NCBI RefSeq assembly: GCF_039871975.1 | Contig: NZ_JBDPLL010000001.1 | Source of the DNA: Trichormus azollae HNT15244 | GTDB taxonomy: Bacteria; Cyanobacteriota; Cyanobacteriia; Cyanobacteriales; Nostocaceae | DNA: 40,000 bases | Strand: one strand, 5' to 3' | In this document: in pieces, positions 1 through 40,000 of the stretch | Numbering within the stretch: the first letter of the stretch is position 1 | How the letters are laid out: every line of letters begins with the position of its first letter | Notes under the pieces: model-generated | Database searches by the model: none | Told to the model about the DNA's origin: nothing | The model's input: only the letters and a program-made list of their open reading frames with translations | Position numbers and translations under genes: made by a program

Positions 1-966
1 TACATCCAGATTAGCACCACCCACCATACTAGTGAATTGCCCTGTGACTCGATTCCCTACTGGTGGAACACCTATGGCAAGGTACATTATCAAGGTACAT
101 TATCATGGAACAAACTCGATTCTGCTCTGATGTGATAGGGGCCCTAGCAATAGCTCTCCCTACTACATCTTCAAAATTACATCTTCAAACAGGACTTACA
201 GGTGTTAGTTAATGAACTGGGTATCGAAATTCCCATCCCTCATTATCCCCCCTACACCTCCAAGTAGAATCCCATTGGGCATCGTTTCTTTCCTCATATT
301 TCTCCTGTGTGTCAGGGGCTGATTTTTGAGAGTGTCCAGACTGTAAAAATCCTCATGGCAAAGTCCTCTAGGAACTCTAACAACTTGCCTTGGCTCATGT
401 TCCCCCCATAGTACAAGCTGATAATCAGGGTTTTTATTCCTAGACCAAATTCTCCCTCATAACCGCAAGGACGTTCTGCCAAATAGGTTTTTCCTTCTAA
501 TGGTGAGTAGTATTTCTCTTTCCGGTATAGTACGTTATCGGTTGCCAGGATCATGTCTTGGATGATTACTTCATTCATACTCTTTGAACTGCGCGTCTGC
601 TGGCAGTAATTCTTGGGGATATTCTACTATTTCTTCTCTGTCGATTTTAATCGAAGCCTTCTTACTGCCTTTGTTGTCTTTTTTTGGCGTTTGTCGCTCT
701 TTCTCCGATGAGTGATTGCTTGTGAAGCCTTGTTTATTCTTGGTTTTTATCTCTGGCTGACCCTTTTCTCCCCTCAATCGCTTGTTTTCATCTCTTAACC
801 CTTAATTTTGTGCCGATAACTCTTTGACTTCTAATTGTCACTGCTCTATTAGATTCAATAATATCTCTACTGTCTGACCCATGGATTCTTCTGCAATTCC
901 TTTTCGCTCAATGCTTTGCAGCAACTCTGTTTGTGATAAGTCTTTTGCTAAAATTTTTTGCGTCAT
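1..966 (-). pseudogene. IS66-like DDE transposase, fragmented and cut by the window edge
   Basis: Minus-strand pieces lie in three frames. ATG 966..964 opens MTQKILAKDLSQTELLQSIERKG. ORFs 571..777 and 312..578 follow (QDMILATDNVLYRKEKYYSPLEGKTYLAERPCGYEGEFGLGIKTLIISLYYGGNMSQGKLLEFLEDF), with decayed sequence to position 1. The layout resembles IS66-type transposases. Stops and frameshifts separate the pieces, and there is a 13-bp tandem duplication at 78..90/91..103. Confidence 0.55.
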
Positions 967-1038
967 GTCTCATATTTTATAACGCCCTGTGTCCCACCCT
1001 CAACTTTTTCTTTTTTTCTCTTACCCCTACTTAATTAA

Positions 1039-2488
1039 GCCGATATAATTGAGTATTATACAAATCTTGGTGATGTTATTTTGGATTCATTTTGCTGCTC
1101 AGGGATGACAGGAGTAGGAGCAACAGACCTAGGACGTAAAGCTCTCCTATCGGACTTGTCTCCCCCAGCAGCATTTATAGCTGATAACTTAAACACACCG
1201 ATAGATGCTGGTTTATATCTCAATGCAATTAATGAGATTTTAGATCGAGCAGCTTCTCTTGAGAAAAACTTTATACAACCCACTGTCGAGATTGTGGTTC
1301 ACCAGTCAAAGTTTCATATACTGTTTGGATCTACGGCTTAATATGTCAAAATTGTCAGCAAGAGTTTATTTTTTGGGATGTTGGACGTGATAAAAAAGCA
1401 TCAGTGAAAGAAAGCAGAATCAAAAAGAAGTGAACTGTCCTCACTGTAATTTCTTGTTAAAGAAACCTAACCTCAAATGTAGGCAACGTTATCCCTTAGC
1501 AGTCGGTTATAAATGCTATGATAGCAGACTAAAAGGAAGTTCTGTACCTATAAATAATAGACCTCTTGCAAAATTGTTTCTGTCGTATGATAGAGAGTAT
1601 TACATTTTATGTATTTTTGGTGTTCTTTTCGCTCGCCAATTCAGACATAACCGTGTAACTCTAACTTTTGGCTAGAACAAACACAAGCCCCCATTATAAC
1701 ATGAAGTTAATTGTGCAAGAGGTCTAATTTTGATGTTGAATTAATCAACTTAATAGAAAAATCACCAATACCTGAAAATTTATGGTATCCACAAAGTAAA
1801 ATTCCTGAAGGAGTAAATAAACGGCAACTAATTCTGGCTGGAATTAAAACTCCTGACCAATTTTATACTCGTCGCGCTTTATATGCAATGTCATTTCTCT
1901 GGCAAGAAGCATCAAGCTGGACTGATATAAAAGACTGATATAAAAGTCAGAGATAAACTGTTGTTCATAGTTATATCACCATAGCAAAGGATAACAGTAT
2001 TTAGTGAATTTCGTTTTTGGGGTGGCAGTGGTAATAAGGCTAATTTTCATGTACCAACTATAATGAATGAGCAAAATTTATTTCAGGTCTTTACAAGAAA
2101 GGCTCAAACAATTAGTTGGTATTTTCGTGAGTCTGCTCATATTTCTCATACTGTTCAAGTCAGTACACAATCTGCCTGCAATTTACGGCATATACCAGAT
2201 CAATCAGTTGATTATGTTTTCACTAATCCGCCTTTTGGAGCTAAGATCAATTACTCGGAAATGAATTTGCTTTAGGAAAGTTGGCTTCAGCAGTAGACTG
2301 ATAATACAGAAGAGGCAATAGTTAATTCAACTTAAGGTAAAGGTTATCAAGAACACAAACATTTACTTTCTACAGCATTTTCTGAAATCAAGCGAGTCTT
2401 GAAATATGGTAGTTGCTTAACAGTACCCTTTCATAATTCCTCTGAAAAGGCGTGGGTTGTAATTCAAGAAGCTTTAGCTGAATCCTAA
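1039..2488 (+). pseudogene. Zn-ribbon-containing N6-adenine/N4-cytosine DNA methyltransferase, multiply disrupted
   Basis: Frame-hopping plus-strand fragments. SAM-binding motif I-like ILDSFCCSGMTGVGA starts at 1078. A split Zn-ribbon has CQNC at 1344 and NCPHC at 1433, separated by a frameshift. FYTRRALYAMSFLW lies in 1711..1938. Catalytic motif IV DYVFTNPPFG lies in ORF 2063..2275. The C-terminal FHNSSEKAWVVIQEALAES ends at TAA 2486..2488. The 5' end abuts the IS66-like fragment. Confidence 0.65.
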
Positions 2489-2548
2489 GGATTGAGGTGG
2501 TGGGGTGTTGAGAAGTGTGATAGGTGAGGGAGAATATAGCAAGCAGTT

Positions 2549-3966
2549 ATGGAAAGGAACCTACCACGAAAACTAGACACAGAGATATTGAAGCAGTTGG
2601 CAACAGAGCAACTGGTAGAAATCATTATTGAGGAGGGGAAAAGTATAGAGAAGCTAACAAATAGAGTAGTAGAAATAGAGAAACTCAAAGTCAGTAGAGA
2701 TTTAGATAGCATCAGATTATGGAAAGCACCGTCGGGAAACATCCTCAAAAAAACCGAGAACCAACAACAAGATAAACCGGAATAAAACCAGACACTAAAA
2801 CGGAAACCAGGAGGACAACCAGTCCATAGGAGAAAAACGAGAAAGGGGTTGGGTGGAGTAGATAGATTTGAGATCCTGGGACCACAAGTGTGTAGATGGT
2901 ATGGTCAGGGGTAATTGTTTGGCGAACCAATAAAAATGGAAACACAACAAGTAGGGGAGTTAGTGGACAGGCCAATCGAAATAGTAGTATATCTAAAGAT
3001 ATAGGTGTATTTGCAGTGTGTGTGGAGAAACACAAACGGCAGACTAGTCACCAGAGATAGTACTAGGACAAGATATAGGAATCAGACTACAAGCTTTTTT
3101 GGGATGGCTCAATAACTACGGGCATTTAGCCTATGAAAGACAACAAGAACTTTTGTGGGAACTGGGTCAAATAGAAATTGGAGTGGGAACATTAGTAGCT
3201 AGGAATGAAGGATATAGATGGTGCAGTGGCTCAAATTGATAGCCTCAAACAGTGGATAAAACCAACCCAGCCTAATATCCTTGCGGATGAAACACCCTGG
3301 GTAGTCAAAGGGGTGAAAGAATGTTTATGGATTTTTTTTGCCAATACTGACTTCTCTTGATTTCATGGTCCTGATACTCCTTCTCCTGCCGAATTAGAAT
3401 CCATTGTGGGTTATAGTTACTCTGGTGTAGTCAGTTGTAATAACTTTACTGCCTATAACGGTGATCCGCTCAAAGCTCAACACAAATATCAGGTACATCT
3501 ACTCCGTCTCTTCAAGAAACTAATCAAGATTCCTGGCTGAAATCACCAAGCAGTTGGCACACAATTCATCGACCTGATAGATGAAAGTTTTAAAAACTAC
3601 GCTTTATTCCAACAAACCCAAAACCTTGATGAATTCTTGACTTGGGCATGCTAGTTTCAAGCAAAAGTTGAATCTTCCATTCATTCATTGATAAAGCCGG
3701 AGGGAAACCTGGTAAACTTTTACCTTCCTTACCCAATAGACCTTGATAATTATTGAGCTGAACTAAGGTTACTTTTAGCACTGACAAAAGGAAAAGTCTG
3801 TGATGGTTCTATTTCTATGGAGCGATTGCAACATACTGCCAATTTATTGACGGTTATACAAACTTATTGCCCTCAAGCACTGTCTCTAATTGAGTTTTTT
3901 GACCAACCTATCAAAGGGATGGTTAACTCTGCTTTGCAGACACCTTCTTTAATCCCTCTAGCTTAG
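2549..3966 (+). pseudogene. IS66-family transposase, multiply frameshifted
   Basis: ORF 2549..2785 is a coiled N-terminus (MERNLPRKLDTEILKQLATEQLVEIIIEEG). Downstream frames give a KPGGQPVH-type segment, a Cys pair, ADETPWVVKGVKECLW (about 3290) and further transposase-like text to about 3966. Many stops are present. Confidence 0.6.
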
Positions 3967-3997
3967 ACTTGAATCCTTACCAATAAATTCGTATAGT

Positions 3998-4249
3998 TTA
4001 CCCTTCAAGCACACGCACATAAATAGCCCGTGCTATGTCCCGCTCGATAGTCATTGGCAGATTACTAACTTTAATCACAAAAGTGGGAAACTGCTGTTCT
4101 ACAAGAACTTGAGTTCCTGTCTTTATACCCATTGATATCAGTTTCTTTCTAATGATTTCATCTTGAGTTTTACAGACAGTGACAATACCTTGCTCACCAG
4201 TTTTCAGCAATTCTAAAGAGCAGCCCATGACACTAAAAGGAGTAAACAT
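3998..4249 (-). CDS. FeoA-domain small protein (no feoB partner visible; an IS66 pseudogene lies immediately downstream)
   Basis: 83 aa. LELLKTGEQGIVTVC...LISMGIKTGTQVLVEQQFPTFVIKVSNLPMTIERDIARAIYV fits the FeoA SH3-like pattern. Confidence 0.6.
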   Translation of the reverse strand: MFTPFSVMGCSLELLKTGEQGIVTVCKTQDEIIRKKLISMGIKTGTQVLVEQQFPTFVIKVSNLPMTIERDIARAIYVRVLEG

Positions 4250-4331
4250 TGCAGAATAAGAATAACAAAAGATAAAAATTGCAATGATGAAAGGTGTTTA
4301 TCATCTTCCATCATTGTTAAATGATAAATCT

Positions 4332-4351
4332 AGTAATGCTAAAACATTACT
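4332..4351 (-). terminator. AT-rich hairpin just 3' of fdxH (possible terminator)
   Basis: AGTAATG / CATTACT 7-bp stem with a 6-nt loop, 10 nt past the fdxH stop. A moderately T-rich tract follows on the minus strand. Confidence 0.3.
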
Positions 4352-4360
4352 GATATTTTA

Positions 4361-4660
4361 TTAAGCAAGGTAAGGTTCTTGATGAGTTTTGATTGTGCAG
4401 TTGGAACGGGGATATGTAACGCACAATAAGGCGAAACCTTTAGCCATTTGCTCATCATCTAAGAAGTTTTGATCATCTTGGTTGATTTCACCTTCTACAA
4501 CTTTACCTACACAGCTAGAGCAAGAACCAGCGTGACAAGAGAATGGTAATTCAATACCAGCTTCTTCTGCACCATCGAGAATTGTAGTTTCTTCGTCGAT
4601 TTCAATTGTAGTGTCGAGTTCTTCTTTTTTGTTGATCAATCTTACTTGATAGGCAGCCAT
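4361..4660 (-). CDS. fdxH: Plant-type [2Fe-2S] ferredoxin, heterocyst type
   Basis: 99 aa. [12 protein letters not shown]...[21 protein letters not shown]...ALLCVTYP carries the Cys ligands. It occupies the position after hesB, as in Anabaena/Nostoc nif clusters. Confidence 0.9.
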
Positions 4661-4855
4661 TTTTCGGTTCTCCTCAAACGTGAATAGAATTACTTTGGTA
4701 ACTTGGTTAAGTCTCCCCTTCTTAGGGCGGGGAAATCCTCCCTTCCGTACACAAAAAATGTGGAGTATGTCTACGGGAAACTTGTAAAGTTGTAATTAGC
4801 AGAATAGAACTTAGGAAAGTTTCTATATATATTTTTTCCCAAGTTCTAATTTTTT

Positions 4856-5230
4856 TCAGCTGCAAGGTACACCTTTCGGTGAACAATCGCCTGCTTTAAA
4901 AGACTTTCCACAACCGCAGGTGTCAGTTACATTGGGATTGCTGAACTTAAAACCGCTGTCCATTACTCCCTCAACAAAATCAATTACCACACCTTCTAAT
5001 AACGGTGCACTTTTAGTATCCACGTAAACCAACACATTTCCTTGTTGGCTGACAACATCATCTGGTTGTGGCTTACTGGTAATTTCAATTCCATACTCAT
5101 AGCCATTGCAACCACCATCTTTAACCAAGATGCGGATACCTTTTGTAGCGTTATTAGTTTCCTCAGTTGCGGAACCTCTTAAAAATGCCCTCAGACGAAA
5201 TTCTGCCTTTTCTGTTAAAATAACAGTCAT
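4856..5230 (-). CDS. hesB: HesB/IscA-type iron-sulfur cluster assembly protein
   Basis: 124 aa with the C-terminal FKFSNPNVTDTCGCGKSF signature of A-type carriers. Confidence 0.9.
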   Translation of the reverse strand: MTVILTEKAEFRLRAFLRGSATEETNNATKGIRILVKDGGCNGYEYGIEITSKPQPDDVVSQQGNVLVYVDTKSAPLLEGVVIDFVEGVMDSGFKFSNPNVTDTCGCGKSFKAGDCSPKGVPCS

Positions 5231-5292
5231 TTTGTTTCCTGTTCTGTAGCGATTATTCTGATTTGAGATGTGGATTTTTTAGATTTGGTACT

Positions 5293-6075
5293 TTACACGG
5301 TTACAGATTGGGATTGGGAGTATCTCCAAGGTGCAGTATTACCGCAGACTGGACAGTTGCGATCACGATGAGAACGACGTTTAGCAAACTCCATTCTGTT
5401 AAAATCTATTGTCAGCAGTTCCGATAATAGCGGTTGACTAAACCCGGTAATCAGCTTGATTGCTTCCAACGCTGTCAAACAAGCCAGAGTGCCAGAAACA
5501 GCCCCTACAACTGAAAAACCACGCCGATCCCAATCAGGCTTTTCTGGAAACAGACAGGACAAACAAGGAGTCACACCAGGAATAATCGTGGTTAGATAAG
5601 CCTCCATCCCGTCCATAGCAGCCTCTACCATTGGCTTACGCCAACGCACACAAGCTTCATTTAACAAATTCCGCTCCGTGAAATTGTGAGGGCAGTCCAG
5701 AGCCATATCTGCCGATTGTACCAATGAATCTACATTTTCCGGGGTGATATAATCATAAATCGCTTCAATCTGCACATCAGGATTAATACCTGCCAGAGTT
5801 TCTTTGGCTTTGAATACTCTTGGTTTTCCTACCCAATCGTCAGTCATCAAAACTTGACGATTCATATCATCCTGACGCAAATCACCACCCCGGACTAGGA
5901 TTAGCCGCCCAACACCTGCTACTGCTAAGTAAAGCGCCGCCGTACCGCCTAATCCTCCCACACCAGTCACCAAAACCGTCGCTGACTTCAGGCGCTTTTG
6001 AGCCACTGCGCCAAAATTCGGGAGCATCATTTGGCGACTATAGCGTTCTAATTCGGTAGGCGTTAGGTTGATCAA
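5293..6075 (-). CDS. hesA: HesA (ThiF/MoeB-family adenylyltransferase)
   Basis: 260 aa. RYSRQMMLPNFG, the GVGGLGG nucleotide loop, and Zn-site pairs CLSC and CPVC. Confidence 0.9.
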   Translation of the reverse strand: MINLTPTELERYSRQMMLPNFGAVAQKRLKSATVLVTGVGGLGGTAALYLAVAGVGRLILVRGGDLRQDDMNRQVLMTDDWVGKPRVFKAKETLAGINPDVQIEAIYDYITPENVDSLVQSADMALDCPHNFTERNLLNEACVRWRKPMVEAAMDGMEAYLTTIIPGVTPCLSCLFPEKPDWDRRGFSVVGAVSGTLACLTALEAIKLITGFSQPLLSELLTIDFNRMEFAKRRSHRDRNCPVCGNTAPWRYSQSQSVTV

Positions 6076-6085
6076 TTTATACCTC

Positions 6086-6403
6086 CTAATCAGAAGTTAT
6101 TTCTGTAAGCGTGACTACATTCTTTGGCTTATCGTTAAACACCTTAAACAGCTTTTGTTCATGGGGTGTTGATTCCTGAAAAACCTGGTAAGCTTTTTGC
6201 AAAGCCAAACAATATTGAGTTAATTTTTCTTCTGCACCTAAGTCAGGAAATTGATCATCAATTTCATTCATGTATTGAGAAAACTTTTTCAATATATGAA
6301 GACGATTGACATTTACAAATTTCTGGTCATAAGGCAGTTGAAAAAAGATAAAATACTCTTCTGCATCTACAAGCCTATTGAATTCTTCAATAGTTCCACT
6401 CAT
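6086..6403 (-). CDS. nifW: Nitrogenase-stabilizing/protective protein NifW
   Basis: 105 aa. AEEYFIFFQLPYDQKFVNVNRLHILKKF is typical NifW. It has a 4-nt overlap with the upstream small gene. Confidence 0.85.
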   Translation of the reverse strand: MSGTIEEFNRLVDAEEYFIFFQLPYDQKFVNVNRLHILKKFSQYMNEIDDQFPDLGAEEKLTQYCLALQKAYQVFQESTPHEQKLFKVFNDKPKNVVTLTEITSD

Positions 6404-6600
6404 TTAGCATCCTCCATTTTTTTTAGCTGTTGCTTGAGTTCATCTAACTCTAGGTAGATTTCGTAAGTCTCAGTCGCAACATCCATAAGTGTTTTGTAAT
6501 CTGTTGGTAGTCCCTCAGCTAAATCATGCAAGTCCATTTTCATTTGACCTGCTTTGCTATTTAGCTTTCTAATTTTTGCTGTGAGTTCCTCAATCGTCAT
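6400..6600 (-). CDS. Small helical nif-cluster protein (Rop-like/DUF683 type)
   Basis: 66 aa. MTIEELTAKIRKLNSKAGQMKMDLHDLAEGLPTDY. It holds the conserved position between the DUF269 gene and nifW in cyanobacterial nif clusters. Confidence 0.7.
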   Translation of the reverse strand: MTIEELTAKIRKLNSKAGQMKMDLHDLAEGLPTDYKTLMDVATETYEIYLELDELKQQLKKMEDAK

Positions 6601-6666
6601 TGGTGATTGGCAATTGGTAATTGGGTTATTAATTTCCCCTTGTCCCCAGTCCCCAATTCCGAAGTC
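6601..6666. repeat. STRR-type heptamer repeats forming an imperfect hairpin
   Basis: TGGTGAT TGGCAAT TGGTAAT TGGG ... CCCCAGT CCCCAAT. The arms are partly complementary. Confidence 0.8.
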
Positions 6667-7143
6667 TTAAATATTTCCTACTTCTGGGAAATGGTTAGCT
6701 AAATCAACGCCTTTTTTCACAAAGTTTTCTCCCTCTTCAGCTAATTTTTCTAGGGAGTCAAAACCATAACGGTGAGCATCGCGTAAAGTCTTTACAGCTA
6801 ACAATAAACGACCAGAAAAGACTAATGCCCAACCAAAACCTTCATGACCTAAGTCAACTACCACGTTAGATATTAGTCCGGTTTCTTTTTCAATGCTGGC
6901 TGCGACAGCACGGAAAAAGGCGTTGATCCGAGAAATAGTTGCTGGGTCTACTTCACCTTCAACAGAAATTTCTCGTTTCTTTTGTTTAGTGACAACAAAC
7001 GGTTTCAAAATTAATTCATCAGACCAACTCCGGTAAAAACCATAGCTGTCTTGCGCCCGGATTTGTTGGACTAAACTCTTGAGAAAAGGTGAAGTAATTT
7101 CTGTGTTGGTAGCAGTTCCGTTCACACTGTTATTTCCACTCAT
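6667..7143 (-). CDS. NifX-associated nitrogen fixation protein (DUF269 family)
   Basis: 158 aa. IRAQDSYGFYRSWSDELIL...LGHEGFGWALVFSGRLLLAVKTLRDAHRYGFDS. It has a 4-nt overlap with nifX. Confidence 0.85.
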   Translation of the reverse strand: MSGNNSVNGTATNTEITSPFLKSLVQQIRAQDSYGFYRSWSDELILKPFVVTKQKKREISVEGEVDPATISRINAFFRAVAASIEKETGLISNVVVDLGHEGFGWALVFSGRLLLAVKTLRDAHRYGFDSLEKLAEEGENFVKKGVDLANHFPEVGNI

Positions 7144-7559
7144 ACCGTTGCTTCGTTTTCAACCTCATCTGCAAAGTTTAATGTTTTTAGTTGTAAGGCT
7201 TTACGCAACCAGGGGGGAGGATTACCTTTAAGAGTTTTAACTAGTTTAGTCAGGACTTCTTCAATTTTTTCTTCCTCTGATTTAGCCTTTACTGGAGTCA
7301 CACCTTTTTTAATTAGGCGTGCAGCAGCACTACCACCAATGGCGACAACATAAATAATTGTGCAACCATTAAGCGCCTCAAGTTTAGGTGTGATTTTATC
7401 TTCATTGCCATCTTCTGTGAGGTCCCCTTCAAATTTCAGAGTTTCTAGAAATTCATATCCATGATCGGAAATTTCATAGACATCAATTTCTTTAGCCCAC
7501 CCAAAGTGGGCATTAACATGAATTCTATCTGTGGTGGTAAAGGCGATTTTCACTTTCAT
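7140..7559 (-). CDS. nifX: FeMo-cofactor biosynthesis protein NifX
   Basis: 139 aa. MKVKIAFTTTDRIHVNAHFGWAKEIDVYEI...IYVVAIGGSAAARLIKKGV. Confidence 0.9.
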   Translation of the reverse strand: MKVKIAFTTTDRIHVNAHFGWAKEIDVYEISDHGYEFLETLKFEGDLTEDGNEDKITPKLEALNGCTIIYVVAIGGSAAARLIKKGVTPVKAKSEEEKIEEVLTKLVKTLKGNPPPWLRKALQLKTLNFADEVENEATV

Positions 7560-7615
7560 TAGTCCTTAGTAAGAAGATGGAATAGGAAACAGAAAATAGC
7601 GAATAAATAGGAAAT

Positions 7616-7702
7616 AAAAGGTAAAAGGTAAAAGGTAAAAGGTAAAAATAAAAGTTGATTAATTTATTTCTGTTACCTGTCACCTGTCACCTGTCACCTG
7701 TC
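7616..7702. repeat. Two back-to-back heptamer arrays in the nifN-nifX spacer
   Basis: 4 x AAAAGGT (7616..7643) and 4 x ACCTGTC (7675..7702). The units share the complementary AGGT/ACCT cores. Confidence 0.9.
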
Positions 7703-7704
7703 AC

Positions 7705-9036
7705 CTAATCCCTATTAATTACTGATGACGAATAATTCATCATTAATGACTCTTCATATTCTATAAACAGGTTTCCTATACCAAATAAAAGTTCCATAGT
7801 TCCGCGATAGCCTACTTTGGTAAATAGACCATTTCCTAAGCGGTCATAGATGGGAATTCCTAAACGATAGTGGGGAATTTTGAGGCGTTTTGATATGGTA
7901 TTCATATTAGAATTACCAATCAATAAATCAGAACCAACTGCTAAATCTTCCAAATCTTCCAAATCACCAATAGTAATATTTTTTATAGGAAGTTGTTCTA
8001 ACAAAGGTGATCGCGTCGTTGTCACAGCAGCATGAATAGAAGCCCCCATTGACTGTAGAAACCTCACTGTAGTCCACATTAAATCCGGTTCTAAAGCTAA
8101 AGAAACCCGTTTAGCACCGAAGTAAAAATGAGTATCCAACATCGCATCTTGCAGCTGACGACGTTGACGACAATATTTTTCCGGTACGGGATTACCACTC
8201 AAAACTAATAAAGCCTGTAAAAACTCATCCACAGGTTCTAAACCAGTCAAATCCCGAAAAACTTCGTAATCTGTATTAAAACGTTCTTGGAGAATTTTTG
8301 CAGCACCACGCATACTTTCACCTAAAGCGAAAGTGAAAGCAGAACTACCCAAAGAACGGAGTTGTTTAAGAGTCGTACCACTAACAGTTACTGCGCTGTA
8401 GTCATCTTCCAAATGACCATCCAACGAAGCACCCAAATCAGGGACAAAAATCGGTTCTAGTCCAAAAGATGTTACCATCTCTCGAACTTCCTGCACATCA
8501 CCAGGAGTAAAAGCCGAACCTGCTAAAATCGTAATTTGTTGAGGTTTAATTCCTCCAGCTTTAGGAATTTCCTTCAGAATACTTTCTACAGCTACCGCAA
8601 AACCATCTTGTAACGCACCTTTAAAATCAGGAGTCGGAGCAAAAACAATTGCTAAATAGTCAAGTTCTGGATGACGTTCCCTAATATCCTTCAAGAAACG
8701 TTCAATATCATCTCCTCTCGTTTCTGTTAATCCAGTCGTACACAAGCCGATAATTTCCGGTTTAGCTTTTTCCACCAAAGTGAGAATAGCTTCTTCAACA
8801 TTTTCCTCACCACCCAAAATAGTGGTAACTTCCGTCATTGCTGTAGTAGCAAGAGGAATTGCTTCCCGAAAATGTCGAACCAAAACCACCTTAGCAAAAG
8901 CAGTACAACCTTGAGAACCATGAAACAAAGGCATAGTTCCCTTCAAACCCAAAAAAGCTAAAGATGCACCTAAAGCTTGACTTTGTTTGAGAGGACTAAC
9001 AGTAACAGACTTATTGGGAACAGTGACAATTGCCAT
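7705..9036 (-). CDS. nifN: Nitrogenase FeMo-cofactor scaffold subunit NifN
   Basis: 443 aa. PLFHGSQGCTAFAKV, CTTGLTETRGDD. Confidence 0.95.
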   Translation of the reverse strand: MAIVTVPNKSVTVSPLKQSQALGASLAFLGLKGTMPLFHGSQGCTAFAKVVLVRHFREAIPLATTAMTEVTTILGGEENVEEAILTLVEKAKPEIIGLCTTGLTETRGDDIERFLKDIRERHPELDYLAIVFAPTPDFKGALQDGFAVAVESILKEIPKAGGIKPQQITILAGSAFTPGDVQEVREMVTSFGLEPIFVPDLGASLDGHLEDDYSAVTVSGTTLKQLRSLGSSAFTFALGESMRGAAKILQERFNTDYEVFRDLTGLEPVDEFLQALLVLSGNPVPEKYCRQRRQLQDAMLDTHFYFGAKRVSLALEPDLMWTTVRFLQSMGASIHAAVTTTRSPLLEQLPIKNITIGDLEDLEDLAVGSDLLIGNSNMNTISKRLKIPHYRLGIPIYDRLGNGLFTKVGYRGTMELLFGIGNLFIEYEESLMMNYSSSVINRD

Positions 9037-9070
9037 AAATTAATCTCAATAATATCAAAATAATTTGTAG

Positions 9071-9098
9071 GGAGTCAGGAGTTAGGAGTCAGGAGTCC
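9071..9098. repeat. Heptamer repeat array in the nifE-nifN spacer
   Basis: GGAGTCA GGAGTTA GGAGTCA GGAGTCC. Confidence 0.85.
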
Positions 9099-9149
9099 AA
9101 AAAATAACTATTCCTTATTCCCTAATTACTGTCACCTGTGACCTAAAAA

Positions 9150-10535
9150 TTACTCCCAAGGCGCAGGCTTACGAATTTGTTCCCAAATTGGACTATACAA
9201 AGCCTCATATAACTCCCGTGCCATTTCCACCATTCCCATATAACCTGCATAGGGATGATGACGTTCTTGGTTAATATCTAAAAATGGAATTCTTGCCTTT
9301 AAAGCTGTGTACTGATTTCGACCACCAGCTATTAGCATATCAGCTTTAGTTTCTCTCACTAATTTTAGCAATTCTTGGGCATTACCCTTTTCCAACATAA
9401 TGCCATCATTACCAAGTAATCTCTTAATTTTGGATTTATCTTCTTCTGTACTTTTGCGTGTACTAGTAGCAACTACTTCAATTCCTAAATCCTTAGCAGC
9501 AGAAATGATTGACCAACTTTTCACACCACCAGTATACAGAACCACCCGTTTACCCTTTAGGCGTTTTCTATAGGGAGCAAGGGCAATATCTAAAGCCGCT
9601 GTTTCATCTGTAATTAACTTTTCAGTCCGTGCTTGTAAATCAGGATCACCTAATTTAGCTGCAATAGTTTTGAGACAACGATTAATATCATTAATACCGT
9701 AAAAAGACTCTTCAATGTAAGGAATGCCGTAACGTTCCTCCATTTTCCGCGCCATATTTAATAAGGCCCGTGAGCAAATCATTACATTTAACTTAGCGCG
9801 GTGAGCATAACGAATTTCTTCATAACGAGCATCACCAGTGATTTTTGATAAGACGCGAATGCCTAATTTTTCAAATAAAGGCAAAACGCTCCACATTTCA
9901 CCAGCAATATTGTATTCACCAATCAAATTAATATCATAAGGTGTAGTATATTCAGGTTCAGCAGTGCCAACTACATATTCTAGTAAAGCTTCACCACCAA
10001 AACGATTACCTAGATTTTTACTACCAGTAAATCCCGGAGCAATTACTGGAATAACAGGAGTACCAATTTTCTCAGCCGCAACTTTACAAACTGCATCAAT
10101 ATCATCGCCGATTAAAGCAGTTACACAAGTAGCGTAAACAAAGATAGCGGCTGGTTTGTAGCGTTCATTAACTTCCAAAATTGCCTTATAAAGCTTTTTC
10201 TCACCACCAAAAATTACATCATTTTCACTAAGATCAGTGGTAAAACCAGTCTTATAGAGCATTGGACCAGAAGAAAGACTTCCACGACTTCCCCAAGAGT
10301 TACCAGCACAAGCAATAGGTCCATGAACCAAATGAGCAGCATCAGTAATAGGTACTAATGTAATCATTGCACCATCAAAAGCACATCCTCCTTGAGCAGC
10401 ACCTGGTTGAGCTTGTTGTGTACAAGATTTGTTTTTCTTGTCTGCCTGTTTATGTTGATTATGTTGACATCCTGATTCACTAAGTAACTCGTTAATTTTG
10501 CCTTGGGTAATTTTCATCTCTCTTCTCGCGCTCAA
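9150..10535 (-). CDS. nifE: Nitrogenase FeMo-cofactor scaffold subunit NifE
   Basis: 461 aa. [37 protein letters not shown]. The true start may be the [12 protein letters not shown] Met at 10517. Confidence 0.95.
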
Positions 10536-10701
10536 TGGAAGTTGTTAATTGAAATGTGGGCAAACCTAAATAGATTTCCTGAAAAATTCCTCTTTACACA
10601 AAGATTCACACAGATAAAGATTTAGAAAAGATGTCTATTTATCTGTAACTGAATTCTCATAATATCAATCCTTGATAATTGTCATTTGAAATTATTGAAT
10701 A

Positions 10702-11007
10702 CTAATCAATAGTAACAGAAGAGTAATGAGTAGAAACGAATTTCCAGTAAATATACTTGGTGATGTCTTCACCACATTCATCAGCCAGGTAAGATAAAGC
10801 ACGAAATGGCAAAGTAACTACTTCTTCATATAAAGGATTAATTTTGCATAGTGCCGGAATATGGAAAGTTCGCCCAGATAAATTAATATCTCGATCAAAA
10901 TGACAACAGCAAGGAATTAGCTGACAAAATTTCAGGAAATGAGCGAAGCAATAGTTTTTAATTTCAATGCCATCTATACCATCGCCGTAAAGGCTTGAGA
11001 AGTTCAA
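10702..11007 (-). CDS. Cys-rich conserved ORF between nifK and nifE (resembles the cyanobacterial Mo-nitrogenase C-terminal-domain family)
   Basis: 101 aa with FCQLIPCCCHFDRD...HIPALCKINPLYEE. An ORF is drawn at this position in Anabaena nif maps. The family assignment is from memory only. Confidence 0.5.
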   Translation of the reverse strand: MNFSSLYGDGIDGIEIKNYCFAHFLKFCQLIPCCCHFDRDINLSGRTFHIPALCKINPLYEEVVTLPFRALSYLADECGEDITKYIYWKFVSTHYSSVTID

Positions 11008-11118
11008 AATAACCAGAATCTTTATAATTAGGTAGATGGTAGTTAGGGTGTGAATGAGAGTGAGGAATAGATGTCATGAGAGATGCCAGAGATAACTAGA
11101 AATCAGAAGTGAGAATGT

Positions 11119-11146
11119 GGGGATTGGGAATTAATTCCCAATCCCC
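11119..11146. repeat. 28-bp perfect palindrome 70 nt 3' of nifK
   Basis: GGGGATTGGGAATT|AATTCCCAATCCCC, verified base by base. Confidence 0.9.
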
Positions 11147-11216
11147 ATTTATTATTTAGTTGGTTGTTAGTAGTCAGTTGTGATTGTTTCTGACTGACCA
11201 ATAACCACTGACATTC

Positions 11217-12752
11217 TTAACGAATTAAGTCGTAAGAAATATCGGTCTTACCAGGAACATTGGTGGTGCGATCAATTTCTTCAAAGACTGTGTTAACAAT
11301 CCAGTTCAACAAGTTGATTACACCTTTGTAACCAACGGTAGCGTAACGGTGGTAGTGGTGACGATCCATGATAGGATAGCCAATTCTTACCAAAGGTACA
11401 CCGCAATCACGCCATAGGTACTTACCGTAGGAGTTACCAATTAACAGGTCTACAGGTTCTGTGAACAACAAGGAGCGTAAATGCCATAGGTCTTTACCAC
11501 CCCAGATTTTAGCGGACTTACCGAACACGCTAGAATCTAACAATACTTGCAGTTCTTTTTCAAATACTTCGTTGGTGTTGTGAACCAAGATGTGTACAGG
11601 TTCAGCACCCATTTCCAGCATGAAACCAACTACGCTGTAAACTAAGTCAGGATCACCATAGATAGCAAAATGCTTACCATGCAACCAAGCATGGGAGTCA
11701 GTCATAGCATCAACTGCACGACCACGTTCAATTTCCAATTCTTCAGGAATAGCCTTACCAGTCAATTCGCTGAGTTTCATCAAGAACTCGTCAGTTCCCT
11801 TGATACCCCAAGGACGAGAAACACAAACGTCTTGCTTCCATTCCTTAGCAATGTATTCACGGGTCTTTACAGTGGAATAAGCTTGAAGAGCAATAGTAGC
11901 CTTACCGTTGATGGAATCTGCTGCGTCTTCTAACTTGGTACCACCTGGGTACATATTGAATTCACCATCGCAAGGTGAGTCAACATAATCGCTGTTATCA
12001 GATAACAGGGTGTAGTCGATACCCATCAAAGAAGCAATGCGCTTGATTTCGCGGTTGTTTTCTACGTAGGTGTCAAAACCAGGGATGAAGTTGATTTTAC
12101 CGTTGCTCTTGGCTTTCTTCTTACCTGCAGTTAAGGTAGTAAGAATTCCCTTCATCATGTTGTCGTAACCAGTGATGTGGGAACCAACGAAGCTAGGTGT
12201 GTGAGCAAAAGGTACTGGTAAATCTTGAGGAACTGAACCAGCTTCCTTAGCGTTACCGATGAAAGACTGTAAGTCATCACCGATAACTTCTGCCATACAG
12301 GTGGTGCAGACAGCAATCATTTTTGGCTTATAAAGCTTGTAGGAGTTGGCCAAGCCATCGATCATGTTTTGCAGACCACCGAACACAGCAGCGTCTTCAG
12401 TCATCGAAGAAGAAACGCCGGAGAATGGTTCTTTATAGTGACGGGTTAAGTGGGTACGGAAGTAAGCCACACAACCTTGAGAACCTTGAACGAAGGGAAG
12501 AGTACCTTCAAAACCTACAGCCGCAAACATAGCGCCTAGAGGTTGGCAACCTTTAGCGGGGTTAACCGTCAAAGCTTCACGAGCTAAGTTCTTTTCACGA
12601 TATTCCCAGCTTTTTGTCCATTCTGCAACCCGTTCTATTTCTACGGGGTCGTGAGCATTTTCAAACTGTCTCTTGTTTTCAAACAGTTGTTGGTATTCTG
12701 GCTGATGGAATAGCTCAACGTGATCCTTAATATTTTCTGGATTCTGTGGCAT
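11217..12752 (-). CDS. nifK: Nitrogenase MoFe protein beta subunit NifK
   Basis: Start reset to [11 protein letters not shown] (ATG 12752..12750, GGAGAA Shine-Dalgarno upstream), matching the Anabaena NifK N-terminus. Contains [30 protein letters not shown]. The track ORF (to 12833) adds 27 unsupported residues. Confidence 0.95.
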
Positions 12753-12955
12753 TTCTAGTTCTCCAAGCTTGCTGTGTGTTGTGTTTGCTGTAGGGGCGGG
12801 GTTTTTAGGTGGAGAGTGGGGAATCTGGCTCAAAATTCAGAATGCAAAATCCAAAACTTAGAATTTTTAATTTTGAATCTTGAATTCCCAACTCCCCTCT
12901 GGGGTTTTGCCCCAGACTATCCCTACAGGTTTTTTGCCCCTACTATTTCTGTTCC

Positions 12956-14458
12956 CTAAACAGAAGCCTTAGCTTTGGCTTTAGGTTGAGCTTTTTTGTT
13001 CCAGGGAGCGCCAATTAGTCCCCAAGTTGGGCTGTTCAGTGCCAAATCCATGTCACGAGCAAAGATTGCAAATCCGTCGTAACCGTGATAAGGTCCGGAG
13101 TAATCCCAAGAGTGCATTTGACGGAAAGGAAGACCCATCTTTTGGAATACGTACTTCTCTTTCACACCAGAAGCAACTAAGTCTGGCTTTAATGCTTTGA
13201 TGAATTCTTCAAATTCGTAAGCGGTAACGTCGTCATAAACGATTGTTCCGTTTTCGATGTAGTTGGTAGTACGTTTATAGTCGTCATTATGAGCGAACTC
13301 ATAACCAGTACCAATCATCTTCATTCCTAAATCTTGGAAAGCAGGAACAACGTGACGGGGACGTAGACCACCAACCATCATTGCAACTGTCTTACCTTCC
13401 AAACGGGGGCGATATTGCTTAACGATCGCATCCATTGTGGGTTGGTATTTAGCAATTACCTTCTCAGCGTTTTCTTGGATCTTAGAGTCAAACTTGGAAG
13501 CGATTTCGCGTAAAGATGCAGCTATCTTGGTAGGACCGAAGAAGTTATACTCAAGCCAGGGTATACCATAAGCTTCTTCCATGTGACGGCTGATGTAGTT
13601 CATCGAGCGGTAACAGTGGATGAGGTTCATCTTCACGTTGGGGGTTATCAACATTTCGTTGATTGTACCGTCACCAGACCACTGAGCAACTACGCGCAAA
13701 CCGATTTCTTCCAACAGGATGCGGCTGGCCCAAGCATCACCACCAATATTATAGTCACCAATGATAGCTACGTCGTAGGGAGTACTTTCAAACTTCAATG
13801 TACCGTCTTTCTTAGCTTGATCTGCTCTGGGGAATACCCAGTCACGAATCATGTCATTAGCGATGTGGTGTCCTAAAGACTGAGACACACCGCGGAAACC
13901 TTCGCAACGTACGGGAATAACTGGCTTACCAATGGTTTTGGATGTCTTCTTAGCTACTGCTTCGATGTCATCCCCAATTAGACCGATGGGACATTCAGAT
14001 TGAATAGAAACCCCACGATTTAAGGGGAATAATACATCTAATTCTTCAATTAACTTGGTCAGTTTCTTGTCTCCACCGAACACGATGTCGCGTTCTTGGA
14101 AATCTGAAGTGAAGTGCATGGTACCAAAGGTGTCAACACCTGTTTTACCCAGGTAGTAGTTACGACGACCAGACCAAGACCAGTAACCGCAACCTACAGG
14201 ACCGTGGCTGATGTGGATCAGGTCCTTAATAGGACCCCAAACCACACCTTTAGAACCTGCATAAGCACAACCACGAGCGGTCATTACACCAGGAAGGGAT
14301 TTGATATTAGATTTAACACCACAATCAGCCTTACCTTCTTCGTATACGTTTAAGTGCTTCTCACGTTTTTTAGCAGCTTTTTCGGGGTAGGCTTTAAGAA
14401 CTTCTTTAACTAGTTCTTTTCTTTGTTCAACGATCTTCTTGTCATCTGGAGGAGTCAT
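12956..14458 (-). CDS. nifD: Nitrogenase MoFe protein alpha subunit NifD, uninterrupted
   Basis: 500 aa. [14 protein letters not shown], the CYRSMNY FeMo-co Cys region, and [19 protein letters not shown]. Confidence 0.97.
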
Positions 14459-14505
14459 TATCTGTCTCTCTTGCTCCTAAGGGACGGGGATTGGGGATTA
14501 AGGAT

Positions 14506-14524
14506 GGGGACTTTTGATGTCCCC
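14506..14524 (-). other. Hairpin in the nifH-nifD spacer
   Basis: GGGGAC TTTTGAT GTCCCC, embedded in GGGGATT-type repeats. Confidence 0.4.
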
Positions 14525-14612
14525 TGTGGGGATTGGAGGGAAGGGAAGGTCAAAAGGAAATTATGTAGAGTTTCCCTTTTTCCTTGTCCTAATTTTCCTA
14601 ATTTATAGATTT

Positions 14613-15619
<1,007 letters not shown>

Positions 15620-15700
15620 GAAAATTTGGTTGTGTACATGATGTTTATTGGATTGTAAGAATTTGTTGCTTGTCAGTCGTCAGTTATTTTTGACTAATGA

Positions 15701-16621
15701 CTAATAATTAACTGCTTCAACGATAATTTCTTTGCTGATGCGATCGTGTAATCTTGATTCAATCGCAATCTTTAAAGTAGCTGTGCTGCTAGAACATGAA
15801 CCGCAAGCACCTTGGAGAACAACTTTCACTTTATCGCCTTCTACATCATAAAGTTCAACATCTCCCCCATCGGCGATTAGAACGGGTCGGACTTCTTCAT
15901 CTAATACTCTTTGAATTAAGGCAATTTTTTGTAAATTAGTTAATGGTTTTTGTTGCGCTAAACTATTACCTAAACCTGAAACTTCTGTCTTAGCTTTCGC
16001 GCCATTAGTGTGGAGATTCTCTTTGGCGAACTCTTGCTTAACTTCCTTTATTATATCATCAATTTTCGCTAAACAAGAACCGCATCCGCCACCAGCTTTT
16101 ATATAATTTGTTACTTGTTCTGCACTGAGAAGATTATTTTGAGTGATCGCTTTTCTAATCTTAGTATTACTTATACTAAAACAAGTACAAATTAGTGTTC
16201 CTTCATTATCGTCATCATGGGCAGCTAAAGGAATGCCTCTATAATTAGAGATAGCAGCTTCTAGAGCTTCCTGACCCATAACAGAACAGTGCATTTTTGC
16301 TTCAGGTAAACCACCTAAATATGCAGCGATTTGTTTATTGGTGACTTTCAAAGCTTCATCTACAGTCAATCCTTTAACCATTTCAGTTAAAGCACTAGAA
16401 GAAGCTATCGCACTAGTACAGCCAAAAGTTTGAAAACGAGCATCGAGAATCTTATCAGATGCAACTTCCACTTTCAAATGCAATCTGAGAGCATCACCGC
16501 AAGCAATACTGCCTACCTCTCCAGTTGCAACCTTCACACCAGCTTCATTTGTTTCTTCAATTGCACCTTGGTTTTTAGGCTCGTAAAACAACTCTAATAC
16601 TTTATCTGTGTAGTCCCACAT
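15701..16621 (-). CDS. nifU: Fe-S cluster scaffold NifU
   Basis: 306 aa. N-terminal GSIACGDALRLHL, a central [2Fe-2S] Cys set (CTCF...GGGCGSC), and the C-terminal NifU domain GACGSCSSS. Confidence 0.95.
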   Translation of the reverse strand: MWDYTDKVLELFYEPKNQGAIEETNEAGVKVATGEVGSIACGDALRLHLKVEVASDKILDARFQTFGCTSAIASSSALTEMVKGLTVDEALKVTNKQIAAYLGGLPEAKMHCSVMGQEALEAAISNYRGIPLAAHDDDNEGTLICTCFSISNTKIRKAITQNNLLSAEQVTNYIKAGGGCGSCLAKIDDIIKEVKQEFAKENLHTNGAKAKTEVSGLGNSLAQQKPLTNLQKIALIQRVLDEEVRPVLIADGGDVELYDVEGDKVKVVLQGACGSCSSSTATLKIAIESRLHDRISKEIIVEAVNY

Positions 16622-16667
16622 AGTTGATTGTAGATTTTGGATTTTAGATTTCTGTTCTTAGATTGAT

Positions 16668-16744
16668 GATTGAGTAGGGGATTTGAGGGTATTAGGTAGC
16701 TTGAGAGTTTTCCCAGCACCCAGTCCCTAATCCCCTACTCAATC
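16668..16744 (-). other. Perfect 16-bp inverted repeat (hairpin) in the nifS-nifU spacer
   Basis: GATTGAGTAGGGGATT (16668..16683) and AATCCCCTACTCAATC (16729..16744). The right arm touches the nifS stop codon. Confidence 0.85.
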
Positions 16745-17961
16745 TACCGATTTACTAAAGTATGCTCTTGCTTTTGTAACCAACCCACTTCATCATTTTT
16801 GAAGGGAGATAAAGCGCGGAGACGTTCAATAATTTCTGGCATGATTGTAATTACTTGCTCAATTTCTGCTTCGGTGGTGTAGCGACAAAGACTGAAGCGA
16901 ATTGAACCATGTAAAGTAGTGTAAGGCAAACCCATTGCTCTTAAAACATGGGAGGGTTCAAGTGAACGAGAAGTACAAGCAGAACCAGAGGAAGCACAAA
17001 TACCGTGTTTATTCAGAAGTAGGAGAATTGCTTCACCTTCGATATATTTGAAACCGATGTTGCTAGTATTTGGTAATCTATTTTTCACATCACCATTTAC
17101 TACACAATCGGGAATTTTAGCAAGTAAAGTTTGTTCGAGGCGATCGCGCAATTTTCTTTCTCTCTTAGTCGCCTCTTCCAAGAGAAGTATTTCCAGTTCT
17201 GCTGCCTTACCTAAAGCGATAATTCCGGGAACATTTTCTGTACCTGCTCTCCGTCCTCTTTCTTGATGTCCACCTATTAAGAAGGGACGGAATCTTACAC
17301 CACGTTTCACATACAAAGCACCAATACCTTTGGGCGCATGAATTTTGTGACCAGAGATAGTTAACATATCTATGGTGCTGGTTTTCATGTTCAAGGGTAC
17401 TTTACCTACCGCTTGTACTGCATCGACGTGAAAGATTGCTCCATATTCTTTAACTCTAGCACCAATCTCTTCAATTGGAAAAATAGTGCCGATTTCATTA
17501 TTGGCATACATCACTGTCACTAAAGCAGTGTTGCCAGTTAGAGAAGCTTCTAACTCATTCAAGTATATTTGTCCCTTATCATTAACTGATAAATAGGTAA
17601 CTTGATAACCTTGAGTTTCTAATTGTTTGCAGACATTTAAAACTGCGGGATGTTCTACTTGGGAAGTGATGATATGACGTTTTTCTGGTTGAGCTAATAA
17701 AGCAGCATGAATAGCTGCATTATCACCTTCAGTTCCACTGCTAGTAAATACTATTTCCGATTCATCAGCACCGATTAAAGCTGCAGTTTGTTCTCTAGCT
17801 ACCTTCACACTTTTAGCTAATTGCCCACCAAAGGTGTGCATACTAGAAGGATTAGCGTAATAGTCCGTCAGAAAAGGCATCATTGCCTCAATCACCTCGG
17901 GAGCTACCTTAGTCGTAGCATTATTATCCAGATAGATGCAATCTTTTAGCATAGTTTCCAT
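16744..17961 (-). CDS. nifS: Cysteine desulfurase NifS
   Basis: 405 aa. YLDNNATT, the PLP lysine region SGHKIHAPKGIGALY, and the catalytic loop SSGSACTS. Confidence 0.95.
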   Translation of the reverse strand: METMLKDCIYLDNNATTKVAPEVIEAMMPFLTDYYANPSSMHTFGGQLAKSVKVAREQTAALIGADESEIVFTSSGTEGDNAAIHAALLAQPEKRHIITSQVEHPAVLNVCKQLETQGYQVTYLSVNDKGQIYLNELEASLTGNTALVTVMYANNEIGTIFPIEEIGARVKEYGAIFHVDAVQAVGKVPLNMKTSTIDMLTISGHKIHAPKGIGALYVKRGVRFRPFLIGGHQERGRRAGTENVPGIIALGKAAELEILLLEEATKRERKLRDRLEQTLLAKIPDCVVNGDVKNRLPNTSNIGFKYIEGEAILLLLNKHGICASSGSACTSRSLEPSHVLRAMGLPYTTLHGSIRFSLCRYTTEAEIEQVITIMPEIIERLRALSPFKNDEVGWLQKQEHTLVNR

Positions 17962-17995
17962 ATTAATTATTTAGCATAGTTTCCATATTAATTAT
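17946..17995. repeat. Perfect 25-bp tandem duplication spanning the nifS start codon
   Basis: TTAGCATAGTTTCCATATTAATTAT occurs twice (17946..17970, 17971..17995). Confidence 0.95.
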
Positions 17996-18079
17996 GAAGT
18001 ATTAAGGGATTGGTAATGGGTAATTGGTACTTGGTAATAAAAACCGGGCCCCAATCTCCAGTCCCCAGTCCCTAGTTAC

Positions 18080-18418
18080 CTAAACAACTACTTGATTCTT
18101 TTGCAATTGTTCCGAAAACTTTTGGGAATAAGTGTTATACCAACACTCCCAATAATCTTGTTTATTTGTTAACTTGGCAATGAGGCGGTTGTATTTAACA
18201 AACCAACCTTCCCAATAATCACTAGGTTCTTTAACGCAACCATCAACAGTAGGACAAACGGCTTTACATTGAGGTACAGTGTATATGCCCCCAGCGCAGT
18301 TTGTGCAAAGTTCAGAATCAATGGAGTGATTACCATCTAGGATTTTCACTGCACCAGTAGGACATACAGACAAACAACGCTTGCAGGAAATACACGCTGC
18401 GGTAATTTTGTAAGCCAT
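18080..18418 (-). CDS. fdxN: Bacterial-type 2x[4Fe-4S] ferredoxin FdxN, uninterrupted
   Basis: 112 aa. CISCKRCLSVCP and CTNCAG...CKAVCP. Confidence 0.9.
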   Translation of the reverse strand: MAYKITAACISCKRCLSVCPTGAVKILDGNHSIDSELCTNCAGGIYTVPQCKAVCPTVDGCVKEPSDYWEGWFVKYNRLIAKLTNKQDYWECWYNTYSQKFSEQLQKNQVVV

Positions 18419-18545
18419 GATTATTCTCCTAGGTGGGAATTGGTGATTGGTGATTGGGTATTGGGTATTGGAGATTGGGTATTGGGAAGAGTTTTTTTCC
18501 TAATCCCCAGTCCCTAATTCCCCAGTCCCTAATCCCCAGTCCCTA
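18419..18545. repeat. Long STRR heptamer block in the nifB-fdxN spacer, running into the nifB 3' end
   Basis: The left arm is ATTGGTG/ATTGGGT units. The right arm is three TAATCCCCAGTCCC-type units. The last CCCCAGT unit encodes the terminal GTGD of NifB. Confidence 0.85.
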
Positions 18546-19968
18546 CATACTGCTGGTAAAATTCAAGTGCGACTTTTTCAATTACGTCGTAAGCTTCCAC
18601 AGTCTTTATCCCTGCTGCTTCTAGTTTCTCTTTCGGACAGTTACCAATTTTGGCAACTAAGACTGCTTTACAATCTGCGATCGCTTTCATTATATTTTCT
18701 GCAGTCGCTTCTTCGCCGTATCCACCTTGACAATATTGGTCGATTTTGCGATGACTGATAAAGCGTACTTCATTACCATCAACTTCGTACACTTGAAATT
18801 CCTTCACATGACCGAAGTGTTGATTAACTAATCCACCACCTTTGGTCGCTACAGCAACTAAAATTTTCGGACTGTTGGCAACTTTCTTACCAGTTTGTAC
18901 CTTGGCTTTTGCTAGTTTAATTTCTTCTCTAAATTTCTCAATGCCCTCATGAACTTCCTGGCGTGTTTCCAGGTTATATTCTGGAGACATTTCCAAGAAT
19001 TTATCTTTGGTAAATTCCTGGCTGCGGTCTTCTCCTAATAATCCTACCGCATCTGCTCGGCACTGGCGACAGTGACGCATCATTTTCATATTACCAGAAC
19101 AGTTATCTTGAACTTCTTTGAGTTCTTTTCCTGTTGGACCACGTTGACCAGTTAAACCGAAATGTGTCCCATGTTCTGGTGCAGAAATTAGCGGCATTAT
19201 GTTGTGTAAGAATGCACCATTCTCACGAATCATTTTGTTAACTTCCACCAAGTGACGATCATTAATTCCGGGAATCATCACAGAATTAACTTTACACAAA
19301 ATGTCAGCTTCTTTTAAAGCTTGCAGTCCTTCCAACTGCCTTTCTAGCAGAATCTTTGCACCTTCCACACCTTTATAACGCTTGCGTTTGTAATGAACCC
19401 AAGCATAAATTTGTGCTCCGATTTCTGGATCAATGGTGTTAAGGGTGATAGTAACGTGATCTATATTTAATTGTTTGATGCGATCAATATATTCTGGTAG
19501 CATCAAACCGTTAGTTGATAAGCAAAGCTTAATATCTGGTGCTTTATCTGCAATCAACTCAAAGGTACGGAATGTTTTTTCAGGATTTGCTAAAGGATCA
19601 CCAGGACCTGCAACTCCCAACACTGTCATTTGGGGAATTTTACCTGCAATTACCAACACTTTATGTGCGGCTTCTTCAGGTGTGAGTAACTCACTCACTA
19701 CTCCAGGTCGGCTTTCGTTAGCACAGTCATACTTGCGGTTACAATAGTTGCATTGAATGTTACACGCTGGTGCAACTGCAACGTGCATCCGTGCATAATG
19801 GTGATGTGCTTCTTCACTATAGCAAGGGTGTTTGGCAATCCGTTCTTTGAGCTTTTCGTCCATTTCTAGAGCTGTGCTGCTGTCGCAACCACAACCACCT
19901 GATTTGGCTTGCTTGATATTGAGTTCCTGTTCGGAGGAGGTGAGGAGTCCTGTAGCCGGTAGTGTCAT
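18529..19968 (-). CDS. nifB: Radical-SAM FeMo-cofactor biosynthesis protein NifB
   Basis: Radical SAM motif [14 protein letters not shown] and a C-terminal NifX-like domain ([17 protein letters not shown]). Start set to the [12 protein letters not shown] Met (19968..19966). The track ORF extends to 20079, but that extension is not NifB-like. Confidence 0.95.
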
Positions 19969-20134
19969 TGAATTTCGCAAAGGTCGGTGGACTAGATAGC
20001 CACTGTGGGAGATGCCGTTGCTACTTCCAATGCCTATGAACTGAAGTCGCGTCTTATACTTGCCTCCCAATAATACCAAATTTGGATAGTTTCGGATAAT
20101 TCTGGATAATTTTAGTCAGATTTGCAATTTTGGT

Positions 20135-20163
20135 AAAAGCCTTTTTTTCATAAAAAGGCTTTT
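20135..20163 (-). other. Terminator-like hairpin inside the nifB 5' leader region
   Basis: AAAAGCCTTTTT (20135..20146), loop TTCAT, AAAAAGGCTTTT (20152..20163). This is a 12-bp perfect stem with A/T runs on both sides, about 170 nt 5' of the nifB ATG. Confidence 0.5.
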
Positions 20164-20469
20164 CATCTAAAATCTGTCTTGGAAAGTTATGATCGCAGGT
20201 TTCCTCCGCTCAGACTTTCCACAAAATCCAAAATTAATACAAGGGTGGGCAGTAAATCTTTGGGGTTCGGCTGGTCTGTGTCAATATTTGGGTCTTGGGT
20301 AGATTTTGTGTATACAGCGGCGACTTCTATTCACTTCAGGCATGGTGCTATCTCATCCCTCCACTCACTTTAGGCTTCTAACTTTGTTAAGGAGCTTTAA
20401 GTAATTGGCGATAAATGATTTATAGCAGCCCTTTTTAGATAGGTGACTGGTTGATCTGGGATAGGATTT

Positions 20470-20625
20470 ATTGGATTTATTACGTTTGTACTCAGATTGA
20501 GAAACCCTAATCTTTTCAGGATTACAAAAATTAAATAATATTTTTTCGGGTAGAGGTTCTAGTATTTTTCAGTTAGGGTACGAGTATTTATCGAATGGGG
20601 TTCAGGATTTATTTGTACTCAGTCA
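20470..20625 (-). promoter_or_regulatory. GTAC-box module upstream of nifB (copy A of a two-copy element)
   Basis: ATTTATTACGTTTGTACTCA (20475..20494) and GGGTAGAGGTTCTAG...GGGTACGAG...GGGGTTCAGGATTTATTTGTACTCA (20548..20621). It is homologous to 31885..32040. Confidence 0.6.
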
Positions 20626-21183
20626 AAAGCCAATATCTATAAGGATTTGGGTAAGATTTTGATTTATTTTACTATATATTCATCATGTACTCAAACACTC
20701 CCCAAATCTTGCCAAAGGCGATAATTTACAAGGATTTGAGGTGGAAAAACTGGAGTAGGATAAGCCGTACTACTCCAGATACGTGCGAAATTCAATTCTG
20801 TATACAACATATCATTTTTTTTGAGGTAAAAATGCAGTTCATATTCTTTTAAGTTTTCAATGATTAATAATCTAAATTGCACTTTTAATCCATGTTGAAT
20901 CAGGATGATGGCTTTAATAAAAGCATAACTCTTAATGCAGATTATTTGCAAGTAATTTATTTTTTAGAGCTTTTTTGTTAGTTCTCACGTTTTTAAAGCT
21001 GTTGAAGAATGAGAAATAATATCAAATTAAGAAATAGTGAATAGGGAAAGAAATTAATCGTACTGAACATTCAGCGATCACCTATGGCTGACGCCACCCT
21101 AGGTTATTGGCGGTGAGCGGAGCGCAATCACTACACTGTAATTATGGCGAACAAACATAGTGTAGAAAAACAGGGGTGGAGCC

Positions 21184-22125
21184 ATGAAAGCTATTGTGAT
21201 CCGTCGTTATGGTTCTGCGGATGTGCTGAATTTCCAAGAGGTGGAACAACCAAAAATTAAGCCTGATCAGTTACTTGTAAAAGTTCATGCTAGTAGTGTT
21301 AATCCCATTGACTGGAAAACCCGTAAGGGGATGTTAAGTATTTTGACCGGGAATAAATTCCCGCTAATTCTGGGTTTTGATGTGGCTGGGGAAGTCGTCG
21401 CAATTGGTTCACAAGTGACGCGCTTCAAAGAAGGAGATGCTATTTATGGCAGCACCAGCTTTCCTGGAGGCGCTTATGCGGAATTTGCCGCAATTTTAGA
21501 CAATTTAGCGGCTCCCAAACCCAACAACTTGAGTTATGCAGAAGCAGCCACCATACCATTAGCGGCGCTAACTGCTCTACAAGCCCTGCGAGACTTGGGC
21601 AACATCAAATCAGGTCAGAATGTATTGGTTAATGGTGCTTCAGGCGGTGTGGGCATTTTTGCGGTGCAAATTGCTAAGGCGTTGGGGGCTGAAGTGACTG
21701 GTGTTTGCAGTTCTAAAAATTTGGATTTGGTCAAATCTCTGAATGCAGATTTTGTTATTGATTATACGCATCAGGACTTTACAGAAGGTAATGTGCAGTA
21801 CGATATTATATTTGATGCAGTTGCTAAACGAGCATTTTCTAATTGCCGAAAAGTTTTAAAGGCAAATGGGGTTTATGTTTCTACCCTTCCTACAGCGGAA
21901 GTAATTGTACAGGGTTTTTTAACTATGTTCCTTCCTGGTCAAAAAGTGAAATTTGTGTTAGAGAAGCCTAATAGTCAAGATTTGGTTTATTTAAAAGAGT
22001 TAATTGAAACAGGTAAAATGCGAACAGTGATTGATCGCACATATCCTCTGGAAGAATTAGCGGCTGCTCATGAGTATAGCGAAGGTGAGCGCACAGTAGG
22101 TAAGATTGCGATCGTACTGAGTTAG
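21184..22125 (+). CDS. NAD(P)H-dependent medium-chain dehydrogenase/reductase (quinone oxidoreductase-like)
   Basis: 313 aa. VKVHASSVNPIDWK, GFDVAGEVVAIG, the Rossmann loop VLVNGASGGVGIFAVQIAK, and the C-terminal GKIAIVL. Confidence 0.85.
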   Translation: MKAIVIRRYGSADVLNFQEVEQPKIKPDQLLVKVHASSVNPIDWKTRKGMLSILTGNKFPLILGFDVAGEVVAIGSQVTRFKEGDAIYGSTSFPGGAYAEFAAILDNLAAPKPNNLSYAEAATIPLAALTALQALRDLGNIKSGQNVLVNGASGGVGIFAVQIAKALGAEVTGVCSSKNLDLVKSLNADFVIDYTHQDFTEGNVQYDIIFDAVAKRAFSNCRKVLKANGVYVSTLPTAEVIVQGFLTMFLPGQKVKFVLEKPNSQDLVYLKELIETGKMRTVIDRTYPLEELAAAHEYSEGERTVGKIAIVLS

Positions 22126-22502
22126 GATTTCTATTTGATATCAAATCCGTTTTCATATATCTGGTAATTGGTAACTGGTAATTCGGTAGAGGACAAAGTT
22201 TATGATTTCTAATGAAGCGGACTTGGTATGATTTGTGAAGAATAGACATCCTCAATGTTGAGATGACAAATTGTAAGAATTCAGGAGTCACGAACAACTT
22301 TTTCAGCAAGCCCTAGGTATTTTTAGCGTTAGCTTGAAAAAGCTGACTGCTGATGGCTGTTCGCGTAGTGTGCCGTTAGGTATTAGCTGAATGCTTATCA
22401 CAAATTTTATAAGTTTTTCAAAAAGTTATCTTGTTACTGAGAACAAATTGAGAATTTTTAGTTAACCTTTAAAAAATACTACTCAAAATCATTAAACGGG
22501 TT

Positions 22503-23254
22503 ATGCACAGGTTATTATCTGGACCGTTGACGACAGAAAAACTAAGGGTTAAGATTGCGGGTTTACCTGCATCATTACAAGGTAAAAAACTGGTGCAGAT
22601 GTCAGATTTTCATTACGATGGTTTGCGATTGTCAGATAAAATGCTAGAAAGAGCGATCACCATCTGTAACTAAGCACAACCAGATTTAGTTATATTAACT
22701 GGTGACTATGTAACCATAACTCTAGAACCTATTCATCAACTCGCAAAACATTTCAAAAATTTAGAAAGGAATTGTGGGATTTATGCTGTACTTGGCAACC
22801 ATGATATATGTTATGGAAATTCCAAATTACAAATTACAACAGGACTAGAAAATATTGGTATTAATCTCCTGTGGAATCAAATAGCTTATCCACTAGGAAA
22901 TGAATTACCGTTGGTAGGATTAACAGACTTTTTATCCAAAGAATTTAATCCCGCACGAGTCATGAACCAGCTATATAATAGTCTGTCCATACTCATGGAG
23001 GAAAAATTATCATTCCTGGACTTGGACATGGGTTAGTTACTTACTATAAAATAGTGGAAACAATACCCATTAAATTACGTCGGCGAGTACCATTGCTGAG
23101 AAAAAATTACTTTGTAGTCCCACATTGGGAATGCTCACAAGGGTTACATCAATTAGGCAAGAATCAACTATATGTAAATAGGGGTTTAGGAACTTATCTC
23201 CCAGGACGTTTCTTTTGTCCACCAGAAGTTATAATCATAACTTTAATAAATTAA
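22503..23254 (+). pseudogene. Calcineurin-like metallophosphoesterase, disrupted
   Basis: MHRLLSGP...LVQMSDFHYDG, then an in-frame TAA at about 22670, LVILTGDYV, VLGNHD, a frame change at about 22980 (HTHGGK region), and ending LYVNRGLGTYLPGRFFCPPEV. Confidence 0.8.
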
Positions 23255-23770
23255 TCATCTCCTCCATTCCTTACCATGATCAAAATCGTTGTAAATTACG
23301 ACAGATAGAAGTCAGTAAAATACAGCGATTTATTGGTGAAATAATAATGCAATAAAATGAGAAAATCCGAATTAATGATATCAACTAAGGTGGACAAACT
23401 TTGTAATCTACCAATCAGAACTGTGCATCTTTCATTCCAACTAGGCAGGCATTTCTGGCTGTGCGTTCAAAAACCTCCAATAACAATTAAATGAAATCAA
23501 GGGGAAAGCACTAGCAAGCCACAACCTAACAGTGATTACGATAACATTAGAGCAGGAGGCTCAAGCTCTAAGTCAGGTATTTATAAGAAAATTTTTTCTG
23601 AAACTTTTAACCTTTGTGTACCTTGCTTTTAATCTGTCATTAATTTTTTTCTCTGTGCAGTATTTTACTAAACTTGAATTTTGTTAACCTATTGCAATAA
23701 TTGTGAAATCTTTCTTAATCTTATGGCTATTTATTCCTATTTTTGCAGTATCTCTGAATGCAATTTGGTA

Positions 23771-23964
23771 TCAACTACCACCACTAGTAACGCCACCAGT
23801 GCGACGGGGATCAGCGGCGGCTGATAAACCAGGAAACCAAGTTGAGGATGCCATAGAGTAGCCTGAACTCCCCCAAAATACATAGAATGTTTGGGTAAAC
23901 GATGGGTGATAAGTCTTTCTATTTCTTGAATGCCAATACCTGCTTCAATGACTATAGAACCCAT
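23771..23964 (-). pseudogene. Gamma-glutamyltransferase C-terminal stub with a frameshift
   Basis: GSIVIEAGIGIQEIERL...YFGGVQA, then after a frame change SAAADPRRTGGVTSGGS stop. The rest of the gene is missing; an IS5-like fragment abuts it. Confidence 0.65.
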
Positions 23965-23971
23965 TTGGGAT

Positions 23972-24336
23972 CTATGAAGTAGCTAATCTTCGGAGGATAA
24001 GTCTGACAAAACAGAGATGAATCTTAGTCGTCGCATTTTCCAAAGTTATTTCAAAATTTTTGACCAAGCTTTTACAGCGTTCCATCCAAGCATTACTTCT
24101 TTCAATTACCCATCTGGCTTTAACTGGCAGAAAACCAGACTTCCCTTGCTTGGCCTTTTTCTCCTGGGATGGTTTAGGAGACAATTGAAATTAAATTGTA
24201 CTCATGATTTCTGGATCAACCAAGACTAACTCTGCTTCTAGTTTGTCAGGATGATAACCGTTGTCTAAAAGAATTGTCGTTTTAGGCAGTTCCACTGGTT
24301 TTGATTTGAAGAAGTCGATATCAATTGTCAACATCT
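23972..24336 (-). mobile_element. IS5-family transposase, C-terminal fragment only
   Basis: ILLDNGYHPDKL, then an internal stop, then GFLPVKARWVIERSNAWMERCKSLVKNFE...CFVRLILRRL, the typical IS5 C-terminus. Confidence 0.7.
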
Positions 24337-24399
24337 AAATCAGCCCTTGGTCATCAGAAATATTAGCCTGAGTACAGTGAGTAGAAAAGAGAAAGCCGA

Positions 24400-24732
24400 G
24401 AATATCTACTGCCAGATGCCTTTTGATAGCGTTCGTGGAGTTGTAAAAACAAAACCCCTTGGTCTGAACTATCTAGAATTATTTATCCTTTGCTGCTTCA
24501 ATTTCATATCCGATGCAGTGATAGCATAAAATTAGTTGAGGTTAATACCGCGCAAAATTTTAAACTATCTAGTACTTATAGGCTTAAGTCCCTACCAACT
24601 TTATTACTAATTAAAAATGGTATTGTTAAGGAGCGTTTAGAAGGATTTAGGTCACGAGACGATTTAGGTCTGGCACTAGAAAACATTCAACTCAATTATA
24701 ACAGTATTTACCAAAAAAAATGGATATGCTAA
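24400..24732 (+). pseudogene. Thioredoxin with frameshift and degenerate active site
   Basis: The C-terminal half is IKLVEVNTAQNFKLSSTYRLKSLPTLLLIKNGIVKERLEGF. The expected WCGPC position reads PWSELS, and the N-terminal part is in another frame. Confidence 0.6.
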
Positions 24733-24912
24733 AGATTACAGGTCAAAATTACAGGATCATAGGATCTTGAGTTTGTAAAGTTGTAAGACTACCTAGTAAT
24801 TGTGTTAATTCTGTGATTAAGTACCTGAGCAAAATTAATTGAATTTTTTTGGAAAAAATAAAAATCTCTGTAGTGTTTATCTGTTAGCTGTTCCCTCTGC
24901 CAAATGCAAAAT

Positions 24913-25158
24913 TTATTTTGCACGACTACTTAATCCTCTATTGAAGGTTGAATGTGATTTACTTTTTGCAGCCATCTGAATTATTTCACCTCTAATTAAC
25001 TTAACTCGCTCATCTTCTCTAAAAAAGCAGAGTTTCGCTAGACGATGATATTCAGCTATAGTGAAGCGTTTAGCAGTAACTACCGACATAAAAGTTACCG
25101 AAAAATTGGGTTTAGAGCAAGTAAATTTTTGTAAACTATGAGTAACAATCCCCGACAT
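24913..25158 (-). pseudogene. Uma2-family (DUF820) endonuclease, N-terminal fragment
   Basis: FTIAEYHRLAKLCFFREDERVKLIRGEIIQMAAKSKSHS matches the Uma2 N-terminal motif. It is far too short for the family. Confidence 0.6.
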
Positions 25159-25200
25159 TTTAGGTCGGGGAATATGTCAACCTACGGACGTGAATAAATA

Positions 25201-25974
25201 CTACTTAATTGCAGCCCTTAATGTTGTGAGAGTTTTACCAATTGCCACAAAGTTTGAGTTGTGTGAAAGTTGCTGAAGAGTTGCTGGATCGCTTTCTAGA
25301 ACAATCTTGTTATAGATATTAATAGTTTCGTTCAGTTTGTCAGCGTTAACAGTTACTGCTTCATTAGTCTTAGCGATAGTTAAACCAGCTTTTGACGCTT
25401 TAATGCTGGCTACTAACCGTGCCTGTGATGACTCAAGTGAAGGAAGACTGGACGTACTATAAGAACGGGGGAATTTGATAATCTGAGATGCGGTATCTGT
25501 TAATTCTTTTGCTAATTGTGGAGAAAGCCCATTTGAAATTAAGGATGCTTGCAGTCTATTAGTGTTAATTGGTAAGAATATAGCAGCACGACCACTACCA
25601 AGTATACCAGCAGCAGCATTATTCAACTCATGTACAGCCGTAGGTGAAAGGTCAATACGTAGAGAACCATCCGCTGCTTTTGTGACAATGACATTAGGCG
25701 TAGCTCCGCTTGCAGATCCTGCTACGCCTTTACTGGGTGATAAAACAGGGTTATTATTTGAGCCAGTGTTTCCACCTCCACTCCCAGAACCTGCTGTACC
25801 TTTACTGGGTGATGAAATAACTGTACCACCAGAGCCAGTGTTTCCACCTCCACTTGCAGAACCTGCTGTACCTTTACTTGGTGAATTAGTTTGAGCTTGA
25901 TTTGTTAACTGCCAAGTAAACGAGATTAAAGGTGTCAGAAGGAGGGCAATAACAAATGTTCTGATTTTCAACAT
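25201..25974 (-). CDS. Secreted protein of unknown function with three Gly/Ser-rich SPSKG repeats
   Basis: 257 aa. Signal-like N-terminus MLKIRTFVIALLLTPLISF. Repeats are SPSKGTAGSASGGGNTGSGG / SPSKGTAGSGSGGGNTGSNN / SPSKGVAGSASG. It lies 32 nt downstream of the beta-barrel gene. Confidence 0.7.
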   Translation of the reverse strand: MLKIRTFVIALLLTPLISFTWQLTNQAQTNSPSKGTAGSASGGGNTGSGGTVISSPSKGTAGSGSGGGNTGSNNNPVLSPSKGVAGSASGATPNVIVTKAADGSLRIDLSPTAVHELNNAAAGILGSGRAAIFLPINTNRLQASLISNGLSPQLAKELTDTASQIIKFPRSYSTSSLPSLESSQARLVASIKASKAGLTIAKTNEAVTVNADKLNETINIYNKIVLESDPATLQQLSHNSNFVAIGKTLTTLRAAIK

Positions 25975-26006
25975 GGTTATTCTCTAAATTGTAAATGTTG
26001 AAGCGT

Positions 26007-27152
26007 TTATTTAGGCAGGAAATTGAAACCATAGCCCACTGTCATAAGAAATACAGTACCGCCTGCACTGTTATCCGTGAGATCAGCACCTTGGAGAGTA
26101 ATAGTCAAAGGAATGGTAGGCACAGGGACTAATGAAATCCCGGCATTTAAACCGACTCCACTCCAACCCAGACCTATACCTAACTGGGGATGAACTTGCA
26201 GACCCATTCCTACAAATATACCTGTACTCTCATTACCTTGTCGGAAGTCGCCACCGCCTGCTCCTATAGAAAACGAGATGGCCATTGGATTGACAGGATT
26301 GTTAGCCTGTAAAAGAGAATATGTGGTGAGTACACCATAGGCACTGGAAGGTCTAATACCTTCATTACCGTACTGGGCAAATGTATTCCAGCCACCAGCT
26401 ACAGCAACTTGAGTGTTGCCTTGAACATAGACAACGCGGTGAGCTTTGAAGTCAAAAGTGCCGTTATAACCGAAGTTTTTGATACTACCGTTGTTGAAGG
26501 TGAATTCCAAACCAATCAGGTTGTAGGCATCTCCTAAACCAAAACCTGCACTCATACTTGCGTCTGGGTCTCCGTTCCTACTCTTACCTGCTGTAGCGCC
26601 CGATCCTACTACAAATAAGTCACCCCAGTCCGCCCCGAAAGCACTCGGAGCGCCAAAACTGAGTCCAGGTTGATAGGTGCCCTTAGGTGGAGGAGTTATT
26701 TTAACAAGGGGTTCAATTAATAAATCCTGGTGTGATTTATTAACATCTAATTTATCACCCGCACTAGTTGAGGCATCTATCTGTTGAGTGATAGTCTGGG
26801 GCTGAGTAGGAGAAAGTTTCTTGGCTTTACCAAAGGTATCACCCAAGCTGGTTGAGGTATCTATCTGTTGGGTGATAGTCTGTAGTTTTTTGAACTGAAT
26901 CAAAGGTTGATTAAGTTCAACAGCTAGCTGTTGGGATTTTTGGCTGATATATTCAGTTGATTTTGTGTTTTGCTCAGTCGCTAATTCCTTGCTTGAGGCA
27001 TCAGTAACTGATCTATCAACCGCAGATGCAGATCTAATAGCAACAGATGTAGATAGGAAAAGGCAACCAAATAGATTTATTCCCATCAACAGCAGCCAAT
27101 TAGCGGAAATTACATTGGCAAATTGGCATTTAGTCAAAGTTATAGTCCTCAC
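26007..27152 (-). CDS. Putative outer-membrane beta-barrel protein with N-terminal tandem repeat
   Basis: The likely start is MGINLFGCLFLSTSVAIRSASA (Met at 27086), which looks like a signal peptide. QTITQQID(T/A)STS(L/A)GD occurs twice (DNA copies 26767..26798 and 26851..26882). The Gly-rich C-terminal 230 aa alternates hydrophobic and polar residues, ending GYGFNFLPK. Confidence 0.65.
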   Translation of the reverse strand: MRTITLTKCQFANVISANWLLLMGINLFGCLFLSTSVAIRSASAVDRSVTDASSKELATEQNTKSTEYISQKSQQLAVELNQPLIQFKKLQTITQQIDTSTSLGDTFGKAKKLSPTQPQTITQQIDASTSAGDKLDVNKSHQDLLIEPLVKITPPPKGTYQPGLSFGAPSAFGADWGDLFVVGSGATAGKSRNGDPDASMSAGFGLGDAYNLIGLEFTFNNGSIKNFGYNGTFDFKAHRVVYVQGNTQVAVAGGWNTFAQYGNEGIRPSSAYGVLTTYSLLQANNPVNPMAISFSIGAGGGDFRQGNESTGIFVGMGLQVHPQLGIGLGWSGVGLNAGISLVPVPTIPLTITLQGADLTDNSAGGTVFLMTVGYGFNFLPK

Positions 27153-27480
27153 ACTCTTATGTACTTAAATTATTCAAATAAGAGGATGTTTTAAAAGTAC
27201 CGAAAGGTAGAATTTATCGTTATTTTTGGGATTAGATACAACGGCAAATTAAGGTTAAATTCATATACCTATAGGAGTGATTGTGCTAATTTTGATAGTA
27301 AAATACCCCTTTTAAATATCCTCTAATATAACATATATACAGACCTTAATTAAACACCTCCGGGAAAGAATGTAAAGACGAAAATTTCTAGATTAAGGAC
27401 GTCTGTAGAAGGGTTATATAAAACACATATTTATTTGTCTTCAGATATCTATTATGTATATTTATGCTCATAAAGTACTA

Positions 27481-28083
27481 TTATTCTCTAATTTTAGCCT
27501 CGTCATTGTGGGCTTTTTTCACTATCCTTCCACTTTTAAGACATCCTTTTAAATGGTTGTCTAACAAAGAGGCAATTGCATCTGGATGATTTTTTTTGTA
27601 CTGCTTTTTACCCAATATCAAAACACAACTGGGTGCGCTGCTACAACGTTTTTGACAGTCGGTATGTTCAATTTTTACTTTGTCCAACAAACCGCGATCG
27701 CACAGGGTTTTTTCTAACTGTGATAATAACCCCTTACCACCTTGTTTAATACAACCAGATTTTTGACAAACCATAATCTTGGCTGTAGTTTCTGGTAGAT
27801 GATTATGAATTGGACAACAAGCAACTGGTTGCACTCGATAAGCTATGAGTTTCAGTTTACTTGTCCGTGGGTTTAATTTACTGATAGCACTCACGCGAAT
27901 TTGTTCACCAGGCACTAAAGTAGAAACCAGGGAACAACGCAAATCTTTAGGTAATTTTATTTTTACCTCTCCTGAGGGAATTACCAACTGCAAATGTTTA
28001 TATTTTTCTGGTTTATCACCAATAAATCCTAAAAACTGTCCTTTCAAATTCAATTCCGATAACGTCTGGTACTTTTCACCCAT
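27481..28083 (-). CDS. Thioredoxin-like [2Fe-2S] ferredoxin-domain protein with an extra N-terminal domain
   Basis: 200 aa. The C-terminal half has VCQKSGCIKQGG...TDCQKRCSSAPSCVLILG, the Cys pattern of thioredoxin-like [2Fe-2S] ferredoxins. The N-terminal 100 aa are unassigned. Confidence 0.6.
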   Translation of the reverse strand: MGEKYQTLSELNLKGQFLGFIGDKPEKYKHLQLVIPSGEVKIKLPKDLRCSLVSTLVPGEQIRVSAISKLNPRTSKLKLIAYRVQPVACCPIHNHLPETTAKIMVCQKSGCIKQGGKGLLSQLEKTLCDRGLLDKVKIEHTDCQKRCSSAPSCVLILGKKQYKKNHPDAIASLLDNHLKGCLKSGRIVKKAHNDEAKIRE

Positions 28084-28117
28084 ATTGATAACTCAAATTT
28101 GCAGTAGAAAATAATAA

Positions 28118-28135
28118 ACCCCACGTTCCCGGGGT
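28118..28135 (-). terminator. Possible terminator after nifT
   Basis: On the minus strand, ACCCC GGGAACGT GGGGT is followed by TTATTATTTTC. The stem is only 5 bp. Confidence 0.4.
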
Positions 28136-28222
28136 AATGTTGCTGATCTAAAGAAAGAAGGAAGAGGAAAAATATATTTTGATATCTTTACCTATTACCT
28201 TCTATACTAATTCGTGATAATT

Positions 28223-28426
28223 TTAGGCGAGGCGTTTAGCTTCTACTGTTAGGGGTAAACTTTCCTTAGTTGGAATTTCACTAAATTCTAATTCCCAACC
28301 ATTAGCTAAAGTGAGAACTTTACCTGCATCACTATCTGTTTGTTTAACAACTTCTTCTTCTAGGTCTTTTTTAGCGACATAGACAACCAATGTTCCAGCA
28401 TTATTCATCCGTAGCATTACTTTCAT
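28223..28426 (-). CDS. nifT: NifT/FixU
   Basis: 67 aa. [26 protein letters not shown]...LANGWELEF. Confidence 0.9.
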   Translation of the reverse strand: MKVMLRMNNAGTLVVYVAKKDLEEEVVKQTDSDAGKVLTLANGWELEFSEIPTKESLPLTVEAKRLA

Positions 28427-28688
28427 TTTTTTCCTCAGCAGATTCTAGTTCTATTTTCCGACAACCTATGATGTACCCTGTATCTAAGAAATGCACGGCA
28501 TATATATAGTAAGCTTGCAAAAAAGTTCCTATACTTGCCACATAACCAACGTCTCCAATTCTTGCTAATACTTCACCAATTTCTCTACCGACAAAAGTAC
28601 CATCGTTTTTGATTAGTTTCTTAACTCGGACTTTTTGACCAATTTCAAAAACTGGTTGTGAGTTAAGTTCTATTTCATCGCGTTGCAT
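28401..28688 (-). CDS. nifZ: NifZ
   Basis: Start set to [22 protein letters not shown] (Met at 28688). KNDGTF...GDVGYV...YAVHF is the typical NifZ pattern. It overlaps nifT by 26 nt and nifV by 14 nt. Confidence 0.85.
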
Positions 28689-29808
28689 GGGAATACCTCT
28701 GTTCACTTACTAAATTCAATAACTCTTCTGTGGTGAGACTGCGTTTTTTTAGTGTTGATTGTAAGCGCACTGCATCTAACACAGACTGGGTTTCTTCTGA
28801 GTTTAAAAAGATCCCGTACTGTTGTAACAAGTTAGATAATAAATGCCTTCCAGAATGTTTACCTACTACTAAACGACGTTCCCAACCTACTTCTTCTGGT
28901 GAAAATGGTTCATAGGTTTCTGGGTTTTTGAGTACACCATGAGCATGAATTCCAGACTCGTGAGCAAAGGTATTTTCACCAACAATTGCTTTCCAAGGTG
29001 GGACCTTTGCACCTGATGCAGCAGCAACTAATTGAGATAGTCCTAATAAATGTCGAGTATCAATTCCTAAATCAACACCATAGATACATTTTATTGCCAT
29101 GACAACTTCTTCTAAAGCTGCATTTCCTGCTCTTTCACCTAAACCATTAACAGTGGTATTAACAGAAGTTGCTCCGGCTTTAATACCGGCAATAGCGTTG
29201 GCAGTTGCTAGTCCAAAATCATTATGGGTGTGAATCTCTACAGGAATTGATAAAGTAGATACTAATCGCTTAACTTTGAGGTGAGTTCCAAAGGGATCAA
29301 GAACTCCAACTGTATCGCAAAAACGAAATCTTGATGCACCCCATTCTTGAGCGTATAATGCAACATCCTCGAGGAAGTTTTCATCAGATCTAGAAGAATC
29401 TTCTCCTCCTACTGCAACCCAAAGACCATTATCAACTGCGAAGCCAATACAGTCTTTGAGTCTTTGTAAACTTACTCTCCATTGACCATGAAATTTAGCA
29501 GCGATTTGTATACCAGAAACGGGAATAGCAATATGTATTCTTTCCAATCCACAGGCAATAGAAGCTTTAATATCTGAGATAACAGCGCGGTTCCAACCTA
29601 GTAATTTAGCATCTAAATCTAAGTCAGCAATTGCTTGAATTGCACGAATTTCTTCTTCTCCCATTGCGGGTATACCGACTTCTAATTCAGGAACACCAAT
29701 GGCATCAAGAAATTGTGCGATTGCTACTTTTTCTTCTAAGTTAAAAGCAACACCTGCTGCTTGTTCTCCATCACGCAATGTAGTATCATTAATAATGATT
29801 TGACTCAT
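28675..29808 (-). CDS. nifV: Homocitrate synthase NifV
   Basis: Start set to [16 protein letters not shown] (ATG 29808..29806). Contains [16 protein letters not shown]. The 38-residue hydrophobic extension in the track ORF is unsupported. Confidence 0.93.
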
Positions 29809-30010
29809 CTCAAACATTCCTCTAGCCGAGTTTTTACTAATACCCTTTAACGCTACAATTTCTAGTAATGATAGATGTAAAACAAATATTAAAAATTTTA
29901 AAATAAATGCTAAAAATAGCACCAGTTACTAAATACACTTGACAATATTTAATTATTGCTCAAGAACTCCCAGCATATCTGTATGGCAGAAAACCAAATT
30001 TTGGTTTCAT

Positions 30011-30130
30011 TTATAAAGTCTTCTTTCTGTAAGAATTTGGATTCTCTACAAATAGGCAGTAGCTAATATAGCTATTCGCAAGTCCCGTGAATAATAAGAT
30101 ACTGAGTCCAGCAATTAAACTACCAATCAT
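30011..30130 (-). CDS. Candidate 39-aa hydrophobic peptide (below the track cutoff)
   Basis: MIGSLIAGLSILLFTGLANSYISYCLFVENPNSYRKKTL. GAGG lies 8 nt upstream of the ATG. It has one predicted TM helix plus a basic tail. No homology knowledge is available. Confidence 0.3.
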   Translation of the reverse strand: MIGSLIAGLSILLFTGLANSYISYCLFVENPNSYRKKTL

Positions 30131-30297
30131 AGTAGCAACCTCAACTTTTGAGAATAATTGTTAGGTGGTATAAGCAATTTATCTCTCACAAATAGTCGCT
30201 TCACCTCTAAGTGTATAAATTTAAATTGACATCTAAAGCTAGATGAAGAACTTATTCCATAAGCATTTTTAATTTTGAATCTTGAATTTTCAATGGT

Positions 30298-30495
30298 TTA
30301 AGCGTGTTCTGCTAACCAATCAAAAATCTTTTCTAGTTGTTCTAAATTAATGAAGCCATACTGCCAAAGTAGCATAGGGATGGGTCCTTTATCTAATTCG
30401 CGGTGTCGCAAAGCAACAGCAATATCCGCTTTTGAAAGTTCCAGTTCATTATGCAAAAATTGAAGTAACTGTTTATCGCTGTTCCGGTGTACCAT
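30298..30495 (-). CDS. DUF2949-type small cyanobacterial protein
   Basis: 65 aa. LLQFLHNELELSKADIAVALRH...PIPMLLWQYGFINLEQLEKIFDWL. Confidence 0.7.
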   Translation of the reverse strand: MVHRNSDKQLLQFLHNELELSKADIAVALRHRELDKGPIPMLLWQYGFINLEQLEKIFDWLAEHA

Positions 30496-30822
30496 AATCT
30501 GACTTTGAAAATACCAAACTAGACGAAATTACAAAATGCTAACCCCAAGAATAATTAATAACTCCACTCTGTTTAGGAAGAAAATATGTCAGAGAAGTCT
30601 GAGATTTAGTAGAGTGAGTGAAACCTAAGCTTAGGTTAATTTCTTACAATCAGCAAGCTCATTTGTGAGTGAGCAATAACTTCGAGTTTTTCTGAGTATA
30701 AATCATGCTTGGATCATCAATTCTGATCTCATATTGTATTGGTTAGACATTTTTAAACTTGGCAATTATCATAATTAATGCCAATTTAAGATTGTGGATG
30801 TTGGATTTGGATTGGAGATGAT

Positions 30823-31053
30823 TTAACTGTGACACCAACAACCTTCTAACCATTCCACCAACTCACAACGAGAAGCTAAAAATTGAATGACTATACTGCG
30901 GACAAGAATTGCTTCTTGCAAACTATTGACTTGTACTCGCAAAGAACCATCTGGAAGACAGGAACAAGTAATCATTAATTCTTGCAAACGGTGATAAATT
31001 TGCCATCTATCACTTAAAGGAATCTGCAAAACTTGTTCACCAAGTGACAACAT
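30823..31053 (-). CDS. Small conserved cyanobacterial protein (resembles the Asr1405/Asl0597 family)
   Basis: 76 aa. DRWQIYHRLQELMITCSCLPDGSLRV...CELVEWLEGCW. It lies 4 nt after cysE. The family name is recalled, not searched. Confidence 0.55.
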   Translation of the reverse strand: MLSLGEQVLQIPLSDRWQIYHRLQELMITCSCLPDGSLRVQVNSLQEAILVRSIVIQFLASRCELVEWLEGCWCHS

Positions 31054-31056
31054 AAT

Positions 31057-31860
31057 TCAACTATCCTCATCATGGTGTTGATTTTTTAGGGTTTGTAGTT
31101 GTTGTTCAAGCTTCTCAATTTGGGAAACCAAGGAACGAATTATTCCTGCTTCTATATCAGGTAACTTGCCATGTTCTAGGGGAGAAAGACGTTTGCTTTG
31201 TTTATGGGAAATAATGCGGCCAGGAATACCCACAACGGTAGAGTCTGGAGGAACATCACGTAGCACAATTGAACCTGCACCTATACGCACGTGATCGCTA
31301 ATTTGAATATTTCCCAAAAGCTTCGCACCGGCACCCACAACAACATTATTAGCTAAAGTTGGATGACGTTTACCAATTTCTTTCCCAGTGCCACCCAGAG
31401 TTACACCTTGATAAATAAGTGCATAATCTCCCACAATGGCAGTTTCGCCAATCACAACACCCATGCCATGATCGATAAATACACCTTTACCAATTTCCGC
31501 ACCTGGATTAATTTCAATCCCGGTTAAAAACCTTCCCAAGTGGGAAATTAAACGGGGAATAAAACCCACTTTACCGATGTGTAACCAGTGCGCGAGACGA
31601 TGTAAACAAAGAGCATGAAATCCAGGGTAACAAAAGATAACCTCTAACCAACTACGTGCCGCTGGATCACGCTCAAAAATGATCCGAAAATCACTCATTA
31701 ATGGCTCAAAAGAACCGCCAGGACGTTGATTTTGCCGCGAGTCTGTAATTGCAGTTTGGGTTTGACTGGTACTCTCTAAAGACTGTTGCATCGGTACTGT
31801 CTGGTTAAAAGAGCCATGTTGTATTTTTCTGCTTATATCAGGTGACGCGAAAGGAGACAA
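31057..31860 (-). CDS. cysE: Serine O-acetyltransferase (CysE; nifP-type position at the head of the nifVZT unit)
   Basis: [20 protein letters not shown], then hexapeptide repeats [24 protein letters not shown]...[13 protein letters not shown]. The true start may be an internal Met (for example M24 at 31791). Confidence 0.9.
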
Positions 31861-31884
31861 AACAGCAGATACCGATTGGATCTA

Positions 31885-32040
31885 TTGAATTTATTACGAT
31901 TGTACTCAATAGGTTTAAGCCCCTATTGTACCCCTATTGTACAGAAGGTTACATTTTTTGTTGGGGTAGGGGTACTAGTTTTTTATCACAGGGGTACTGG
32001 TATTTTTGGGGTAGGGTTTGAGATTTTTTGTACTCAAGAT
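31885..32040 (-). promoter_or_regulatory. GTAC-box module upstream of cysE (copy B)
   Basis: ATTTATTACGATTGTACTCA (31889..31908), 2 x CCCTATTGTAC (31921..31942), GGGGTA(C/G) at 31963/31969/31991/32008, and TTTTGTACTCA (32026..32036). Confidence 0.6.
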
Positions 32041-32473
32041 AGATCTATGTTGCTTATGAGACTTTCAGCGATTTAAGCAAGATATTTTCAGATATATTAA
32101 GTTCTACTCTTATGCTCAGAAACATCACCTTTATGACAGGAAATATAGGCTTTATGTATTTGCTGCTACTATTATTAGTATTAATAGAGTAGAGTTTTGG
32201 TAGCCAAAAACCGGATTTCTTTATTTTGTTTTAGGATTTGTTTGCTTTATGTGCGATTATTTTAAAATAAAAATACGGAGAGTAAAAGTTCGGAAATTAT
32301 AGAGTTTATCTAGGTGCTTATGGTATAATCTAAAAAATGACGAACACCACAAGACTTATGCTCAAAATAGTCCAAGGTATTTATCGAGACAGACAGATTA
32401 AATTTACCGAACTTCCCAAAGATGTAAACAATAGATAAGTTAGATAAGTTTTTTTTGTACTGCTGAGGCAACT

Positions 32474-33009
32474 ATGCAATCTCCTATCCTCACCAACCCA
32501 TTAGACCATTTTCTTCAGCAACCCAATATTGAAGCCTCTCCTTCTTGGGAGTTAAGGGGCGACAAAGAACCTAAGGAGCTTCCTGTATAAGGGTTATGGC
32601 CTTTAGACCCTACTGATAAAATGTCCACTTATTGCGAATAAAAATTGATGAGTTGTTCCATTAACAAGACCATTATCTTCCTATCTTCAGGGTTTATACT
32701 GACGTAGCCGCCTGATGACTTCACAGTTAACTGTCAATAAGCACCGTTTTTTTTATCAATCTTTTCAAGGGATCTATCACGTAAAACCTCTGTCCTGTGA
32801 TGGTTTTACCTTCCTTGTCGCCCCCTCAAGGGAGGGTATTTATCCAGGGACAAGCCCAGCAACAACGCATGCCAACGCTATTTCATTCCCGCCTCCAACG
32901 TAACCTTGTTAATGCCATCAATAGCCAAACTACCGCCTACGAAGCTATTCAAGAACTCCAGTGTATCCTACCTCCCATGTCTCCCGTACCTGATATGGTA
33001 ATAAGCTAA
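32474..33009 (+). pseudogene. Uma2-family endonuclease, disrupted
   Basis: MQSPILTNPLDHFLQQPNIEASPSWELRGDKEP, then a stop. It resumes in another frame as LQRNLVNAINSQTTAYEAIQELQCILPPMSPVPDMVIS. Confidence 0.6.
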
Positions 33010-34205
33010 AAATTTGTTGAGCCAAAGCAGTAGGAGAAAGCGCCCCCGTTGCGGCTAAAATACTCATTATTTGATGATAAAGCAAACTTAAAGGACATTT
33101 GATTGGCTGAATTGGTTCAATCGAACGTTCTTCTAAATAAAGTTGAATAGTAGAAATACCCGGGCAACTTTTGCAGTGTATTTATTGTGGTAATGAAGTT
33201 TCTGCTAATGGTTTTTCTTCTGCACAAATAAAATGCATATCCGCAGACTCTCCCCGGCTGCCACTTCTTCCCAATCTTTGTGAAAAACTAGCAACAGATA
33301 AAGGCGATTCTAACTGAATAACTCTTTCTAAATAACCAATATCTATACCTAATTCTAATTCTAGAGTCAAAGTTGCAGCAGTTACAGCCAGAGTATTACG
33401 TTCAAGCATAGCGTTTTCAGCAGTTTGTCTATCTTCAGTCGGCAGAAATACTACTGTGAGGGACATAATATATATCTGTAAATCCTTCTGTTCTGGCGAT
33501 TTGATGCAAAGAAGAAACAATAGATTCTTTTTGGGTACAGTAGTTAGCAAATATTAGACATTTGCGAGATTTAGTGATCTTAGAAATATATTTATCATAA
33601 TCTAATTTGTCAGATTCTTTCTCCAGATAAGAATGTTCTACAGCCAGTTTGAGTTGCCGATTTACAGATTCAATCTTTGGTGTAATTACTGGCTTTCCTA
33701 TTCCTGACCTTAACCATTTTTTACCCATTGAGTAATCACCGAGAGTTGCGGATAAACCAATGCGTCGAGGTCGGGTTCTGGTTAATTTTGCTAAACGTTA
33801 TTATTCACAAATAATTTGATAACCTCTTTCTGAACCCATAAGGGCGTGAATTTCATCAAAAATGACAAAACGTAAATTACCAAACAATTCTATTAATTTC
33901 TTATGTTTGTTAATTAATAAACTTCCTAGAGATTCTGGTGTAATTTACAGAATACCTTGAGGATTTTTTAAAAGTTGGTTTTTGTGACTTTAAGGAACAT
34001 CACTATACTAAGAATATACAGATATATCTGCGGTTTGTAATAAATCATTGAGCCGTGCAAATTGGGCATTCATTAAAGCTTTGATAGGACTAATATACAA
34101 TATCCCGATTGTGGTAGCGGGGGTTTCTTGTAGTAACGTTAAAACTGTTAAAGATGCAGCTTCTGTTTTTCCGGCAGGGGTGGCCACAGCAACTAGTAAA
34201 TGATT
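33000..34205 (-). pseudogene. Lhr-like (BrxHI-like) DEAD/DEAH-box superfamily-2 helicase, truncated at both ends and frameshifted
   Basis: Walker A region VAVATPAGKTEAA (about 34190), DEIH box FVIFDEIHALMGSERG, GLSATLGD, HSSISADRRQTAENA, motif V/VI TLELELGIDIGYLERVIQLESPLSVASFSQRLGRSG, then LYLEERSIEPI...LLYHQIMSILAATGALSP. Several stops are present. The N-terminus is cut by an IS and the C-terminal half is missing. Confidence 0.75.
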
Positions 34206-35049
34206 ATATATATTAAATACAGCATAATAAATAGCAATATATGCTGATACATAACTTACATATTGACAAAGTAGTAAAATAGTGTAGTGATAAGAAATGT
34301 CATCTACTTAGCAGGTATCGGAGAATTAGAGAAATAACTAAACCTTCTACAGTAAAATCCAATCTGGAACATTACACTCTGTTGTTGCTATCAGAACCAA
34401 AGCATGGGGAACGTTTCACATGACAGTGTGAATAGATTATTGCTCAGAGAGAGATACGAACCGAAAGATTTATTCGATACAGTAGGAAAAATCATAAATA
34501 TAGTAGGAGGGATTTTAAGTGTACATGACACAGTAGTAGGAAAATTGTATAGTGACCCAAAAGATGCAGAATTAATCAGTTATTTTTGGTCTGGGAAATA
34601 TCATAAGAGCATTGAAGGAATAAATTCAATTACACTGTAGTACAGTGATGTGTATGGAAATTCAGTACCAATAAATTACAGAATATACGACAAAAAGGAG
34701 GGAAAGACTAAGAACGATTATTTTCAGGAAATGCTCAAGGAAGTGATTGATTGGAGTGTAAAACCAAGAATAGTTACAGGAGACAGTTGGTATTCAGGGG
34801 TAGAAAGCTTCAAATTTTTAAAGAACCAGAAATTGGGTTTTCTATTTGGGATTGAGAAAAATAGAAGCGTATCAAATAAACCGGAAAAGTATTATCCATT
34901 AAGGAGTTTAGAAATTCTCGATGAAGGTTTAATAACTGATTTGAGAGCATTTAGATTGATCGAATTGTTTAGGCAAGACTTCAAAAAAGAAGACTCTAGA
35001 GACTATATAGTGTATCTACCAGATGAAGAAGCTCTCAATCAAATCACCA

Positions 35050-35107
35050 CTCATTGCTCAACCTCATACACTCAGCGATCGCTGAGTGTATGAGGTTGAG
35101 CAATGAG
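35050..35107. repeat. 58-bp perfect palindrome centred on a HIP1 site
   Basis: CTCATTGCTCAACCTCATACACTCAGCGA|TCGCTGAGTGTATGAGGTTGAGCAATGAG, with GCGATCGC at 35075..35082. Checked base by base. Confidence 0.95.
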
Positions 35108-35194
35108 GCTTTGATGGTAAAGTCATTGTAAAAGTAGCAATATTGCCCAAGGAAGGCATGAAGCTTAAGGCCAAAATCACACTGACCATTTTAC

Positions 35195-36271
35195 TGCGAT
35201 GTCAGACCCACTAATAGATCGTATAAAGTAACTAAAGCAACATAAATTGATAGATATTTTGACAATAGCCATCTGTGCAGTAATCTGCTCCGCAGATAGT
35301 TGGGTAGCAATTGAATTGTATGGATGCACAAAATATGAGTGGTTAAAAACGTTTTTAGAGCTACCAAACGGGATATCGTCACAGGATACATTTGCGCGAG
35401 TATTCGCACAATTAAATACGCAGCAATTTCAGTTATGTTTCTTAAACTGGATGAAAACAGTACAAAGCAGGACAGAGGCTGAAGTTGTGGCAATTGATGG
35501 AAAAACTTTATGTGGCTCTCATAATCAAAGTATTGAGCAAAGTCCAATTCAAATAGTGAGTGTATGGGCAACTACAAATAAATTAGTGTTAGGACAGGTG
35601 AAAGTAGACTCTAAATCGAATCAGATTACAGCCATCCTAGAATTAATCAAAGTTTTAGAGCTTAATCGTTGTATGGTGACGATTGATGCAATCCGTTGCC
35701 AAAAAGAAATTGTGAAATTAATTACAGAACAAAACGCAGATTATGTAATTTCTTTAAAAAAGAACCAAGGTAAAAGGTAATCTGTATGAGTCAGTAGAAT
35801 AGCTATTTAAGTTAGGGATAAGTACAGGCTTTCAAGAGTTTCAAGATAGCACATATAAAACCAAAGAGACAGACCATGGTCGTCATGAAATCCGCAATTA
35901 TATGATGTTATCTCCAATTAGGTTTCAGGTTGACCCTGATTCAGTTTGGTCAAATACAAAAAGTGTTGGAATGGTAGAATCTGTCCGACAAGTGGATGCT
36001 AAAACAAAAGTAGAGACTCGTTATTTTATTAGTGATGTTGAGGATAATGCCAAACAATCTGCTAATTCTGTCCGCAGTCATTAGTCATTGGGGAATAGAA
36101 AATTTATTGCATTGGGTATTAGATCTAGCTTTAAAAGAAGATGATTACCGGATTAGGAAAGATAATGCTCCACAAAATTTTGCAGTGATGCGACAGATAG
36201 CAGTCAATCTTTTGGGTAAAGAGAAACCCGTGAAGCGGGGGCTAAAAATAAACAGTTTTTGGCAGCAATAG
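35195..36271 (+). pseudogene. ISAs1-family transposase, multiply disrupted (nested insertion)
   Basis: DPLIDRIK-stop-LKQHKLIDILTIAICAVICSADSW, LPNGISSQDTFARVF, VAIDGKTLCGS, VTIDAIRCQKEIV, HWGIENLLHWVLDLALKEDDYRIRKDNAPQNF. These are the hallmark ISAs1 blocks spread over three frames. Confidence 0.8.
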
Positions 36272-37006
36272 ACAATAACTATTTAGAAAGGATTTTAGCT
36301 TTAGCATAAACTAGCTTGTCAATAATTTAGTTAAAATAGTTACTCATTTATGCCTGGATAATTAGCTAATTTATCCTTAGACAAGCAAGAGTTATTTTAA
36401 TATATATAAGTTAATTTGCTCCTTTGCAAAATAATCCATTTATTCTGTTGATCTTTTTGTTAATTCTTGCACTTATTTTGAAACTCTTAATTAGTTTTTG
36501 TTACGAAATAAGGTGCGTTTCCCCTGTTGGGGGATTGAACATTTTCAGAGAGCCATCAAACAAGTATGTGGAATTTGTGGACTTATGGTTAGAGATAGCC
36601 AAGCAATTGAAACACAGATATTTCGTTCACTTCAAGCATTTGTTCGTTTAGAAAAAATATGCTCTAAAAATATAATTTCTAATTGGTATGAATTGCAAAT
36701 GAACTTATTCACTTTAGTTGTGCGCAACTACATTGTGGATAGTCTTACCAATGCTGGTGCTGCTTAATACTTATTAATGAGTTCTTTGTCAATGCGTAAC
36801 TCCTATGCTCTTAGTTCTGTCCAATTGTGAAGATAAATGAACTATTGGATAAATGGTGCAAGTCTAGAGAATGTGCTCTTACTCATAGATGGAAGAATAA
36901 TCACAGAATACTATGTTTTACGCTAGTTGCTCACCTAAGTAAGCTTACAGTAACCTAGTAACAAGGAGTTAAGTTATAAAAGCAACGAAGCTGTAAAGTT
37001 AGCAAC

Positions 37007-37450
37007 ATGACAAATCAAAATTTGGGTGATTTTGCCAAAGAAATGCTATTAGTACGTTATGAAGTGCAGCAGCAACTAGGTAAAAAAACAGGACGGAGGA
37101 CGCTGCTAACTCATAATTCACAAACTCAAAAACTAGTATTGGTTAAACTACTGAGATTTGATGATGAGTTTCAATGGCACGATTTAAAGTTGTTTGAACG
37201 CGAAGCTAAAACCCTCAAATCACTTTCTCATCTAGCTATTCCCCGCTATCTAGATTATTTTGAATTAGATACACAAACCTACAAAGGATTTGCATTAGTA
37301 CAGAGTTACATTCCTGCTGAATCTTTGGAAACTCAACTGAAGGCAGGACGCAGTTTTAGTGAATAAGAAGTTAAACAGTTAGCAAAAGCATTACTATAAA
37401 TTCTGAAATATTTACACAATCAGCAACCACCTGTTATTCATCAATCATAA
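37007..37450 (+). pseudogene. Ser/Thr protein kinase, N-terminal lobe only, with internal stops
   Basis: RYEVQQQLGKKTGRRT, LVLVKLL, KLFEREAKTLKSLSHLAIPRYLDYF, a TAA after RSFSE, then EVKQLAKALL-stop-ILKYLHNQQPPVIH. It breaks exactly where HRD should follow. Confidence 0.75.
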
Positions 37451-38822
37451 ACTAAATTCGGCTGCATCATCATCTAAATCACCATCTTGACCTGCTAAGA
37501 TGGGTTTAAAATTAGCACCGTGAATTAATTCAGTAAATTTCATCTCTGGATTTTGTTAAATAACATTTAACACGCTAATAAAATCTCTAATGATTTCCCC
37601 TGGTGTCAATAATGCTTCTGCACCCAAGCGATTGATAATTTTTTGGACAAATTCTTTTAAATCACTATTCCTTAATATTTTTTAATACCCAAAATCAAGA
37701 GTATGAATATATGTTAACGCTGTAAAGGTGTGAGTATTTCTGTTTCTGTTAGGGGGTTCAGACGAATCACGGATCCTATCTATTCTTGTACATTGGCTTG
37801 GGTAACAAATCGGCTTTATTTGGTGCGTCTGCGCCAAGCTTGGTCTGCAAATAGTTCACGATTTGGGTCTTCTAAAAATTTTGTTGTTCCACCAATGAAA
37901 ATACCAATATTTTCAGCTTTACATTTTTACATTGCTTGGTATCATTAAAGATTACTAAAATTCTGTTGTAGTTTTTTTGACGAGTAACTGTGGTGGAAAT
38001 TTGATATAAATTTACAGCTTCATCTACTAAAATTAATAGTCCTCCATAGGCAATTTCGGCGACAAATCTAGCTAATAAGGCGACAAATCTAGCTAATAAT
38101 TTGATATAATTAAACCTAGCCTTATTATCAATGATGAAGCGTACTCCTAAAGCTGCCTTAGTTTCAGTTTTCGTGTTAAATTCTCCTCTTAACCACCGTA
38201 AACAGGCACTTTTTAATTCATCGTCGTCTAAGCGATAGCTCCGCCAATAGGCTATAATGACACTACCAAAATTAAAGTAGTGAACTAAATCCTCAATATA
38301 CTGAATTACTTCTCGAATTTTTGTTTCTACTTAGTCATCAAAACCTTCATCATTGGGGCGCATTTGAGTTTCTTTAGCTACTTCTTGCTGGATTTTATTA
38401 ATTCATCCTTCTAATATGGAAACTAAAGCACCACCATCAGATCAGGACGGGTTTTTGTAGCGAGATGACTCATGAATTCTCGATAGGTTGCTAAACCTTC
38501 ATTGTGACTTCCTGCTAGTCTGCATTCAGAGGATAAATCAGCATCAGCAACTATAAATCCTTGCTCCATTGCACGGTTACGAATAATTTGCAGCATGAAG
38601 CTTTTACCTGAGCCGTAGCCACCTATTATAAATCGAAATGCAGCTACACTTTCTGCAATATCATTGAGATTTTGTAATATGCCATTGAGTTCTTTTTCTA
38701 GACTTACTGCTATATGTTCAATTCCTCTTCTGGGTAGTACTCCTGCACCTAGTGAATTAATTAAAGCAGTGGATACTTTTTTCGAGGTTTTGAGCTTTGT
38801 AATGTAAACTACATTACTGGAT
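37445..38822 (-). pseudogene. DUF2791/BrxD-like P-loop ATPase, start lost and multiply frameshifted
   Basis: ALINSLGAGVLPRRGIEHIAVSLEKEL...FRFIIGGYGSGKSFMLQIIRNRAMEQGF (Walker A), RWLRGEFNTKTEAKAALGV, GGLLILVDEAVNLYQI (Walker B), RQKNYNRILVIFND, GIFIGGTTKFLEDPNRELF, LTPGEIIRDFISVLNV. It spans at least four frames and contains a 21-bp tandem duplication at 38058..38099. Confidence 0.7.
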
Positions 38823-38956
38823 TTTTAATCTCTATTACAAATAGCAAGTATATCATACGCAGTTGGGATATATGTTATTGGTCGATTTTGACTATCTAAA
38901 ATCCTAAGTTTATATCAGATATGTCAGCTATTGAGTAAGATTATCATTCTGATTGT

Positions 38957-40000
38957 TTAGGATTGAGTAATTAATTCTTCATGCTTGGTGATCATTTTTT
39001 TCACATTTAGTATATGCTCTTGATAAATTTCAGGTATTTCTGCATCTGTTTTAATAATTAGTTCCCCAAGGGTATGACTGGCAATTTCATTTATTGCATC
39101 CATTAATAAATTTGGCATGGTGATATGTTCTTCGGCGATTTGTTTGATAATAGCTTTGGGATTATCTTGAGCAACTATGGCTTTTAATACATAAATTTGG
39201 TTGGTTGGCAATTTTTCTAGAAAATTACTCCATTCTGGTGGTAAATTATCTGAAGTAGTACTTAAAGAATCTGTAGAACTTGAAGAATCTATGGGTTCTA
39301 GTATTTCATCAAAAGGAAATAATTCAATATCTTCTTGTATGTTTTTAGTTAATGCTTCCTGATGGAGAGTTTCCATGTTTTGGAGTAATTCCCAAACTTG
39401 GTTTTGCAACAAGTTGCGCTCATCTTGTAATAAAGAAATTTGATTGTGTAATTGGCTAATTTCTGATTGTTGTGCTTGTTTTCTGGTGTATAGGTCGGTG
39501 AGAATATTTTCGAGATTCTCTCTGGCGGTTATTGTATCTGTGAGTAAGTTATTTTGATTTGATACTTTGATTTCTAACTCGTGAATTTCGATTCTCAGTT
39601 CATAAAGTTTTTCGTCTAGTTGGGGTTTAAGTCGATTCATGAGAACTAGGTTATTTTCTATTTCCTGTTTTTCTTGCTTGAAGGCTTCAACTTGGGCTTG
39701 TAGTTGGGTAATTTCTGAACGTGATACGTTACAATTTAGTTCTAGACGGCGTTTTTCTGCTGCGAGTTCAGAGTAAGAATTATTAAGTTCTTCTATATTA
39801 TTTTGTAGTTGATGCAGTTCGGTTGTGAAATTATTAACTTCTAGTTCTAACTGCTTTTTTTGTCCAGCGAAGGTCCCTAGATCTCGATGAAGGCTATCTC
39901 TTTGATTACGACATTCTGCGATCTGATTTTGCAGTTGTTGTGATTCTGTATAGAGGATGGTTTTATGTTCTTCTACTTGTTTAATTTCTCTAGCAATCCG
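38957..40000 (-). CDS. Long coiled-coil protein with TerB-C-like C-terminal domain (5' end beyond the window)
   Basis: The frame is open from the window edge (checked codon by codon from 39641..40000) to the stop at 38957. More than 230 aa show heptad-rich Q/E/L/N text. The C-terminus is LPTNQIYVLKAIVAQDNPKAIIKQIAEEHITMPNLLMDAINEIASHTLGELIIKTD. The TerB-C resemblance is from memory. Confidence 0.6.
   Translation of the reverse strand, partial: RIAREIKQVEEHKTILYTESQQLQNQIAECRNQRDSLHRDLGTFAGQKKQLELEVNNFTTELHQLQNNIEELNNSYSELAAEKRRLELNCNVSRSEITQLQAQVEAFKQEKQEIENNLVLMNRLKPQLDEKLYELRIEIHELEIKVSNQNNLLTDTITARENLENILTDLYTRKQAQQSEISQLHNQISLLQDERNLLQNQVWELLQNMETLHQEALTKNIQEDIELFPFDEILEPIDSSSSTDSLSTTSDNLPPEWSNFLEKLPTNQIYVLKAIVAQDNPKAIIKQIAEEHITMPNLLMDAINEIASHTLGELIIKTDAEIPEIYQEHILNVKKMITKHEELITQS

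Follow-up and report, generated by a model that had tools for sequence, protein, structure and literature searches.

Genes and module copies in the window

The window, i.e. the whole 40,000-nt stretch of DNA that was analyzed, carries nif genes in two places. nifB (18529..19968), whose product is closest to NifB of Anabaena azotica SJ-1 (97.9%), is followed by fdxN, nifS, nifU, nifH, and further genes. nifP/cysE (31057..31791), which encodes 244 aa from an ATG at 31791 and is related to hexapeptide transferases and serine O-acetyltransferases, is followed by an asr1405-like ORF (30823..31053), a DUF2949 gene (30298..30495), nifV (28675..29922), nifZ (28401..28706), and nifT (28223..28426); all genes with coordinates given here are on the minus strand. 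There was no ORF of the size of cnfR in the ORF list for the window, for which annotation extends up to 32.5 kb, and the presence of cnfR in the genome is assumed here from what is known of heterocystous cyanobacteria. The interval 22300-24900, between an ADH-like gene and the nifT-side genes, is poor in ORFs and includes a weak match to a DDE-transposase fragment (23972-24184, E 5e-4), which lies between the two module copies described below. Two ORFs of 257 and 381 aa on the minus strand (25201-27152), downstream of a 2Fe-2S thioredoxin-like gene, had no Pfam match and hold internal repeats of 72 nt (in tandem) and 46 nt (copies 84 nt apart).

One promoter architecture is present in two copies, both on the minus strand, which is the gene strand: at 20693..20420 before nifB and at 32110..31833 before nifP/cysE. 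In gene-strand order there is a box 1A, 72-74 nt, box 1B, 33-34 nt, motif 2A, 22 nt, motif 2B, about 70 nt, and box 1C, and downstream of these motifs each promoter has an extended -10 element. The boxes carry TGAGTACA, the gene-strand reading of TGTACTCA, and all are in direct orientation on the gene strand. There are three exact copies upstream of nifB (20693, 20621, and 20494, with TGTACTCA at 20686, 20614, and 20487) and two upstream of nifP (32036 and 31908, with TGTACTCA at 32029 and 31901), where the third copy is a 6/8 match at 32110.

Within the nifB copy, box 1A occupies 20686..20693, at about -274..-281 from the predicted start site, and box 1B 20614..20621; the A/C-rich direct repeats 2A and 2B (20547..20592) have their cores, ATACTCGTACCCT at 20587..20575 and ATACTAGAACCTC at 20565..20553, 22 bp apart; the proximal box 1C, TGAGTACAAACGTAATAAATCCAATAAATCCTATC, covers 20460..20494 (about -82..-48) and fits the pattern of 22 specified bases with which genomes were scanned; and the extended -10 element, TGCTATAAA, is at 20419..20427, with TGCTATAA at 20427..20420 and a predicted start near 20412. 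The nifP copy consists of the degenerate box 1A, AGAGTAGA (32103..32110), box 1B (32029..32036), repeats 2A and 2B (31963..32007) with cores ATACCAGTACCCC (32003..31991) and AAACTAGTACCCC (31981..31969), likewise 22 bp apart, box 1C, TGAGTACAATCGTAATAAATTCAATAGATCCAATC (31874..31908), and the extended -10 element TGATATAAG (31832..31840), with TGATATAA at 31840..31833 and a predicted start at 31825/31824. Inside its 2B-1C spacer is an 11-nt tandem duplication in which CCCCTATTGTA, read on the plus strand, occurs twice (31920..31941). The spacing from 1A to 1B is 72 nt at nifB and 74 nt at nifP, and that from the start of box 1C to the start of the TGnTATAA element is 67 and 68 nt, respectively. 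Relative to the predicted start sites, 2B lies at approximately -140 to -160, 2A at -160 to -183, 1B at -205, and 1A at -280.

The first-pass annotation, made from the letters of the sequence, had proposed one module in the same orientation before nifB and cysE/nifP, and re-alignment bore this out. The 20-mer that it described in the proximal box is indeed 19/20 identical (20475..20494 vs 31889..31908), the distal block (20548..20621 vs 31964..32036) has 56 identities in 75 columns where a hand estimate had given 53 of 74, the 1B-to-1C spacing is 127 nt at nifB and 128 nt at nifP, and the third TGTACTCA is at 20686. The extent that it gave to the module was too short, since the similarity also takes in a 35-nt proximal box at 89% identity (20460-20494 vs 31874-31908), the degenerate nifP box 1A, and the extended -10 element, such that the alignment of the two copies runs from 1A through the -10 element, with the two A/C-rich motifs present between 1B and 1C in both promoters. 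Local alignment of the two 281-nt regions scored 52 compared with 11.5 ± 1.6 (maximum 18) in 300 shuffles, and a profile HMM built from 112 orthologous modules found exactly two copies in the 40 kb (E 6.5e-48 and 3.1e-42).

TGTACTCA itself occurs nine times in the window against an expectation of 1.14, a count reached in 0 of 100 shuffles. The four sites outside the two copies (24197+, 24369-, 26327-, and 28929-) were rejected as module members because they are without every other feature and were missed by the module HMM; two of them adjoin or fall in the weak DDE-transposase remnant, one is inside an unannotated ORF, and one is inside nifV. An ORF upstream of the nifB module (20691..20951, minus strand) had no Pfam match and was treated as spurious. 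No NtcA-type GTA-N8-TAC site was seen by eye within the boxes.

Distribution and spacing of the module

A gene-strand scan of 185,579 species genomes with TGAGTACAANCNTAATNAATNCAATA, a version of box 1C with 22 specified bases for which we estimate about 0.07 matches by chance, returned at least 119 stretches, and all those listed were cyanobacterial, mostly Nostocales; the pattern is stringent and would miss more diverged copies of the alr2522 or nifB2 type. Among the 123 matches listed, 62 were upstream of nifB and 51 upstream of nifP, six were cut by the end of a stored locus and had nifB-type or nifP-type flanks, two were nifP-type promoters from which nifP has been lost, and two were unusual; by inspection there were at most two per assembly among the matches listed. 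The module HMM, run on 962 kb of related loci, found 137 copies (63 at nifB, 61 at nifP, two at asr1405-like genes, one each at vnfH and vnfD, seven truncated, and two unassigned). Since essentially all the copies listed in either search are linked to nif or vnf genes, the module is nif-specific and not a dispersed repeat such as a MITE, and the numerous scattered copies that would have spoken for a repeat were not seen among these matches or in the window.

The module is conserved in orthologous promoters. Upstream of nifP, the whole stretch between box 1A and the start codon could be aligned with five relatives (a 96%-identical metagenomic relative, Sphaerospermopsis, Cylindrospermum stagnale, a 9.5-Mb Nostocales genome, and Fischerella), and box 1A of nifP, degenerate in the window, reads exactly TGAGTACA in Sphaerospermopsis, C. 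stagnale, and Fischerella. At nifB, 57 of 61 orthologues have an exact box 1A, which precedes 1B by 70-73 nt (mostly 71). A TGnTAWAA element begins 67-69 nt past the start of box 1C in all 61 nifB and all 51 nifP promoters (112/112), and at exactly +68 in 50 of the 51 nifP promoters. The 19/20 identity of the nifB and nifP 20-mers is lineage-specific: the four variable positions read CTCC in most nifP boxes and TGAT only in the window and in Anabaena sp. UHCC 0451.

There were several unusual arrangements. In Stigonema ocellatum (L106) and Iningainema tapete (L109) the nifP-type promoter is intact and nifP is missing or reduced to its first codons, so that the promoter, a minus-strand match, stands directly before the asr1405-like gene, DUF2949, and nifV. 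Two loci, one of them from a Nostocales MAG (Iphinoe, L017; the other L009), have divergent nifB and nifP with a module copy each, which recalls the layout in Leptolyngbya boryana. A Coleofasciculaceae MAG (L076) has a nifB-like module and start region (3416-3619) beside non-nif genes (NADAR, a 113-aa ORF, YkuD, and a MurG-like gene), with no nif gene within 6.9 kb of the module; this copy could be a remnant, a further member of the regulon, or part of a mis-binned contig. In the vanadium-nitrogenase locus of a Nostoc-like MAG (L058) there are three CnfR-type modules, each complete and with an extended -10 element (3655-3890, minus strand; 4040-4270, plus strand; 7040-7275, minus strand), including one upstream of vnfH and one upstream of vnfD, which is followed by vnfG and vnfK, while the third diverges from vnfD toward a 135-aa ORF without known family. 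The vnf genes of A. variabilis are described as repressor-controlled, and we found no mention of a vnf-linked arrangement of CnfR-type modules in the literature.

The spacer lengths follow a discontinuous pattern. The distance from 2A to 2B was 22 bp in all 52 nifB orthologues with both cores and in 85 of 88 promoters overall. That from 2B to 1C was 68-70 bp in 57 of 59 nifB promoters (the outliers were 59 and 90 bp), and in nifP promoters it was 59-60 bp in 43 of 50, 81-82 bp in six, and 71 bp in the window, so that across 110 promoters the only values were 59-60, 68-71, 81-82, and 90 bp. The 1B-to-1C spacing was 125-128 nt in 59 of 60 nifB orthologues and 116-119 nt in most nifP promoters. 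The CCCCTATTGTA duplication, one copy of which is absent from the 96%-identical relative L001, makes the nifP 2B-1C spacer one helical turn longer than usual (71 nt instead of 59-60) and accounts for the 128-nt nifP spacing from 1B to 1C in the window; the near-equality of 127 and 128 nt is a peculiarity of this lineage. Because the spacers differ between promoters only in steps of about 10-11 bp, as a face-of-helix requirement predicts, the lengths suggest contact between proteins bound to the distal block and proteins bound at box 1C or the core promoter. There was no statement on 2B-1C phasing in the literature that we found.

Start sites and the nifB leader

The core promoters resemble those described in A. 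variabilis, where nifB1 and nifB2 have an extended -10 element and no -35 (PMC8510180; PMC4284476) and where three conserved cis elements are described (PMC8510180). A consensus scan of 19900-20800 detected no TTGACA-type -35 partner for the nifB -10 element. Start sites in the window are projections from the conserved -10 element and from other strains, namely A. variabilis and PCC 7120. In A. variabilis nifP starts at -33/-34 from the ATG (10.1101/2025.04.01.646610) and nifB1 at -328, downstream of the motifs (PMC4284476), and in PCC 7120 the nifB 5′ end is at -282 (PMC3141674). The A. variabilis nifP start projects onto 31824/31825, 7-8 nt after the TATAAG hexamer, and by the same geometry nifB is predicted to start near 20412. 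Box 1C would then lie at about -82 (nifB) and -84 (nifP), and, given the conserved -10 geometry and the projected nifP start, the whole module would be upstream of both start sites and hence untranscribed.

Predicted leaders are therefore about 444 nt for nifB and 33 nt for nifP. The first-pass annotation had been puzzled by the unequal distances from module to coding start and offered either a very long nifB leader or action of the module at variable distance; the former is the part that stood, as the conserved -10 element and the starts mapped in A. variabilis and PCC 7120 argue that the distances differ through transcribed leaders and not through variable-distance action. Box 1C and the nifB ATG are 526 nt apart in the window, compared with about 380-390 nt in most Nostoc and an overall range of 240-526 nt. 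The excess over the common value of about 386 nt is due to a lineage-specific insertion of about 140 nt in the variable center of the leader (about 20060..20240, minus strand), which includes an A/U-rich hairpin, AAAAGCCUUUUU AUG AAAAAAAGGCUUUU, at about 20139-20170, and there are shorter versions of the insertion in A. azotica, Sphaerospermopsis, and Anabaena UHCC 0451.

The predicted nifB 5′ UTR (19969..20412, minus strand) has conserved blocks and predicted long-range helices. It was strongly conserved in an alignment of 57 Nostocales loci, and RNAalifold predicted long-range helices that close off its variable center, the first ~130 nt pairing with a stretch of ~100 nt whose end is about 45 nt upstream of the AUG. 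Four helices are predicted: H1 (GCCA/UGGC), H2 (a local hairpin), H3 (GUGGAGG.GAUG/CAUCU.CCCAC, with arms GUGGAGGGAUG and CAUCUCCCAC), and H4 (GAAGUCGCG/CGCGACUUC, with arms GAAGUCGC and GCGACUUC). Paired cells made up 98.9% of the leader alignment compared with 33-47% when partners were slid, and double-sided changes were found at seven pairs vs 2.0 ± 1.0 in shuffles, none of 500 of which reached seven. Compensatory changes are in H2 and H4; H1 and H3, being invariant, offer no evidence from covariation. When the window leader and a Nostoc leader were each folded as single sequences, the same helices were recovered (z-scores -4.4 and -3.0). In two Dolichospermum-like MAGs (L016 and L105) the leader is only about 174 nt, with the center and both arms of H4 deleted and H1-H3 kept. 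An Rfam search of 19900-21200 at E ≤ 1 gave only two implausible sub-threshold matches, ceN59 and rivX. A 2026 study that screened 202 cyanobacterial genomes for conserved RNA structures reports elements upstream of nifH and nifK, and its main text has none before nifB. The leader structure could be a control point for the stability, processing, or translation of the entire transcript headed by nifB.

Taken with the spacer lengths, this allows a tentative extension, possible but on balance doubtful, in which the module would be a phase-locked nucleoprotein assembly, with face-of-helix contact made by looping or bending, and the structured nifB leader would add a second control at the level of RNA. 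On that reading the 11-bp duplication would have moved nifP from the 60-bp to the 71-bp class in the lineage of the window, and nifB leaders would be 300-450 nt.

The module as a probable activator-dependent promoter

We consider it highly probable (about 0.9) that both copies are complete promoters of the cyanobacterial nif regulon that depend on an activator, each consisting of an upstream activating region and an extended -10 core with no recognizable -35. The module is the published CnfR (PatB) cis-element of Anabaena variabilis, Nostoc PCC 7120, and Leptolyngbya boryana and is thus already known; the earlier proposal of a shared CnfR-responsive element agrees with the elements published for A. 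variabilis and L. boryana. In A. variabilis the motifs 1A, 1B, and 1C (TGAGTACA; also named CS1-CS3) and the A/C-rich 2A and 2B lie upstream of nifB1, nifB2, and nifP, and CnfR1 activates nifP in heterocysts (10.1101/2025.04.01.646610). In relatives of the window strain nifB1 depends on CnfR1, nifB and nifP reach full expression only with the motifs, and CnfR, which is needed to turn on nifB and to boost nifP, binds fragments carrying the motifs; binding of purified CnfR in vitro to nifB, nifP, and alr2522 fragments of PCC 7120 is reported by work cited in 10.1101/2025.04.01.646610. By this mechanism CnfR, made in heterocysts, would place several protomers on the distal block (1B-2A-2B) and on box 1C, on one face of the helix, and these would help RNA polymerase to use a promoter that lacks a -35, while the start-codon distances of nifB and nifP would differ through their leaders.

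The units under this control are narrower than had been supposed. Coordination of nifB with nifP holds, and extension to nifVZT probably does not, as A. variabilis nifVZT1 has its own start site at -153, without the motifs, and is independent of CnfR1 (10.1101/2025.04.01.646610), and the module HMM found no copy before nifV in the 40-kb window. For these two reasons the second unit probably comprises just nifP, perhaps together with the two small ORFs. Similarly, CnfR was correctly said to drive both nifB and nifP in L. boryana, but nifP there heads nifPENXW and not nifVZT (10.1101/2025.04.01.646610).

Contact of CnfR with every box is only putative, because published deletion data disagree on the motifs: those that matter are 1A and 1B at nifB1 and 1B and 2B at nifP, where the 1A region is inhibitory (10.1101/2025.04.01.646610), whereas in L. 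boryana the 2A/2B equivalents matter and 1B does not, as that paper relays it. It could be, then, that the element is composite, with only a part such as 2A/2B serving as the CnfR site and the TGAGTACA boxes binding a different factor or acting as architectural or bending sites. The two motif types are unrelated in sequence, the effects of the A. variabilis boxes are not the same at nifB1 and nifP and are in part negative, and, according to the L. boryana work as cited in the same paper, mutation of the 2A/2B equivalent abolishes CnfR-dependent activation of L. boryana nifB in Synechocystis while changing the 1B equivalent has little effect. We nevertheless regard a composite element as unlikely, since practically all nifB and nifP promoters have the five boxes together at fixed spacing, no second factor is known for the TGAGTACA boxes, and CnfR alone was enough for activation in a heterologous host according to cited work.

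Far less credible is the suggestion of a leader or small RNA element, also made in the first-pass annotation, by which the module would be transcribed and owe its conservation to RNA structure or to pairing between RNAs. High conservation of the region and the long distance from module to nifB start codon (about 490-720 nt) might be read that way, but every promoter compared has the extended -10 element downstream of the module, always at 67-69 nt, the starts mapped in A. variabilis are downstream of the motifs, there was no credible Rfam match for the module, and conserved blocks separated by variable spacers of fixed length fit protein binding. RNAalifold moreover found no consensus structure on the sense strand of the module (0 to -0.1 kcal/mol, 0-4 pairs) and only -3.3 and -7.2 kcal/mol on the antisense strand, and the suggestion was therefore dropped. 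A MITE or other dispersed repeat that landed by chance in two nif intergenic regions would produce two similar non-coding copies in the same orientation about 11.4 kb apart, and the weak DDE-transposase remnant (23972-24184) does lie between them; yet this explanation has next to nothing left to it when there are only two copies in 40 kb, no terminal inverted repeats or target duplications at either, each copy is orthologous to its own class across Nostocales, and every assignable match among those listed is upstream of nifB, of nifP or its remnant, or of vnf genes, the exceptions being unassigned copies in L058 and L076.

With the CnfR-dependent promoter as the preferred reading, the window is one more Nostocales instance of a known element, a result that is correct but ordinary. 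In heterocystous cyanobacteria the module is the principal switch for expression of nitrogenase, its significance is already recognized in the literature, and it is of practical interest where oxygen-tolerant nitrogen fixation is to be transferred to other hosts. Only the leader structure and the helical phasing are leads beyond the accessible literature; as modest, testable additions there are the strict phasing of distal and proximal parts, the conserved structured nifB 5′ UTR, and the vnf-linked modules in the Nostoc-like MAG.

Among known systems the closest is A. variabilis ATCC 29413 (Pratte & Thiel 2021, PMC8510180; Pratte, Vernon & Thiel 2025, 10.1101/2025.04.01.646610), which has the same motif set in the same order and orientation, the same targets nifB and nifP, an extended -10 element without -35, and a long nifB and short nifP leader. 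It differs from the window in that here box 1A of nifP is degenerate, the nifP spacer has the 11-bp duplication, the nifB leader is about 444 nt instead of 328 nt, and nifP-nifVZT is located 11 kb upstream of nifB instead of downstream of the nif1 cluster; its promoters have been characterized experimentally, whereas those of the window are known from sequence. Work by Vernon et al. from 2017 is reportedly also among the studies of the CnfR1- and CnfR2-dependent nifB1, nifB2, and nifP promoters of A. variabilis. The L. boryana element (Tsujimoto, Kamiya & Fujita 2016, Mol Microbiol 101:411), as described where later papers cite it, is under the same activator family and controls nifB and nifP, with motifs I-II equivalent to 1B, IV-V to 2A, and VI-VII to 2B, but it is a single shared intergenic region between divergent nifB... 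and nifPENXW operons in a non-heterocystous organism. The window, unlike L. boryana, has two separate co-oriented copies, each with its own core promoter. A more distant comparison is with the proteobacterial NifA upstream activator sequence, TGT-N10-ACA, which works with sigma-54 promoters: NifA and CnfR are both oxygen-responsive, nif-specific activators with upstream sequences repeated before several nif operons, and face-of-helix dependence is known for the position of the NifA site. NifA is an enhancer-binding AAA+ protein and CnfR a ferredoxin-like protein with an HTH, the two families are unrelated, and the systems differ in class of sigma factor and in motif, such that the likeness is one of analogy only.

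What the first reader, a model, noticed from the sequence alone, without database searches (positions are those of the whole stretch)
33000..40000. Wreck of a three-gene TerB-C-like / DUF2791 (BrxD-like) ATPase / Lhr (BrxHI-like) helicase cassette, a predicted but uncharacterised conflict system
Seen on the minus strand, in order: a long coiled-coil ORF with a TerB-C-like tail (38957..>40000, still open), a DUF2791-type P-loop ATPase in at least four frames (37445..38822), and after 3.2 kb of inserted DNA an Lhr-like SF2 helicase stub (33000..34205). Established: comparative genomics by the Aravind group on Ter-linked systems describes TerB-N/TerB-C proteins linked to a DUF2791 AAA+ ATPase and an SF2 helicase. 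BREX nomenclature lists DUF2791 as BrxD and an Lhr-like helicase as BrxHI. To my knowledge no mechanism has been shown experimentally. Inference: this was once a functional defence or stress cassette that was inactivated by IS insertion and point decay. The coiled-coil-rich first gene is an unusual variant of the TerB-type component.
Basis: partly seen in the sequence, partly recalled or inferred. Interest (0 to 1): 0.7.

Follow-up and report, generated by a model that had tools for sequence, protein, structure and literature searches.

The report
Decayed Shango module beside intact sepT
In the fern symbiont Trichormus (Nostoc) azollae, a known septal-wall gene (sepT) survives intact, while its partner ATPase, a kinase and a helicase, which together resemble the Shango anti-phage system, have rotted into pseudogenes.

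Summary
On the minus strand lie a coiled-coil ORF with a TerB-C tail (40000..38957), a DUF2791 ATPase in four frame segments (38803..37445) and an Lhr-like helicase (36904..36806 and 34238..32993).

1. The ATPase and helicase are best matched by SngB and SngC of Shango. Shango is a named anti-phage system validated by experiment, so this is not an uncharacterised cassette.
2. The first gene is not wreckage. It is the orthologue of sepT (All2460), a characterised septal protein of Anabaena. It is intact in every T. azollae strain examined.
3. The "3.2 kb insert" has two parts. One is 2.6 kb of nested IS701/ISAs1 inside the helicase gene. The other is 0.64 kb of ancestral DNA holding a truncated Ser/Thr kinase gene and the first 33 helicase codons.

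The block DUF815-sepT-sngB is present in 78 of 80 Nostocales loci; the other two contigs end before DUF815. SngB is 83-94% identical across them. The helicase is kept in 18 of 70 loci.

No paper in the searched library links the SepT block to Shango. The wreck itself is ordinary for this eroding genome. What appears new is SepT occupying the SngA position of a chromosomally fixed Shango-type module.

The parts
38957..40000 (-). 3' 347 codons plus stop of sepT, the all2460 orthologue. It holds the SngA position of the Shango-type trio: coiled coil plus C-terminal TerB-C domain. The gene is intact, but its N-terminal 79 codons (two TM helices) lie beyond the window edge.
   Evidence: Open frame. 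TerB_C 1.9e-27. 100% identical to P0001, a 426-aa T. azollae protein. 57% identical over 402 aa to All2460, E=4e-156. The strain 0708 orthologue is listed as a SepT homologue in PMC10653889 Data Set S1.
37445..38803 (-). Pseudogene of the all2459 orthologue, a DUF2791/BrxC_BrxD P-loop ATPase of the Shango SngB family. Lesions: start ATG>ATT; frameshifts +5 (codon 120), +8 (codon 282) and -1 (codon 351); stops at codons 132, 156, 318, 330, 363 and 405. The Walker A motif GGYGSGKS is still readable.
   Evidence: (SngB e-44, e-46, e-14 against BrxD e-20, e-7).
38058..38099 (-). Perfect 21-bp tandem duplication (TTATTAGCTAGATTTGTCGCC x2) inside the sngB pseudogene. It is in frame (LLARFVA repeated) and specific to this strain.
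37007..37444 (+). N-terminal 146 codons of a Ser/Thr protein kinase pseudogene, with stops at codons 120 and 131. A 1011-bp deletion removed the remaining 303 codons and the spacer to sngB. The deletion junction is at 37443/37444.
   Evidence: tblastn 86% identity to the A. azotica kinase, aa 1-146. blastn junctions. Pkinase domain in the intact orthologue. Stops.
36806..36904 (-). First 33 codons of the sngC-type helicase pseudogene, with a stop at codon 21 shared by three strains.
34220..36805 (+). 2586-bp insertion in sngC after codon 33. It is an IS701-family element with terminal inverted repeats at 34256-34271 and 36784-36799. Its transposase pieces lie at 34404..35093 and 36498..36767, and it is itself split by a second IS.
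   Evidence: NCBIfam transpos_IS701_2 2e-66 (profile 27-244) and 1.9e-16 (profile 245-315). IRs. Boundaries from blastn against the intact locus.
35062..36521 (+). Decayed ISAs1-family element nested in the IS701 transposase gene. Transposase pieces lie at 35247..35780 and 35902..36271. The boundaries are approximate.
   Evidence: NCBIfam transpos_ISAs1 4e-68 and 1.8e-28. The IS701 profile breaks at position 244/245.
32993..34238 (-). Main body of the sngC-type Lhr-like SF2 helicase pseudogene, codons 36-447 of 731. Lesions: stops at codons 112, 118, 133, 181, 182, 303 and 384; a +4 frameshift at codon 304; a +6 insertion at codon 326. Motifs I (TPAGKTEA), II (DEIH) and III (SAT) are still readable. 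The gene is truncated at 32995/32996 by a ~1.7-kb deletion relative to another T. azollae strain.
   Evidence: (SngC e-43, e-36 against BrxHI e-25, e-24).

Best explanation
The stretch is the Trichormus (Nostoc) azollae copy of the Nostocales 'sepT block', extended by a Shango-type ATPase-helicase arm.

Gene order on the minus strand:
- sepT: a membrane-anchored coiled-coil protein with a TerB-C tail. Intact.
- The all2459 orthologue: a DUF2791 ATPase of the SngB family. Dead.
- A divergent Ser/Thr kinase. Dead.
- An Lhr-type SF2 helicase of the SngC family. Dead.

How it works.
Shown elsewhere: in Anabaena, SepT sits in the cytoplasmic membrane at septa and the divisome. It interacts with divisome, elongasome and PG-synthase proteins, shapes the septal nanopore array, and co-purifies with All2459. 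Canonical Shango (TerB-N/TerB-C protein + SngB + SngC) protects against phages.

Inferred: the cytoplasmic TerB-C tail is the docking site for the SngB ATPase. The ATPase couples a membrane or envelope cue sensed at SepT to the helicase, which acts on DNA. I take this enzymatic arm to be a conflict or DNA-surveillance function that can be separated from SepT's structural role in septal peptidoglycan.

In the sheltered, genome-eroding fern symbiont the arm became dispensable and was inactivated early, because several lesions are shared by three strains. sepT has been kept for septum and nanopore biogenesis.
For: Identity of the parts: Pfam and PADLOC hits on the window fragments.

Intact A. azotica orthologues match the Shango profiles end to end. 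SngB scores 9e-178 over 1-439/439, against BrxD at e-55. SngC scores 1.6e-255 over 1-717/720, against BrxHI at e-142. These scores equal those of canonical plasmid-borne Shango genes.

The SepT tail is 33% identical to the TerB-C tail of a canonical SngA, E=6e-12.

sepT orthology: 57% identity over the full length to All2460, plus the synteny block all2461-all2460-all2459 described in PMC10653889. That block is reproduced here in 78 of 80 Nostocales loci; the other two contigs end before DUF815. All2459 co-immunoprecipitates with SepT (PMC10653889).

The trio is adjacent in 18 of 70 loci.

Differential fate in T. azollae:
- sepT is intact in the window genome and in L081-L085.
- It is listed as retained in strain 0708 (PMC12421839).
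- dN/dS is 0.35-0.51 for sepT, against 0.91-1.57 for sngB and 1.53 for sngC.
- Shared lesions are the lost sngB start codon and stop 363, sngC stop 21 and the IS insertion, and kinase stop 120 and its deletion.
- Between strains the pseudogene stretch is 95.6% identical, against 98.3% for the adjacent functional DNA.
Against: - No experiment links the Nostocales ATPase or helicase to phage defence.
- SngB is present in all 80 loci at a fixed chromosomal site and is 83-94% identical. That pattern looks more like a core housekeeping gene than a typical accessory immune gene.
- SepT lacks the TerB-N domain that canonical SngA proteins carry, so it is not a canonical SngA.
- Non-Nostocales SepT-like proteins have no SngB or SngC neighbour. 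The association may therefore be a secondary capture rather than an ancestral Shango.
- TerB-C docking to SngB is an inference from co-IP and gene linkage, not a demonstrated contact.
- The dN/dS values rest on few substitutions.
- The N-terminus of sepT lies outside the window. Its intactness rests on the database protein P0001.
Confidence: 0.7

Rival explanations
1. The whole Nostocales block (DUF815-SepT-All2459, with or without the helicase) is a domesticated, purely cell-biological module for peptidoglycan, septum or DNA handling. It has no immune role. Its decay in T. azollae would then simply reflect relaxed need for fine control of cell size and septation inside the fern.
For: - SngB is universal, syntenic and 83-94% conserved across the order, making it the most conserved gene in the neighbourhood.
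- The DUF815-SepT pairing extends to non-heterocystous filamentous cyanobacteria.
- sepT mutants have PG and nanopore phenotypes, and all three block genes are induced about 2-fold after nitrogen step-down (PMC10653889).
- There is a precedent for repurposing in Anabaena: the ParMR-derived CorMR cytoskeleton (abstract of 10.1101/2025.06.27.661541).
Against: - If All2459 were needed for SepT's septal role, its early loss in a symbiont that keeps sepT and working septal junctions (PMC12421839) would be unexpected.
- The helicase is patchy, present in 26% of loci, like an accessory gene.
- SngB and SngC score as highly on the Shango profiles as validated-type systems do.
Confidence: 0.3
2. One reading: all three genes form one dead, experimentally uncharacterised Ter-linked conflict cassette, and the first gene is an unusual TerB-type variant.
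For: The domain families are right. Two of the three genes are clearly dead.
Against: - The first gene is intact, annotated, orthologous to the characterised sepT, and under purifying selection.
- The ATPase-helicase pair belongs to Shango, whose anti-phage activity has been shown.
- The coiled-coil form is the norm in Nostocales.
Confidence: 0.05
3. The remnant of a BREX system (BrxD plus BrxHI).
For: The Pfam family is named BrxC_BrxD. The BrxD and BrxHI profiles give secondary hits.
Against: - SngB and SngC outscore BrxD and BrxHI by more than 100 orders of magnitude on the intact orthologues.
- Neither the intact A. azotica locus nor the gene calls of L081 show BrxA, BrxB, BrxC, PglX, PglZ or BrxL genes.
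Confidence: 0.02

Closest known systems
Shango anti-phage system (SngA TerB protein, SngB ATPase, SngC helicase; Millman et al. 2022, Johnson et al. 2023)
   Same: The ATPase and helicase match the SngB and SngC profiles end to end in intact relatives. The gene order is A-B-C. The first protein ends in the same TerB-C domain. In 7 loci sngC follows sngB directly, as in canonical operons.
   Different: - The SngA position is held by SepT, which has two TM helices and a long coiled coil in place of TerB-N and TerB.
- It matches only positions 329-527 of the 528-position SngA profile.
- The cluster is chromosomally fixed and order-wide rather than patchy or mobile.
- It carries an extra upstream DUF815 ATPase and, in one sublineage, a divergent Ser/Thr kinase between sngB and sngC.
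- The helicase is absent from 74% of loci.
- In this window the B and C genes are dead.
SepT synteny block of Anabaena sp. PCC 7120 (all2461-all2460-all2459; Velazquez-Suarez et al. 2023, PMC10653889)
   Same: The first gene is the sepT orthologue. The dead ATPase is the all2459 orthologue. The DUF815 gene (all2461 type) sits upstream in sister strains.
   Different: The paper calls both neighbours generic P-loop NTPases and does not mention Shango, BREX, helicases or phages. In T. azollae and its relatives (A. azotica and others) the block also carries a kinase and an SngC helicase. In T. azollae only sepT (and DUF815) remain open.
TerB-N/TerB-C + DUF2791 AAA+ ATPase + SF2 helicase linkage predicted by Anantharaman, Iyer & Aravind 2012 (cited in 10.1101/2022.05.11.491447)
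   Same: It is the comparative-genomics forerunner of Shango.
   Different: It is a prediction only. The cyanobacterial variant lacks TerB-N.
BREX accessory genes BrxD and BrxHI
   Same: The same superfamilies: the DUF2791 ATPase, and an Lhr-like helicase of the SngC/BrxHI/DruE/DpdJ clade (PMC12278908).
   Different: The profile scores are much lower than for SngB and SngC. There are no core BREX genes nearby.
Lhr and MrfA DNA-repair helicases (PDB 5v9x, 7lhl, 6znp)
   Same: They are the closest solved structures to the intact helicase, and it carries the WH_Lhr domain.
   Different: Similarity is limited to the helicase core (E about 1e-33 to 1e-28). The genomic context and partners differ.

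Membership tests
Shango (SngABC) | SngB: a DUF2791/BrxC_BrxD P-loop ATPase best matched by the SngB profile | tested here: met
   Window fragments score SngB 6e-44, 3e-46 and 4e-14, against BrxD 8e-20 and 7e-7. The intact orthologue scores 9e-178 end to end.
Shango (SngABC) | SngC: an Lhr-like SF2 helicase best matched by the SngC profile | tested here: met
   Window fragments score SngC 3.5e-43 and 1.7e-36, against BrxHI 1e-24 and 5e-24. The intact orthologue scores 1.6e-255 over 1-717/720.
Shango (SngABC) | SngA carries a C-terminal TerB-C domain | tested here: met
   TerB_C 1.9e-27. SngA profile positions 343-526, 4e-12. 33% identity to the Paenibacillus SngA tail, E=6e-12.
Shango (SngABC) | SngA carries the N-terminal TerB-N (and TerB) domain | tested here: not met
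   Full-length SepT of A. azotica shows TerB_C only. Canonical SngA proteins show TerB_N at 4e-38 and 1e-66 and match the SngA profile nearly end to end.
Shango (SngABC) | The three genes are adjacent and co-oriented | tested here: met
   Full trio in 18 of 70 Nostocales loci. sngC lies 14-300 nt after sngB in 7 of them, and a kinase gene intervenes in 10. In the window the order is preserved but disrupted.
Shango (SngABC) | Confers phage resistance | not testable with these tools
   Shown only for the E. coli and P. aeruginosa systems. In this window sngB and sngC are pseudogenes, so no activity is possible.
SepT (All2460) family | Full-length orthology to All2460 | tested here: met
   57% identity over 402 aa, E=4e-156. 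The N. azollae 0708 protein is in the authors' SepT homologue list. AAZO_RS06650 is listed as SepT in PMC12421839.
SepT (All2460) family | Two N-terminal TM helices, coiled-coil regions and TerB-C | tested here: met
   The coiled-coil-type hits and TerB_C are in the window. The two hydrophobic segments (residues ~9-52 of P0001) lie just outside the window and match the TMD residues 12-50 reported for All2460. No TM predictor was run.
SepT (All2460) family | Synteny block with a P-loop NTPase on each side (all2461 and all2459) | tested here: met
   DUF815-sepT-DUF2791 order in L001-L074 and L077-L080 (78 of 80 loci; L075 and L076 are short contigs that end before DUF815) and in sister strains L081-L085. 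In the window the all2459 orthologue is a pseudogene, and all2461 lies beyond the edge.
SepT (All2460) family | Septal or divisome localisation and an effect on nanopores | not testable with these tools
   Experimental property reported for Anabaena only (PMC10653889).
BREX | Core genes (BrxA, BrxB, BrxC, PglX, PglZ, BrxL) linked to the ATPase and helicase | tested here: not met
   None appear among the ORFs or gene calls around the intact and sister loci. The BrxD and BrxHI profiles are clearly second best.
Ter tellurite-resistance / stress cluster | TerB core domain together with TerC, TerD, TerZ and related genes | tested here: not met
   Only TerB_C is present. There are no Ter genes in the neighbourhood.
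IS701 family / ISAs1 family (the insert) | Family transposase plus terminal inverted repeats | tested here: met
   transpos_IS701_2 2e-66 and 1.9e-16, split at profile position 244/245. transpos_ISAs1 4e-68 and 1.8e-28. IS701 IRs at 34256-71 and 36784-99. ISAs1 ends and target duplications were not resolved.

The most novel reading that the evidence does not exclude
A Shango-type immune module (SngB ATPase, with or without the SngC helicase) became fixed as a core chromosomal cluster of a whole bacterial order. It did so by docking, through a TerB-C tail, onto SepT, a septal and divisome coiled-coil scaffold that governs peptidoglycan growth and cell-cell nanopores.

If so, SepT is the natural SngA of this system. 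Its known localisation and partners would then show what the TerB-C arm of Shango monitors: the envelope, PG-synthesis sites, or DNA at closing septa. The T. azollae locus would be a natural separation-of-function experiment, with the scaffold kept and the enzymatic arm discarded.
Probability: 0.3. Interest if true: 0.7.

Novelty: new variant of a known kind. Interest (0 to 1): 0.45.

Why it matters
The mechanism of Shango is unknown, and the role of TerB-type proteins in defence is still described as unclear (10.1101/2025.09.30.679545).

The Nostocales cluster offers a version of the system whose A-component already has experimental data: membrane anchoring, septal and divisome localisation, partners among PG synthases, and co-purification with the SngB-type ATPase. 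In the other direction, the SepT field has two unexplained 'P-loop NTPase' neighbours that can now be named and tested.

The T. azollae pseudogenes show that sepT can persist without its ATPase, kinase and helicase partners, which argues that the functions are separable. As a piece of the symbiont genome, the wreck itself is routine reductive decay.

Tried and rejected
- Fetching the DNA beyond the window edge through the exact protein P0001 failed, because no record exists. Sister-strain contigs L081-L085 were used as proxies instead.
- The Rfam scan of 30000-40000 found nothing.
- A self-BLAST of the insert found no other IS copies in the window. It found only the 58-bp palindrome.
- I tested whether Nostocales SepT acquired its TerB-C tail from a Shango SngA by a domain swap. 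The tail is about equally similar to a Paenibacillus SngA tail (55 bits) and to non-Nostocales SepT-like tails (46-60 bits), so the test is inconclusive.
- The PDB sequence search for the SngB-type ATPase gave no hit.
- The BREX-remnant and Ter-cluster readings were rejected on profile scores and on the missing partner genes.
- Exact ISAs1 termini and target-site duplications could not be resolved from this single decayed copy.
- Literature searches found no paper linking SepT, All2459 or Nostocales with Shango. This covers the held library only.

Full report
**What is in the sequence**

Three-frame translation of the minus strand shows four things:
- an uninterrupted 347-codon frame from the window edge to a stop at 38957-38959;
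- a run of broken reading frames between 38824 and 37448;
- about 3 kb with plus-strand ORFs;
- more broken minus-strand frames from 34307 to 32948.

Pfam assigns the first frame a TerB_C domain (1.9e-27). It assigns the second set to BrxC_BrxD/DUF2791 (7e-43, 3e-41, 8e-6, 4.5e-11) and the last set to DEAD and Helicase_C.

**Which families**

The PADLOC defence-protein profiles are more specific. The ATPase pieces match SngB (6e-44, 3e-46, 4e-14) far better than BrxD. The helicase pieces match SngC (3.5e-43, 1.7e-36) far better than BrxHI. The first ORF matches the C-terminal third of SngA (4e-12).

SngA, SngB and SngC make up Shango. This three-gene system (TerB protein, ATPase, helicase) was reported in 2022 and shown to reduce phage plating in E. 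coli. It was independently shown to protect P. aeruginosa (10.1101/2022.05.11.491447 and 10.1101/2022.11.11.516204). The cassette is thus a named, validated system type. Its mechanism remains unknown: a 2025 preprint still calls the role of TerB proteins unclear.

**Intact relatives**

A scan of one genome per species found 220 loci encoding a relative of the ATPase. The best 80 are all Nostocales.

The closest is Anabaena azotica SJ-1 (L001). Its gene order is:
- a Tmemb_14 gene on the minus strand;
- a DUF815 AAA ATPase;
- a 438-aa protein with two N-terminal hydrophobic helices, a long coiled coil and TerB_C;
- a 441-aa DUF2791 ATPase;
- a 449-aa Ser/Thr kinase on the opposite strand;
- a 731-aa DEAD/Helicase_C/WH_Lhr helicase.

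The intact ATPase and helicase match SngB and SngC end to end (9e-178 and 1.6e-255). These scores equal those of canonical Shango genes on Paenibacillus and Phaeobacter plasmids.

Canonical SngA proteins carry TerB_N (with or without TerB) plus TerB_C, and they match the SngA profile almost fully. The cyanobacterial protein shares only the TerB-C tail: 33% identity over 95 residues, E=6e-12.

**The first gene is sepT**

The architecture of two N-terminal TM helices, coiled coils and TerB-C, conserved in heterocyst formers, is that of SepT (All2460) of Anabaena sp. PCC 7120 (PMC10653889). According to that paper:
- SepT is a septal and divisome-associated protein.
- Its loss alters peptidoglycan incorporation, cell size and the septal nanopore array.
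- It lies in a conserved block with two 'P-loop NTPases', All2461 and All2459.
- All2459 co-precipitates with it.

The window ORF is 100% identical to P0001, a 426-aa protein annotated in Trichormus azollae. P0001 is 57% identical over its full length to All2460, E=4e-156. The N. azollae 0708 orthologue is in the authors' own homologue table. A 2025 paper lists it as retained in the symbiont (PMC12421839).

It follows that All2461 is the DUF815 ATPase and All2459 is the SngB-type ATPase. The SepT paper does not mention Shango, BREX, helicases or phages. No paper in the searched library makes that link.

**Anatomy of the decay**

I mapped the A. azotica genes on the window by tblastn and blastn and built codon-level alignments.

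sngB (38803..37445):
- start codon ATG>ATT;
- frameshifts +5 (codon 120), +8 (codon 282) and -1 (codon 351);
- stops at codons 132, 156, 318, 330, 363 and 405;
- a perfect 21-bp tandem duplication at 38058-38099.

Kinase (37007..37444, + strand):
- only codons 1-146 remain, with stops at codons 120 and 131;
- a 1011-bp deletion joins codon 146 to the base after the sngB stop.

sngC:
- codons 1-33 lie at 36904..36806, with a stop at codon 21;
- a 2586-bp insertion follows (34220..36805);
- codons 36-447 lie at 34238..32993, with seven stops, a +4 frameshift and a +6 insertion;
- codons 448-731 are missing.

The insertion is an IS701-family element. Its IRs lie at 34256-71 and 36784-99, and its transposase matches profile positions 27-244 and 245-315. 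It is itself split by a decayed ISAs1-family element.

**Age and selectivity of the decay**

Contigs from two other T. azollae lineages were recovered: L081 (95.6% nt identity) and L085 (92%).

Both lineages carry the following:
- an open DUF815 gene;
- an intact 438-aa sepT;
- a broken sngB;
- the same kinase truncation;
- the same stop at sngC codon 21.

L081 also carries the same nested IS after sngC codon 33. The L085 contig ends inside the inserted DNA, so its helicase body was not seen.

Lesions shared by all three are the oldest:
- the sngB ATG>ATT change and stop 363;
- sngC stop 21;
- kinase stop 120 and the kinase deletion.

The IS insertion is shared as far as the L085 contig reaches.

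The window strain has added further lesions. It has also lost 1.7 kb that L081 retains, including sngC codons 448-610.

Among strains, dN/dS is 0.35-0.51 for sepT. It is 0.91-1.57 for sngB and 1.53 for sngC. The pseudogene stretch has diverged more (95.6% identity) than the adjacent DNA (98.3%). These figures rest on few substitutions but all point the same way: sepT is maintained and the rest drifts.

**Distribution**

- In all 80 Nostocales loci the SepT-like gene lies directly upstream of sngB. The Tmemb_14 and DUF815 genes lie upstream in 78 of them; the two exceptions are short contigs that end before that point.
- SngB is 83-94% identical to the A. azotica protein and is the most conserved gene of the neighbourhood. 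DUF815 is 71-88% identical and SepT 54-83%.
- Of 70 loci with at least 5 kb downstream, 18 have a full-length SngC. It is directly adjacent in 7, behind the kinase in 10 and behind a kinase fragment in 1. The other 52 have none within range.
- SngC identity tracks SngB identity across genera, which is consistent with vertical descent and repeated loss. This is an inference.
- Outside Nostocales, SepT-like genes of Coleofasciculus and Kastovskya keep the upstream DUF815 gene but have no DUF2791 or helicase neighbour.
- The DUF815-SepT pair is therefore the older unit. The Shango-type arm is attached only in Nostocales. Whether the tail itself came from an SngA could not be decided.

**Most likely function and mechanism**

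Shown elsewhere:
- SepT's membrane and septal location, its partners, and its co-purification with All2459;
- the anti-phage activity of canonical Shango.

Inferred here:
- The TerB-C tail recruits the SngB ATPase to the membrane scaffold.
- SngB relays a membrane or envelope cue to the Lhr-like helicase. The nearest solved relatives of that helicase are the DNA-repair helicases Lhr and MrfA.

T. azollae keeps sepT and functional septal junctions (PMC12421839), yet it lost the ATPase, kinase and helicase early. I therefore judge the enzymatic arm to be functionally separable from SepT's structural role. It is more likely a conflict or DNA-surveillance function that is dispensable inside the fern.

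The main rival is that the whole block is a domesticated cell-biological module. The order-wide, highly conserved, syntenic SngB favours that rival, and I cannot exclude it.

**Verdict**

- The wreck is routine for this eroding genome, and both the system type and the first gene are already known.
- The part that appears new is the equation of the SepT block with a Shango-type module having a TerB-N-less, membrane-anchored A-component. It makes the TerB-C/SngB connection directly testable in a tractable model organism.

Noticed in passing
window 35050-35107: A perfect 58-bp palindrome (29-nt arms, no spacer) lies exactly where IS701 transposase homology breaks off and the nested ISAs1 element begins. 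One arm continues the IS701 reading frame and the other is its inverted copy. It may be a scar of hairpin-mediated transposition or of an inverted duplication.
   Followed up: partly
window 16744-31860: The decayed locus sits next to nif-region genes. These are NifS-like (16744-17961), NifB-like (18529-20079; Radical_SAM + Nitro_FeMo-Co), a homocitrate synthase of NifV type (28675-29922) and a hexapeptide acetyltransferase of CysE type (31057-31860). All are open reading frames, in contrast to the pseudogenes beside them.
   Followed up: partly
L081 8580-9930 and L085 8584-9930 (sister T. azollae strains; beyond the window edge): The DUF815 (all2461-type) gene upstream of sepT is still open. 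However, it shows dN/dS of about 0.99 between the two strains, and in L081 a frame change near codon 423. It may be on its way to becoming a pseudogene.
   Followed up: partly
L001 11427-12776 (intact orthologue of window 37007-37444): The Ser/Thr kinase wedged between sngB and sngC matches the PADLOC PD-T4-6 kinase defence profiles (1.5e-59). Its non-kinase C-terminal part was not analysed. The kinase is found full-length next to sngB in 16 of 70 loci, and 6 of those have no helicase.
   Followed up: partly
L088, L089, L091 (Coleofasciculus, Kastovskya): Non-heterocystous SepT-like genes keep the upstream DUF815 ATPase, and in Kastovskya the Tmemb_14 gene too. They lack any DUF2791 or helicase neighbour. 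DUF815-SepT is therefore a deeper conserved pair that has not been characterised.
   Followed up: partly
L086 3274-4995 versus L087 2477-5008: The TerB-C tail of Paenibacillus SngA is more similar to the cyanobacterial SepT tails (about 55 bits) than to the Phaeobacter SngA tail (24 bits). This parallels Paenibacillus SngB being the closest plasmid-borne relative of Nostocales SngB (54.6%). The pattern hints that the tail and the ATPase co-evolve.
   Followed up: partly
window 32996-31861: The stretch between the truncated helicase and the CysE-like gene corresponds to L081 19008 onward, where a weak Uma2-endonuclease fragment is called. No Pfam hit was obtained for the 70-aa ORF at 32797-33009. 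It is probably more gene debris.
   Followed up: partly
window 25201-25974, 26007-27152 and 27481-28083: Three sizeable minus-strand ORFs (257, 381 and 200 aa) inside the nif-region neighbourhood have no Pfam match at E<=1e-5.
   Followed up: no
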